Shown here one piece after another: positions 1 to 64,000 of a stretch of 64,000 bases of DNA. The position numbers and the translations under genes are program-made. Source of the stretch: Marsupella aquatica. Lineage: Eukaryota > Plantae > Marchantiophyta. The first letter of the stretch is position 1. Every line of letters begins with the position of its first letter. The stretch lies in NCBI GenBank assembly GCA_973895155.1, contig OZ316895.1, forward strand, positions 19,234,803-19,298,802, in the 5' to 3' direction. Under the pieces are notes generated by a model. That model saw nothing but the letters and a program-made list of their open reading frames with translations, was not told where the DNA came from and searched no databases.

Positions 1-10
1 AGCAGTAGAG

Positions 11-241
11 GATGTCAGTTGCAGCTCTACCTTTGCTAGTGATACACTCTCGCTGTTTGCAACACTCTGGCAAAGTCTGAGCTCAAACCGCAGCCGATTG
101 CCCTTCCAACTCGAAGTGAAATTTCGCCCCAAGCTCAGAATCCCGAAACTGGACACGTAGCAGATCGTGCATGCTAAAGTGCATACCAAACGATGTCGGT
201 TGCAGCTCTAACTTTGCCAGTGATACATTCTCGCTGTTTCC
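11..241 (-). repeat. About 1.3 units of a 181-bp repeat, inverted relative to the array at 1463-1960
   Basis: Reverse complement of the 1463-1960 unit, e.g. GCATGCTAAAGTGCATACCAAACG here vs CGTTTGGTATGCACTTTAGCATGC there. Confidence 0.9.
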
Positions 242-1298
242 GGGACAAGTAACCCTAATCACATATTCCAAGAACTATTGCAAAAATGAAACTAACGAGA
301 GAAACGAAAGGAGCGATAAAACAAACCCGGCCAAACAGAAGCCACCGTTCAAAGAGAAAAAATCGGAAGTAGATGACAGTAATGCAAATCATCAACCACT
401 CCAAAGATGAGTCAAAAGCTAGCGCCAGGCGCTAGTATCGGAGAAGAAATCCACACACTGTTTAGGACGTAGAAGACTTGCAATCGTCTTCCAATCCTGC
501 ATTAAACCTATCCTCATCCTGGCAAAACCCCTCCTCTCGCTCAGCAAAAAAATGAGGTCCAGGATAGCGACTCCTCATTGGGCAGTTCGAGATGTTCGAA
601 TCTGCAAAACTCACACATCCAGTGTATTCTTGGATGTCTCTGAAAAACTCTATCCTTGCAACCCGATACACATCGGAAGGATCCGGGTCGTGAACAAAGA
701 ATCTATCACAGAAAGCAAGCAGAGGCAAAGGATCACGCAATGGAAGGTGTTATGATCTGTGGCTGATACCCTCATCCGGGGCCATCCATAACCTGTTCCT
801 CTCGATCAACGTCTCAGGGTATTGTGTCACGGAAGAAGATCCAATCGACCTCATAACCTTCGTCTTTGACGGAGTCTGGCCCCCCCGATTTTGCAATTTT
901 CTTCCCCTTATCCATCGAGGCAAAGAGAATCACAGCCAAACTACGGGCAACTGAATAGTTTGAGAAAAGCATAGATGAGTCCGGGTAGATGGAGAACTTC
1001 CAAGAGCCGGCGCCTCTCAAAAAGAATATGGAGAAGAAGTTTAAGAAAGAGTGGCCTTTCGAGAGAGTGAAAAAGACCAAACCAAACGGAATAGATTGAA
1101 CGAATCCGTATGAAAATGAAAGGTACACTTCTTTTTTGTACAACTGTACGAGTACATGCATTTATGGTATCTGCACACATATGTACTAAAAAAGTGACTT
1201 CCGCTGCGTTTGTCTCCGTTGAAGGCTGAGATCGGAACATACACTTTAATAGCGCCAGGCGCTAGTACAAGGTTCCCAAGAAATATTAAAGTAACACT

Positions 1299-1460
1299 TA
1301 ATGGTAATGGTAATGGTAATGGTAATCTACTCCAAGTCAGATGACTCAGACTCGCTACTGTCAGACCTATTGGTAGACTCAGCTTCATCATCTATAAATT
1401 TGCTTCTAGGCACATCATTGAGGAAAGGCTGGCGGATGAATTTCCTATCTGAACCTATCT
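1299..1460 (-). mobile_element. Probable 5'-truncated 3' end of a second LINE family with (CATTAC)n tail
   Basis: Minus strand reads ...PFLNDVPRSKFIDDEAESTNRSDSSESESSDLE* and the stop (1327-1329) is followed directly by about four ATTACC units, the same tail motif as the LINEs at 2170 and 16258. Confidence 0.5.
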
Positions 1461-1462
1461 TT

Positions 1463-1960
1463 CGTTTGGTATGCACTTTAGCATGCCCGATCTGCTACGT
1501 CTCCAGTTTCGCGATTCTCAACTTGGGGCAAAATTTCACTTCGAGTTGGAAGGGCAATCGGTTGCGGTTTAAGCTCAGACTTTGCCAGAGCATTGGAAAC
1601 AGCGAGAATGTATCACTGGCAAAGTTAGAGCTGCAACCGACATCGTTTGGTATGCACTTTAGCATGCGCGATCTGCTACGTCTCTAGTTTCGCGATTCTG
1701 AGCTCGGGGTGAAATTTCACTTCGAGTTGGAAGGGCAATTGGCTGCGGTTTGAGCTCAGATTTTGCCAGAGCATTGGAAACAGCAAGAATGTATCACTGG
1801 CAAAGTTAGAGCTGCAACCGACATCGTTTGATATGCACTTTAGCATACACGATCTGTTACGTCTCCAGTTTCACAATTCTGAGCTTGGGGCGAAATTTCA
1901 CTTCGAGTTGGAAGGGAAATTGGCTACGGTTTAAGCTCAGACTTTGCCAGAGCATTGGAA
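1463..1960 (+). repeat. 181-bp tandem repeat, about 2.7 copies
   Basis: Unit start CGTTTG(G/A)TATGCACTTTAGCAT recurs at 1463, 1644 and 1825. Confidence 0.95.
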
Positions 1961-1962
1961 GC

Positions 1963-2150
1963 AACTCATTATCCACCGGCCAATTCCCCTTTTGAAACAC
2001 CTTTGGATCCATCAAGTTGATCTCTGAGCCAGTATCAATGAGCGCCCGCACTTTGCCTTCCATTCCTTCCAGCTAACACTCGCTCTCCAGACTTGCTCAA
2101 GCCCAGTATCCATCTCGGTAAGCATAACCGTTCCCTTTCATCGAGCCCAT
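1963..2150 (-). pseudogene. Ty3/gypsy aspartic protease remnant
   Basis: VRALIDTGSEINLM contains the retropepsin D-T-G motif. Confidence 0.7.
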
Positions 2151-2169
2151 AACATGAATGGTCCTCGAT

Positions 2170-3726
2170 ATGGTAATGGTAATGTATTATAAGCTCCGGG
2201 ACCATGAAAGTCAAAGGAGCTGCCACAAAAAGTAAAGTACAATACAATCAAAGAAAAGAGCAACCAAAAGAGATTGCTCAGAAGAGGACAACTATGTCCT
2301 CAAAGAAACTATGGACCTAGAGAGCCCTGAAAGATTTTCCAAACCTATTCTCCTTTCCCTATCCACCACAAAGATATATCTTCCAAGTTGCTGAGGGGGC
2401 AGACCAAACAATGCATACAAATCTTTCACCAAGATTTGAGATGCCATCCTAACCCCCTCATAAAACTTGCAAGCAATGAATACATGATATTCATTCTCTA
2501 TACTAGAGCTATCACATAGTTGACAAACCCTCTTTTTCCTGTCAATATCCTTCCATCTCCCTTGTTCTACTTCAAGGTGGTGTGAGCTTAGTCTATACTG
2601 AGCAATAAGTTGTCTAAGTTGTACTGAGATAGTGCTAGATAAGTATTCTTGTTCTCGATATTTCTTCATGGGGTTCACATCTCTCATGTAGTATTGCTGC
2701 CGTGGGCTAGGTTCATGCCAAAGTTTGTGCAAAGCCTTTTGCTCAAGTTTTGCTCTTAGCTTGGTTGGGTGTGTTGGCCATTCATGTTCAGGAAAATCCC
2801 AAGCATGGGCCCACCTGCACACATCTGCATACCACCCTTTAGCTGAAGATGAGCGCAAGGCATGAAAAGGAAATCTGTTTTCCTCCAACTCTCTTACACG
2901 CATGATGTATTTGAGTGTGTGGAAGAGTGCCTCCACCTCCAAAGGAAACAAGCCTGCCTCTGCAAGTGTAAGTGCATATGGGGTTTGTGACTTGATCCCA
3001 AGCTCCATCTCAAGAAATAGCTTTTGCAGCCCCTCAATCTGTTGCCACCCAGATTTAGACACACCTGCTCCCCAAATTGGTGCTCCATAAAGAATGACTG
3101 GTTTCACCAAAGCTCCAAAGAGATGTTTCCTTAACCTCCAAGTGTGTAGACCAGCTCTTTTGCATTTGTTCATGAATGCATAAAAAGCTCTGTACCCATT
3201 GGCAGCCCTAGATTTTACACATGAGGCCCAACTCAAGTTTTGAGAGAACTCCACCCCAAGGTATTTGTAGGTCCTCACAAATTCCACCAGATTCCCTTGG
3301 AAGTAGAGCTCTGGATTTTGTCGTGTGCCAATGCCCAAACACTTGGTCTTCTTGAGGTTGACTACCATCCCTGTTGCTTGACAAAACTCCTCCAAGGCAT
3401 TGAGATGTCTTTGCAAAGCTTCTTGAGCATGAGCAAGTAGGACCACATCATCTGCAAATATAAGAAGTTGGAGGACAAACCTACCCAATTGAGTGCCAAC
3501 TCCACCATGCTCCTCCAAAATGTTGTGTAGCTGATCAATGAAGATGCCAAAGAGAGTTGGTGAGAGAGGACAACCTTGGATCACCCCAAGAGTGCTCCAG
3601 ATTTCTTCAGAGGTTTCCTTTGAAAGTTTGATGCGCACTTCTTGGTACAATTTAGAAACAGCCAACCTGAGCTCTTCAGGCACTTCCAACTCCACCATCC
3701 TATCCCAAAGCTTGGAATAGGAATAA
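2170..3726 (-). mobile_element. 5'-truncated RTE/RTEX-like non-LTR retrotransposon, copy 1
   Basis: RT motifs GVIQGCPLSPTLFG, FADD and YKYLG; C-terminal RLSSHHLEVEQGRW...CQLC...ENEYHVFIAC zinc finger; short 3' UTR and (CATTAC)n tail; near-identical 3' copy at 16258-16880. Confidence 0.9.
2292..3726 (-). CDS. LINE ORF2 fragment (reverse transcriptase plus C-terminal Cys/His domain), uninterrupted but 5'-truncated
   Basis: ORF 2292..3752; recognisable RT homology starts near SKLWDRM. Confidence 0.85.
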
Positions 3727-4589
3727 ACTGGAGGCTTCCGTAGGACGAGCACATACCCAATGCTAGACTATTTCTCACATATCAGCTACTGTGGGCTCTC
3801 TGGCTAGCACGGAATGAACAGGTTTTCAAAAAACTGAATAAGCGTGCTTTTGATTTTAAACTTGTGCTTTCAAAAACTGTTTCCAACCTGTTTGCTGTCA
3901 CCAGATGTTTCCCTCGGGGTAGGAAGTATGATAGACTGCAAAGAGCAAGGGATTGGCTGAACGCTGAATGGCTGAGATTAAACTATAGAAATGACTTTAG
4001 GATTGTTCACTCTCAGAGACATAGGGACCAGGTTTAGAACAAAGTTAAGGAATTATGCTGGTAATAGCACAAGGGAGACTGAGCACCAGGGAGATTGCTC
4101 CTTATGCTTGGAATGGCACTATATATAGGATTGATGAGGCGGTTCTATGGGACCATAGATTTTGACAACCACCCCTGCCGGGGATGTGCATATTGTATTC
4201 TGTCTGTGATGGAACATTCCCTGTTTGCTTCCCCCTCGCCGTGGGGTTTTCGTGGCTTATTTTATTTTATAAAATCCCCTTTTCAAGGAAAAAATGAATT
4301 TTTCTAGGCTTTAGTCCTGGGCAGAAGGGCTATAAATTGTGGGATCCTATCAATTGCAAGGCAGTTGTGAGCAAAAATGTTGTTTTTGACAAAGAATGGT
4401 TGTCAAGACCCCGGATATTCAGGAGGAACAGGTGGAGGAACCCACTATGGTGGAGCTTGATAGTGATGAGGAAGTTGTTGGTCTCTCTAGTAGAGGTGTA
4501 GTTCCTCAACCAAGGCGCTTCACGAGGACCAATTTTGGTCAACCCCCTGATAGACTGTTATTGGTGGTCTAACATTTCTTTTAGATTTT

Positions 4590-7500
4590 GTGGTTATTTG
4601 GCTAGAAGTATCTTCTACTTTTCCTTTACTCTTGCTAGGAAGATCCTGGTTGTATAAAGCTAAGGTAAAAGTTGATTGGGAACATCGTCGGATGTCCTTT
4701 GGAAAACCAAGAGTTACTATCAGTTGGACAGATGAACCTCACTTGGGAGAAACTCAGTTTGACGATGGACAATTATACTTCTGATTTTTCAAACTCTACT
4801 CTTATTATTAAAGCTCATGATTTTAATTCCTTAGAAGTAGGATATTTGGATATTTTTGAGATAGAAGAGGACACAACCAAAGAGGAAGATACTAATAACA
4901 CTTCCTGACGCAAGGCCATTGAAGGGGAATCTATTAGAGAAGATGACCCTGAATATGACAAAGAGCTACTCTGGGAGGCTGAATTTGCAGACAACACAGA
5001 CGGTGTTGTAGATCCTTGAAAATGTCAGAAGATTGAAATAGAGCCAGGGAAGTTCCTAAATATTAGTAACCACATTGAGGGTGAGTTAAGGGAGAAGTAT
5101 ATTGAACTGTTGACTCAATACAAGGATGTTTTCGCATGGAGCCACAAAGATCTTAAAGGGATACCACCCCATCTGGGTGAACATTGCATTGACTTAATAG
5201 AAGGAGCTGTGCCAGTGAGACAGAGACAATATCGCCTAAATCCTAAATACTCCATGTTGGTTAAAGAGGAACTGGACAAACTAACAAAAGCAAGATTTAT
5301 TTACCCTGTGCTCTGTAGTGATTGGGTCTCATCTATCGTCATTGTTCCTAAGAAACCCGGACCAGATGGGAAGCCTAAGATAAGGGTGTGTCAGGATTTT
5401 CAAAAACTTAATGCACCCACCAGAAAAGATCATTACCCTCTGCCCTTTATAGATTTAGTTCTTGATTTAGTTGCTTCACATGAATTATATAGTTTCTTGG
5501 ATGGATATTCTGGCTATAACCAGGGGTCAATCAAGGAGGAAGATCGTGACAAGACTACCTTTACCACGGATTGGGGTACCTATGCTTTTTGGGTTATGCC
5601 CTTTGGTCTGTGTAATGCCCCTGGTACATTCCAACGGATCATGATGATTATCTTTCAGGACTTTCTCAGAATTTTTTTAGAGATTTTTATTGATGACTTT
5701 TGTGTATATGGAGCGGCCAAGAGATACCTTGACCATTTACGACAAACCTTTCAAAGATGTCGGGAGTCACAATTATGTTTACATCCAGACAAGTGCTTTA
5801 TAGGATGCAAGAAGGAATTCTGCTGGGACATGTTATATCCCAACGAGGAATCGAAGTGGATGCTGAGAAAGTTTGAATTATTTTGGCATTACAACCCCCT
5901 GGAAATTTAAAGGAGTTGCGAGGGTTTTTGGGGTATGTAGGTTATTACAGACATTTTATAAGAAAATATGCTGACTTAGCCATGCCTCTAACCCAGCTAC
6001 TTAAAAAGGATATAGAATACAACTGGACAGATGAGAGGCAACAAGCTTTTGAGTCATTAAAACACAAGTTAACCACTGCTCTTATTCTTCAACCTCCACA
6101 TTGGCAGAAAACCTTCCATGTTTTTATTGATGCTTTAGCATATTGTGTGGGAGCTGCTTTGAGTCAACTCGATGAAGATAAGAAGGACCATCCTATATAT
6201 TACGCCAGTCAACAAATGAATAGTGATGAAAGAAACTACACTGTGACAGAACGAGAAGCTTTAGCAGTTATCTTTACCTGCAAAAAATTTAGGGACTACT
6301 TGTTGGGGTATAAAACTATATTTCACACTAATCATTCATCCTTGAAGTACTTAGTTAACCAACTGGATTTAAGTGGCCGAATTGCAAGATGGGTACTTTT
6401 ATTATAGGAATATGACTATGAGGTACAAGTACGAGCCACAGTGTAGTTTCTTTCATCACCATGAATACGCAGATTTCTTATCATGAAAACGCAGATTTCT
6501 TATCTCGGCTCCCTGGTAAAATGAATTCTGAACCATTATCAGATCAATTCCCTGATGAGCATTTGTGGCATTTAGAAGGCGAAGAATCTAGATATTTTGA
6601 GATAGTGCAGATGCTTATGCACGGACTTCATCCACCTGGTTTGTATGCTAAAGAAAAAGCAGTTTTTCTACACAAGGTCGGGCCATACACTTTGGTAAAA
6701 GGGGTCCTATTTAAATTATTGCCAAACCCAAGCTTCATTGCTATTTAGAATCTCGAGAAGTTTCACGAGTTATTTTAGCTTTACATACTGAAACCTCTGG
6801 AGGTCATTATGCCATAAATACCACTATGAAAAAAATCAAGGATGCTGGATTTTGGTGGCCTACTATGCACAAAGATACCTATGAGTACATCCAGAGTTGT
6901 GATCCATGTCAACGAGTTGGCAAACCCACTGTCACATCAAAATGGCCATTAACTCCTATTCTTCCACTCTCTCCATTTGAAAAATGGGGTATAGACTTTA
7001 TTGGACCAACTTCTCCAGCCGCTAGGTTCAGTCAAAGCCGATACATTATCATGGCTACAGATTATCTTACAAAGTGGGTAGAAGCTAAACATACAAGGAA
7101 AAATGATGCTGCTACAGCTGCCAGTTTCTTATTTGAAAACATCATTACCAGGTATGGTTGCCCCCTTGAGCTAGTCAGCGACCAAGGTTTACATTTTCTT
7201 AATGAGACCGTCGAACTTATTACAAACAAGTATTTGATTAAACATCGTAAGACTACACCTTACAACTCTAGAGCTAATGTATTGACTGAACGAGCAAACG
7301 GATTAATGGGAAAAATCTTAAACAAAATGGTGGAAGCACATAAGACTGAAATGGATATCAAACTCCATTCAGCATTATGGGCCTACAGAACAGCAGAAAA
7401 GATTACCACTTTGAGGACTCCATTCTATTTAACCTTTGGTTTGGATAGTATTATACCCATCAAATTTGAAATCCCTACTGAGAGAATTCTTATTGATACA

Positions 7501-7830
7501 AGAATGTCAGAATCTGACAGCCTTCAGATAAGGTTGGACAAAATAGATGAATTAGATGAACACAGACTCTTAGCTTTGGATCATATTGCTATTCAGCAAA
7601 GTAAACGAAAGACAATGTATGACAGCAAATTAAAAACTCATGTTCTTCAACAAGGTGATTTAGCCCTGGTTTATGATTCTCGTTATATGTTCTTCCTGGA
7701 AAACTCCACACTCATTGGATTGGCCAAATGGATCATTATCCTTGGAGACTTTGAATGGAGAACCTCTTGATACCAGAATCAATGGATTCAGAGTGAAGAA
7801 ATACTACCTACCCCACTCTAATGGCTTGTG
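4590..7830 (+). pseudogene. Decayed Ty3/gypsy pol (end of protease, RT, RNase H, integrase), same lineage as the element at 46735
   Basis: LLGRSWLYKAKV; IVPKKPGPDGKPKIRVCQDF; FLDGYSGYNQ; IFIDDF; NYTVTEREALA; GFWWPTMHKD...CDPCQR; WGIDFIGP; LVSDQG; several stops and frameshifts. Confidence 0.95.
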
Positions 7831-7847
7831 AGGGCACAGCGCCGTTT

Positions 7848-7860
7848 GAGGAGAGGGCTA
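7848..7860 (+). promoter_or_regulatory. Polypurine tract directly after integrase
   Basis: GAGGAGAGGG-CTA followed by TGTAAG, same layout as AAGTGGGGAG-CTA-TGTGAT at the confirmed LTR boundary 57617. Confidence 0.75.
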
Positions 7861-10800
7861 TGTAAGTATACGGTACATGAGAGAATCTCAAAATTAGTGA
7901 AAAAAATTAAAAATTTTGCAATCAGCTTAAGTTAAGCTAATCCAAAACTTACGGTTTTAGGCTTAACAAGGTTTTTTACGCTTACACCTTTACGCTTTCC
8001 ACATTTGTTACGTTTTTACGTCTTACGCGTGAACGCATTTACGCTTTCATTAACTTATGGGATTACGCCTACTACTTCAAGATGAACTTGCCATAATCCT
8101 TCAATGGGAAGAAAGTACTTAACCACGGCGACTCACAAACGGTAAATTACCAGCAATACGCCTAACAATTTCTTGCCTGGATCAAGTTCTTCACTGCACA
8201 ATAGCATTACACATATTCTTGAAGGGAGACCCTTGAACTTCTATAGTTCACACTAATCGGAATTAAGATGTCGAGAGCAATGGTGAGTCTTGGGCGCGAT
8301 GATGAATACTTGATTGATGCGGTGGTGGTTCCGAAGATCGTGCTTGTAAGAATTCCGAAGACAAAGGAGAGTTATGAAGCGCTGCAAACCTCTCTACAAC
8401 ATATGAACCTTGGGAGACTCCTTAGCATTCCCTGGAATATCAAGCTCGACACCTACCTTGAGGATTTTGTTAAAGGAGCTTCTATTCCTATTCAATTCCA
8501 TCAGGGGTCGACCCAGTTTGTGGACGGTGGATCACATAGCGACTGCATTTGGATGTTCTTCTTAAGGCAAAGCTTTGTACTCGAAGAAGAAGAGCTTATC
8601 TGAACCATACTTCTCCGGTACTCGGAATACCAAAAATGGCTGGAATATTACACAGTGTAATTATCCTGAGCTAAGGATTCTCCTAGAATTCCTCATTCCT
8701 ATTTTACATCCTAAAAAACCATCTCTCTATCCTGTGACACTAGCCAACACCATAGTGGGCTCCCATAGCGGAGAGGTAAAAGTGAATTGGGCACTCGTGC
8801 TATTTAATGTCATCAAAGAGCAGCTTAAGGGGTTGGGAGCCGGACATCCTACATATCTTCAAGTTTTCTTGTCTCAACTCTATTACACTCGGGATTACAC
8901 CTTTGATTTCCTACTCCCAGAAGAGGATATTGAGAGAAGTTTACTTATAGACGAGCTTGTTTTTGATGAGGAGGAAACCCAGAGGAGGAAGTCAGGCAAA
9001 ATTCTACTTCTCCCCCTTTCAGCTCTGCTTTAATAGATAGTCCCCTTCATTCAGTGATCATTCCACATTTTACAGGATCAGTTGTTGAAACTCCAGCACA
9101 ATTTGAAAACAGTCCTAGCTATGGATTTGGAAGAACCAGTTGCAGAACCACCAATGAAGAATTCTTCTGAAGCTGATCCAGACCTTGAGTTAACTCCTGC
9201 TCAGGCCAACTATGAGATCAATACAGTACCTGCCGACAATGAAACGACTCCACCAGGATAGTGTACATCAAAATCTACGACTAAAGCTGATTTGAATCAG
9301 AAACTCATTGATGAGCTTTCCTACTTACTTACTTGTGACTCTGGTGAACTTTTAGATGTTGTTCATCAACTACGTAAGGCAGTTGTGAATTAGTTATCAC
9401 CTGTTTCTCATTCCTTTAGTCCCCCTAGATCACCTTCCCCAGAACTAGCTCTTCCTCGGACTGGAGAACTTTTTGTAACAACCACCATGACCCAAATAGT
9501 TGAACCCCTCCCTTCTACTGAAAGACCCAACCTAGAAAATTTTGTTAATCCTATCTGTAATTCTGAGGAACATCATTCTTGTGTGACCATTGTTCACCAA
9601 CTCACCACTATGTTGGCATGTCACATAGTAGAGATAGCTTCCATAGTTGATGAATTAGTAAACCGACCTCCACCTCCTACTAATTCTTTCTCCCTTGGTG
9701 AAGTTCCTTATAGTCCCGATTCAAACTACAAACCTACTGGTAGTACACTCCACCAACCTTTACACACTACACCATTCTTTTCTCAGCAAAGATCCCATTT
9801 TCTTGAAGATTACAATCCTCCCTCAACTCCAAAAGACTATCCTCCCTATGATATCCCAGTCTGTGATTCTCCAGAACAAGGTTTTGAAAGGGTTGATACA
9901 GCTTTGAGATCCAACCCCAACCTTGTTGCAGTTGTCACTTCCTCTACCCAGACTCCTAGAAATGCTATCATCTATAAAATGGAGTCTAGAACACCTAAAC
10001 AACAGGTCCAGAAGTACGTCACCACTTGCAAAATCATTCATGCCAATACACCACCTGTAAATGAGTTCCGGAGATTTTATTATCTTAAGAAAGTAGAGGC
10101 TAGCTACATATTTGACCTCAGGACAATTGGCACCTCTCGCTTGGAGTTGGCCCAATTCGATGAATATTGGATGGATTCAGTCTACTTTCGACCCATACTG
10201 GCCGTTATGTTCCTACAAGGAGATGTCAAAGTTGATGACCCGGACTTAATCCTGGCTTACTTGGGAAATATAGCCACTTATGCTTTAGATTTTGTTCTGA
10301 TGTTTCTTAAACAGAGCAACAAGTCCATTACTCTTGACCGTTCCTATATTCCCATTGGCCCCAAGATTACTCTTACTTCAACTAGTTCCTATGCAGACAA
10401 ACAACGAGTATGGAACAATATCACCTCTCAACAGCTGGTAAAATTCACTCGCTACTTCAGGGATGTTCAGTGGAGATTACAACCATTCTACAACAAGATG
10501 CTGAGTACATAGATGTTTCTACAATTCTACCCCTCTGTTTATGCCAACTCCTGTAACTGTTTAGATGTAATTGGCATTTTGAGAGAAGCGATCATAATTG
10601 ATCTGTGCTTCCTGGTGAAGAGGATGCCTCTTCTGTATTGGGGAAGACAGATGCACTGTCTACCTTACACCCTGGATCAACCTCATTGCGATGAAGTAAG
10701 GGAAGCCATTCGGACTCGTACTATTTGGATCGTGGAAGCGATGGAACCAGAGGATATTCGACAACAGAGGAATTGAAGCGGATCTACATTTTGATAAAGT

Positions 10801-12399
10801 GTTAAAAGCAGATCTAGTTTAGAGTGCCTTGCCCGATCTTACTAGGCATGTCTTAAAACTCGTGCGTCTTTTTCAGTAGATAACTTGTACATAAGGCAAC
10901 GCGCTAGAAGAGATTTCAACTTTTTCCAATTTTTAGTTAGAAAGATAACAATGGTTTAATTTACTAAGTCCTTAAGATACCATAGATTACGAGTTTAAGC
11001 TTATACGCTCATCTCCCATTTCGCTCATTTTTACTTAGCCAAATTGGACCTTTTCACATTTAGTTTTCATTTTAAGTTTTTCCAGAGGTATGAAGAGATG
11101 TGACTCTTCAACCTCCGAGGCTTTTCCCTCATTGATTTTCACTATAAGACACCTCTATCACTAGTGTAGAAGGATGGTAAAGTTATGCATTTTTGACTCT
11201 TCCTTGTGTTAAATCAATTGATCATGAATCTATGAGTTCAAAGTCAGGTTTAACAGGGGTACACAATATCATCAGGTTGATTCAATCTCGGCTGACCTTG
11301 CCGAGATGGGCGTACGGACCAAAAAAAAATCCCCCAAAAAAAAACCGAAAAAATCCCGAAAAAAAAATTTTAATTTTTTTTTCCCCATCTCAGCTGGCCT
11401 CGCCGAGATGGGGCGTACGGACCGAAAAAAACGTGGAAAAAAAAACCCAAAAAATTTCCCAAAAACAAATTTTGAAAAAGAAAAAATCAGAAATTTTTTC
11501 CCATCTCGGCTGGGCTCGCCGAGATAGGTGTCCGTACGGTGCAGATGCCTCATGGCTAAAAAAAATTTGAAGAAAAATTCAAGATTTTTTTTCTTCATTT
11601 TTTTTTTTCGCATCGCAACTTGGCGGCCTCTCTGAGATGAGGTGACAGCTGATATCAAGTACACTGATGAAAGTGACTGGTAACTGATGAGATTACTTAT
11701 CTCGGTTTAACACATAGGAGAGACTTTCCTCCTTCTTGTGTTTGTACCTCTGTTTAAAAACACAAGAGGTAAAATCCATTTGTGTAAAATCTTTGGAGTT
11801 GTGATGATAGATTTCTTTTTGGTGACTCATTGCAAACTCCTAAGTTCTTAAAGTTAACTCATTGAGTTTTAAGTCTTATTGGAATTGATGGATTCTTTCA
11901 TATTGCTTAGTACCATCTAAATGTTGAAATAACTACCTTTTAGATCTTGTCTAAGTATCACTTAGAAATAAAAGACAAGACGTGTTGGCGGCAATTTAAA
12001 AGAGTACTCTAGTAAACATTTTAGATCTGAAAAACAATGTAAATTTAAATTTTATAAGTCATTTCATTTTGACTTATGTTTAAGGAGTAACCTTGGTATA
12101 TACCAGAATTCCTTAACATACTTTAAGGTATTTTTCCGTGTGTTTTTGTTAATTATTTCCTTTTATTAATTTATGTTTACACAATGCTGAGTTATCATTG
12201 AAAACTACTCACCGCTGTGGAGAAATCTTCAAAATACCTTAGTAAAGTAATCAAATTTGATTACTGTGTAGGAAACATCTTAATTTATCTATTATTGACA
12301 TTTAAAACTATCAAATCAACCCCATTTTGTTCTTTACGGGAATGAATACCAAGTTTGAAGACCTTTAAGTGTATTTTTGGTTCTTCATAACAAACTACA
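7861..12399 (+). mobile_element. Probable 4539-bp 3' LTR containing a decayed ORF
   Basis: Begins TGTA after the PPT and ends AAACTACA directly before unrelated copia RT; the same 3' end recurs at 36175-36247; no 5' LTR or TSD available for confirmation. Confidence 0.7.
8268..10776 (+). pseudogene. Decayed LTR-embedded accessory ORF, homologous to 47108-50482
   Basis: NLGRLLSIPW and YFSGTRNTKNGWNITQCNYPELRILLEFL align with GLEAFVRLPW and SFPGPSTKNGFFRNTCTNPHIGEMIDFL; split over ORFs 8268, 8575, 9487 and 10513; the last two fragments are assigned by position only. Confidence 0.65.
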
Positions 12400-13500
12400 C
12401 GCCTTGTGGCCAAAGGATACACCCAGAAGGAGGGCTTGGACTACACGGAGATATTCTCACCCGTTATCATACTCTACTATTTGTGTTTTACTTGCGATTG
12501 TGGCATTCTATGATCTTGAGTTTGATCAGATGGATGTAATTACTGCTTTCCTGCATGGATTGCTTGATGTCAAGATTTATATGATTTAGCTTTCAGGTTT
12601 TATTGATGAGAAGATTAGACACTTAGTGTGTAAGCTCTTGCGATCATTATACGGATTGAAGCAAAGTCCCAGACAATGGAATAAATGTTTTGATTCCTTC
12701 ATGTTGTCTCAGGGGTTCACACGGAGTGAACATGATTGTTGTATTTACATGAAGGAGGTGGAGAATTACTCACGCTTTGGTTACATTGAATGTGTTGACA
12801 CTGTATGTGGATGACATGTTGATCCTGGCTGAGAATAAGTCTGATGTTGTTCATCTGAAAGCAATGTTGAGTAAGGAGTTTTCAATGAAGGACTAGGGTC
12901 AGGCCAAGAAGATACTAGGGATGGAGATTCATCGTGATAGGGAGCAGAGGCAATTATGGTTGTCTCAGAGGCAGTATTTGGAGAAGGTACTTGCCAAGTA
13001 TGGAATGGAGAATTCAAAACCAGTTGGTATTCCATTGGCTTCCCACTTGAAACTCTCAAAGAATGATTGTTTTTCCAATGAGAGTGATAGATTGGCGATG
13101 AAACATGTTCCCCATGATAGTGTTGTGGGTAGTTTGATGTATGCGATGACATGCACTAGACCTGACATTGCCCACGTTGTTGGCATTTTGGGCAGATTCA
13201 TGGCAAATCTTGGTAAGCTTCACTATTGATGAGTGATCTGGGTCTTTCACCTAAAAGACCGGTGTTGGTTGTGTGACAGTCAAAGTACGTGCTTTGCATC
13301 TGGCTAAGAATCCTATGTTCCATGTCAGGACAAAGCACATTGATATTTGTTATCACTAGCTTCATCTGTGAGGTGATTGAGACGAAGTAAATGTTTCTAG
13401 AGAAGGTGGCTTCAGAGGAGAATGCGGCACACATGCTTACCAAAGTTTTACCTACCAGTAACTTTAGTCATTGTGTGAATATTATTAATGTTAGGGCCAA
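12400..13500 (+). pseudogene. Ty1/copia RT-RNase H remnant
   Basis: RLVAKGYTQKEGLDY, QMDVITAFLHG, LYGLKQSPRQW, YVDDMLI, GSLMYAMTCTRPDIA; stops and deletions. Confidence 0.95.
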
Positions 13501-13583
13501 ACCAGAGACTATGTAGATATGTTACTTAGTTACATATTGTATATCACCTGACTCATTGTGTGAACTGGAGTCAAGGTGAAGAT

Positions 13584-15995
13584 TGTTAGGAATTGACTCG
13601 AGTTCCCGATGTAGAGTAGGGTTTAAGGAAATATGAACTACTTTCCTCTTAAACAACCAGAATTCGTTCCCGTTAAGAGCTTGTGAGACCTAAAAGATTG
13701 TATTAATATACTTTGAGATAGTTAAGTTAACCTATCTCAGATTTTAAGCCTTTACCAACATGCTTAGGTCAGGTGGAAGGAGTTTTTAATACATCCTCAG
13801 GTATTGTGATGTTTGCATCATCAACAGTGCAATAATTAATTCTAAAACTATAACAAAACAACCAAAAGCCGGAGGCGTAAAGAGAGGATTAGGTGAGCCT
13901 TAAATGTCTCATCTCCTCTCGCCACTTAGCAATCTATGACTAAGTTAGGCACGATTAAGAGTCAATAGAGAGTCTGACTAAATTAGGCTGATGCCTAAAG
14001 CTCATCTTTAAAGCCAACCATCTAAGAATTTGTAAAAGATGTATATAAGATAGCCCGTATTAACTTTCTGACCTATGTCAAGGCAAAGGTGGTACTGATT
14101 ACTCCGAACTAACTTATTTTTCTATTCAATCCTTCAAATTGCTCTTTTAGGACTACACAATTTGTGAGTTTTTGTATGGTGCTTCTTCCACTAATACTTA
14201 ATAAGCCATAAGTATTCCATAGTCAACATGAATCTTTAGACCTTTGCATGGTCTCGGGCATGCATTTCCAGTCAGCCTAAAGGTTAACTATGACATTGCT
14301 AGTCACTTTCCATAGATTTTCTAGCAAGAATGGTCACACACTAATGTCCAAACACAAAGCATAGATCACCAAAATTATGAATCTATTACTTCTCTTCAAA
14401 GAAGGAGACTTTCACAAGTGAAATGCAAGTCTGAGTAAAATGGTGGAAACTTTCCCTCTTATACTTAGGGACAAGTCTCCTCTAAACAAAAGGTTGAAGA
14501 GGTATGCCTCTTCAATTCCTAACCTAAGTGTAAAAGTAAAAAGTAATGCTAAAGTCTGAAACTAGACTATGAGATAAAGTGCTCAGCAAAAATTCAAAGT
14601 CTAATTCTTCCTATACTAAGTTTTATAGGGCTTCAAACACGAAACCGGATCAAAAACCGGGTGAGAAACCGGATGGGAAGCCGGTTTAACTTCCGAATGG
14701 AATAACTATTTACTCTTTAGGAGTTGAAGTGTCAGGCTTCACCGATGTGGAGTCTACTGCTGGATCAATGGAGTTGAGAGGGTTTAGCATGAAAGTGATA
14801 CCTCCAAAGGTAGTAGTAAGATAGGAAGCAAGTAGTACATTTCTTGGTTTCAAAGTGAAAGGTTTCCAAAAATGAAGTCTTGAGATAATGTCCATTGGTG
14901 TAAGTAAAATGTAGGAGTGCCAGAGTAATAAGAATTTAACTATCGAGTCTCTCCATCTTCCAATGAATGGGTATATCTTTTCATAGTATCCTTTCATACT
15001 TATCCAACCATTTTGATTGGTTAAGGTCTTTAGCCATGGATCATGCTTCCTATTGGTCCAAAGTCAGACATCTTGAAGGTCAAATGGTGTGGAAACAACA
15101 CTTCAAAATCTTCATTCCATTATTTGTCCGGAAATCTCGGATATCTCTTAGTTGCACCAGTTGGAGTCTCATAATATTAAGTGGGTCATTTCGAGTCCAT
15201 TTTCAGACTTCTTTATATATATCTTAACCGCATCGGAAAGAGCTTTCCAACACACTTTACAAATCTTGATTTAGATAAATGGTTTGCTCTTTATGGTAAT
15301 TTTTCTACCGGATGGTATGTCCAAACCGGATCAAAAACCGGCTCAAAAACCGGATGGAAACCGGTTCAAATTCCGGATGGAATAACTCCTCAATTTCCAT
15401 CACTTAGTTGGTGTAATTTTTTCCATAGACTACTGGATGGTGGGGTAACACAACCTTGATAAAAGATTGAGCTACTTGTTGCTTAAATGCACTGATTAAT
15501 TCACCTTAGAATTAGCCGTCTAACTCAAATTTGTGAAAAGTTGACCTCAATTCCAAAGTTAAACCTTTGCTTGAGGGGTTGAAGTAGGTCTCTCCTCGCT
15601 ATCAGATTTTCCCAATACCAACCATTTATGGTTTTATTCCTCTTTCACTTATTGAGTCGAATGAGGGACCATAACATCTTTATATGCACCTTGGCATGAT
15701 TCAAGCTTAATATACTCACAGATGCTTAAATAGTCATTCAAGGTCCTCAACATGGTCATTGAAAACTATTTTTTTCACATAAGATAATTTTTCTATCCTT
15801 AAGGGCTTAACCCCTCTATTACACCCGACTTAGTTAGTTTGGCCTTATTACGATTAGCTAACCCTGGATTATATTAGGATAAGATCCGCTTAGTTTAGGC
15901 TCACACATCTTGGCCCCCTTGGGGGGTATAGGCTGGAGGGAGAGCACTCTCTCCCTCATTCTTCACATGTACTTTCATTTTCTATTGAGCCTTCA
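13584..15995 (+). mobile_element. Short copia 3' LTR split by a solo LTR
   Basis: Follows the copia PPT-like CAAGGTGAAGAT and starts TGTTAGG; resumes after 15828; the right end near 15995 is approximate. Confidence 0.55.
13610..15823 (-). mobile_element. Solo LTR, 2214 bp
   Basis: TGTA...TACA termini with 5-bp TSD CCCGA (13605-13609, 15824-15828); its minus-strand end (CTTAACGGGAACGAAT...CTACA) resembles the LTR ends at 12399 and 36247. Confidence 0.85.
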
Positions 15996-16257
15996 GGAGT
16001 TTCTCCACTCAGGGTGTCTTGTCGATGTAGCGTCTTATTGAGTCTCTATCATGTTTTCCGCATTGCTGTCTAGTCTGGAGCCGACGGTTTCTTACATGCA
16101 ATGAGGTTCGTCCACCAGGAAATCTATATGGGCAGGCCTCTATATTTTTTGTCGTGGTCGTCGTTTGAATTTGGCGAGTGAAAAAAACAGAAACGGTGAA
16201 AACCAAAAGGAATAAAGGGAAAAAAATGCTTCCCTTTAGCACTTTGGCCGCTGTGTT

Positions 16258-16880
16258 ATGGTAATGGTAATGGTAATGTATTATAAGCTCCGGGACCATG
16301 AAAGTCAAAGGAGCTGCCACAAAAAGTAAAGTACAATGCAATCAAAGAAAAGAGCAACCAAAAGAGATTGCTCAGAAGAGGACAACTATGTCCTCAAAGA
16401 AACTATGGACCTAGAGAGCCCTATGGACCTAGAGAGCCCTGAAAGATTTTCCAAACCTATTCTCCTTTCCCTATCCACCACAAAGATATATCTTCCAAGT
16501 TGCTGAGGGGGCAGACCAAACAATGCATACAAATCTTTCACCAAGATTTGAGATGCCATCCTAACCCCCTCATAAAACTTGCAAGCAATGAATACATGAT
16601 ATTCATTCTCTATACTAGAGCTATCACATAGTTGACAAACCCTCTTTTTCCTGTCAATATCCTTCCATCTCCCTTGTTCTACTTCAAGGTGGTGTGAGCT
16701 TAGTCTATACTGAACAATAAGTTGTCTAAGTTGTACTGAGATAGTGCTAGATAAGTATTCTTGTTCTCGATATTTCTTCATGGGGTTCACATCTCTCATG
16801 TAGTATTGCTGCCGTGGGCTAGGTTCATGCCAAAGTTTGTGCAAAGCCTTTTGCTCAAGTTTTGCTCTTAGCTTGGTTGG
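16258..16880 (-). mobile_element. RTE/RTEX-like LINE, 5'-truncated copy 2
   Basis: Near-identical to 2170-2769, with (CATTAC)n tail and a private 18-bp in-frame duplication. Confidence 0.95.
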
Positions 16881-16895
16881 TTGCCCTCGCCTCGC

Positions 16896-19276
16896 TGTGA
16901 CGCCAATGACATGGTCCTTATTTTGTAATCTGATTAAGTAGGTTGCTGTATGCAAGGAGTAGCTATTGATATTGCATAACAATTAGCAAGATGGCAAGAA
17001 TAAGGGCAATCATGGCGTTAAGAGTAGGGAAATAAAAGCTATGTCGCAGGTGGTCGGTGACCATATCTCTTTCAATATGTCACCAAATCCGGATCTGTAA
17101 AGAGCATTGGAAAGATCTGGTCAAGGCGAGTAAAATCGATATAAAACACTTGGGAAACGGAGGTGTATTAAGAAAGATACGGTCTGATTAGTGTGACGGG
17201 TTAACTTGTGGCCAGAATTAGCGGATTCGGCTTCAGTTTCGGGTTAACCCAAGCTCGACCACGGCTTAGCTTATGTGAGCACGGCTTCAGCTTAGCTTAT
17301 GTGAGCACGGCTTCAGCTTAGCTCAGGTCAGCACGGCTTCAGCTTAGCTTAGGTCAGCACGGCTTCAACTTAGCTCAGGTAAGCACGGCTTCAGCTTAGG
17401 CTTAACCCGGGTTCGGATTAGATTGATCCCGGGTTAGACTTAACTCGGGGTCAGGTTAGCATAGGTAAGCTCGGGTTCGGGCTCAGCTTAGGCTAGGATA
17501 GCGGATAGCGGATAGCGGGTAACGGCCTAACCCGAGACCACGGGTTAGCTCTACTCGGGTTAGATAGGATAGCTAGGTTAGCCGAACTCGGGTTAGCTAT
17601 GTAACTCGGGTTAGCGCAACAGTGAGTACCCCCTCTCGGTTACGGGGGCATAACTCTCTGTGTATTTGACCAAATCGGCTATAATTGACCTCGTTGGAAA
17701 GAGGAGCTCAAGCCGCTTCCAACGCTGTTATCCACGTAGCAAATGGTTGAATACAGAAATCGGGAGAGGAGGCGTAAGCTCGCAAAAACCATGGAGGAGG
17801 GCCGAATCCGAAGTACATAGCCAATTCGAGATAGAAATAAAGTTGCGAGTTAGGGTTCAGTAGTTAGAGATAGTGGCGGCTCTGTTAGGGCTGGGATGGG
17901 GCTCCAACAGCGTAGCATCCACCCATTTGGGCTCAATGAGAGAGTATATAGAGCATCCCTCCGGTAGAGGCAGGGGGGGGACTTCAGTTGTGTGATCTCA
18001 CTTAGACTGAGTAGCGGGGAGGAGCTCTGTGCAAGCAAGGCTGGACTTGGACGCTGCGTGTTGGGGAGAGCTTGGTTGTGCTATTACTCAGGGAGTAATC
18101 AGCCAAGCTTCACAGCAACGGGTTGCTAGGTTTGCGAGCTGGATTGTGGCTCTTTCTAGTGGGCAGCACAACTGGGTTCTTTTCCCCCGATACAGAGCCT
18201 TGGTGATAGGTGATGTATTGGTGATTGTAAACTGTGGGGAGGATTTCAATTCGATTTGCGGTGGGCACATTAGGGAGGCTGAGGTACTGATTAAGGGGCA
18301 GCAGGAGGAGCATTTACAGTTCAGTCTGGCAAGGCTACGTGACCCATGGGGAGTCCCGGCCTTTGTCTGGTGGAGAGCACTAAGGGATCTATGGCCAGAG
18401 CTGAGCTTGCAGGGCAAGCGTGAGGCCGGGCCTCATTGCAGTCTGGGGTAGATCGCCGTTAGGCCTGGTACCAGCTTTGAAGTCGAGTCAACTATGCATG
18501 CGTAACTTGACGTTCTGAATTGGAGGTGTGAGATCTGTATGTGCCCCCAAGAATGAAGTGCAGTGAAGGAGGTTGAGTTCAGGATTGAGCTTGCATGGCA
18601 AGCACGGGGCTTGCAGGGCAAGCACGTCACAATCTGGAGGAGACAGCCTTCGGCCCTAGTGTTCGGATCAAGTGTTCTCAGTGAACTATTGTGCACATCT
18701 TTGAATCTAATTGAGTTTTCCTCTCAGGCCTCATTTCTCTCATGGATGTGTGTGTGTGTGAGGCAATCTGAGTGTATGATGGAACTAGCAGCGCCACTGA
18801 GAGGTGTACCGGGTGCATTGAAGCGGGCTGGGTGAGGACTGTCATAGCTCTGATTGTTGAGAGTGGAATGGCAGAGTGGTGGGGCAATGGCTTAGAAGTC
18901 CCTAAGCCGGGAATCAGTCAGGAGTCACTAGTTTATGGGTACATTCCGGCGGCGGAATAGAAACATACCTATGACAGTAAGCATATGTATAGACCTATGC
19001 GCACCGTAGCGCTAGGCCCTGTGTGTACGGGCCCGATATGAAGACCCCTTCTCACCAGAACTATCATGAGCACAGATCTGATCCCCAACCTTGGTTCCTT
19101 GGGATTGAGCTTGGGTGATGTGTGATAGAGTCTTGCTATGATAGTCTGGTGTTAAGGGCATAAACTGGTGTTTACCGGCATTCACAACATCCCTTCGTGA
19201 TCCTCAGGTACAAGGAGATGGTTTTGGCACCCATAGTGACGTCTTTGGTGTTAAGACCCATGTCAATCGCGTGACA
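16896..19276 (+). mobile_element. Solo LTR, 2381 bp, gypsy type
   Basis: TGTGACG...CGTGACA termini; TSD CTCGC at 16891-16895 and 19277-19281; shares terminal and internal motifs with the solo LTR at 42467-46433. Confidence 0.9.
17259..17398 (+). repeat. About 26-bp tandem repeat inside the solo LTR
   Basis: CACGGCTTCAGCTTAGCT(T/C)A(T/G)GT(G/C/A)AG repeated about 5-6 times. Confidence 0.9.
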
Positions 19277-20455
19277 CTCGCCAAATGGTCTTCTTGCCTC
19301 GCCGCAACCATACCCCTGTGCTCCCGACAATCATCCTGCCACACCCTTGCCTGACCCAACAATCGACGACCAGCAGCCGCCGCACACGCCTGGACCACGA
19401 TTGAGTTGCAGCCACCAGTGGAGCCTGCGCTCTCCCGCCGCGACGCCCTCGGCCCAGCCAACTCGCCTTTCACACCAGACTCCCTCCCTCCTTGCCTCGC
19501 AAGTGCCTCCCTCCCTCCTGCGCCTGACCCCCTCCCTCCCACACCCAACTCCCTCGTCGTGCCTCGCAAGTGATGCCGTGCCTCGCGAGTGCGCACCTCC
19601 CTGCCTCCGACCCCCTCCCCCCCACACCCGACTCCCTCCCTCACTGACACAACCCCTTGCCTTGCCTCGCGAGTGGCGCCCTTGCAAAAATGGCTCTCCC
19701 CTACCGTGACGCCCCCGGCCTCCCCTTGCGCCTCGCGAGTTGCGCCTCGCAAGCTGCGCCCCTCGGTATGCCCTGGCTGCCGTTGCGGCTGCCCTTGATG
19801 CACCCCACTCCCTGGCTGCCCAAGTTGCCGTGGCGACCCCCTCCTCTCTCTTGGCCCTGCCACGCCTGCCCTGCCTGCCGCCTCCCTCACTCGCGCTTAA
19901 TCTCAAGGCCTTGCGACCCCCTTCTGCCTCGCGACCTCACGGCCAGCCCTGCTGCCACCCTCCTTCCTGCCACGGTGAGCCCTAGAGCCCTCGCCTCCCT
20001 CACCACTCGCCACGGCCCCGCCCACTTCCGTGCTTGCCCTGCCCTGCCTGCCTGCTGCCTGCTGCCTCCCTCGCTCGCGCCTGGACTGGAGGCCTTGCAA
20101 CCCCCTTTTGCCTTGCAACCCCCCTCTGCCGCACAACTGGAGTCTGCACCTTGACTCGAGGCGTGACGGATGACCCAAGTCAGCCATACCCACACCCACA
20201 CCCACGCCTTGACGCTCGACTTTCTCCCGCGCTTGGATAGCCAACGACCAAAGACTGATCACTTGCTGTTGGGGGCCAAAATATGCGGACCAATTGTGGT
20301 CTGGGGGTGGCAGGTCCCTAGAAGTATATATGAGGGGACCACCTCCTCTCAAAAGTCCATTTTGGAAAGTCACACTAACCACACCACCAGGAATGGCGTT
20401 GGCGAGTAAAGAGCCCAGTAAATATGGATGAGGTTACCAAAGGGATTCCATGTGA

Positions 20456-21042
20456 GGGGTAGGAAATTTGTGCCGCTGAAAAGTCGGCCAAGCCGTGTCG
20501 TTGCCCCAAGGGGTCTCGACATTGGGGCGGCCAAGCCAAGTAAGTGGCCGCCACGACTTTAAGTTAAAAAACTTATAGTCACCAAAACTTTGGGGTTACC
20601 AATGGGGTTGGGGATGCAAGGGGTAGGAAATTTGTGCCGCTGAAAAGTCGCCCAAGCTGTGTCGTTGCCCCAAGGGGTCTCGGCATTGGGGCGGCCAAAG
20701 CCAAGTAAGCGGCCGCCACGACTTTAAGTTACAAAACTTATAGTCACCAAAACTTTGGGGTTACCAATGGGGTTGGGGGATGCAAGGGGTAGGAGATTTG
20801 TGCCATTGAAAAGTTGGCCAAGCCGTGTTGTTGCCCCAAGGGGTCTCGGCATTGGGGCGGCCAAAGCCAAGTAAGCGGCCGCCACGACTTTAAGTTACAA
20901 AACTTATAGTCACCAAAACTTTGGGGTTACCAATGGGGTTGGGGGATGCAAGGGGTAGGAAATTTGTGCCGCTGAAAAGTCGTCCAAGCCGTGTCGTTGC
21001 CCCAAGGGGTCTTGGCATTGGGGCGGCCAAAGCCAAGTAAGC
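20456..21042 (+). repeat. About 165-bp tandem repeat (3.5 copies) upstream of the Helitron ORF
   Basis: AGGA(A/G)ATTTGTGCC recurs at 20461, 20625, 20791 and 20957. Confidence 0.95.
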
Positions 21043-21379
21043 AAACATGGGTTTAGGGGCAAGAGGCACAACTCCTGGAAGCAGGAGGAACGTCGCCAAG
21101 GTTGGGTGGGTGGGTGGGATGAAGGGGCCCTTATAGGATGTATCCTTGACAGATATTGGGCTCCTTCTAATATCCCATGTCTCTTGCAATGGTGTCCTCC
21201 AACCGACGTTCAACTTACTTAGGGTCTGTCAAGCTTGGAATGGGGCATGATTGTAAATTTGAATGACTAATGTAAATTTGGATGACTTACAATATATGTG
21301 CGTTGGATGCAGACAACGGACTATGGATGGGAGCATGGAGTAATTAGGGATTTATTTTGCTGATGGTACCATTGCCAAC

Positions 21380-24300
21380 ATGCCTCCTCCCGACCAGGTA
21401 TTGGCAACTTGGCGTGAGAGGTATGCCAGAAACAAAGACGCCATTAATGAAAGGCATCGGGAGAGGCAAGCGCAGCGTCAGCAACAACAAAATGGGGTGC
21501 TTGGAAATAATGGAGGGGTTACGGGGGCTCCAACTGATGGGGTTCGGGCAGAAGCGAGCGCTCAACCAAACTTGGTTGCTCGCGTCAACAATGGGAGACA
21601 GCTTCGTCATGAGGCTCGGGGCCAAGGACGAGCATTGGAAAGACCCCATGCAATATCCAACAGTAGTGTTGGTGATCCAAGCACATCTAACCTTCAACCC
21701 ATGGTTCCCAATGACCCACATGTATTCAATGAAGGATGGCTCATTCAAGGTGCTTTGGATGAAAGTGGGATTGACCATCCTCCATTGGAGTTAGCCTCCA
21801 ACACGTCCTATGAGGCACCATCACATGTTCAGCCGGAATCTTGCCTCTATGATGAGGAGTGGCTTATCACTGGGGCTTTGGATGATGGGAGGATTGATTG
21901 TCCTCCGGAGGAACCAATGCACACTCACACTCAAGCTCATTTGTTTGATGAGGAGTGGCTCATCAATGGGGCAATGGATGACGGGTTTGATGAACATGCT
22001 GTGGGGGAATTATATGACACCGAGGAAGATTATCTCAATGATGGGGATGGTGAATTTGACACTTTTGTCAAGGGCACCTTGGAGTTGTCAAGTGGGGAAA
22101 GAGAACCCGATGTAGTGCCCAATGTTACATCTGAAGCGGAGAGTTTGGCAGCTGCACCAGTCACACCTACATTGCGGAGCGAAGAGGAAATAGCGCGACG
22201 AAGATGGAGGGCACAACTAATCAGTCATCTTCCCAAGGCCCAAAGGCCGTTGGATCCCCACTTGGCCCAACATTGTTTGGGGCGTATGGACGTGGTGTGC
22301 CGCACATGTGGGGCACTTCATTGGCTGGAGGAATACAAAAAAAGCACCAAAAACAATCCCATTTTTAGTGCATGTTGTGCGGATGGCAAGGTTAAATTGC
22401 CTCCTTTTGGTGCCCCACCAGAGCCTCTGCAAAGCTTGCTTACAAGGCAAGACAATGTTGGGAAGAATTTCCGCAACAACATAAGAGGTTATAACAATGC
22501 CTTGGCGTTTACCTCCATTGGTGCAAAAGTGGATGAGCGCAATAACAGTCAAGGACCGTATTCCTTTCATATCCAAGGAGCGTTGTACCATCTTGCAGGG
22601 AGCCTAGCTTTTGCCCCTACAGGAGAAGGACCCAAATTTGCACAATTGTACATTTATGACACCGCCAATGAAGTGGGGAATAGGTACATCTCCTAGATCC
22701 CATGACACTTGCTGCCCCATCTTGCTGAACTATATTTGCATATATCTCCAACCTGAGTGGTTCTAATTGTTTTTGTTGCAGGCTGAACCAAATGCCGCAC
22801 TTGGATCCAAGCATACTAGCTCAACTACAAGGCATGTTGCACAAACATAATGGATGTGCATCTATTTAAGAATGTCGGAAGTCGGATCGAGGGGGGGGAT
22901 GTGCCAGAGGTATCTTTACGCCTCATGGTTGAGCGCGACAGTGATCCAAGGCGTTATAACAAGCCCACAGCCAATGAGATTGGCGTTGTCATGGTGGGTG
23001 ATATAGAAGTCCGCCATAGGGACATCATCCTTAGGCAAACAAATGGGCAATTGCGTAGGATCTCTGAGTGGCATAGGTCTTATGCGCCACTCCACTATGT
23101 TCTTCTTTTTCCGCAAGGCCAAGACGGATGATCATATGATATCCCATTGATGGATTTTGAAATGGGTGATGGGGTTCTTCATCAAGCTGTTGTCGGGGCA
23201 AGGACTGGACGTAACGGATCCAAGAAGGTCACCCAACTGCAATACTTTGCATACCATCTTCATGCACGATGTAATGATGATTGGCTCCTTCGTGGTGGAC
23301 GGCTCCTCAAGCAATACATTGTTGATGCCTACGCATGCATTGATCAAACATGCTTGACATATATCCGTAACAATCAACAAAAATTGCGGACGGACCTTTA
23401 TTCGGGCCTTCAAGACGCCGTGCACGAGGGAGATGCCCGCGCAAGTGAGTTGGGCAAGACCTTCATTCTACCCTCAACTTATGGTGGTAGTGCACGTAGT
23501 ATGGCCCAGGCATATCAGGATGCCATGGCTGTGGTACGCACATACGGCCCGCCAGATCTCTTCATCACGTTCACTTGCAATCCAGAATGGTCGGAGATCA
23601 AAGTTGAGTGCTTTGAGGTTCAGAGTCTAGCCGATCGGGATGAAATTGTGGCACGATGCTTCAAACTGAAGCTAAGGGTGTTGTTGGCATAGGTTCACCA
23701 AGGGGTCTTAGGAAGGCCCATTGCCTCTATGTATGTTATAGAGTTCCAAAAGCGTGGGTTGCCTCATGCCCACATGTTGATCATTTTGGCGGAGCGGCAT
23801 AAGATTCGCACCCCTGACGAGGTGGATGAGTTGGTATGTGCCGAGATCCCTGATAGAGTCAAATATCCTTGGCTTCATGAGACGATAACCAAGTGCATGG
23901 TCCATGGTCCATGCGGCATAGGTTATCCAAACTCGCCATGCATGGAAGATGGGAAGTGCACTAAGAAATATCCTTGCGAATTCTCCTCAAAGACACAATT
24001 TGGGGACAGAGGCTATCCTTTGTATCGGCGGCGAGACAATGGGCAGTCATTCAGCAAGGACAGGAATGGATTTAAGTTTGACAACAGGTGGGTTGTTCCC
24101 TACAGCCCATACTTGAGCATGAAATACAATGCTCACATCAACGTGGAGATTTGTTGTTCCATTAAGGTGATTAAGTACTTATACAAGTATGTATATAAGG
24201 GGCATGATCGGACGACGGTGGAAGTTGGAGAGTTGCGGGATGAAATCAAGATACATCTTGATGCACGCTATGTGTCTGCGGCGGAAGGGACGTGGAGAAT

Positions 24301-26520
24301 TTTCCAATTCAAAATGGCAGAGAGTAGTACTTCTGTCCAGCATCTCCAAGTGCATTGTGAACGGGAGCAAACAATAATGTTCAATGAAGATGCAGACATT
24401 GTAGATGTGGTTGAAAGGGAATCAGACAGGGACACCACTTTGATAGGATGGTTCAAGGCAAACGCAATGTTTGAATCAGCACGCCATATCACTTACACAA
24501 ATTTCCCTCAAGAATGGACGTGGAACAAGGCTCAACAAAAATGGACTCCACGTCAACAAAGGTTCAGCATAGGGCGAATGTATTTTGTGGTGCCATCGGC
24601 AGGGGAAAGATATTATTTGCGAGCCCTCTTGATTGTTGTCACTGGGGCTCAGAGTTTTGAAGATCTCCGAATGTTTGAGAACGTGGTGCATCCAACGTTC
24701 AAAGAGGCGGCCCTTGCGCGTGGATTGTACGAGAATGATGTAGAGTGGGATAGGTGTCTTAGCGAGGCGGGCCTCATGCAGACTGGCTCATAGCTTCGAT
24801 GATTGTTCATCACCATCCTCATCTTTGGAGGTCCAACACAACCCTGTGACCTCTGGACAAGTCACGCTTCAAAGTTGAGTGACGATTGTTGTCATTGCCT
24901 TCTAAGCATGGGTATTCTTGAACCCTCAGAAGAACAACAAAGGAGCTTTGCCCTGTATTTGATTGGACAGTCATTGCACACCCAAGGGAAGATGTTGGGC
25001 GAATTTGGGTTGCCCCTCCCTTCGGAGCAATTTTGTGAAGATCTGGCAAACACCAATCAATTGATACGGGAGGAGATGTCTTATTGCCAAGAGGATTTGT
25101 TACAACAATTGGCTAAGCAGGAGCCTTTGTTAAATGTTGGGCAACGTACTGCTTACACTGCAATATTGGAGGCGGTTCAGGGTCGTGAGGCTTCCACATT
25201 CTTCATCGATGGGCCAGGAGGGACGGGGAAGACCTTTGTGGAGAATGTTCTTCTACGTAGGGTGCGGGCTGATGGGGACGTAGCTTTGGCTGTGGCTTCT
25301 TCGGGAATTGCAGGTTTGTTGTTGGATGGAGGTCGCACAACACATTCAAGGTTTAAGCTTCCTCTCAATCCCGATGCTCAATCTCTATGCAATGTGAAGA
25401 AGCAAACGGAACTTGCTGAATTATTGCAAAGGACAACATTCATTTTGTGGGATGAAGCACCTATGGTTCATCAACATGCTGTGAAGGCGCTTGACAGGAC
25501 ACTTCGCGACATAAGAGAAGACAACAGAAAGTTTGGGGGACTGGCGGTTGCATTTGCAGGGGACTTTCGACAAGTGTTGCCGGTGAAGGCAAGAGCAAGC
25601 CGTGCGCAGATTGTGGGAGGATGCTTGAAGAAATCTCACATTTGGCACTCTGTGAAAACATTCAAGCTTACGGAGAATATGCATGCGCGGGGTACATCCA
25701 CTTCAATTGAGTTTGGGAACCAAACCTTCCAAGATTGGCTCCTTCAACTTGGGGATGATAAATTGCCAAAGCAAGGAGCGTTAAATAACATGATTATGGT
25801 CTCGCCATCCATGGTGGAAAACATTGTTGACACCGACTCCTTGATTCGTGCAATTTATCCATCATTGGAGAATATTGATGACAAGTTCCTAAGCGAGAGA
25901 ACAATATTGGCGCCAACGAACGAGGAGGCACTCAAGATCAACAGTTCAATATTGGAAGGGCTTGCAGGAGATGCACACACCTTCTTAAGTATAGATCGCC
26001 CGGATCAATTGGAAGGACGTGACTTTTACCCTACTGAGTTCTTGAATACGCTAACATCCAGCAGTTTGCCTCCGCACAAGCTGGTACTTAAGGTTGGATG
26101 CCCTGTTATTCTTTTATGTAATGTCGACTTCACTACAGGATTATGTAACGGGACACGACTCATAGTACGTACAATCAATAGTCGTGTCATAGAGGCGCGG
26201 GTTCTTGCAGACAAACATGCAGGGAACATAACGTTCATACCAGTATTCCATTGACGTCAGATGAGGGACTTCCTTTCATGCTGCGAAGAGTCCAATTCCC
26301 GATTCAAGTGGCATATTCCATGACTATTAATAAGGCACAAGGTCAGACTTTAGAACATGTAGGATTGCAACTTTCTAAGTCGGTTTTCAGTCATGGTCAA
26401 TTGTATGTTGCCTTTTCAAGAGAAACATGTCCTACAAGGATAAAAGTGTTACTTCCAGATAGTGAAGATGGAGAAGCAAAGTTGACCAAAAATGTTGTAT
26501 ATGATGAAGTTCTCTACTAA
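21380..26520 (+). pseudogene. Helitron Rep/helicase (HUH Rep plus PIF1-type SF1 helicase), disrupted
   Basis: PDLFITFTCNPEW, VIEFQKRGLPHAHML, KYLYKYVYKGHDR; FIDGPGGTGKTF, WDEAPM, GDFRQVLPV, SMTINKAQGQTL, FSHGQLYVAFSR; stops at 23129, 23690 and 24791, frameshift near 26250, probable intron about 22685-22781. Confidence 0.95.
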
Positions 26521-26699
26521 ATCAATAAAGACCTCATCATGTGTATTCGCTTCAAAATATTTTATCAAGTGTGAATGTTATTCTTTCACTTTTGTACTTA
26601 ACAACATCTTTTACTTCATAACGTCTTTGAGTAATGACATATTTTGCTTATCGACTATATTGTACTTACAACATCGTTATCCTTAACCAAATTTTTTTC

Positions 26700-27050
26700 T
26701 CAACAACGTCTTGGGGGACACAACGTCTTTTTTCCCAACGACCTCTTGGCCGCCACACCATCTTCTCTCTCCACGACCTCTTGGCCGTCACAACATCTTT
26801 TCTAAGTATCCACGACCTCTTGGCCGCCACAACATCTTCTCTCTCCACGACCTCTTGGCCGTCACAACATCTTTTCTATCCACGACCTCTTGGCCGCCAC
26901 AACATCTTTTCTCTCCACGACCTCTTGGCCGCTACAACATCTTTTCTCTCCACGACTTCTTGGGCGCCACAAAATCTTAACTCTCAACGACCTCTTGGCC
27001 GCCACAACATCTTTTTTTCTCAACGACATCTTGGCCGACACGACTTCTTT
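26700..27050 (+). repeat. About 33-bp subterminal minisatellite of the Helitron
   Basis: CCACGACCTCTTGGCCGCCACAACATCTTTTCT-type unit, about 10 copies. Confidence 0.95.
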
Positions 27051-27051
27051 T

Positions 27052-27076
27052 GTGCAACGCACGGGTATTGAGCTAG
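27052..27076 (+). mobile_element. Helitron 3' terminus
   Basis: GTGCAACGCAC hairpin, then GGGTATTGAG-CTAG|T. Confidence 0.9.
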
Positions 27077-28046
27077 TTCACAATAACATCAACCAATCAA
27101 AACTGAAATCACTATAGAACAAAAGGCTACAGAATCCACCTAAGCAAACTTGAACCAAACTAAGAAAACTATCTCGGACAGATTTTTGGACCCATCCTCA
27201 ATGCAAAGTCCAGAGTCCTACGCAATGTGCCTTCTATGTCAAACATCGAGGCTTAACAAGAATGAAAGACCGAAATCTCTCAGCAGCACAATGCAAATGT
27301 AGCTCACGTCCTGACATTCGTCTGAGCAGCATGTCAGAAAGGTAGGCCTCATCAACTAAGCTCACGCACAGAGCTCAAGCTCACTCGTTGAAGTTCAAAC
27401 TGCCATGCCTCGCGGTGCTCTCATCGACCTGCTTGTGAGGATTCACCTTGGTGCCTTGCAGTGTTCTCATCGACCTCCTTCGCGAGGTTTCAACTAAGGT
27501 TTTGACTACGGTTTCAGATGGGCAGGGGTAGCAAGTAACGGTCAAAAAATAAGCAACGGCCATCAGCAAAAGTCCGCGGCGATGGCCTGTCAACCAGCCT
27601 GCCGGTCTCCCATCATTTTTTTGTACGGGGCCATTCCGAAGCAACCCGGGCAACATCATTTGGTTGCAACTTCAATATTGAGTCCCCCTAATAATGCCCT
27701 ACTGAAATGATCTTAGTGCGGTCTGATGGTGCTGAGACTTTGGGACATTTTGTGGCTACAGGAAGATGTCAGGGCAGGAACCGGACAGTAAGTTATCCGC
27801 AGATGATGGAATCTTCTTATCTGCAGGACAAGATAAATTTAGCCTGTGGTATTCCAGCCATAGACCACAAAATTTCAAATTGTTTACTCCCCCTCACGTG
27901 TTGGATTTGGACATAGACATCTCCCCACGATACTGATAGATTTTCCAGGGAAGTATCAAATTCGAGCTGCTGAGGGAGAGGCACAGAAAACTAGGGTAAC
28001 AAGAGGTGCAGTGGTACGAGAGACCACTAGGTGAGCTTCGGCACCA

Positions 28047-30590
28047 ATGGCCCGAGCAATTGTGCAGCGCGTGTTTCCAGGGGAGTTGCTGGCTGATGAG
28101 ACATATGAGTTGGTCGTGACAGATGTGAGCGAAGGAGCGGTGAAGCCCGGCCATGTGCTTGTAAAACTCACCTTGCGGCCCGTGCATCCCATCGACCTCC
28201 TCATCGTCCGCACTGGAGAGCTCGTCAGATACAAAGACCAGGGCGTCACACTTGGCTCCGAGGGCGTTGGGGTTGTCGCCGAGGTAAGCCTTCTCTCTCC
28301 ATACCTCCCTCTCCCTGGAGAAATGGATGATCCGATGCCACGAATTGATGCAACGGGCGGAGAGGTCAAAACAGGGCCCTGCCATGGAGGATTGATTTGA
28401 ATTTTAAAAACAGTTTACTCATCACTGTCCCTTCCCCTTGGCCCTCACATTCATCGATTCCTTCTCTCCCCCCTGGCTTTAATGTCTCTGGAAGGGTGGT
28501 GCCCCCTTATGCTTCAGCTCCGGTGGAGCATCTGTAGAGAGGATGCACTTTGTGTATTCAGCTTGCAAAAAGAGTTCTACCTCCGCTATGTTGAAGTACT
28601 CACATGGAAGTAAGGGGCATGGGAGGTGGAAAATCTGAAGGGTGTCGCCAACAAGAGGCTTGACCTGAAAACCGTTCTTTCACTTATTCTAACCCATGAT
28701 ATTAAATCTCCCACCCATAAAACCTCAATACCTTAGTAGCAAGCGGGTGGAGGAGAAACAACCTCAGGGTCTGCTACGAAGAGGCTTAATCTTAAGACTT
28801 CATTCGTTGTCCCATATTCTTAAAGATTTGATTTGATTTGATATTTCGTAAAGCTGAAAGCGTGTTTTTAATCCTTCTATCTCTACTGTTGTTTTTACCC
28901 TTGCGGAAATTGGTCGGTCTCGATGGATCGTTGGGGCAGCTCAACTCATCTCAAAGAATTCACACAAGTCCTATCAAATATTGTCTTACTTGAATTTTGA
29001 TCCGTGTGCTCTTGCTGATGCATGTTGCAACTTTCTTTACTCAGCTCAGGTCACGGGCCAATGCTCTGGTGTAGGTTTATTGACGACAATTGTGTTAAAC
29101 TAGTCTGACGAGGAATGCCATTCGTTTGCTGCTTGCATAGATTAGATCGGTGAAGGAGTGAAAGGCTTCACGCTCGGGCAGAGGGTAGTACCTATTTTGT
29201 TCTGGAAGTATTTTCGAAGCGGTGTTGGTGGGATTGGATCTTGGCAAGACTATGTGGAAGTGGCAGCAGACGATTTAGTCGCGGTTCCTAATTCGGTATC
29301 AGATGAAGTAGCCTGCCAGTACGTGATCAATCCCTGGACCGCCCATGGTCTTCTGGTTGACATCGCGGTACCAAAGGGGAAGTATCTATTGCTGTCCGCA
29401 GCTAGCTCGGTCATTGGAAGGTATTATTCCACACCATTACAGAATTTCTTAAATGGTTATGTAGTAGGAAAGATGTTTCTTTGCTCCTCTTGCATAGTGG
29501 GACTTCCCAGCAACTGCAAAGAACCTTAATGAGGAAAGTGATGGATTGGATTGGCAGACAACTTATTCAAATTGCAAGTCATTGGGGCATTCGTCCTATT
29601 GCTATTGTTCGCCGTGATGGCCTTGAGGAGGAACTGAAGGCACTAGGAGCTTGTCATGTCATAAATTCATGTGCTGATGGTAATGCAGTACTTCCTTCAG
29701 ATGACACTTACGCTTTGGGCTTGAGCTAGTACCATCCACAACTTAATTTATGAGGAGGACGAAAGGGACTAGGAGCTTGTCATGTCATAAATTCATGTAC
29801 TGATGGTAATGCAGTACTTCCTTCAGATAGAACTTACATTTTGGGCTTGAGCTAGTTATATCCACAACTTAAATTCTGTTGATTTTATGCCAATACTTCT
29901 AAAACTTGTTGACGAAAGCTGCAGTGATGACACCAATCTTGCTACGTGACTCCAAATCTAAAAGAGGCCCGAAAGTAGAATGACCTCTTGCAGCCCCTTA
30001 GAAAGTCGTCGGACTTAGAAATTGTGGCGCATTTTCGCAGACATAGTGGCAACTGTAAAAGAAATTACTGGTGGGAAAGGTGCTTATGCTGCTTTGGATG
30101 GTGTTTGTGGTTCAATGACAAAGGTTCTGTTCTCACTCTTGACATACAAAATATTCAATTTGGGACAAGTGATGAACTCCAATACTTGATTAGTCGTTTT
30201 AATCCAAGAACAGAAATTTGACATCACTTAATGCAACTCTTTCCTGGTTACCAGTTTGAATCACTGACGCTCTTGGGTACTGTACAGAGCATTGGAGCAA
30301 GTGTGAGGGATGGAGGGAGGTTGTTTCTGTTTGGAACGCTTGGGGGTACAGATTTTTCCTTCAGTGCCCGAGACTTGATAAGACATGTGCACTTAAGTTG
30401 GTGGATGCTGACACCCTACTTGGAGAATCCTGCCAACTATGAACGCACAAAAAGGGAAGTTATGGAAATGTTAGAAAGCTGTGTTTTGCAACCACATGCC
30501 GGGAAAAAATTCCACCTCACAGAGTTCAAAGAAGCGATCAAAGAATCACAAAAGGATTCAAGAGGCGGCAAAGTACTTCTAATTGATTAA
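28047..30590 (+). CDS. MDR-superfamily NAD(P)H-dependent oxidoreductase (enoyl-thioester reductase / quinone oxidoreductase-like), 5 exons, 339 aa, apparently intact host gene
   Basis: Exons 28047-28283, 29146-29420, 29558-29679, 30041-30123 and 30288-30590 with GT-AG introns total 1020 nt in frame; motifs RPVHPIDL, GSEGVGVV, GSWQDYV, VINPWTA, SAASSVIGR, ITGGKGAYAALDGV, RGGKVLL. Confidence 0.9.
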
Positions 30591-31858
30591 TTTGCGACAC
30601 TATTGAAAGTTTTAAAAGGTATGCATCATTCTAGAGATGGACCACCTTATTTCAACGACAGGGATGCAGGTAATTTCCAGGTAAGGGATATTTGACTGTA
30701 GACTGCTGTCAACAGGTGGACAGTTTGTTGAGAGTTTGGACCATGTTGGTGACGGTATGGCAGTTACAGCAGTACGTGATGAAAGCGCCTCCATTGGAAG
30801 GACGCGATGAATTGGGCCTGCGGATTGCAAAATGTTCCAGTTGATGCAGGTTTAGTCTGTCTTTTGTTTTCTCCTTAGTATTTACGCATAACCTTCTAAG
30901 TACTTCTGGCAATTACTCTGTTAGATTGGTTACCTTTTAACAAGGCATTGGATCTGCCTACTTTCTGCATGACGTGGTTGGGTTGTTCCCTCTGACATCC
31001 ACGTCCTTTCCGACTTTTTTAAGCTTTGTTTATTCCGCTAAGGTTAATTAGAGCTTGCAAAAGCCGGTGTAAGACTGTTGATGGAGGAGAGTTGCCAAGC
31101 CTTAGAATTGTCGTCATAGAGATTCACTTGTTCAAGGCAGAGGTGCACTAGCCCCAACAGCGATGAACGTTGATGATCGTTGATGATCAACCAGCAAACT
31201 GAGGTGGGCACAGACTATTGTGCGAATTCTAAATACATTTGAGTGACACACTGGCGGTGGTGTTTTGTTATCGCTGTTTCTACACGACCGTTCAACAGAC
31301 CAAGGTTGTATACGATATACTACGCATATGCCCATTCGAGCATGCTCAAGCTTGCCCCGGTTCGAGAAAGAGATTCATTAAGTCAGGCGCAAGCCTGATT
31401 TTGCAAAACTGTTTGTACCTGATTTTGCTGAGACTGTTGTTTCCTAAAATGTTTGACGTGAAAATCGTCATGATTTCATGGGTGCGACTCTGATGCTGGA
31501 TCCACTGAAAAGGCAATTTTGCTAGTAGAACACTTAAAAGACAATTATATTAGTAATACTGGTAATGATTCATTCCCCCACAATGATATTCAGACAATGA
31601 TATTGAGACAAATCTCAGGCTTTCCGAGAGGATCAGTAAGATGGGAGAATATAGTTAACTTGAGTATCGCTTCTCAAATGGGCAGTGTACGGGGTAGTGT
31701 CATTTCTGAGGTGAATATACATCCGGGGTTTGCTAATGCTTGCTTCCAGTCGTAAAAGCAAGACTTTTTGGAATGACTGCAACAGTTGTTTCTATCTAAA
31801 TAAAAAAGCACATCAGTGACTCCTTGTTCAGTAGGGACTGGATAGGATGGAATGTACA

Positions 31859-32746
31859 ACTATAATACTTAATCCTGTCCATTTTTGTTTCGTCTCTTTA
31901 CTAATTCACATTTGGGCAAGATTGATTCTAGATCGTCGAATCATATCATCATATTTTTCTGACCTTTGATTAGGAAAAATTGGGGAGTGTTGCACTTACT
32001 TGATCATATCTCTCTGACCATCAGGAAAAATGGAGGAGTGTTGCACTTGATTCTAGATCGTCAAATCATGTCATCATATTTTTCTGACATTTGATCAGGA
32101 AAAATGGGGAGTGTTGCACTTACTAGGGTCCTGCCTTGGCTGTACTCCAGGCCAGTAGAGTTTGTCATCCGCGGATGGCAAGAACTGTACCCTTGCCATA
32201 GGCCAGCCCTGTGTTCTTTGTTGCCACTTCACAAGGACAGTACCTAGGTGTACTCTCTCCCTGCATCTGGAGTTTCTGTACTAAACTGTCATTAATGAAT
32301 AGCAGGACACAAGGAAGCAATTCAGCAAAACAAAGGATGAGGTAGGTCTGATTTGCATTGAGGAGTGAAAGGAGGGGGGGGGGGGGGGGGTGTTGGGAGG
32401 AGAGCTTTAAATGCTCCCTCCCTTTGGGGGCACTTGATTACTGGGCCCAAGGCCCTATGCTGAAGGGGCGGGGAGCAATATAAGAGGGCACAAGGCCCTA
32501 GGGTAGGCATTCAGGTGCGAGCAGGGGCGAGGAGGGCCCAAAGCCCTATGCACGAGCCAGGAGGGTCCGAGGCCCTATGGAGGAGCATTTAGTGGGGAGG
32601 AGGTGGAGCCGGGCTCTCTTTGACATCTTTTGCTCACCTTGACATCTTTAATCACCTAAACATGTTTTGCTCACCTCAACATCATTTTTCTCATCGACAT
32701 CTTTATCACCTTGACATCTTCGAGCAACGCACGGGCATTGGGCTAG
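31859..32746 (+). mobile_element. Non-autonomous Helitron
   Basis: 3' end GCAACGCACGGGCATTGGG-CTAG|T closely matches the end at 27076 and is preceded by ACATCTT-type repeats; 5' end (A)CTATAATACTTAAT is approximate; internal direct repeats at 31920-32120. Confidence 0.7.
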
Positions 32747-33035
32747 TTTGAAATAAATCACAAGAACGACATTGTTGTAGTGAGCATCGTTTGGGTTAGA
32801 AGAAAACAAAACTGCAGTTAACTTGTAACTAGCGGATCCTCCCCCCCCTCTGTTTTTTCCATGTCCACCACCTCTGATAAACTAGATTGAGGTCAAACAT
32901 TGAGGTCAAAGCTTATTCTTTTCCTACTGTCAAATGTCTGCTCATTCCTACCTAGCCAAATATTCCAGAGTACTTGGTACAACATGCAGGCCTGAAGTCT
33001 GCTTGTAGTCCAGTGGATTCTAGTAGGGGGAGCAA

Positions 33036-33900
33036 CTAGAAAGGGGGCCATGTGAAACACCCTCTCATACAATCCTGTATCAACCTAGCATGCACACACT
33101 CAAAGAAGATATGAAAGATAATTTTCCAAGAGTTGAGACACAACAAACATTTCCCTGTTCCTTTGCCAATCTTCAGAGCTCTTAGTCCCGAGAATAGGCC
33201 CTGCAGTAATCCGCCAAATGAAGGTCTTAGCCCTCGTTGAGAGATCAAGTGTCCACATGTTGAGCGAGAGCTCACTCCACTCTCTTTCCGTCCTTGAGCC
33301 TCCCCATATTCTGTTGAGTCTGCTAGTGTCCTATCCTTGAGGTCTAAGCAATTGATACACCTGCTGGTTTTCTAATCTGAATTCTCTCATCCTGTCCATA
33401 TTGTCCACCCAACGCCAAAACTCCAGTTTGGTCTCACTTCCCAATTGACACAGTCTAGCAGAACAGATAGTGCTGATCAATTGTCTGCTCAGCATCCAAA
33501 GCGAGTTGTCAATACCTCAAACTCTGTCTAATCTTTCCATCACTGACAACCAGCAGCCTTCTTGCACCAACCACAAAGCATCCACTCTTTTGAGTCCAAT
33601 TCTACCACATACCTCTACAATAGAGTTTGGACTATCTTCAGTTAAGGATTAGAATCCCTGCACATTTGATCAAGTCTAACATCTCCCAGTGACCAGGGAT
33701 AATCCCATTCTCCAGACAGAAGCGTGTCTTCCCTATGCTTGCCTTGGTTAGTTTGTGGGGGTGTTGGGGTTGAAATATTCCATTTTGGAGAGTAATCTAC
33801 AATGGGCTTTCTTTTGAGGTGTCGAGCCTTTATTGGTCATTTTTAAGCTATGTGCTATCATCTCAATGCCCATGACTGGAATTAAGTCATTTGGCCAGTC
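33036..33900 (-). pseudogene. Decayed L1-like LINE ORF2 3' region
   Basis: KCLLC...HIFFECVHARLI resembles the C-terminal zinc-binding motif of plant L1 ORF2; boundaries approximate. Confidence 0.5.
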
Positions 33901-34319
33901 ATATTTGATGTCATATAAGCCAATGAAATGACCACAACAATAGTCATTAGAGAGATCACTTTTTTGTCATTGAGGACCACCACAAATCATCCATGTGGGC
34001 CTAGGATCTAGAGGTGGGCCCTGAAGTTCCCCAGGACACGACACAACCCATTGAGAGGGTCAAGAGATGAATTGCAAAGACATTGAGTCACTTTGCAATT
34101 AATGAAACCATAAAATTTGTTATCATCGAGCAAAACATGCAACCCTTACTTGGGTCATATGATGAGAGGCCCTACAAAAATCTCTATGCTACGACTTGAT
34201 GTCCACCCAAGGTGCTCAATTTCATCAGTTATCAGACATCCCGCCATAAACTATGGAGAAACTTACCTTGGCACTTGAGGTTGACTCTATATTTGTTATT
34301 CACCTTTGTCACCTAAAGT

Positions 34320-36247
34320 TTGGTGAATCTCAGCTTGGCAGCTGAGCAGAGCTCAATCTTGGCTACTCTCGCCAAGATGGTAGTACAGAACAGCAAAAAT
34401 CAAAATAAAAAACTTTCCTATTTTTTTTAGTTTTCTGTACCATGTACCAGGTCCATAAAGTACAGACAAAGGGGCAATCTTGGCTAATCTTGCCAAGAAT
34501 GACATTGGCACAAAAACAAGAAGGAATTTTAAATATTATATTTTTGCCATGGCATCTTGGCGGACTCTTTGAGATGATGTGGCCACTGATGGACTTGACT
34601 GTAACTGATAATATTGGTTTACTTACTCATGGGCACAACAACCATCATGCAATGTATGGGCATTTGACTAAATAAATGTAGTCAAACCCCTAGCTTGCGG
34701 GCATATTGTCATACCAATGACTCAGTTGCTAATCCAAATATCAACCTTAGCATGACATAAAGTGTAAGTGAGTTTATTAGAGTCATAATCTGTCCGTAAT
34801 GGACAAAGCTAAGTTTCCTACAAATAGTAGTTCAAAGTAAATTGATTACAAAATCTATAGTACATGCAAGAAACAAGTGCTTATTTTCCTATGAAGGTTG
34901 CTCTATATAACCTCTATCTCCAAGATTTATGATTCTACAATTATGGTTTTTTTTGGGTTCCACTTGCCATTACAAAGATAAAGATGAGGAAATTGTTTCC
35001 ATTTGTCATTACTAGAAGATTTTTGACTAAAAAAGTAATCTTTCCCAAACAAAGAATGTGATAAGGGAGCTTACCCCAAAATGCCAAAACTATTACCACA
35101 TCTTGCATTATTGATTCCTTTTACTAGGAAACTTAGTGGTTGGACGAGCTTAATGAATCAATGAGCAACTTAACCCTCATACAGGAAAACCTTACAGACC
35201 TCAAATGGACCCACAACTTTGTCAAGAGCTTACTTGGACTTCATGAAGTATTTTTCCCGGGGTAACAAACTTCACCAAACTTAGATAGTACATTTTTGTT
35301 TTCTGTTGTTAAAAACCATTTTAGCTAGTTTTAGTTTAGGTTTGAGGCATGAAAGGGTATGCCCTTTCACCCTCCAAATAAGGAAGACCTTTCACTCTGG
35401 TCTCTACCACTATATAGGTTAGATGTTTTTCCTTTGTTGGGGTTGAAGTTCTTCCTTTGTTCCGAGAGGAGGAAAGGAGAAGTTACTCGCAAGTTTGCTC
35501 CGGCAAACTTTGTCCCTTGTCAGCTTAGGAATAGCCTAGAGCTAAGTGAAGTTTAGGCTATGGCCGAGGTTGTATTAAGGAGTCTTCTTCCCTTCTTTGG
35601 TGTTGATGTTTGTTTCACCACACCTTCAAAGTAAAACCTTTTATTACTCATGTTTCGAAGACCCGAGTCGGCAGATTCCGTCATGTCGGTGACTTGACCT
35701 CATCTTTGAACTTTTGGAGTTAAGCTATGGTGATAGAGAATTGCTTGAGCACGGGATGCTAAGATTTCTCGATGCACCTAGACTTTGGATTCTGTTTGTG
35801 AATGATGATGCAGACATTCATCTCTTTTAGTACCGCAAGGATGTCGAAGTAGTAGTCTATTAGCCATTTCCAAGTACCGCCCTTGAGGAAAGGAAATGCA
35901 TGTTGACGGCATTTTAATATGACTCTCTAGTAGCCATTCCGAGCCACAAAGAAGCGATGGGTTCTCCATCTTAAGTCCTCACTCATAGAATGATGAAGGG
36001 AAGGAACCTTGACATATGTCAGCCTCTCTCTTCATACCCCGAAAGCATACTTTTTGCTTGTGTTTTGTTAGTTGAATCATTTTTGTTAATTTTCATTTTT
36101 GTGAGACCATAGAGCTTTGAGTCCAAGCTCTTTAAACCACTCAAAGTTCGTTAAAACCCTCAATCCATTACAACTTGTTCTTTACGGGAACGAATACCGA
36201 GTTTGAAGACCATTAAGTGTGTTTTTGGTTCTTCATAGCAAACTACA
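34320..36247 (+). mobile_element. LTR fragment related to the 7861-12399 LTR
   Basis: 36175-36247 closely matches 12327-12399 (TTGTTCTTTACGGGAA...TTGGTTCTTCATA...AAACTACA); 34328-34580 carries the same ATCT(C/T)GGC...GCC(G/A)AGAT hairpins; left boundary not found. Confidence 0.6.
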
Positions 36248-36679
36248 AAGAGTACCCAACCCCCAAAACAAGGAACAAATTAAGTGCTAGCTTTTAGTGG
36301 TCTTTGCAATTGTGCAATTGTTTTTTTCACATAAGATAGACCCACCCCTCAAGGACAACTTAATTTTGACTGATAGCAAGTCATTTACATAGGAGAGGTT
36401 TGTACGTCCTTGCTAAAGTACAAGTTAAGTTTGAGGGGGGAAATATTAAGTTTAAGTCAAGTACGGATTGAGGGAGTTGTGGGCTACATGCGGAATATGG
36501 TAGTCATGATCAGTTTCAAAATTGGCAGCCCAAGATAATCTGACAAATATTTACAATTGGTAGCTCAATCCAAGCCATTGTTTTTTTTGTTACGTCATTT
36601 TATTGTTGTAGATGAGGCTTTGACATCATTCATTCTAAACTAAATTTTATTTTTTTATTTAAGTAGAAGCAAGTACATT

Positions 36680-37230
36680 CTATTCTTGCTTAGAGTCAAC
36701 CTTTGGTTGAGCTACAGCTTTGGGGGTTACCTCCTCTTGCGGCAACATGAAAATGTCCTTCAAGTTGATCCAAGCGAGTGAGCAAACAACGACTAGTGCA
36801 AACATGGGCTGTGCAAACACATCTTCTCTTCTACCTCCTTCTATGAAGATGAACCAGAGCACAAGAAGGACCCCCCAAAAACTAATCTTGTTGGGTCCAG
36901 CCACAAACAGCAAACCCCCAAGCAAAAAAATTACACACGCCCCCACAAACTCCCAGCTCACACCATAAGGGTAGTTTGCTTCAAACATAGACGGTAAGTT
37001 TGGGATCAATGACACAGAGACGGACCCTGCTGCCCTCTCATTTTCTAAAATGTCCACTGTGAGATTCCATCGTGAGAGAATACTGTCCCATTCAGGCAGT
37101 CAAAATGATTGAGGTTTGTCACTCATGAGTACTTCAGCATTCAACATTAGAGAAGCCGGATAAAGCATAGCTTTGGTCCAATCTTCAGGCATTATTTGCT
37201 TGGTATAACCATATGTGGCAACCAATATAA
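36680..37230 (-). pseudogene. Small multi-pass membrane protein gene with one in-frame stop
   Basis: Frame extends upstream as TYGYTKQIMPEDWTKAMLYPASLML...PQSF*LPEWDSILSRW into the 125-aa ORF, which has about three hydrophobic helices and a C-terminal KVDSKQE; recalled resemblance to an uncharacterised plant membrane family is unverified. Confidence 0.55.
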
Positions 37231-37341
37231 ACTAAATTTTGTGCACATAAATTTAAAGCAACCAATATACAACTCTCCTTTGAATGCAGGGGCCTGACCT
37301 CCATGATAGGAAACAAGAAACAGTATTGATCATAACAAGAA

Positions 37342-37378
37342 AAAGAGTGGTAATGGTAATGGTAATGGTAAAGAGTGG
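37342..37378 (-). mobile_element. Tail-only LINE insertion: (TAATGG)3 between 9-bp direct repeats
   Basis: AAAGAGTGG-TAATGGTAATGGTAATGGT-AAAGAGTGG. Confidence 0.65.
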
Positions 37379-37536
37379 AACAAAACAAGAGATTTGGTAC
37401 TATCATCCACAAAACACGACATAATTCTAGACAAAAAAATAAGGACAATATGTTGGAAAAACAACAACAATTGTCAAAAGGCACGTTTACTAACGCCAAG
37501 CACTACCCAAAATTTTGTTACAGTTACAAAACAACA

Positions 37537-39066
37537 TTAACTAAATACCCATTCAACATCTAGTAGAATGCTCAGAATTCCTATAAACCACGCGGATTCT
37601 TCCTTCCTAAGATGTAGTGGAGTTTCACCGACAATCAGAATTGGCTGGCTCAATAACACCAAATCCAATGGATCAAGCTTGAAGACCATTTTGTAAACCC
37701 AGTACAAATGCTTACAAGGCATGAAAGGTCTTCCTCAAGAATGCCGGCAAAAGAAATCCTCACAAGAGCAATAGGGGAATATGCAAATTTGCACCCAATA
37801 AGTGTTTGCCATTCTCAGATGAGCTTGTGTTTGGATGAGTCGTCGTTTCCCATAAGAGTTCCTTGAGGACGTCCAATGTTGTGACGAGAGTCATTGTTTC
37901 CTTAGCAGCAGATTCAATCCTTCTATGGTATATCCCAGAGTAAGATTGATTTGGGGTTCATTGGGCGGTCGTTCCTAATTTGAGAATGGATGTTGATTTG
38001 TGCCATATTGATCTTCAATCTCAGGAATAACGTCAATGTTGATTCTCAAATCAAAAGGCGTAGGGCTGGCGGCCACGCTTTGGTCTCGTGTGAGGATTGC
38101 AACACCCTGTTCTTCCAAGAAACTTAACTCCAAGTTTGACAGGTTTGTTCCTTACAGTATTGGCAAGGACACTGGATAAGGAGGCAGGTTTGCTATGCCT
38201 TGACGTGGGCATCTCTTCCAATAACTGTCGTTGGGGCAAAACCACACAAACTTTGCAAGAGGTTCACCTCTGAATAGGCAATGTCCTTTCACAACAACTC
38301 TGATCACACCAGCATTGGAAGGATATCCAACCTTCTTAATCCAATTTCAACACTCATCATGATCGCATCTCTTGGACAATGTCCCCTTACCTAGACCAGG
38401 CCCAAGTCTTGAAATTTGACAAAGATGCCAAGACCTGGGTTCAACATCCATCTCCAAAAGCGACGTGTCACAAAGGACTGGAGTTTGGTTTAAAGAGAGT
38501 TGTGGTAATTATGTGGAAGATGGTGTACCTTGACCAAAAGGTGGAGAGTCCTGCATGTTGTTCGGGTTTTCACTCCCAATCAAATCAATCGGTGTTTCAA
38601 GAGAACTTGGCAGAATATGAGAAAACTGAGTTGAGTTCAGACTTCTCTTTTTCAATCCCCATGTATTCAACGTTGTTATCAGAATTGTGTCATGACGCTG
38701 GGAGTCTTGTGCCTAGACATTCCCTATTGCTCGACCTTTTCTTTTGACAGATTTGGTTACAAAATCACCGCTCAATGGAGAATTCCTCTCCAAATCAAAT
38801 TCCGTCGCATTAGCTAGTAGAATATTAGAAGCCTCTTCGAACAATCGAGGGTACCCAACCTGATCTACCAAACGAAAAGCTAGTTCAAACACCGTAGGAC
38901 TTGTACCTCTATGTAACCCATCACGATAGGCTGTATAGGTAGCAATTTGGGAGATTGCACGATTGTGGTCAGTTTTACAACCCTCAAATAAACCACCAAT
39001 TTTCTTCCCCTGCCAAGATTTCATGATACCATGAACTGCCTCAGATCCAGTGCAATTAGGAATCAT
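37537..39066 (-). pseudogene. Decayed SWIM-zinc-finger transposase-like gene (Zisupton-like or MULE-like)
   Basis: YWVQICIFPYCSCEDF...PCKHLYWVY is a CxC-xn-CxH SWIM finger; upstream PNCTGSEAVHG...GLFEGCKTD...G.SP...EL segment; many stops. Confidence 0.55.
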
Positions 39067-39728
39067 CCCTCCTTGTGCACTTTTGCTATGCAGGAAGGCC
39101 AGAGTTGGTCAAATCTTGAATATTAATTTGGAAGACATGTTGGTATTATCCACAATACTTATGAATTAAAAGTAGAGTCGGGCGTTGACAAAAATGCTAA
39201 GAGAATTAAGAAAAATAGTCCTAATAGTAGCGCTCAACGCTTGTTTAGAAGTGGATCTTTTTCAGCAAGGACGTAGCCACTGAAGTTAGCAACGCGACGC
39301 ACTGATCAAATTTCAATTCTAATGATGGGTGGTACTTGGCATTTTGGTTATTCCCTAAGGTGATCAAAACAAGGGAGTTTCCCAAAGTTTTACCCACCCC
39401 AACCAAAATTTGAGTAATTTTTTTGTCGGATTTTGGTTTCAATTTTGGTTTTCAATGTTGGACTCCTAGCGTTGTGGGCTACATGACGGTGTTTAGTTTT
39501 GAGTTTTTTGAGAAGTTTCAAAAAATAATATTTTTTTGTGATTTTCTCACATGAGTGACTTGGAGGAGACTAGAAGAATTGATTTGCGTCGAACGGTCAG
39601 ACGTAGTGTTTGAGGAAGAGCTTGTACCATTCAAGGAGGAAGGATTGTCATCGATACAATCACCGATGCAACGAGTGGAGGAAGTAGTCATACTACCGGA
39701 GCTAACGGTAGTTGTGAAGGAAAAAGAG

Positions 39729-40135
39729 ATGGCATCCAAGTTCAAAGGTGTCAATTTTGAGGTGGAAAAGTATGATGGGCGTATGGACTACTTGCTCTGG
39801 GAGAAGTGAGTGAAAGGAGTTTTTTGTGCTATGGGCCTAGATCATCTTCTCTCTACATGAAAGATGTACGATGGTGAAGAGGAGATTCCACTGAAGAGGT
39901 TGAGGCAAGAACAAGTGATTGTAGTGAATGCGGTGATGCTTTTTTTGAAGCCGCACATCATCAAGAAGTTGGGTGATTACGAGAATTGTGCATCTTTGTT
40001 CAAAGCCCTAAGGGAGAAGTACTATCGGGAGGATGCCTCAGACCAATTGTACAAGAAGTCTCTCTTGATGAGCCTGAGACTCAAAGAGGGGAACAAGCTT
40101 CAGGATCATTTGGATAAATTTGACAACCTAGTTGT
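39729..40135 (+). pseudogene. Ty1/copia gag N-terminus, interrupted by the Bianca-like element
   Basis: FEVEKYDGRMDYLLWEK and LFKALREKYY...LMSLRLKEGNKLQDHLDKFDNLV, typical copia gag. Confidence 0.8.
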
Positions 40136-40307
40136 TGTTGTAACCTAAGTTAACTAGACCATAGATGAGGTTAACTAGGATAAAGCCTACTCTAGTTAGG
40201 CCATACTAACTGCCTAACCACCAGGCTATTGGAAAGCCTATATATAAAGATATGGAAGGGAATGGAAGTTTAGTCATTCACTCTATTGCAATACGTTATC
40301 AGCACGA
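40136..40307 (+). promoter_or_regulatory. About 158-bp 5' LTR (40136-40293) plus primer binding site
   Basis: TGTTGTAA...TTGCAATA termini, internal TATATAAA, followed by CG-TTATCAGCACGA (Bianca-type PBS). Confidence 0.7.
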
Positions 40308-40677
40308 TGCTGAATAATTGATTTTTTTTAGGGATTCACATTTTTGAGCAAATCTTGGCACTTTTTAGGATAGGATTGAAGGCAAGTGAAACCAAGATGG
40401 ATTGAAGGTCGGAGCCATTAAGCGGGACAGGATGTCATAGACCATCAAGATTGAGACTAAACGGATTGAATCAAAACAACTGGAAGATATAAATCAGATC
40501 GAGTATTGAGATAAGAAATCCAAATCTCCCAACCACATTTTGCAATTCTAGATCCTACTACTCAACTTCATTATTTAAATAGAATCGAGCCAAGACATCC
40601 AACTTTCCAAATTCCATAGAGATCAAAGTAGAAACTCTTTCTTTCCAAAAGACATTATATCAATAGAACTCAAAAAG

Positions 40678-42466
40678 ATGTCAACATCCACGAATTTGAT
40701 GGAGAAACTCTTATTTCAATCCCTAAGCATTGATAGCTTGAATTACTTGTCCTGGTTGCTAGATGTTGAAGCTCATCTAACCTCAAAGAACCTACAGGAT
40801 ACAGTCATAACCGACAATGGACTAACCCTCCAACATTTGCGCAGGCATTAATACTAATTAGACATCATCTGAGTGACTCCTTGAAGAGGCAGTACATGAA
40901 CGAATATAACCCGAGGGTCCTTTGGGAAGAACTCCAAGCACGCTTTGATCACACTTGCACCATATATCTGCCAGCAGCCAGACATGACTGGATCAATCTC
41001 AGAGTCCAAGATCATAAGACAATTGCAGACAACAATTGCGAATTATTCTGAATAGTATCACAATTGTGGCCACATAGTAAACAACGCAGAACAAATAGAG
41101 AAAACTCTATCCACCCTACATTCCACCAATCTCATTCTCTCCACCCAATACCGGAACATGCAATTTACTAGATACTCCGAGCTGATCGCCCATATGCTCC
41201 TGGCCGAGAAGCACCAATTATTGCTATTACATAACTCACAAAAGAGACCCCCCGGAACCCTTCCTCCAGTCACAAATCCAGAAACACACTATGCCACAAC
41301 ACAAAGAGGAGATGGGTCCTCTTACCGTGGCCGAGGAAGCTTCAGGGGGAGAAACTCATATAGAGGTCGTGGTAGCTCTTTCAGAGGACGCAGAGGCAGA
41401 AGTAACTCCTTCAGAGGCAGATCCAGAGGAAGATATCAAACAAATGGTGGTAACTCGAGAAACAATTGGCAATGAGACAACTACCAACCTCGAGCAAGGA
41501 CAAATCAACTGCAAAATGCTCCAAGAGATAAATACGAAAACCCCTCTACATATTTCCGTTGTGGCACTAAAGGGCACATCCAAAAATTCTGTCGTGCCCC
41601 TGTACACTTAGGTGCAATTATATAAGAATTTAAGCATTGCACAAAATGAACTAGAGACATATGGGACTTTCCTTGAATCTACATAAATAATACCTTCCAT
41701 AAATATGGTCATGCAAAATACCACACCTCACCTCAGCACAAAAGAAAACTTTTCCCACTACATAGTAGATATATAGTGGCACATTGCATTCTATTTTGAA
41801 ACACAAAGAATACTTCAAGCATATTACACCATCACAAAGGAAACTCACGACTATTATGGGCCAACACCAACTGGAAGAGGGATTTGGACCAGCATTAGTC
41901 ACTTTACCCCGTAAGAACAACGATTCAGGTGAAGTCTGCAATATACGCCCCAAAGGCAACAAGAAACCTACTGAGCTTCGGGGACATCCGAGCTAACAAT
42001 TTACACATCAAGACCGGTACCCAACATGGACAGGAAGTCTTGTATATCACTTCTGGGGAACCACCAAATGCAGAGATTAGAGAGACTTTGAGTGCATCAC
42101 CACCTGGTTGCTACACTACCAAAATTCATAGCTTCCTCACTGATGCACCCCAAGGCTCAATCACTGACATTTGGCATAGGAGATTGGGCCACCTTGGAAT
42201 GACAATGTTCCAGAAACTCATCAGAGAAACCCAAGGAATACCAGCATCGGTCCACCCTACGTCTATGCACGTCCCTTGCTTAGCTTGCTCACATGGCAAG
42301 TTAATAATTTGGCTCTCACCACCAACAACTGAATGCCACATCCCCAACTTCTTGGAACGCATACACGCCAACGTGTGCGGACCAATTGACACCCCAAGTG
42401 GCCCATTCCAATTTTTCATGGCTGTCATAGACGCATCCACAAAATGGTCTCAAATATCTCTGTTAT
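40678..42466 (+). pseudogene. Bianca-like gag, protease and integrase N-terminus (decayed)
   Basis: MSTSTNLMEKLLFQSLSIDSLNYLSW; RG-rich gag segment; RNLLSFGDIR; WHRRLGH...CLAC; RIHANVCGPI. Confidence 0.9.
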
Positions 42467-45400
42467 TGTCACGTCATCAGCCTTGGCCTTAACTCGGGCT
42501 TCAGCTTTAAACGGGCACCTCCTTCATAAATACGAGGGTTCGGGCAGGGAGGGAAGCGTGTAATGCACCTAATTCACGTAAACTGGCGCTAAGTGCGCCT
42601 ACTGTTAGATACGGACATCTCCTAGGTATGGTTTATGTTCCGCCGCCGGAACGTACCTTAGTCGATAACAGGATCGACCCCGGCTTAAGGACTTCTAAGC
42701 CTTCATGTTGTCCGCCTTTGATCCGGATTCAATGATACAGGTCCTCAACCCATGCTCGCAACCACATACCCGCAAGCTGCACCCCGTGCACGACTCGGGT
42801 AGTGCGTTCGGCCCGGCGTTGCCACCTATACACAAGATTCACACACACATACACGCGTACAAGCATACAATCTCGATTTACATGAAGGAAATAATGGGAA
42901 AGGATTTTACTACATAGGGGACATGTGCGTACACTTGGTTGACCCGACAGCTCCGAAATAAACAGGTTCAAGGCCCGACGAGCTTAGTCCTACCCCCTCC
43001 CCTTGGTACTCTTTCACTCCCAGAGGTCGGGACTCCCCGCGCATACCACGGATGTCCAACTTTGAGACTAAAACCCCCCCGCTGCCTCCACCAAGGGGTG
43101 CACTAAATACTAAGGGCCGGGGAACGGAGTGTCCTCCCGCCCAAAGATTTGCTGACTTAGGTCCTAACTAATCTGACTGTCAGGCCAAAAAACGGCTGTG
43201 TCTTATTAGAAGATCCTAATCTACGTAGGCTGGACAGCATGGCAGTGCTGCGGTAACTAAGGCAGGTGCTTGTCCCAATAGCCTGACTAGCTACTCCTAA
43301 CCCTATTCTATTCCTACTTCGCCACTAATGCCTGGCACGCTTGCCAGAGCTGCCCGAGTGGGAGCGGCCATCCCGCTGCTTACGAAGTCTGTCGTTGTCC
43401 GCCTTGAGGAGCTGGACCTGGTCCAGCAGAGATTCGTTCTCTCGCTTCGCCGCGTCTGTCTCCTCCGCTGCCTCCTGGCATGCCTCCTCCAGCTGCTGGG
43501 CATCGCTCGTCAGCTTGCCCGCCAGCTGGTCTTGCTTCTCAGCTTCGGTTTGGAGCCGTGCCACTTCGGCCTGTAGCGTGGCTATCTCCGTAGTGTCCCG
43601 CTGGGCCCGTTCCTCGGCCTCCTTCAGGTCCTTCTGCCAGATGACAATTTGATTCTTCAAACTGTCAATCTGGTTCCGGAGTCGTGCAATCTTGGCCTCG
43701 TTCCCAGCTTTGGCCTGCTCGGCTAGGGCGGTAAGGGCGTGTGCCTTTGCTAACAAATCATCGGCGGCTGCAACTTTGGGTTGTAGTTGCAGAAGCTCAG
43801 CCTCTTGAGCCGCAACTTCGTTCTTTAAGTATACGGACTCCACCCGGTACCGCTCTATCCTCTGAAGGGCCTTTGACTGGGCCCGACCTGCCTTTACTGC
43901 GGCAACTAACTCTTGATTGAAGAAATAGGCTACCTTTCGGGCCATGAACTCCCCGGTATCCCGGGCAATTTGATGAGAGAAATCTCCCAGAAGCCCGTTC
44001 AGAAATGTACCTGATATGAAGAGTTCCGGGTGGTCCAGGTTGTGCCTGTCCGGAGTTGGGCACGGGCAGACGTCAACAGGCGCGGGGGCCGGGGCAGTGA
44101 CATCCAGCCCTGGGGACGTAATGTTGGAAGGGGCTGGAGTATCCTTCGGCAGTAATGTCCGGTTCTCCGGAATAGCCACCGGTGGGTCTTTGGGAGACCC
44201 GGGCTCGAGTAAGACCTCCACCGTACCGACTTCTGTACTTAGCCCGGCCTGTTGGATCGCATCCACGGTTGCGATAACCGACCCATTCGGTACCTGGTTA
44301 CGACTATAGCTACTTGTGGGGTGGGTGAAGCTTGCGTGTCCGCTGGACTTTGGGCCTCGGGTTGGGGCCGTCTCTCCAAGGCCGGAAAAACCCACCTAGC
44401 TGGGACAAGCTTTGTAACGTTGACACGGGGAAGGGTTCGTCGATCAAACCGAGCGTACCACTCAAGAATGATCTCGATGTGGCTAGCAAAATACGCCTTC
44501 CCGCCAATGTACAGCGTCTTCCTTCGCCGCTCCATCTCTTCATGGAATTTCTTAGCAAAGTACGACGCCCACTTCCTAGGTCGATAGTTCTTGACCTGGA
44601 TAACCTGAGCGGCGGAGATCTCCCCCCGGGGTTCCATCATGTGGAGGGCGTACCTTTGGAACTCCAGTCGCTCAGCTATCTCGGGGATGAGGCAGGTCCT
44701 CATCACGAACCTGTTGTCCACTGCTCCTTCTGAGGGAAAACTCGAGGATTGGTACTTGGCTCCCTTGCCCCCGGGAGCCCGTGATTCGACTCGATGGTCA
44801 CCTTTGGGTAATCCGAAGATGATCTTGAGCCGTTCTTCCATGAGGGACATATTCCTTCCCCGCAGCCGAGTATGCTGACGTGCATCATCATAATTCTTGA
44901 TGAATTCTGTCATGTCCTCCCCGTAGTACCTGCAAGTGTTCCAGGGCAGGGCGGCGAGGTGCTCGAATCCTTGAGTCTTCAGGTACACCGCATGCTTGGG
45001 ATGGAGGATGTTCTTATGCACGTTTTCCCCCATGCGGTGCATTGTCACCTTGGCCACGGCTACCGTGGCCAATGGTGACCCGGATGCAATGGCGGGTTCC
45101 TTCCTCTTCTTCCCCCGTGACTGGCTCGGGGAAGGTGACACCTCCCCATCCTCTCGATCGGGCATAGGTAGTGCTACCGCCGTTAGTATTGGTCCCGGGG
45201 CGGCCACAGTCACCGTGTTGTCTGCTGGAGCCGCTCCTTGGGTCCAAGCATGGGGAGGGGACGATGTAGTGTCGGCCCCCTGAGTGTTTGCTCCTCTGGG
45301 TCGCCTGAGCAAGGGTGGGGTAGCCTCATCGTCGTCGCTAAGGTCCACAACGTTGATGATGGAGCGTACTTGTACTGCTGGTGGGGCGATCGGCGGTGGG

Positions 45401-46433
45401 GGTTGGCTAGGATGAGGCTGAGACTGAGACTGAAGTTGAGCCTGAGCCTGAGTCTGCATTGGTACGGGTACGGGTATGGGGTCCACTGGGCTGGCGCCGG
45501 TGGTTGCAGGTCTAGTTCCCATGAAGCTCTACAGGTGCTGGTAGAAGTTCTCCGAAGCAAGTGCGGATGACCTTGTCGAACGGGTAGTGCTGGACTCGCT
45601 GTTGATGATAGCCCAAACCTGAGCAGGGATGTGGTTGAAGTGATGTCGTTGCAAGTCGATCGTACCCGGGATATTGAAGACCTCGTCCAGAAGCCGAAGC
45701 AATGCTTCCCAGAAACTGATATATTTGTCTCCGTTGAAGAAGTACCCAGATACCTCTGCTAGTCGGTAAAGCTCGCTCTGAGACGGGTAGTCAAAGTTAA
45801 GGATGTAGTGGTGTCGTCCTGCTAGGCGGATGGCTCTCTCGTACTCGCATTCGATTTCGTATCGGCGCGGGTTGGCGTGTTTCAATGAGTCGGCCAAGTG
45901 TCTTCCGGTAGATAGGAACTGCGTCCAGAATCGAATGGCCAAACTGGAGAGGATCGTGTGCGACATTCAGAGGAGATAGTAGTGGCGACTTAGAGCAAAC
46001 GAGAGAGCTGGGGTCGAAGCTGGCGCGTGGACTGATGGACTGGTGCACTCCAAAGGGTCGGCTCCCTTTTTATACCTTGAGGGCTTGCCGATCCCCCGAT
46101 ATCTCCTCGTTGCCTATAGGCTGAACCGTTCACGCTTGTAGTGTACCGGCCACTCCGCCGGTCTGAGTCACCGTGTGTCAGTGGACGCCTCCCGAAGTTT
46201 GTTATACGGACCCGAGGGAGGGGCCCCTCCATGCTCGTAACCCGGGCGTGCAAATGGCGATGCGCCGCCAGCCCGAACATGAATTCCCCTTATTGACTAA
46301 TGATTTCCTACTCATAATGGCTACCTAAATACTGTCGTTATGCTAATCATAGCGGCCTAAGATACTCCTAACGCTCGTGCTAGGCACGGTTTAGACCGAA
46401 TTACTCATTACTCGCCGTACTGGCGGCGTCACA
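42467..46433 (-). mobile_element. Solo LTR, 3967 bp, protein-coding
   Basis: Minus-strand termini TGTGACG...ACGTGACA; TSD GTTAT at 42462-42466 and 46434-46438; splits copia integrase cleanly; no gag, pol, PBS or PPT inside. Confidence 0.92.
43325..45966 (-). pseudogene. LTR-embedded accessory ORF (about 880 codons reconstructed) with one stop and one frameshift
   Basis: ORFs 45966-45529 and 45522-44239 share a frame separated by TAG, then shift into 44395-43325 (coiled coil); several blocks align with the 1124-aa LTR protein. Confidence 0.85.
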
Positions 46434-46734
46434 GTTATCCACCCAAAACTTGGTCTTTTCCAGACTGCTAGCCCACATTCTAAAATTGAGAGCACAATTT
46501 CCTGAAAATTAGATCAAGACTCTCAGAGTTGACAGTGCAAGAGAATTTACCTCCAAAACGTTTTCAAGAAGATTTCTGCCAAGCTGTGGCATAGATGTCC
46601 AGTACCCGGTCCCCCATGTCCACTTCCAAAATGGGATTGTTGAATCCCTGATTAAACGCTTACTATGGCCTCTACTAATGCAGACAAACCTCCCAACAGC
46701 AGCCTGGGGTCATGCCATTCTTCACTCCGCTGCA
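46434..46734 (+). pseudogene. Copia integrase core fragment between the two insertions
   Basis: LRAQFPEN*IKTLRVDSAREFTSK...PHVHFQNGIVESLIKRL...WGHAILH. Confidence 0.9.
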
Positions 46735-49700
46735 TGTGATGCCTAGACAGGAATCACTCGGCCGGTTAAGTGGGTAAAGCAGGAAGGCACCCTAGGAACA
46801 CCTTAGTATAGGGACAAAACAAGGAAAATATAAACAATTAGGGGCAACCATGGAACCCGGGCCGAGGCCGGAGGTAAGGCTGAGGGTGAAAACCCGATTA
46901 GGGTTAGGGCGCGTTAAGCGTCGGCGGCTAGGAAGGATCAACGGGAAGAAGGACCGGCAGAGGAGAGGGGTAAGGAGCGCTTGCAGGAGATGGTGGCTCA
47001 TTTGCGAGCACGAACTAGGCAGACGACTACGGGAGGCCAACTACTGTTAGCTGCTTAGGCAAGCACTCGGGGAGAGAGTAGATACCGACGATCGACCTAA
47101 GGAGGGTATGAGCAACGTCAATCAAGTGGCACATTTCTGGGTATGCCTATTCGAACGGGCAACTGAGTACATCAAGACTTACGAGGACGAGGAATCAGAA
47201 AGGGCAGCTCGAGAATGGCAGGAGCTCGCTCGATTGTGGGAGCTGCAGAAGACGGCTTTCTTAGGAGGCGAACTCATCAAGGACGAGTTCCTGTGGACGC
47301 CTACTTCCAATCAACTCGACGATCTTCTCTTTTGCAAAGACAGCGTCGTCGGCATCCGAGAGGCCATCAAGAACTGCAACGACATACACTGGGAATTAAA
47401 GGGTAGCACGGAAAGGTGGACCCAGGCAACGGTGCTAGGAGAAACCTCCACGGCAGCAGAGATGAAGAGGAAGGGAGCCGTCAATGATGAAGCCACCCCG
47501 GCAAAAAGAACGAGGTCGGCGGCACCAAAGAAGCCAGCCGAGCAACAGAACAGGAGGCAGGGAGAAGCCGAAGAGGAGGAGGTCGATCCCATCAAGGCCA
47601 TTCCAACCAGGGATGACACCTGGAAGGGCTGGGCGGCAACCCTACCGGTGGAGGTGCAACTACATTTTGCACGGGAGGAGGATGCATGCTTTACGGCCAT
47701 GCAGACCAAGAAGTACCAAGGCTTCATGGCCGGATCCGGCTTGGAGGCCTTTGTAAGATTACCATGGCTGAAGCCGGAGGTACCGGAGTCAGACCTATTA
47801 GAATTCTTGGGGTCATGGGAACCCGAGACCAATTGCACGAGGATATATGGGAAGGATTTCTATCTTACTCCCAAGGTAATTGCCGAAGTGTTTGGCCTGC
47901 CGATAGGCAATAAGACCAAAGTTGATACCAGGAAGACCTTGCCTGACAAGGAGTTCCGGTCGTTCCCCGGGCCATCAACGAAGAATGGCTTCTTCCGGAA
48001 CACCTGCACCAACCCGCACATAGGAGAGATGATCGACTTCTTGCGGGTGACCATGCATTGTAACTTGCCGAGGGCAGAGATCGGCAAGGCACAGGTCTAT
48101 CTGGCAGAAAGGCCAGACCCAAGCCGGGACTACAACGGGTACCTCCTCAACCAATTGAAGAAGATCTTAAAGGAAGAGCAGCAGGTAATCGGCATGGGGA
48201 GCGTGTCGCGGCTGGGCTATCACATGCCGCTGTTGTGCCGGTATGCCAGAGGTCAGACTTTTGCCCCGGTACTTCCCCTGCAGGTAAGGGCACCCGAGGA
48301 AGCTCCAACGCCGAGGCCGTTGGCTGAGAAGCCTCAACCACCTGTTAGTCCTACGATCGAGCAGGTGTTTAGGCCCAAGAAGGAAGACTTGCCGATGCAG
48401 CAACCAGGCATGCACAGTCTGCTGAAACTACTGGAGAAAGAAAAGAAATCGGCATCGGCAACAACAACGGCAACGGCAACAATGCAGGACACTACTATAG
48501 AGGTAGGCCTACACCGGCTCACAAGAGAAAACCCCTTTGCTGGAGACAAGGAGAGAATCAGGCCGGAATCCAAGCCAGGTGTTCGAATGTACGTGGGAAC
48601 CTCAAGCTCCAAATCTGAGGCAGAATTGCCTGAAGCTCCTACCAACGAAGAGGAGAGGGAGAAGTCGGACGTCCAAGAGGTAGAGGAGGCAGTGGAGGAC
48701 TGCAGCCATGATAATTCCGGCTATGGGTCGGACCATCACGTTCCAGGAGTAAGGACCTGTGGCCGGTTTGTCCCCACACTTCCAAGGGTAGTGCGAGGGG
48801 ACCCCAACCAGCAGAGTAGCCCTGAGTCTCCCCCACCAGATGTTGCTCCCCCGAGCTTCAACGGCATAAAACAGACGGTGCAGGAATTTCAGGAGCGAAT
48901 CAAGCAGGAGGAGGAGGCCGCCCTAGCTAAGGAAAAGGATTTACCAGGAGGAGATTGGCCGGAGGACATCAGGCGGCTAGCCAAAAAAGGAAGCAAACCT
49001 CTAGCCACGATTGAAGAGATCCGCAGGACGGCTTGGGAGCAGAGGCCGCGATGGGCAATGCCGATCACTTCTACTTACTCCACCTACGCTAAGAATAGAG
49101 CCATGGAGTATGGTGAGATGTGTGGGGAACTTGCGCTCGGCATCTTTGGAGAGGAGTTGGAGGTAGGACCCTTTTTCCATAGGGAGCAGTTGGAGAAGCA
49201 CCAATTAGAAGAAGCGGTGGCTTTAGAGAGAAGCAAGAAGGACGAGGTCATTCGGCGGCTTAGGAGGATGGAAGCCGAGATTGAAGATCTAAGGGCGGCC
49301 AAGAAAGCCCAAGATGAACTGCGGATTAAACGACATGAGCTGAACATCATGCAGGGGCAGTTGGACACCGCGCAGGCTGATAATCAGAATATCAAGGATA
49401 AACTGACTCAGACGCAGGAAGAGTTGGCCGACACGATCAAAGAGAGGGAGAAGTGGAAGCAAGAGCTGAAGAATACAGAGGAGGCCCACATAACAGCCAA
49501 CAGCCGGGCCATGGCGGAGACCCAAAGAAAGGAATGGGCGTTGAAAGGGGAGCTCGAGAAAATCCGCGGAGCCCTTGAGCAGAAGGAGGCCGAGTTAGGG
49601 AAATCCTATCAAGGGATTATGGCGCTGCAGCAGGAGCTTGCATCCCTGACGGCCAACTTCAAGGCCGACCTAAGGGAGAAGGACGAGATGCTCGAACAGA

Positions 49701-51403
49701 CTTACGCCAAGATGAACCAGATGGAGTCTGTCATCATTGCAGAGCTCGACAAGGAGCTAAAAGCAACCCAGGAGGAGAGGACTACCTTGAAACAAGAACG
49801 AGAGGAAGCCCAGAAGGAACTAGAGGAGGCACGCAAGGACCTGGATGAGACCCAGGAGGAGTTGGAGGAAATCACGAGGAAGATGGAGAACCTCCAGCGG
49901 TGGGCCGACAACCAAACGGAGCGGCTGAAGAAACAAGCCGCAGTATTTAGGTGCTTGTCTTCATCAGGCCCAACTCCAATTGGGGCAACCAAGTTACCAG
50001 GAGTGGTACTGGCCGAAGAAAAAGCCGCGCCAACTGCACCAGTGCCGGAGGTAAGTGGGAAGGGGAAGGGACCAGCTGCCGAACCAGAAAAGAAGAAAAA
50101 GCGGAAACCTTCAGGGTCAAGGAGTAATCCGACTCCACAAGCCGTGGTGACCAAAGAGGTAGAACCAGCACCATCCTCTGACATGAATACGGCAATAGAT
50201 CCCGCTATGATCACAGGTAGGGATGGTGCGGCCCAAGCCGAACTACTCAGTAAGGAGGCCAGTATTCCAGATCCGCCTCTTGAGCAGGCCGGGGAGACCG
50301 TAGCCGAGGCTGAGGCCGTAACCGATTCTCGAGCCGATGCTGACGCCGATGGTGGACCCAGTCAGGCCGATGGAGAGTTGACTCAGTCAAGGGCAGGTAA
50401 TCTGTCAGGGAATGAGCCTACGGCAGTGGCTGAGGAGGAAGCGTTGGGGGCGTCCATTAAGGATCCACCACCGGTGTCGTGACGGTGCAAGGGCGCCGTT
50501 CCTTTTAGGGAGGGCGGACGTGGAGGGAGGAGGCGTGAGTGGGCAGGGCGGGCGCGGATCTCCACGTTTAGGATTAGGATCAGAACCAGGAGCGGCCCTG
50601 ACACTTAGCTTAGTGGGATTGCGGTCCCACTGGTAGAAGCAACACTTGTGCTCCTGCCTTGCTGTACATAGGTAGATTCGGGCAAGTAGATTACTGTTAA
50701 GTAGATTAGGCTTACGATGCAAAGAATGGCGGATCCACTACTAGGATAAGTACCTGGGCAGCGGGGAGCTCAGGGCCTCTTCTTTAGCAAGTTTTTAGTT
50801 TGCACCAGCCGGGCTGGGATCAAGTAGTACGAGAAGCTCTCGGTTAGTCATACAGTGACCCTTGTGTATATTCATGTTTCCTCATGCCTAAGAGCTGAAT
50901 AGAGTTGGCCTCACGGCTTAGTTCGCAGAACTTGTGTATGAGATGTACTGTTTGTATGGCAAGTGCATGGTATGACTCAGTCAGAATGAGTCATTTTGCT
51001 ATTTGTGTGTCGCATTAACTTGTGTGAAGAGTGCCCACATCAACAGAAGGAAGGAAAGTAAGCAGGGGAGTGAGAGTTGGATGTGTCGAGCTAAGAGAGG
51101 TCTTAGCGGCTTAACCAAGCCTATTGGGGATCATTCCGGCGGCGGAATCCAAACATACCTAACAAGACGGAGGGGAAGACAGGGGAAGACAGGGGAAGGC
51201 CTATATTAGGCCGGCTACGTATCTCATGACCCGATGAAGGATCTGTCCAGTATATGTGTGTAAAATGTTAATAGTAGTAGTAGAAGGTTAGCAGCGTCCC
51301 ATGCCGCTAAGCTGCGGAAACGGCCTCGCCAAGCACGAAACCTGCGGGAATCGGCTTGAGCTGGGGGGTTTCTTGGGTTTAGGGAGCCATGGGACACACC
51401 ACA
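46735..51403 (+). repeat. 5' LTR, 4669 bp
   Basis: TGTGATG...CACCACA; about 99% identical to 57617-62285 (roughly 40 substitutions counted by eye, no indels seen). Confidence 0.97.
47108..50482 (+). CDS. 1124-aa accessory protein of unknown function encoded inside the LTR
   Basis: Uninterrupted ORF; N-terminal helical block, LPW...EF...FGLP...C..P...F domain, disordered linker, long coiled coil, KKKKRK basic patch; homologues in two other LTRs in this window. Confidence 0.9.
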   Translation: MSNVNQVAHFWVCLFERATEYIKTYEDEESERAAREWQELARLWELQKTAFLGGELIKDEFLWTPTSNQLDDLLFCKDSVVGIREAIKNCNDIHWELKGSTERWTQATVLGETSTAAEMKRKGAVNDEATPAKRTRSAAPKKPAEQQNRRQGEAEEEEVDPIKAIPTRDDTWKGWAATLPVEVQLHFAREEDACFTAMQTKKYQGFMAGSGLEAFVRLPWLKPEVPESDLLEFLGSWEPETNCTRIYGKDFYLTPKVIAEVFGLPIGNKTKVDTRKTLPDKEFRSFPGPSTKNGFFRNTCTNPHIGEMIDFLRVTMHCNLPRAEIGKAQVYLAERPDPSRDYNGYLLNQLKKILKEEQQVIGMGSVSRLGYHMPLLCRYARGQTFAPVLPLQVRAPEEAPTPRPLAEKPQPPVSPTIEQVFRPKKEDLPMQQPGMHSLLKLLEKEKKSASATTTATATMQDTTIEVGLHRLTRENPFAGDKERIRPESKPGVRMYVGTSSSKSEAELPEAPTNEEEREKSDVQEVEEAVEDCSHDNSGYGSDHHVPGVRTCGRFVPTLPRVVRGDPNQQSSPESPPPDVAPPSFNGIKQTVQEFQERIKQEEEAALAKEKDLPGGDWPEDIRRLAKKGSKPLATIEEIRRTAWEQRPRWAMPITSTYSTYAKNRAMEYGEMCGELALGIFGEELEVGPFFHREQLEKHQLEEAVALERSKKDEVIRRLRRMEAEIEDLRAAKKAQDELRIKRHELNIMQGQLDTAQADNQNIKDKLTQTQEELADTIKEREKWKQELKNTEEAHITANSRAMAETQRKEWALKGELEKIRGALEQKEAELGKSYQGIMALQQELASLTANFKADLREKDEMLEQTYAKMNQMESVIIAELDKELKATQEERTTLKQEREEAQKELEEARKDLDETQEELEEITRKMENLQRWADNQTERLKKQAAVFRCLSSSGPTPIGATKLPGVVLAEEKAAPTAPVPEVSGKGKGPAAEPEKKKKRKPSGSRSNPTPQAVVTKEVEPAPSSDMNTAIDPAMITGRDGAAQAELLSKEASIPDPPLEQAGETVAEAEAVTDSRADADADGGPSQADGELTQSRAGNLSGNEPTAVAEEEALGASIKDPPPVS

Positions 51404-51407
51404 TTTT

Positions 51408-51425
51408 TGGCGCTAGATGGAGGGG
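51408..51425 (+). promoter_or_regulatory. Primer binding site
   Basis: TGGCGCTAGATGGAGGGG, 4 nt after the LTR end; TGG complements the tRNA CCA end; tRNA identity not assigned. Confidence 0.8.
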
Positions 51426-51472
51426 GCATTTCTTAAGCCGTGAGATATGAAGTTAGAACGGAAGCGTAGGTA

Positions 51473-54466
51473 ATGACTGACCTTACGCCGAGGGAAGAAA
51501 GAGTGATTCAACGGGAGAGAGCTCGACTGCAGCAGCTCGCCGGGTGGCATGATACACAGCGACTGAGAGGGGCAGAAAGAGCTGGTAGCTCCGAAACTGG
51601 AAGTGGCGTCGAAGAAGACATACCAGAAGAAGAGTCGGTAAGGAGAAGTGAGTCTCCAACTGACATGGGGGAACCAGAGGCACGGCCAGACGAGAGGCCA
51701 AGGACCAGATTGAGCCAGCGGTCGCGCATACATTACAAGGCATTTCATGGGAGAGGAGATGAGGATCCGGACGAATGGTTGGATGATTTCGAGAGAACCG
51801 CTGCAGCAAATGGAGAATCGGCCATCAAGATGCAGATTCTTCCCGGCCTGTTCAAGGGTGAGGCTAGGCCTTGGTACAGAGCATTAGATGTGGAAGATCA
51901 AGCCATCTGGGATATCTTCAAAACACTCTTTGTTAAGGAGTTTCGACCCATTGGAACTTCAGAACTAGCAGTGCTGAAGTTGGGACAACTTCGGTTCAAG
52001 GAGAACAAATCCTTCAGGAAGTTCTTGCAACGCTTTCAGAAACTGGTAAGATGTACAAAGACCAATGCATCTGAAGGTATGCAACTTCAATGGTTGGTGA
52101 ATGCTTTGCCACAGAAGATGAGTTTTGCAATTAGGAAGGAGAACCCGGAGACTTTAGCCGAAGCAATTAAGGATATTCAATTATACATTAATGCAGATAT
52201 CACAAGCCGGAAGAAACAGCTTAAGTCTGAGAGTTCCTCATCAGAGGAGGGATCACCCCATAAGAGAAAAGATAAGAAGAAGAAACATCCCAATAAGTCT
52301 AGAAGTGATAAGTCAAGCTCGGATAGTGGGAGTAGCAAGAGTGAGTCATCTTCTAGTTCTGAAGAAGAAAAAACTAGGAAAAGGAAGGGCAGAAGGAGAG
52401 GGAAGACGAAAGTCAAGATGGAAGCTAAGCCACCAGATAACATCGTAGCCCTTACCAAGCAACTTAAGGCTATCATTGCAGAGGTAAAACCAAAGAAGAA
52501 GGTAGTACAGGAGGATAGCTCTGTATGGTGTGCCTTATGTTATAAAACCGGACACCATAAAGATGCGTGTCCTAAGCTTAATACTAATCATGTTCGGCAT
52601 GTGGCCGAGATCAGACCATGTCAGGGAGAAGTAGAGTACTTTTTAGGAGATGCCGCTGATAGTGTTTTCGGCATCAGTGGGACTGGAGCACGAGACCTAT
52701 CCAACAGACCTGCATCTCTGTGGTCAGGGTTAAGGAACAATCCAGGAGAGATGTATCCTCGGATTATTCAGAACCCGTCAGTACCTCCTAGGCCGAATGT
52801 ACAAAGATTTGCGGCGTGCTATAATTGTGGTCAACCTGGCCATTTTGCTAGAGAATGCCCGAATGCACGCAAACAGGGTGATGGACAACCAGCTCAGCTA
52901 TGTATGGGATGCCGACAGGAAGGTCATATGCTAGGGCAATGTCCTACTTGGTTGGCAGGCCTGGCCGCAAATCATAAGCTTTTGCCGATCAAGATCTTAC
53001 CGCCAGGTACTACCCCCGGAGGAGTTCAAATCAACCACATCGAACTAGGATGGCAAGAGGATGCCGAGGCAGAGTTCGTACCATCTGCTGATGAGGCCGA
53101 AGCCCTATCAACCTTCTCAGAGGAGGATTTAGATCATGATTGCTACCGGGCCTCTACTCGATCTACCAGAAGGAAGGAAAGGTGGGATGGGCTGGCCAAA
53201 AATAAAGGGAAGGTTACGGAGGAAAGGATCGACTCTTCGTCAACATCAACAGAAGGAGAAGGGAGGGCTCCGGCAATACAGGTAAGCCATGAGCCCACCA
53301 GTGAAACCAATCCTTCACAAGATAGCGACTTCAATCGAGATCATCCTAAGTTGTTCTACCCCTCTGTTACGGCTAGTGTTAAGGAACAACTAAGAGAATT
53401 AGAAACCCTGGAGAATACCGAAGCCATTGCCAAGGATGTAAAACGAGCAAAAGCATTGTTTGCTTTGGAAGACCCAACAGCTGTGGAGACTAGCGTGGCA
53501 AAACTGGCCGAATCCAAGATGGAAACACCACCAGAAGAGAAGCCGATTGTTCCCTATGACCTGGCTAAAGATGTACTAGAATCTAGAGTCTCGGCAACAG
53601 TAGGTCAACTATTGAAAAATAGCCCGTACTTCCGGAAGCAATTAAGGAAGGCTATTCTCGGCAAGCCAAGATTACCCAAGGTAGCAACCAGATCCGACGT
53701 ACTAATGATAGAAGAAGATCAAGGAGCCCCAGCATTACCATTAATGATTCAAGGAGAATTATTACTACGGGTACCCATCAATGGAGGATCAGGGGTATGT
53801 ATTATGATTGATTCAACAGCAAAAGGGTGGGGTCTAACACCGGAGATGACTGGAAGAGTGTTGAACATGGCCAATGGATATCAGGTCATTCCCACGGGAG
53901 TGTTAACCGGCATCAAGACAGAGATAGGAGGTATCTTCTTTAGCATTAACTATGTAGTAATGAAGCCGGTAAATCCTACGTCATTCCGGCTATTGATTGG
54001 TAGGCCATGGCTGTACCTAGCCGAGGTAATAGAAGATTGGGGTAAAAAGCAGTTCACTTTCGGGACCCCCTCTATCACGGTATCCTGGGACACTAAGGAT
54101 GACCGTAGGAAAAGCATAAGGGAAGTAGATGGGTACGACAGTGGACTGGAGTCAGCCGATGAAGTACGTTGGTTAGAATGCCTCACTAACCTAACCGAAG
54201 AAGGAGTCTTTGGACCAGAGGTAGCCCCCAGCGGATTATGGCAAGAACCAATGGAAGGTGACTTGGAAGAAGAAGACGAAGAGGTCGAGGACTGCTTTAC
54301 AATAGAATCCACCTTTTTAGCTGCAATTCCGGAGGAAGTAAAGGATGTAGACCAATTGGATGAAACGGCTAAGTGGGGAGCAGTAGCAGGGACAGTGGAT
54401 TTTCTGCAGGCGTTGTGGCAGAGCCGACGGGGTCCACAACGCCATCGATCATCGGCAAGGAATTAA
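51473..54466 (+). CDS. gag: Gag-protease polyprotein, 997 aa
   Basis: FHGRGDEDPDEWLDDFE capsid start; three CX2CX4HX4C knuckles; protease with INGGSG (catalytic D replaced by N) and LLIGRPWL. Confidence 0.93.
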   Translation: MTDLTPREERVIQRERARLQQLAGWHDTQRLRGAERAGSSETGSGVEEDIPEEESVRRSESPTDMGEPEARPDERPRTRLSQRSRIHYKAFHGRGDEDPDEWLDDFERTAAANGESAIKMQILPGLFKGEARPWYRALDVEDQAIWDIFKTLFVKEFRPIGTSELAVLKLGQLRFKENKSFRKFLQRFQKLVRCTKTNASEGMQLQWLVNALPQKMSFAIRKENPETLAEAIKDIQLYINADITSRKKQLKSESSSSEEGSPHKRKDKKKKHPNKSRSDKSSSDSGSSKSESSSSSEEEKTRKRKGRRRGKTKVKMEAKPPDNIVALTKQLKAIIAEVKPKKKVVQEDSSVWCALCYKTGHHKDACPKLNTNHVRHVAEIRPCQGEVEYFLGDAADSVFGISGTGARDLSNRPASLWSGLRNNPGEMYPRIIQNPSVPPRPNVQRFAACYNCGQPGHFARECPNARKQGDGQPAQLCMGCRQEGHMLGQCPTWLAGLAANHKLLPIKILPPGTTPGGVQINHIELGWQEDAEAEFVPSADEAEALSTFSEEDLDHDCYRASTRSTRRKERWDGLAKNKGKVTEERIDSSSTSTEGEGRAPAIQVSHEPTSETNPSQDSDFNRDHPKLFYPSVTASVKEQLRELETLENTEAIAKDVKRAKALFALEDPTAVETSVAKLAESKMETPPEEKPIVPYDLAKDVLESRVSATVGQLLKNSPYFRKQLRKAILGKPRLPKVATRSDVLMIEEDQGAPALPLMIQGELLLRVPINGGSGVCIMIDSTAKGWGLTPEMTGRVLNMANGYQVIPTGVLTGIKTEIGGIFFSINYVVMKPVNPTSFRLLIGRPWLYLAEVIEDWGKKQFTFGTPSITVSWDTKDDRRKSIREVDGYDSGLESADEVRWLECLTNLTEEGVFGPEVAPSGLWQEPMEGDLEEEDEEVEDCFTIESTFLAAIPEEVKDVDQLDETAKWGAVAGTVDFLQALWQSRRGPQRHRSSARN
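54397..54456 (+). promoter_or_regulatory. Candidate -1 programmed ribosomal frameshift signal
   Basis: G GAT TTT in the gag frame, 5-nt spacer, perfect 10-bp stem (54409-54418 with 54434-54443), loop GCCGA pairing with TCGGC at 54452-54456; pol lies in the -1 frame. Confidence 0.7.
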
Positions 54467-57400
54467 ATACCAAGGGATCGGCATACAAGCCGATTACGAG
54501 GGCAGAACAAATTGAGGCCCTATTAGAAGCCAAGAGAGCACAGCGGCCTAACTCTCAGGAGCAAGAGGTGGATGAGATGGACAGACACGATCCAGAGCCA
54601 AGGCAGGAAGGGGAGCCGACCACTAATTCAAAACCGCATAGACCGGTAAGGGGACAATCTATGGACACCAAGGAAGGGACCGACTCGGCTAGTCCAGCCG
54701 AGATCCCAGTTTATGGAGGTATGAGATTAGAGAGACTGGAAGCCGAACTGGACCCGAATTTGAAGAAGCAGATTAATATGATCCAAGCACGGCAATATCG
54801 GAAGCTTGACTTAGGAGAGGGAAGAGAACTGAACTTAGGGAGAAACCTAGCACCTGAGCTCGAGAAAGAGATCAGTGACTTATTGATTGAATTTCAGGAT
54901 GTGTTTGCATGGAGTCACCAAGATCTAAAGGGAGTAGATCCAACACTAGGGGAACATCAAATTGATCTCATGTTAGGAGCCAAATCATTTCGACAACCAA
55001 TTCGAAGGATGAACCCGAAGTATTCCCTGCTGGTCAAAACAGAAATCGACAAACTAGTGGAAGCTGGATTCATCACTCCAGTCCTGCATTCAGACTGGGT
55101 GTCTCCAATTGTGATAGTTCCCAAGAAAGCTGGACCCGATGGTAAACCCAAGATCCGGGTTTGTCAGGATTACAGGAAGCTGAATGAAACAACATTAAAA
55201 GACCATTTTCCTTTACCGTTTACTGATATGGTACTAGACATGGTAGCCAGTCATGAACTATATTCATTCATGGATGGATACTCTGGTTATAACCAAATCA
55301 GGATTCGGCAGGAAGACCAAATCAAGACGGCCTTCATCACGGAATGGGGGATCTATGTCTTCAATCGTATGCCGTTTGGACTCTGCAACGCACCAGCTAT
55401 GTTCCAACGATTAATGGTGAACATTTTTCATGATTACTTGAGAAAGTTCATGGAAATCTTCATTGATGACTTTGCAGTATTCGCGAAGGCATCGAAACAT
55501 GCTAAATACCTCAGGAAAACCTTCATGAGATGTAGAGAGGTGGGTCTCAAGTTACACCCAGATAAATGTTTTTTTGCAGTAACCGAGGGGGTGCTCCTAG
55601 GTCACAAGGTATCAAGGAAGGGCATTGAGATTGACAAGGGTAAGCTAGCAGTATGGCTAGATATCATGCAACCTAAGAACATAAAGGATGTAAGATCCTT
55701 CTTGGGATGCATTGGTTACTATCGCCGGTTCATCAAGGATTTTGCCAAGCTAGCTTTACCATTAACCAATATGCTCAAGGCAGGAGCAGACTTCGAACCC
55801 ACACCCGAACGAGTCACAGCGGTGGTAGAATTGAAGCAGATGTTAGTAGAGGCCCCAGTCATGATAGCACCGGACTGGAACAAAGATTTTCATGTTTTTG
55901 TAGATGTCTCGGGCTTCTGTATTGGCTCAGTACTAAGTCAGTTGGATGAGAAAGGAAGGGACCATCCCATATACTTCGCAAGCCGTCAGCTTGCCGATGC
56001 CGAACGGAACTACTCTACCACGGAAAGAGAAGCATTAGGAGTCATTTATTCTTGTAAAAAGTTTAGGCATTATTTACTAGGGTACAAGGTAATCTTTCAT
56101 ACTGATCACGAAAGTTTGAAGTACCTAGTCAATAAGCCGGACCTTACAGGCAGAGTAGCAAGATGGATTTTGCTATTACAGGAGTTTGACTATGAGCTGA
56201 GGATCAAGCCGGGAAAGTTACATGCCAATGCCGACTTCTTTTCAAGGATCACAGGTAAACCTGCCACGGATTGCATCGATGATCGATTCCCCGATGAGGA
56301 GCTATTCGTTGTGGAAATAGCTGGTACATGGTACCCTGAGATTTTACAATTTCTCAGCACTTCCAGATTACAGCCAGGATTAAGCCGATAGCAAGCCGCA
56401 GTCTTTGTGCGGAAGGTCAGACAGTATCAGTGCATTAAAGGCATACTGCACAAGCATGGAATCAACGGCACGATTCAAAGATGTTTGGAAAAGAGAGAGG
56501 TAAAACGAGTCCTACGGGCCATGCATGGAGAGGAGGCCGGAGGACATTTTGCCCCAGTAACCACGTCTAAAAAGATATTAAATGCCGGTTACTGGTGGCC
56601 CACCTTGCACAAAGATGTCTATCAGTTTATCAAACAATGCGATCCTTGTCAACGAGCGGGAGGACCAAGGGCATCCACTACACCCTATTCTACCTCTGGC
56701 ACCATTCGAGAAGTGGGGTATTGATTACATTGGACCTCTGAAACCACTGACCCACCCTCGACGGAACAAGTACATAATCCTGGCTACGGATTATGCAACT
56801 AAATGGGTAGAGGCCAGACCAACAACGAAGGATGATGCAATTACTACGGCTAGATTCATGTATGAGCAGATCTTCACCAGGTATGGAGCACCCCTAGAAT
56901 TAGTTAGTGATAGAGGAACCCATTTTTTGAATGATATAATTAGTCGTTTAAATGAGCAGTATTTAGTTAAACATAGGCCTACTACTCCCTACCATCCAAA
57001 GGCAAACGGGTTGACAGAACGAGCAAACGGAATTATAGGAAAGATATTGAACAAGACAGTAGCTCAGAACAAACTCGATTGGGATGATAAATTGTTTGCT
57101 GCTGTTTTTGCTTACAATCTTGCCTATAAATCCACTACCGGTCATACACCCTTCTTCTTAACCTTTGGACAAGAAGCCCTGGTACCCATGCAACTTGAGA
57201 TACCGACATTTCAAGTTACAATTGAGGAAAGAGCCTCAGCGGAGGAGAGCCTAAAGGAGCGAGAATATAGGTTAGAAGCTTTAGAGGAAGCGAGAATGAT
57301 TTCAGCCGAGAGAGTAGAATATAGACAGAATATCATGAAGCAGCAGTATGATAAAAGGTTAAAAGTAGTTAGTATTCATACCGGTGATCTTGTGCTACTT

Positions 57401-57603
57401 TATGACAGTAGGTATAGTAGGTTTCCAGGAAAGCTTTACACTCGCTGGTTAGGACCCTTTAGAGTAACCATGATGTTCCCCAATGGCTCCGTACAATTGG
57501 CCAACATTACGGGAGAGGTATATCCAGTTCGCATCCATTATGACCGCCTCAAGAAATACTATATGGACGAAGATGAAGTTGTTCGCGAGGACGCTTCACA
57601 ATT

Positions 57604-57616
57604 AAGTGGGGAGCTA
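57604..57616 (+). promoter_or_regulatory. Polypurine tract overlapping the last integrase codons
   Basis: AAGTGGGGAG-CTA directly before the 3' LTR TG. Confidence 0.85.
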
Positions 57617-60600
57617 TGTGATGCCTAGACAGGAATCACTCGGCCGGTTAAGTGGGTAAAGCAGGAAGGCACCCTAGGAACACCTTAGTATAGGGACAAA
57701 ACAAGGAAAATATAAACAATTAGGGGCAACCATGGAACCCGGGCCGAGGCCGGAGGTAAGGCTGAGGGTGAAAACCCGATTAGGGTTAGGGCGCGTTAAG
57801 CGTCGGCGGCTAGGAAGGATCAACGGGAAGAAGGACCGGCAGAGGAGAGGGGTAAGGAGCGCTTGCAGGAGATGGTGGCTCATTTGCGAGCACGAACTAG
57901 GCAGACGACTACGGGAGGCCAACTACTGTCAGCTGCTTAGGCAAGCACTCGGGGAGAGAGTAGATACCGACGATCGACCTAAGGAGGGTATGAGCAACGT
58001 CAATCAAGCGACACATTTCTGGGGATGCCTGTTCGAACGGGCAACTGAGTACATCAAGACTTACGAGGACGAGGAATCAGAAAGGGCAGCTCGAGAACGG
58101 CAGGAGCTCGCTCGATTGTGGGAGCTGCAGAAGACGGCTTTCTTAGGAGGCGAACTCATCAAGGACGAGTTCCTGTGGACACCTACTTCCAATCAACTCG
58201 ACGATCTTCTGTTTTGCAAAGACAGCGTCGTCGGCATCCGAGAGGCCATCAAGAACTGCAACGACATACACTGGGAATTAAAGGGTAGCACGGAAAGGTG
58301 GACCCAGGCAACGGTGCTAGGAGAAACCTCCACGGCAGCAGAGATGAAGAGGAAGGGAGCCATCAACGATGAAGCCACCCCGGCAAAAAGAACGAGGTCG
58401 GCGGCACCAAAGAAGCCAGCCGAGCAGCAGAACAGGAGGCAGGGAGAAGCCGAAGAGGAGGAGGTCGATCCCATCAAGGCCATTCCAACCAGGGATGACA
58501 CCTGGAAGGGCTGGGCGGCAACCCTACCGGTGGAGGTGCAACTACATTTTGCACGGGAGGAGGATGCATGCTTTACGGCCATGCAGACCAAGAAGTACCA
58601 AGGCTTCATGGCCGGATCCGGCTTGGAGGCCTTTGTAAGATTACCATGGCTGAAGCCGGAGGTACCGGAGTCAGACCTATTAGAATTCGTGGGGTCATGG
58701 GAACCCGAGACCAATTGCACGAGGATATATGGGAAGGATTTCTATCTTACTCCCAAGGTAATTGCCGAAGTGTTTGGCCTGCCGATAGGCAATAAGACCA
58801 AAGTTGATACCAGGAAGACCTTGCCTGACAAAGAGTTCCGGTCGTTCCCCGGGCCATCAACGAAGAATGGCTTCTTCCGGAACACCTGCACCAACCCGCA
58901 CATAGGAGAGATGATCGACTTCTTGCGGGTGACCATGCATTGTAACTTGCTGAGGGCAGAGATCGGCAGGGCATAGGTCTATCTGGCAGAAAGGCCAGAC
59001 CCAAGCCGGGACTACAACGGGTACCTCCTCAACCAATTGAAGAAGATCTTAAAGGAGGAGCAGCAGGTAATCGGCATGGGGAGCGTGTCACGGCTGGGCT
59101 ATCACATGCCGCTGTTGTGCCGGTATGCCAGAGGTCAGACTTTTGCCCCGGTACTTCCCCTGCAGGTAAGGGCACCCGAGGAAGCTCCAACGCCGAGGCC
59201 GTTGGCTGAGAAGCCTCAACCACCTGTTAGTCCTACGATCGAGCAGGTGTTTAGGCCCAGGAAGGAAGACTTGCCGATGCAGCAACCAGGCATGCACAGT
59301 CTGCTGAAACTACTGGAGAAAGAAAAGAAATCGGCATCGGCAACAACAACGGCAACGGCAACAATGCAGGACACTACTACAGAGGTAGGCCTACACCGGC
59401 TCACAAGAGAAAACCCCTTTGCTGGAGACAAGGAGAGAATCAGGCCGGAATCCAAGCCAGGTGTTCGAATGTACGTGGGAACCTCAAGCTCCGAATCTGA
59501 GGCAGAATTGCCTGAAGCTCCTACCAACGAAGAGGAGAGGGAGAAGCCGGACGTCCAAGAGGTAGAGGAGGCAGTGGAGGACTGCAGCCATGATAATTCC
59601 GGCTATGGGTCGGACCATCACGTTCCAGGAGTAAGGACCTGTGGCCGGTTTGTCCCCACACTTCCAAGGGTAGTGCGAGGGGACCCCAACCAGCAGAGTA
59701 GCCCTGAGTCTCCCCCACCAGATGTTGCTCCCCCGAGCTTCGACGGCATAAAACAGACGGTGCAGGAATTTCAGGAGCGAATCAAGCAGGAGGAGGAGGC
59801 CGCCCTGGCTAAGGAAAATGATTTACCAGGAGGAGATTGGCCGGAGGACATCAGGCGGCTAGCCAAAAAAGGAAGCAAACCTCTAGCCACGATTGAAGAG
59901 ATCCGCAGGACGGCTTGGGAGCAGAGGCCGCGATGGGCAATGCCGATCACTTCTACTTACTCCACCTACGCTAAGAATAGAGCCATGGAGTATGGTGAGA
60001 TGTGTGGGGAACTTGCGCTCGGCATCTTTGGAGAGGAGTTGGAGGTAGGACCCTTTTTCCATAGGGAGCAGTTGGAGAAGCACCAATTAGAAGAAGCGGT
60101 GGCTTTAGAGAGAAGCAAGAAGGACGAGGTCATTCGGCGGCTTAGGAGGATGGAAGCCGAGATTGAAGATCTAGGGGCGGCCAAGAAAGCCCAAGATGAA
60201 CTGCGGATTAAACGACATGAGCTGAACATCATGCAGGGGCAGTTGGACACCGCGCAGGCTGATAATCAGAATATCAAGGATAAACTGACTCAGACACAGG
60301 AAGAGTTGGCCGACACGATCAAAGAGAGGGAGAAGTGGAAGCAAGAGCTGAAGAATACAGAGGAGGCCCACATAACAGCCAACAGCCGGGCCATGGCGGA
60401 GACCCAAAGAAAGGAATGGGCGTTGAAAGGGGAGCTCGAGAAAATCCGCGGAGCCCTTGAGCAGAAGGAGGCCGAGTTAGGGAAATCCTATCAAGGGATT
60501 ATGGCGCTGCAGCAGGAGCTTGCGTCCCTGACGGCCAGCTTCAAGGCCGACCTAAGGGAGAAGGACGAGATGCTCGAACAGACTTACGCCAAGATGAACC

Positions 60601-62285
60601 AGATGGAGTCTGTCATCATTGCAGAGCTCGACAAGGAGCTAAAAGCAACCCAGGAGGAGAGGACTACCTTGAAACAAGAACGGGAGGAAGCCCAGAAGGA
60701 ACTAGAGGAGGCACGCAAGGACCTGGATGAGACCCAGGAGGAGTTGGAGGAAATCACGAGGAAGATGGAGAACCTCCAGCGGCGGGCCGACAACCAAACG
60801 GAGCGGCTGAAGAAACAAGCCGCAGTATTTAGGTGCTTGTCTTCATCAGGCCCAACTCCAATTGGGGCAACCAAGTTACCAGGAGTGGTACTGGCCGAAG
60901 AAAAAGCCGCGCCAACTGCACCAGTGCCGGAGGTAAGTGGGAAGGGGAAGGGACCAGCTGCCGAACCAGAAAAGAAGAAAAAGCGGAAACCTTCAGGGTC
61001 AAGGAGTAATCCGACTCCACAAGCCGTGGTGACCAAAGAGGTAGAACCAGCACCATCCTCTGACATGAATACGGCAATAGATCCCGCTATGATCACAGGT
61101 AGGGATGGTGCGGCCCAAGCCGAACTACTCAGTAAGGAGGCCAGTATTCCAGATCCGCCTCTTGAGCAGGCCGGGGAGACCGTAGCCGAGGCTGAGGCCA
61201 TAACCGATTCTCGAGCCGATGCCGACGCCGATGGTGGACCCAGTCAGGCCGATGGAGAGTTGACTCAGTCAAGGGCAGGTAATCTGTCAGGGAATGAGCC
61301 TACGGCAGTGGCTGAGGAGGAAGCGTTGGGGGCGTCCATTAAGGATCCACCACCGGTGTCGTGACGGTGCAAGGGCGCCGTTCCTTTTAGGGAGGGCGGA
61401 CGTGGAGGGAGGAGGCGTGAGTGGGCAGGGCGGGCGCGGATCTCCACGTTTAGGATTAGGATCAGAACCAGGAGCGGCCCTGACACTTAGCTTAGTGGGA
61501 TTGCGGTCCCACTGGTAGGAGCAACACTTGTGCTCCTGCCTTGCTGTACATAGGTAGATTCGGGCAAGTAGATTACTGTTAAGTAGATTAGGCTTATGAT
61601 GCAAAGAATGGCGGATCCACTACCAGGATAAGTACCTGGGCAGCGGGGAGCTCAGGGCCTCTTCTTTAGCAAGTTTTTAGTTTGCACCAGCCGGGCTGGG
61701 ATCAAGTAGTACGAGAAGCTCTCGGTTAGTCATACAGTGACCCTTGTGTATATTCATGTTTCCTCATGCCTAAGAGCTGAATAGAGTTGGCCTCACGGCT
61801 TAGTTCGCAGAACTTGTGTATGAGATGTACTGTTTGTATGGCAAGTGCATGGTATGACTCAGTCAGAATGAGTCATTTTGCTATTTGTGTGTCGCATTAA
61901 CTTGTGTGAAGAGTGCCCACATCAACAGAAGGAAGGAAAGTAAGCAGGGGAGTGAGAATTGGATGTGTCGAGCTAAGAGAGGTCTTAGCGGCTTAACCAA
62001 GCCTATTGGGGATCATTCCGGCGGCGGAATCCAAACATACCTAACAAGACGGAGGGGAAGACAGGGGAAGACAGGGGAAGGCCTATATTAGGCCGGCTAC
62101 GTATCTCATGACCCGATGAAGGATCTGTCCAGTATATGTGTGTAAAATGTTAATAGTAGTAGTAGAAGGTTAGCAGCGTCCCATGCCGCTAAGCCGCGGA
62201 AACGGCCTCGCCAAGCACGAAACCTGCGGGAATCGGCTTGAGCTGGGGGGTTTCTTGGGTTTAGGGAGCCATGGGATGCACCACA
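57617..62285 (+). repeat. 3' LTR, 4669 bp
   Basis: Direct repeat of 46735-51403, followed by TSD CTGCA. Confidence 0.97.
57990..61364 (+). pseudogene. 3'-LTR copy of the accessory ORF with one nonsense codon
   Basis: TAG at 58974-58976 where the 5' copy has CAG (48092-48094); the frame is open upstream to ATG 57732. Confidence 0.9.
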
Positions 62286-64000
62286 CTGCACTACTAAGCT
62301 ACAGACCATCATCTTTTAACTCAACCACCCCACATCAACTTGCACTAAGAAACACACCAAACGTCTCTCACTTAAGAACATTCGGCTGTAAGGTCATGGT
62401 ACCCATCCTAGGACCTAAGCGCACCAAGATGGGACCCCAAAGACATGCGGGAATATACATTGGTTTTGATTCCGCTTCAATTATCAAATATATGGAACCT
62501 ACCACATCTGATGTCTTTAAAGCACGTTTTGTGGACTGTCACTTCTATGAAAAGAATTTTCCCAAACTACATACAAAGCAACAAATTGACAAAGAGAAAA
62601 ACTCTACACTGTCTTACTTGGCAAATTGAAGCTGGTTTTTGGAATGACCCACGGGATGGCCATGAAGAAAAGGAAGTACAGAGATTTATACATCTTGCGA
62701 GGATGGTAGAACAACTACCGGTCTCCTTCATGGATGCGGCCCAGGTGACGAGGTCTCATATCCCAGCAGCAAATGCACCATCTAGAATCCAAATGGAGAC
62801 ACCACCAGCATCAGTGACAGCCCCAAAAGCAAAGAGAGGCCGCCCACCAGGTTTAGGAGATAGACAACCAAGGCAGCGGAGAGCTGCCCCCCCCAAGTGC
62901 ACCCAGTACATCGATCAGGAACCAAACTCCAAGACAATCAAATGCACCAGAAGACAACAAAGAGATATCAATCAATTATGGAAGAACTGGACATGTATGG
63001 GACAAAGAGGATACCACGATAGATGAAAAATTTGCATTTCACATAGCACAACAGATCAAAGATGAACTGCCCGACCCAAGAACAATTAAGGAAGCATAAA
63101 CTCAACCAGACTTGCCTGAATGGAAGAAGGCCATCCACTTAGAACTGGATTCATTAATAGCTCACCAAGTGTTTGGACCAATAACAATAGCAGAACCTAA
63201 AACACATCTTACAGGCTATAAATGGACTTTCGTAAAGAAACAAAATGCAAAAGTTGAGGTAACACGGCACAAGGCCAGGCTAGTGGCCAGAGGGTTCACT
63301 CAAGTCCCAGACAGGGACTATGACCTTTATTATTCGCCTGTAATGGACGTAATTACTTACAAGTACCTTATTACATTCTCACTACGCCACAACTTATCCA
63401 TGCACCATATGGATATTGTGACAGCTTATTTATATGGGCACTTAGACAAAGATATATATATGCAGGCCCCTCCAGAATTGGTGCAACGAGTTGAGTACCA
63501 CAGCAAAGGGAAACAAATACATCAAACTGGGAACCAGAAACAAATGGAAATATTTGATCATACAAATGCAGCCATGCTCCAGAAGACTGCAGCGGCAATA
63601 GCACTAAGAGCTCCCATACAACAAATTCAGAATCAGAGGGATCCCACCTCAAGAACTCGCTTTGCAGTACAGGTTTTTATATCAATGTATGGCCTCAAAC
63701 AAAGCGGATTGACATGGTACAAAAGATTTAAATCCAAGATGCTGGCAATGGGATTCACAAACGCTGACATAGCCCCATGTCTATTTCTGAAGCGAGAGGC
63801 AAAAGAATTTAGTATTGTGGCTATTTATGTGGACGATCTGAACCTGTTCAGATCCAGAAAAATTATGATGGAAACCATCAAGTTACTTAAACAGGCTTTT
63901 GAGATGCGCGACCTAGGGCAAACTTCTTTCTGCCTAGGCCTACAATTTGAGCATCTGCAAAATGGCATTTTACTGCATCAGTCCACATATATCAAAAAGA
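62286..64000 (+). pseudogene. Bianca-like copia integrase C-terminus and reverse transcriptase
   Basis: HLRTFGCKVMVP, KARLVARGFTQ, MDIVTAYLYG, MYGLKQSG, IYVDDLNL. Confidence 0.95.

Follow-up and report, generated by a model that had tools for sequence, protein, structure and literature searches.

The 3967-bp unit at 42467-46433 of the 64-kb window (i.e. the whole stretch of DNA that was analysed) can be read, at what we judge to be even chances, as a minus-oriented solo LTR of a Ty3/gypsy family that holds a complete accessory gene within its 4-kb LTR, broken in this copy, and whose product would likely be a nuclear protein that binds DNA in a sequence-specific way, has a predicted VANC/PMD-type fold and would counter the silencing of its own family. 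The accessory gene is of a known kind; its arrangement is real and probably undescribed. The likeness to the VANC/PMD accessory factors is one of predicted structure, the sequence tests for membership of VANC and of PMD having been negative. Since the gene lies within the LTR, excision by the usual LTR-LTR recombination would leave it behind, and solo-LTR formation, which is usually taken to end the coding capacity of an element, would then leave a gene copy in place.

The insertion and its ends

The following features delimit the insertion.

40140-64000, plus strand: host Ty1/copia element, the integrase of which took both insertions described here; 5' limit read by eye
42462-42466, plus strand: left copy of the TSD GTTAT (from the sequence and the empty-site joint)
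42467-46433, minus strand: putative solo LTR of 3967 bp, with its 5' end TGTGACGCC at 46433 and its 3' end CGTGACA at 42467
46434-46438, plus strand: right copy of the TSD GTTAT (from the sequence and the empty-site joint)

The borders read GTTAT/TGTCAC at 42462-42472 and GTCACA/GTTAT at 46428-46438, with a TG start and a CA end, and beyond the unit the frame of the host integrase resumes (..SQISLL / LSTQNL..). Contigs from other copies of the host Copia show the empty site, in which 42461 is joined to 46434 (three of the four public runs, namely X2, X3 and X4); the joint omits 3972 letters, i.e. 3967+5, with 5 letters shared. Because of these contigs and the integrase reading across, the ends and the TSD are real and not due to chance, and the 3967-bp TG..CA unit with TSD GTTAT that the earlier note had described is borne out: a Copia integrase was the target of an insertion that produced a 5-bp TSD. 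The absence of gag and pol had also been claimed correctly, in that a Pfam scan of the three ORF pieces of the unit gave no match to either. Inside 42467-46433 there is no LTR pair or other direct repeat and neither a PBS nor a PPT. The unit is repetitive (4,834-12,129 contig records per run on a 4.5-kb stretch, in four runs) and its end at 42465-42467 is sharp in all four runs, with 4-8 contigs per run departing into differing flanks. Two related gypsy LTR families, at 42467 and at 46735, have inserted 301 bp apart in this one Copia integrase.

A gene inside a proven LTR and a probable one

The full-length element next to the unit is direct proof that an LTR can harbour a member of this protein family in its entirety.

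46735-62285, plus strand: full-length Ty3/gypsy neighbour (gag-PR-RT-RH-INT, TSD CTGCA)
47108-50482, plus strand: homologous ORF of 1124 aa in the 5' LTR of the neighbour
42620-42701, minus strand: conserved 3' element of the unit with TTCCGGCGGCGGAA, common to both neighbour LTRs and to the unit at 16896-19276
16896-19276, plus strand: ORF-less related unit of 2381 bp, with TSD CTCGC, the same termini and the 3' motif

The LTRs of the neighbour (46735-51403 and 57617-62285) are 4669 bp long and differ at 40 positions. A PBS-like TGGCGC.., which we take to be that of tRNA-Asn, follows after a 4-nt spacer, and a PPT lies just before 57617, where it overlaps the end of the integrase. The homologous ORF is located wholly within both LTRs; in the 3' LTR it is interrupted by a stop at codon 329. 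Read from an earlier ATG, the ORF gains an arginine-rich extension in frame at its upstream end (46850-47107 and 57732-57989); a stop at 47048-47050 closes this extension in the 5' LTR, and in the 3' LTR it remains open. The homologues begin at the later ATG. The mutations between the two LTRs fall mainly at CG/CHG (28 of 36 transitions), a pattern which suggests that they were methylated, and the two ORF copies have diverged neutrally.

The unit is collinear with this proven LTR in its 5' terminus, in the position and strand of its ORF and in its 3' motif, while belonging to a different family with differing sequence. On the minus strand it starts with TGTGACGCC, the neighbour with TGTGATGCC; the ATG is found 467 bp from the LTR start in the unit and 373 bp in the neighbour, and the ORF stop is followed by 858 and 921 bp, respectively. 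The 14-mer TTCCGGCGGCGGAA with its short conserved tail lies 185 bp from the 3' end of the unit and 270 bp from that of the neighbour, and it occurs at exactly four sites in the 64-kb window. The coding DNA indeed lacks nucleotide similarity, as had been stated, but this non-coding motif, common to both near their 3' ends, had been overlooked.

We regard it as very probable that the unit is a solo LTR, from which an internal gag-pol would have been lost by LTR-LTR recombination; the location of the ORF family within the LTRs of a full gypsy element is seen in the neighbour and would extend to the family of the unit. It is improbable that the unit is instead a stand-alone, non-autonomous, single-LTR-like element that is mobilised by the enzymes of related gypsy elements and repays them with an accessory protein: the termini, the motif and the ORF layout match those of a proven LTR, and the unit lacks the internal direct repeats, the PBS and the PPT that would support a reverse transcription of its own. 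Gag-pol was not seen to flank the family of the unit, past the end of which a PBS could not be read, and the family is abundant and diverse, as judged from the contig records given above, all of which would suit a stand-alone element. Against this, one contig (run X3) extends 17 letters past 42467 at a depth of 492, compared to 31-42 in apparently single-locus contigs, which suggests a shared internal sequence; the loose ends past 42467 are mixtures that can not be read as a PBS and could pass as purine-rich on the plus strand. The earlier proposal of a solo LTR that bears an accessory gene within it is thereby well supported, though indirectly; it had left the protein, with its predicted VANC21-like core, unnamed. 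Scattered copies may, as it further suggested, act in trans or be domesticated; the present copy is broken twice.

The unit at 16896-19276 represents the fourth TTCCGGCGGCGGAA site and shares two further collinear blocks, without such an ORF. It is probably an ORF-less solo LTR and possibly a non-coding passenger LTR. A 26-bp tandem array is present within it at about 17226-17399.

A second gypsy element in the window holds a further relative.

7848-8916, plus strand: region of a core-domain homologue in the second gypsy element, with a PPT-like tract and a TG at 7861 directly after the integrase

The decayed homologue has its ATG 407 bp beyond the PPT-like tract and TG. Its piece at 8512-8916 ranks first of 501 (16.5 bits, against 6.0 for the best shuffle) and the piece at 8268-8522 ranks 16th of 501. 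The reverse transcriptase is identical to that of the neighbour in 162 of 258 aligned columns. The LTR of this element is only inferred, because its 5' LTR was not found in the window; nor was the LTR end. The element as a whole (5020-10512) is decayed and of the same lineage as the neighbour, and a 372-aa frame without a convincing Pfam match (9394-10512) follows the core homologue.

Candidate promoters and the place of the ORF

Two TATA-like boxes bear on the transcription of the unit.

46068-46074, minus strand: TATAAAA, candidate ORF promoter that precedes the ATG by about 100 nt (consensus match only)
43103-43111, minus strand: second TATA-like box, candidate main LTR promoter downstream of the ORF stop

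The second box aligns with the TATATAG box of the ORF-less unit 16896-19276, in a block of 46 nt that is 78% identical. If it is the main LTR promoter, as we suppose, the ORF would lie in U3. On the strength of these two boxes we lean slightly towards an ORF in U3 that would have its own upstream TATA and end at the poly(A) site of the LTR, such that an intact solo LTR would constitute a self-contained transcription unit with promoter, ORF and poly(A) site. A shift of the PPT to a position upstream of a 3' accessory ORF would bring the ORF into U3. A full-length element contains the ORF twice. It is nearly as plausible that the ORF lies in R/U5 and was derived from an Ogre-like 5' ORF.

The protein and its family

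The ORF of the unit runs on the minus strand from 45966 to 43325 and can be reconstructed, as had been claimed, to about 880 codons in three pieces.

45532-45966, minus strand: ORF piece 1, with a helical domain at the N-terminus (about 115 aa) that is conserved across the family (E 1e-13 to homologue P0036)
44239-45528, minus strand: ORF piece 2, which holds the core domain
44395-45030, minus strand: core domain, 212 aa, pI 9.9, predicted VANC21-like fold
43325-44395, minus strand: ORF piece 3, after the frameshift, with a linker, a coiled coil and a basic KRAR patch at the C-terminus (tblastn with P0036, E 7e-10)

Two lesions separate the pieces, namely a TAG stop in frame (45529-45531) and a frameshift that falls somewhere from about 44382 to 44239, and this copy likely no longer makes its protein. 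The context of the TAG resembles a splice acceptor, and some 95 nt upstream there is a donor-like site (45529-45625, minus strand); to go by these signals, the stop may be part of an intron rather than a lesion.

The middle piece matches the 1124-aa protein of the neighbour by BLASTP (26% over 185 aa, E 8e-17), and the score of the core blocks was reached by none of 300 shuffles. In the case of the N-terminal blocks the pairwise comparison was not significant (36 of 300 shuffles reached the score), but a five-sequence profile aligns this domain end to end with residues 1-100 of the neighbour (rank 2 of 501), with TPTSNQL in another register than in the earlier alignment. The ARDTGE/AMEYGE block was not significant by itself (46 of 300 shuffles), and the C-terminal piece as a whole gave an E-value of 0.004, to be read with its coiled-coil bias. 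The blocks aligned in the earlier note are thus of unequal strength.

A search of 1.84 billion representatives recovered 34 homologues. A species name was attached to six of the 20 homologue representatives that were checked, in all six cases Calypogeia fissa, a liverwort, and these names point to a liverwort host; one further cluster and one representative were labelled only 'hypothetical protein'. Homologue P0036 (906 aa) matches all three ORF pieces of the unit, in order, and has the C-terminal KRAR patch as well. The family layout consists of an N-terminal helical domain, a linker, a basic core, a second linker and a coiled coil.

Predicted fold and function

The core is probably related in fold to VANC21/DUF1985/PMD, to judge from the structure predicted for it: VANC21 is the only solved structure that it matches. 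An Atlas lead (0.89) points to a cluster in which 14% of the members carry PMD. At the level of sequence, neither DUF1985 nor PMD (PF10536) was matched in Pfam by the unit pieces, the neighbour ORF or 37 homologues, the family profile does not find VANC21 among PDB sequences at E<=1, and the N-terminal helical domain of piece 1 gave no clear fold match. It seems to us quite improbable that the VANC likeness is a chance arrangement of helices, or that the ORF encodes an env-like or membrane protein; a transmembrane helix, as in env-like accessory ORFs (aORFs), was not found in the ORF protein.

By analogy with VANC21, the protein would oligomerise by means of its coiled coil and bind short motifs in its own element; once bound, it would oppose DNA methylation or Polycomb and thereby shield its family from silencing. 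We rate this course of action as possible, at a little under even chances. Counted against it are the failure to find an amplified motif, the CG/CHG-biased LTR mutations, the neutral ORF divergence and the double breakage of the unit copy. No 8-mer occurs more than twice in the non-coding parts of the unit or more than three times in those of the neighbour, and the only tandem array in the non-coding DNA of these related units is the 26-bp one in the ORF-less unit.

Less likely, the same solo LTR and fold would serve another nuclear role, i.e. transcriptional activation, export of unspliced RNA, nuclear import or the tethering of integration. A fold in common shows no function, and PMD-fold proteins act in silencing as well as against Polycomb, according to passages of PMC5418596 and bioRxiv 2024.09.27.615353. 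Such regulatory roles have been proposed for plant aORFs (in parts of PMC7264820), the conserved 3' hairpin motif is a possible RNA or DNA target and the mutation pattern suggests methylated LTRs. Anti-silencing is favoured over these roles by the only matching solved structure, which is that of a DNA-bound transposon anti-silencing factor, and by the layout of basic core and coiled coil, which parallels VANC21.

Comparison with known systems

The Sag protein of MMTV has a length of about 320 aa. Like the ORF of the unit, sag is located as a whole in the LTR, and U3 promoters are able to transcribe it (as stated in a portion of PMC12789967). However, MMTV is a vertebrate retrovirus and its Sag an unrelated membrane protein, whereas the ORFs of the unit and its neighbour are much longer (880-1124 codons) and their placement in U3 is inferred.

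VANC21, which is encoded by the Mutator-like DNA transposon VANDAL21 of Arabidopsis (PDB 9lnj/9lnk; DUF1985), resembles the core of the unit protein in predicted fold. It binds to a short motif of the very element that encodes it, and it removes methylation (from sections of PMC5735166). In contrast, the unit protein is carried by an LTR retrotransposon, within the LTR, shares only about 10% identity with it, does not match DUF1985 in Pfam and has an extra N-terminal domain. In addition, a liverwort is the source of the named relatives of the unit protein; VANC, for its part, is described as confined to dicots and is traced to a capture of MAIN there (both in passages of PMC13547354).

The extra ORFs of gypsy elements (the PMD of Ogre, i.e. 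PMD-A, the ORF-1 of Athila and the Transposase_28 of Retand) are, like the ORF of the unit, gypsy-borne accessory genes with basic patches and a coiled coil, and probably all belong to the same structural clan. They are common in these three lineages, in which LTRs reach about 5 kb (excerpts of PMC6317226). As far as the consulted portions of PMC7264820, PMC6317226, PMC11963269 and PMC11728184 describe them, plant gypsy extra ORFs are part of the internal region, where they precede gag or follow pol ahead of the 3' LTR, and a solo LTR no longer has them; the ORF described here, unlike these, lies in the LTR, is present twice per element, is kept in solo LTRs and has no Pfam match. PMD-A is gypsy-encoded and was surveyed in angiosperms, and its origin from gypsy elements or host genes is left 'fully open' (passages of PMC5418596); structurally, PMD resembles VANC/DUF1985 (bioRxiv 2024.09.27.615353 and PMC13547354, in part). 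For Tork and Athila, a passage of PMC12844716 calls it uninvestigated whether ORFs of LTR elements modulate their own epigenetic state. Full-text literature searches, as far as they reached, brought up neither a plant LTR with an ORF inside it nor a liverwort retrotransposon with a VANC-like protein; such cases may be contained in the REXdb supplements.

The predicted fold links plant accessory ORFs, the role of which PMC7264820 gives as unknown, to the one solved transposon anti-silencing protein, which makes their function testable. The occurrence of a VANC-like predicted fold in several diverged gypsy families, probably of a liverwort, bears on the origin of PMD and VANC as discussed in sections of PMC5418596 and PMC13547354. 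In a bolder reading, which we consider unlikely, a liverwort gypsy lineage moved a VANC-like anti-silencing gene into its LTR, such that LTR-LTR recombination would convert every element it deletes into a self-contained gene, which would act in trans to keep the rest of the family, and ORF-less passengers such as 16896-19276, unsilenced; this pre-angiosperm gypsy protein would also be a possible ancestor of the PMD/MAIN/VANC clan. Sequence-specific anti-silencing proteins have been proposed as tools for epigenome editing (in part of PMC5735166), and the present family would be a large untapped one.

Other repeats in the window

A Helitron at 21344-27091 combines Rep and PIF1 domains with tandem arrays of 166 bp and 35 bp and a hairpin-CTAG end, and a second Helitron-like 3' end is found near 32756 (32623-32760). 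The 3' part of a LINE-like reverse transcriptase region (ORF 2292-3767, minus strand) is duplicated at 97% identity (2170-2771 and 16264-16883), and a tandem unit of 181 bp is inverted on either side of a 1.3-kb spacer (11-241 and 1462-2004).

Follow-up and report, generated by a model that had tools for sequence, protein, structure and literature searches.

In the liverwort Marsupella aquatica, we identified a Ty3/gypsy LTR retrotransposon of 15.55 kb, both LTRs of which carry a long accessory open reading frame (ORF). The element lies within the 64,000 nucleotides of contig OZ316895.1 analysed here, referred to as the window. We regard it as almost certain that the accessory gene is a true component of the LTR. 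Taken as a whole, the data are best explained, by a modest preference, by an Athila-like bryophyte element in which a shift of the priming site brought the accessory gene into the LTR, and in which the gene product would act as a VANC-like anti-silencer.

The two LTRs, each 4669 bp in length, are 99.1% alike and align without gaps, differing by 40 substitutions (36 transitions and 4 transversions; K2P 0.0086). Both start with TGTGAT and end with ACCACA, and the 5-bp target-site duplication (TSD) CTGCA is found on either side of the element, which is inserted into the integrase of an older copia element. The limits given in a preliminary description of this DNA, based on TG..CA termini, primer-binding site (PBS), purine tract (PPT) and TSD, were all confirmed (Table 1). 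The PPT (57604-57613) sits within the last integrase codons and the integrase stop (57626-57628) falls within the 3' LTR; consequently, an extra ORF would have no place in the internal region, as the same description had noted. The TATA-like box at the LTR start is a candidate promoter of the LTR gene. Donor-like sites occur in the 5' LTR at 46874 and 46970. Past the ORF stop, 921 bp of LTR remain; a pattern search revealed no clear TATA box in this last 0.9 kb. The PPT-like motif near the ORF stop, defined by a pattern drawn up after the sites had been seen, is possibly a vestige of an older plus-strand priming site. No tRNA gene was found in the 64-kb window.

Table 1 Features of the element and of the neighbouring solo LTR (positions refer to the window).
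Feature	Position	Strand	Remark
Probable solo LTR, second family, 3967 bp, TG..CA	42467..46433	-	TSD GTTAT
Homologous accessory ORF in solo LTR	43325..45966	-	broken
Left target-site duplication CTGCA	46730..46734	+	
5' LTR, 4669 bp, TG..CA	46735..51403	+	
TATA-like TATAAA, LTR position 95	46829..46834	+	
Accessory ORF, 1124 aa, open in 5' LTR	47108..50482	+	start backed by homologue N-termini
Conserved N-terminal helical domain, aa 1-105	47108..47422	+	no clear known fold
Predicted VANC21-like / PF20167-related domain, aa 170-395	47615..48292	+	89 homologues, model pLDDT 89
Coiled-coil-like region, about aa 690-945	49175..49942	+	proline-free, E/K-rich
KKKKRK, NLS-like, residues 995-1000	50090..50107	+	
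PPT-like motif 10 bp past ORF stop	50493..50520	+	second copy at 61375
Primer-binding site	51408..51425	+	4-nt spacer from 5' LTR end
gag (Retrotrans_gag, zf-CCHC) and protease region	51473..54466	+	
RT and RNase H	54577..56391	+	single RH, no aRH
Integrase region (rve), no chromodomain	56582..57628	+	stop within 3' LTR
Lineage-conserved pre-LTR signature including PPT	57583..57616	+	
3' LTR, 4669 bp	57617..62285	+	
3' copy of accessory ORF	57990..61364	+	premature stop codon 329 (58974-58976)
Right target-site duplication CTGCA	62286..62290	+	

The internal region has the domain order gag-PR-RT-RH-IN, with the integrase directly after a single RH. The gag-pol of this copy is disrupted: a stop at 54464 is accompanied by a frame change, a second stop is found at 56389 and another frame change near 56670, and the protease motif is degenerate. 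No chromodomain was matched and the integrase ends at the LTR, which separates the element from chromoviruses. The presence of one RH and no additional aRH domain separates it from OTA/Tat elements (TatI-III, Ogre, Retand); Ogre also differs in having internal extra ORFs. Phygy of Physcomitrella is likewise a non-chromovirus of bryophytes with an internal region taken up by the polyprotein, but it measures 7.7-10 kb, has no extra ORF on record and combines a 4-bp NCGN TSD with a tRNA-Trp PBS. Selgy elements, with a 4-bp TSD and a length of 4.4-6.7 kb, differ in both respects. Features shared with Athila are the 5-bp TSD and the lack of aRH, chromodomain or any extra polyprotein domain. Differences concern the pol clade, as bryophyte-type rows separate from unlabelled seed-plant Athila-like rows in both RT-RH and integrase trees, and probably the PBS, which in Athila is mostly of the tRNA-Asp/Asn/Ala type. 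The PBS of the element, which we take to be of the tRNA-Arg type, differs from that of four relatives (L001, L002, L004 and L005, see below); the relatives presumably have the tRNA-Asp type typical of Athila. The element likely belongs to an Athila-like bryophyte lineage.

The accessory ORF spans 3375 of the 4669 bp of the LTR (72%), in agreement with the preliminary description, and all 1124 codons are open in the 5' LTR. The duplicate in the 3' LTR, previously thought to be intact, is not: in addition to the stop at codon 329, it carries 18 other amino-acid changes. Homologues, at 24-44% identity, feature two conserved domains in the same order. The N-terminal domain was recovered at E 1.3e-4 by a profile built without the query, and its model (pLDDT 77.5) has generic helical matches only (best Z 6.2). 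The Atlas score of this domain (0.76) is below chance level, and a word-seeded protein search with the N-terminal alignment, among proteins of 1072-3060 aa, found no match. The coiled-coil-like region includes heptad windows at 883-950 and has weak matches to coil families. No transmembrane helix was detected in the protein (best 19-residue hydropathy 0.82), which distinguishes it from retroviral Env. The KKKKRK run reported earlier was located at residues 995-1000, and the earlier proposal of a nuclear factor fits this NLS-like run, the coiled-coil-like stretch and the lack of a transmembrane helix. Together with the predicted fold described below, the product is probably a nuclear DNA-binding protein.

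The model of residues 170-395 matches the VANC21-DNA complex 9lnk_A with Z 8.3, barely above the caution line of the tool (Z 8), at rmsd 4.1 over 206 aligned residues and 9% identity. The next-best match among 48161 chains has Z 2.0. By this borderline Z, the predicted model has the VANC / DUF1985 fold. Foldseek gave no PDB match for the domain at E 0.001. The sole BFVD match was an 805-aa entry at E 0.013, the domain profile recovered nothing real among PDB sequences, and a word-seeded protein search with residues 150-400 found no match. The query itself has no Pfam family match in this region. PF20167 is matched by 6 of the 68 aligned homologues and by L009, with homologue scores (17-32 bits) under the gathering cut-off of 45; PF10536 is matched neither by the query nor by any of the 68 homologues at E 0.01. 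Judged from these profile scores, the region is a remote relative of PF20167 Transposase_32 and not a formal member. The 3' sense ORF of sunflower Athila belongs to PF20167 (PMC11728184). The accessory gene is not new in kind, the Athila sense accessory gene being a remote relative. The lack of a PF10536 match sets the protein apart from plant mobile domain (PMD) proteins such as MAIN, MAIL1 and MAIL2 and PMD-A of retrotransposons, e.g., Ogre. However, PMD-C is reported to be structurally like the DUF1985 of VANC, which implies the same fold family for the accessory protein. The early guess of a plant-mobile-domain or transposon-associated domain was right in kind, pointing to the PF20167/ATHILA neighbourhood with a VANC21-like predicted fold.

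A second family is represented by a probable solo LTR with a homologous gene, located 300 bp from the element within the same copia integrase. This LTR has a near-perfect terminal inverted repeat, and an empty-site joint (42461>46434, 5 shared letters) is present in three of four read runs; no PBS or PPT was seen beside it in the read tables. Its ORF is interrupted twice, by an in-frame stop at 45529-45531 and by a frameshift at about 44330-44395. The encoded protein is 24% identical to the accessory protein over residues 202-416 (tblastn, E 2.6e-14), and the two LTRs have almost no similarity at the DNA level. The TATA-like sequence TATAAAAAGG occurs 108 bp upstream of the ATG of this ORF.

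Anti-silencing is the likeliest role of the accessory protein, at a probability that we put just short of even. Once in the nucleus, the protein would form oligomers via the coiled coil, recognise a short motif that recurs in the DNA of its own family and, like VANC and MAIN/MAIL, counteract silencing by DNA methylation or Polycomb. With VANC of VANDAL (MuDR) DNA transposons it shares the predicted fold of residues 170-395, the coiled coil, rapid evolution next to a conserved core enzyme and, in relatives, family-specific repeated words. It differs from VANC in belonging to a retrotransposon, in its low identity (9%), in its extra N-terminal domain and in the lack of a tandem motif array in the LTR. 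VANC is reported as dicot-specific (PMC13547354). Family-specific words that contain CG are found in the non-coding DNA of relatives (for instance, TCCGGA in L001, 27 occurrences vs 1.2 in shuffles) and are frequent in their coding DNA too. Enrichment in the LTR of the element is weak (CCTAA, 13 vs 3.7; z 4.6, null 95% maximum 4.4).

The same predicted DNA-binding fold, NLS and coil would also suit an integration-targeting or chromatin-tethering factor, which could direct new insertions to heterochromatin or other elements, or bring the pre-integration complex into the nucleus. In favour of this, a chromodomain is missing from the element, two families with the gene lie 300 bp apart in one copia integrase, and nuclear-import roles have been proposed for accessory ORFs (PMC7264820). 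We consider this alternative rather improbable: the one neighbour with a solved structure is an anti-silencing factor, host proteins of the PMD-C type counteract Polycomb silencing (bioRxiv 2024.09.27.615353), and little can be concluded on targeting from two insertions in one window.

The location of the gene was assessed in a comparison set of 20 related metagenome loci, 10 of which hold integrase. In 8 of these 10 the accessory domain occurs 300-800 bp downstream of the integrase, in sense; in L001 and L010, the domain is represented only by partial matches at contig ends. The pre-LTR signature is found once in 8 of the 20 loci and once in the window. It precedes the ORF in L001, L002, L010, L012, L016 and the window (LTR type) and follows it in L004, L005 and L009 (internal type), where the gene occupies the ordinary slot between pol and LTR. 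In L001 and L002, the signature is followed by bases that form an inverted repeat with the LTR end ahead of the PBS. Internal-type LTRs are 991 and 1086 bp long where measurable; LTR-type metagenome contigs, which are collapsed assemblies, do not span a whole LTR. Contigs cover the ORF and the non-coding LTR alike in all four read runs. With five LTR-type relatives and the solo LTR, the ORF is a trait of the LTR in this lineage and not an accident of one copy. Close homologues of both pol and the accessory gene occur in Calypogeia fissa. Two further scans, of metagenomes with a three-sequence domain alignment and of viral contigs with RT, retrieved no loci. An old third element in the window (5020-10773) is not counted as a further case, since no pre-LTR signature is present and the encoded protein clusters with those of internal types.

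The LTR-type rows come together as a single clade in trees of integrase (94/93) and of RT-RH (SH-aLRT 89, a quick tree), and the internal-type L009 falls outside in both. A single clade of internal types is rejected (p-AU 0.026). In the accessory-domain tree, the window protein is not grouped with other LTR-type proteins, and this topology is rejected on integrase only at p-AU 0.049. Given this conflict and the weak rejection, two origins or a gene swap are possible.

The two layouts and the single LTR-type pol clade indicate that the start of the LTR has likely shifted upstream, past an Athila-type gene. The ancestral layout would have been pol, accessory gene, PPT and a 1-kb LTR. Were plus-strand synthesis to start at a PPT right behind the integrase, all downstream DNA would become U3, and every replication cycle would place a copy of the gene at either end of the element. 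The old LTR, including the main promoter, R and U5, would correspond to the final 0.9 kb. Transcription of the gene would start from a promoter of its own within the first 370 bp and stop at the LTR poly(A) site, making 5', 3' and solo LTRs all putative expression units. We find it reasonably probable that the ORF lies in U3 through such a shift. The U3 placement advanced earlier finds support in comparative anatomy, as the ORF comes after the PPT. The preliminary description had counted an internal ORF with short LTRs in other family members against its reading; this layout is found in part, the homologous ORF being internal in L004, L005 and L009. Occurring in sister lineages, it explains the origin of the LTR location and does not refute it.

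If the TATA-like box at the LTR start were instead the main promoter, the ORF would be in R or U5, as the first ORF of the genomic RNA, and gag-pol would be made from a spliced RNA, much as with the 5' extra ORFs of Tekay/Ogre. Both TATAAA (LTR position 95) and TATAAAAAGG of the solo LTR lie upstream of the respective ORF, and the donor-like sites and the lack of a clear TATA pattern in the last 0.9 kb agree with such an arrangement. It would require, however, a 4.5-kb minus-strand strong-stop DNA or a 4-kb terminal redundancy. Moreover, the homologous gene is 3' of pol in internal-type relatives, which offers a natural route into U3, and the part past the ORF matches the size of the whole LTR of relatives. 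This arrangement is quite unlikely.

The closest known counterpart is Athila, the sense 3' env-like ORF of which (PF03078/PF20167) has the same strand and order after pol and is remotely related to the accessory protein; here, the gene is past the PPT, within both LTRs, and its product has no transmembrane helix. Descent from the env-like slot and the long coil could indicate the traditional role assigned to such ORFs, i.e., particle assembly, RNA packaging or cell-to-cell movement, and Athila-domain proteins have been modelled as pentamers (PMC13547354). The hydropathy profile (0.82 at best), the NLS-like run and the resemblance of the predicted fold to that of a DNA-bound protein make this role very unlikely.

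The accessory gene combines constraint with fast evolution. In the same four pairs, dN is 0.60-0.75 for the accessory gene vs 0.13-0.26 for integrase, with dS of 1.7 or more, or saturated. Between the 5' and 3' ORFs, 13 of 32 differences are synonymous against an expectation of 32% (p 0.18), which suggests neutrality, and of the nine shared variants listed, six change the amino acid; the 40 variants in the read tables are too few for a family dN/dS. Neutral changes after insertion, along with decay of both local gag-pol copies and of the 3' ORF, are what a functionless passenger, nested or captured in the LTR of one master copy, would show, but this reading is strongly disfavoured by the length of the open frame (1124 codons), by two conserved domains that keep their order among homologues at 24-44% identity, and by the same position across several families and hosts.

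MMTV sag and HIV nef are U3-coded retroviral genes, copied with U3 into both LTRs; they differ in belonging to mammal retroviruses, in having far shorter ORFs and in encoding unrelated proteins. Literature searches retrieved no plant LTR-coded gene. Reviews describe plant extra ORFs as internal and long LTRs as non-coding, a pattern from which the element departs with a 3.4-kb LTR gene. Relatives with the layouts before and after the change provide a concrete route by which LTRs may grow and become coding. The function of the Athila env-like ORF, long open, becomes testable, as the predicted fold favours DNA binding and anti-silencing over an envelope role. Given the VANC-like predicted fold, each LTR, even solo, would likely carry its own anti-silencing tool. 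If solo LTRs express the gene, LTR-LTR recombination would not disarm the family. A bolder and doubtful extension is that a sequence-specific anti-silencing gene of the VANC type was brought into U3 in a clade of bryophyte retrotransposons, and that every LTR, solo included, is a self-contained cassette that produces the anti-silencer and contains its binding sites. Removal of elements by the host through recombination would then leave the counter-defence in place, and the VANC/PMD system would derive from retrotransposon accessory genes that are as old as land plants.

Differences between the two LTRs of the element are distributed unevenly by context, affecting 16 of 448 CG sites, 12 of 507 CHG sites and 8 of 1563 CHH sites. 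The excess at CG and CHG over CHH matches the expectation under host methylation.

Comparison of the window with itself yielded a single long direct repeat, the two LTRs of the full Ty3/gypsy element, which differ by 40 substitutions and no gaps (K2P 0.0086), start with TGTGAT, end with ACCACA and are flanked by CTGCA. Self-comparison and flanks thus bear out the LTR limits drawn in the preliminary description from TG..CA, PBS, PPT and TSD; the overlap of the PPT with the integrase end also holds, the integrase stop codon being located within the 3′ LTR. The internal 6213 bp are occupied by gag, a protease region, RT, RH and integrase. The accessory ORF had been described as duplicated; it is open in the 5′ LTR, but the 3′ copy is interrupted by a stop at codon 329. 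The insertion is recent, given the low K2P, and the element is no longer intact, since the 3′ ORF copy is interrupted and gag-pol contains two stops and two frame changes. The 3′ LTR reading frame is open 86 codons farther upstream than the ORF start, and homologue N-termini coincide with the ATG at 47108.

Coordinates of features in the window and of the pre-LTR signature in related loci
Feature	Position	Strand	Remarks
Tandem arrays	11-241, 1462-1963, 20429-21042, 26693-27051		units of ~180, 163 and 72 bp
LINE-type RT	2170-3780 and 16264-16982	-	second copy 5′-truncated, 96.6% alike
Old gypsy element	5020-10773	+	accessory ORF start 8268
Helitron-like Rep-helicase frames	21344-26254	+	several pieces
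Copia element (integrase region)	41800-42466, 46434-46734, 62286-64000
Second insertion	42467-46433	-	3967 bp, TG..CA ends, TSD GTTAT
29-bp motif	51134-51161 (full element), 42623-42651 (second insertion)		270 and 185 bp from LTR 3′ ends
LTRs, full element	46735-51403, 57617-62285		4669 bp each
Accessory ORF, 5′ LTR	47108-50482		open, 1124 codons
PBS	51408 (start)		between 5′ LTR and gag
PPT	57604-57613		inside final integrase codons
Pre-LTR signature	57583-57616; L001:7341, L002:6115, L004:6539, L005:584, L009:5327, L010:2593, L012:2492, L016:2356

The LTR ORF is a trait of the element family. Parts of the window occur in 11 public sequencing runs from 9 studies, none recorded as RNA, and at least half of its words are present in five of these runs. 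In contigs from 4 runs, the ORF and the non-coding LTR are both covered, more deeply than the internal region, contig depths not being equivalent to copy numbers. Full-text literature searches, with subscription papers and Repbase beyond their reach, revealed no plant element whose LTR contains a gene. Neither the family of the accessory gene nor the type of element is a new kind; as far as searched, novelty lies in the LTR location, the intermediate layouts captured and the VANC-like predicted fold.

Among RT-RH proteins, the closest come from two liverworts, Calypogeia fissa (66%) and Riccia sorocarpa (55%), followed by ferns and seed plants (43-49%), which makes a bryophyte host likely. Compared with the accessible part of the Neumann 2019 table (PMC6317226), the element does not fit chromoviruses; Phygy and Selgy are ruled out by their 4-bp TSDs, and Tat/Ogre/Retand on the aRH criterion. 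TSD and domains agree with Athila in that table, and on these features the element is likely Athila-like.

Scanning metagenome contigs with the RT yielded 20 related loci (L handles). Integrase is present in 10, eight of which carry a sense accessory domain 300-800 bp behind it; the L003 contig stops too early, and L018 has no accessory match. A conserved signature ending in PPT and TG, its pattern composed after the sites were seen, occurs once in the window and once in each of eight loci, and was not found within the L003 and L015 contigs. In the window, L001, L002, L010, L012 and L016 (LTR-type), it lies directly behind integrase, ahead of the accessory ORF; in L001 and L002 it is followed by an inverted repeat of the LTR end preceding the PBS. 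In L004, L005 and L009 (internal-type), the signature is downstream of the accessory ORF, followed in L004 and L005 by an LTR of 991 and 1086 bp, respectively, and the PBS. In all families, a conserved 15-17-base motif lies 15-17 bases 5′ of the LTR start, even where integrase codons overlap with it; a possible role is that of a cis signal in plus-strand priming or in packaging.

LTR-type members form one clade in the integrase tree (94/93) and in a quick RT-RH tree (SH-aLRT 89). Internal-type L009 falls outside this clade, and forcing internal types together was rejected (p-AU 0.026). In the accessory-domain tree, the proteins of the window element and the second insertion group with Calypogeia proteins, apart from L002, L012 and L016 (long branches); this grouping, imposed on integrase, was rejected only at p-AU 0.049. 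From these trees, one move, two moves or a swap of the accessory gene are possible.

U3 starts at the site where the PPT primes plus-strand DNA. If the priming site moved from a position after the accessory gene to one after integrase, the gene would become part of U3 and be copied to both ends. Such an origin fits the 921 bp between the ORF stop and the LTR end, about the length of a whole LTR in relatives, and a PPT-like motif 10 bp past the ORF stop, resembling (as fitted post hoc) the motif that follows integrase in L003 and L004. Two PPTs may flank the Athila env-like gene, an arrangement confirmed neither by literature search nor by the accessible text of PMC1142308.

The second insertion lies 300 bp from the full element, both inside one copia integrase. 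Since ~2.7 such TG/CA/TSD pairs are expected by chance in the scanned range, its ends were set by empty-site joints, the empty site being found in 3 of 4 runs. It contains a broken accessory homologue, 24% identical across aa 202-416 (E 2.6e-14), its DNA similarity to the full-element LTR is nearly nil, and no PBS or PPT was seen adjoining its other copies in read contigs. We read it as a solo LTR. The older copia element, struck twice within ~300 bp, also occurs in multiple copies, and read contigs show empty sites. A 29-bp motif that includes the palindrome-like TTCCGGCGGCGGAA is common to the two LTRs, which are otherwise unrelated; it may serve as a promoter, as R or as a poly(A) signal. 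TATA-like boxes upstream of the accessory ORF in both families are read as the gene's own promoter, but could be the main promoter of the element. A third gypsy element, old, degenerate and of the same lineage, is probably internal-type; a more distant accessory homologue (~830 codons, 51% identity to P0125) lies behind its integrase, and TTACGC-like words recur in front of this ORF.

The accessory protein begins with a helical domain (aa 1-105) that is conserved among homologues and gave no clear known fold in structure comparison. For residues 170-395, a search at E 0.001 retrieved 89 homologues; of the 10 that were looked up, three are named proteins from Calypogeia and the others unnamed or hypothetical. 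PF20167, the mark of the sunflower Athila 3′ sense ORF in the accessible text of PMC11728184, matches 6 of 68 aligned sequences, all below the family cut-off; Atlas clusters (PF20167 0.89, ATHILA 0.87) are leads only. The preliminary description had likened this region to transposon-associated domains. In structure comparison of its model (pLDDT 89), the sole clear match among 48161 chains was DNA-bound VANC21 (Z 8.3, rmsd 4.1, 206 aligned; second-best chain Z 2.0), whereas Foldseek missed VANC21. The sole weak structural neighbour of this domain is an unnamed 805-aa viral-library entry, BFVD A0A890CAY5 (E 0.013, prob 0.90, TM 0.34). Downstream are a disordered acidic stretch and the coiled-coil-like region and KKKKRK anticipated earlier; no membrane helix was found in the protein.

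In the accessible text of PMC5735166, VANC removes DNA methylation and binds to a short motif that recurs within its own transposon; host PMD-C proteins of the same fold oppose Polycomb (bioRxiv 2024.09.27.615353, in part), and VANC and the Athila domain were modelled as coiled-coil pentamers (PMC13547354, in part). The accessory protein may have a VANC-like function. For it count that the domain, though still constrained, changes 2.4-4.7 times faster than integrase does, that family-specific CG words are strongly over-represented in most relatives, and that mutations of the full element concentrate in CG and CHG, C being assumed the older base. Against it count the weak word enrichment in the full-element LTR, which contains no motif array, and the little or no enrichment in L009 and the solo LTR; shared fold alone does not demonstrate function. 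Each of the families L001, L002, L010, L012, L016, L004, L005 and L015 (whole elements) is saturated by its own CG-containing word; TCCGGA, ACGCG, AGCGCT and AACCGC occur in non-coding and partly also in coding DNA.

Other repeats in the window include a LINE-type RT, which we take to be RTE-like, Helitron-like frames and tandem arrays, the first of which occurs in both orientations.
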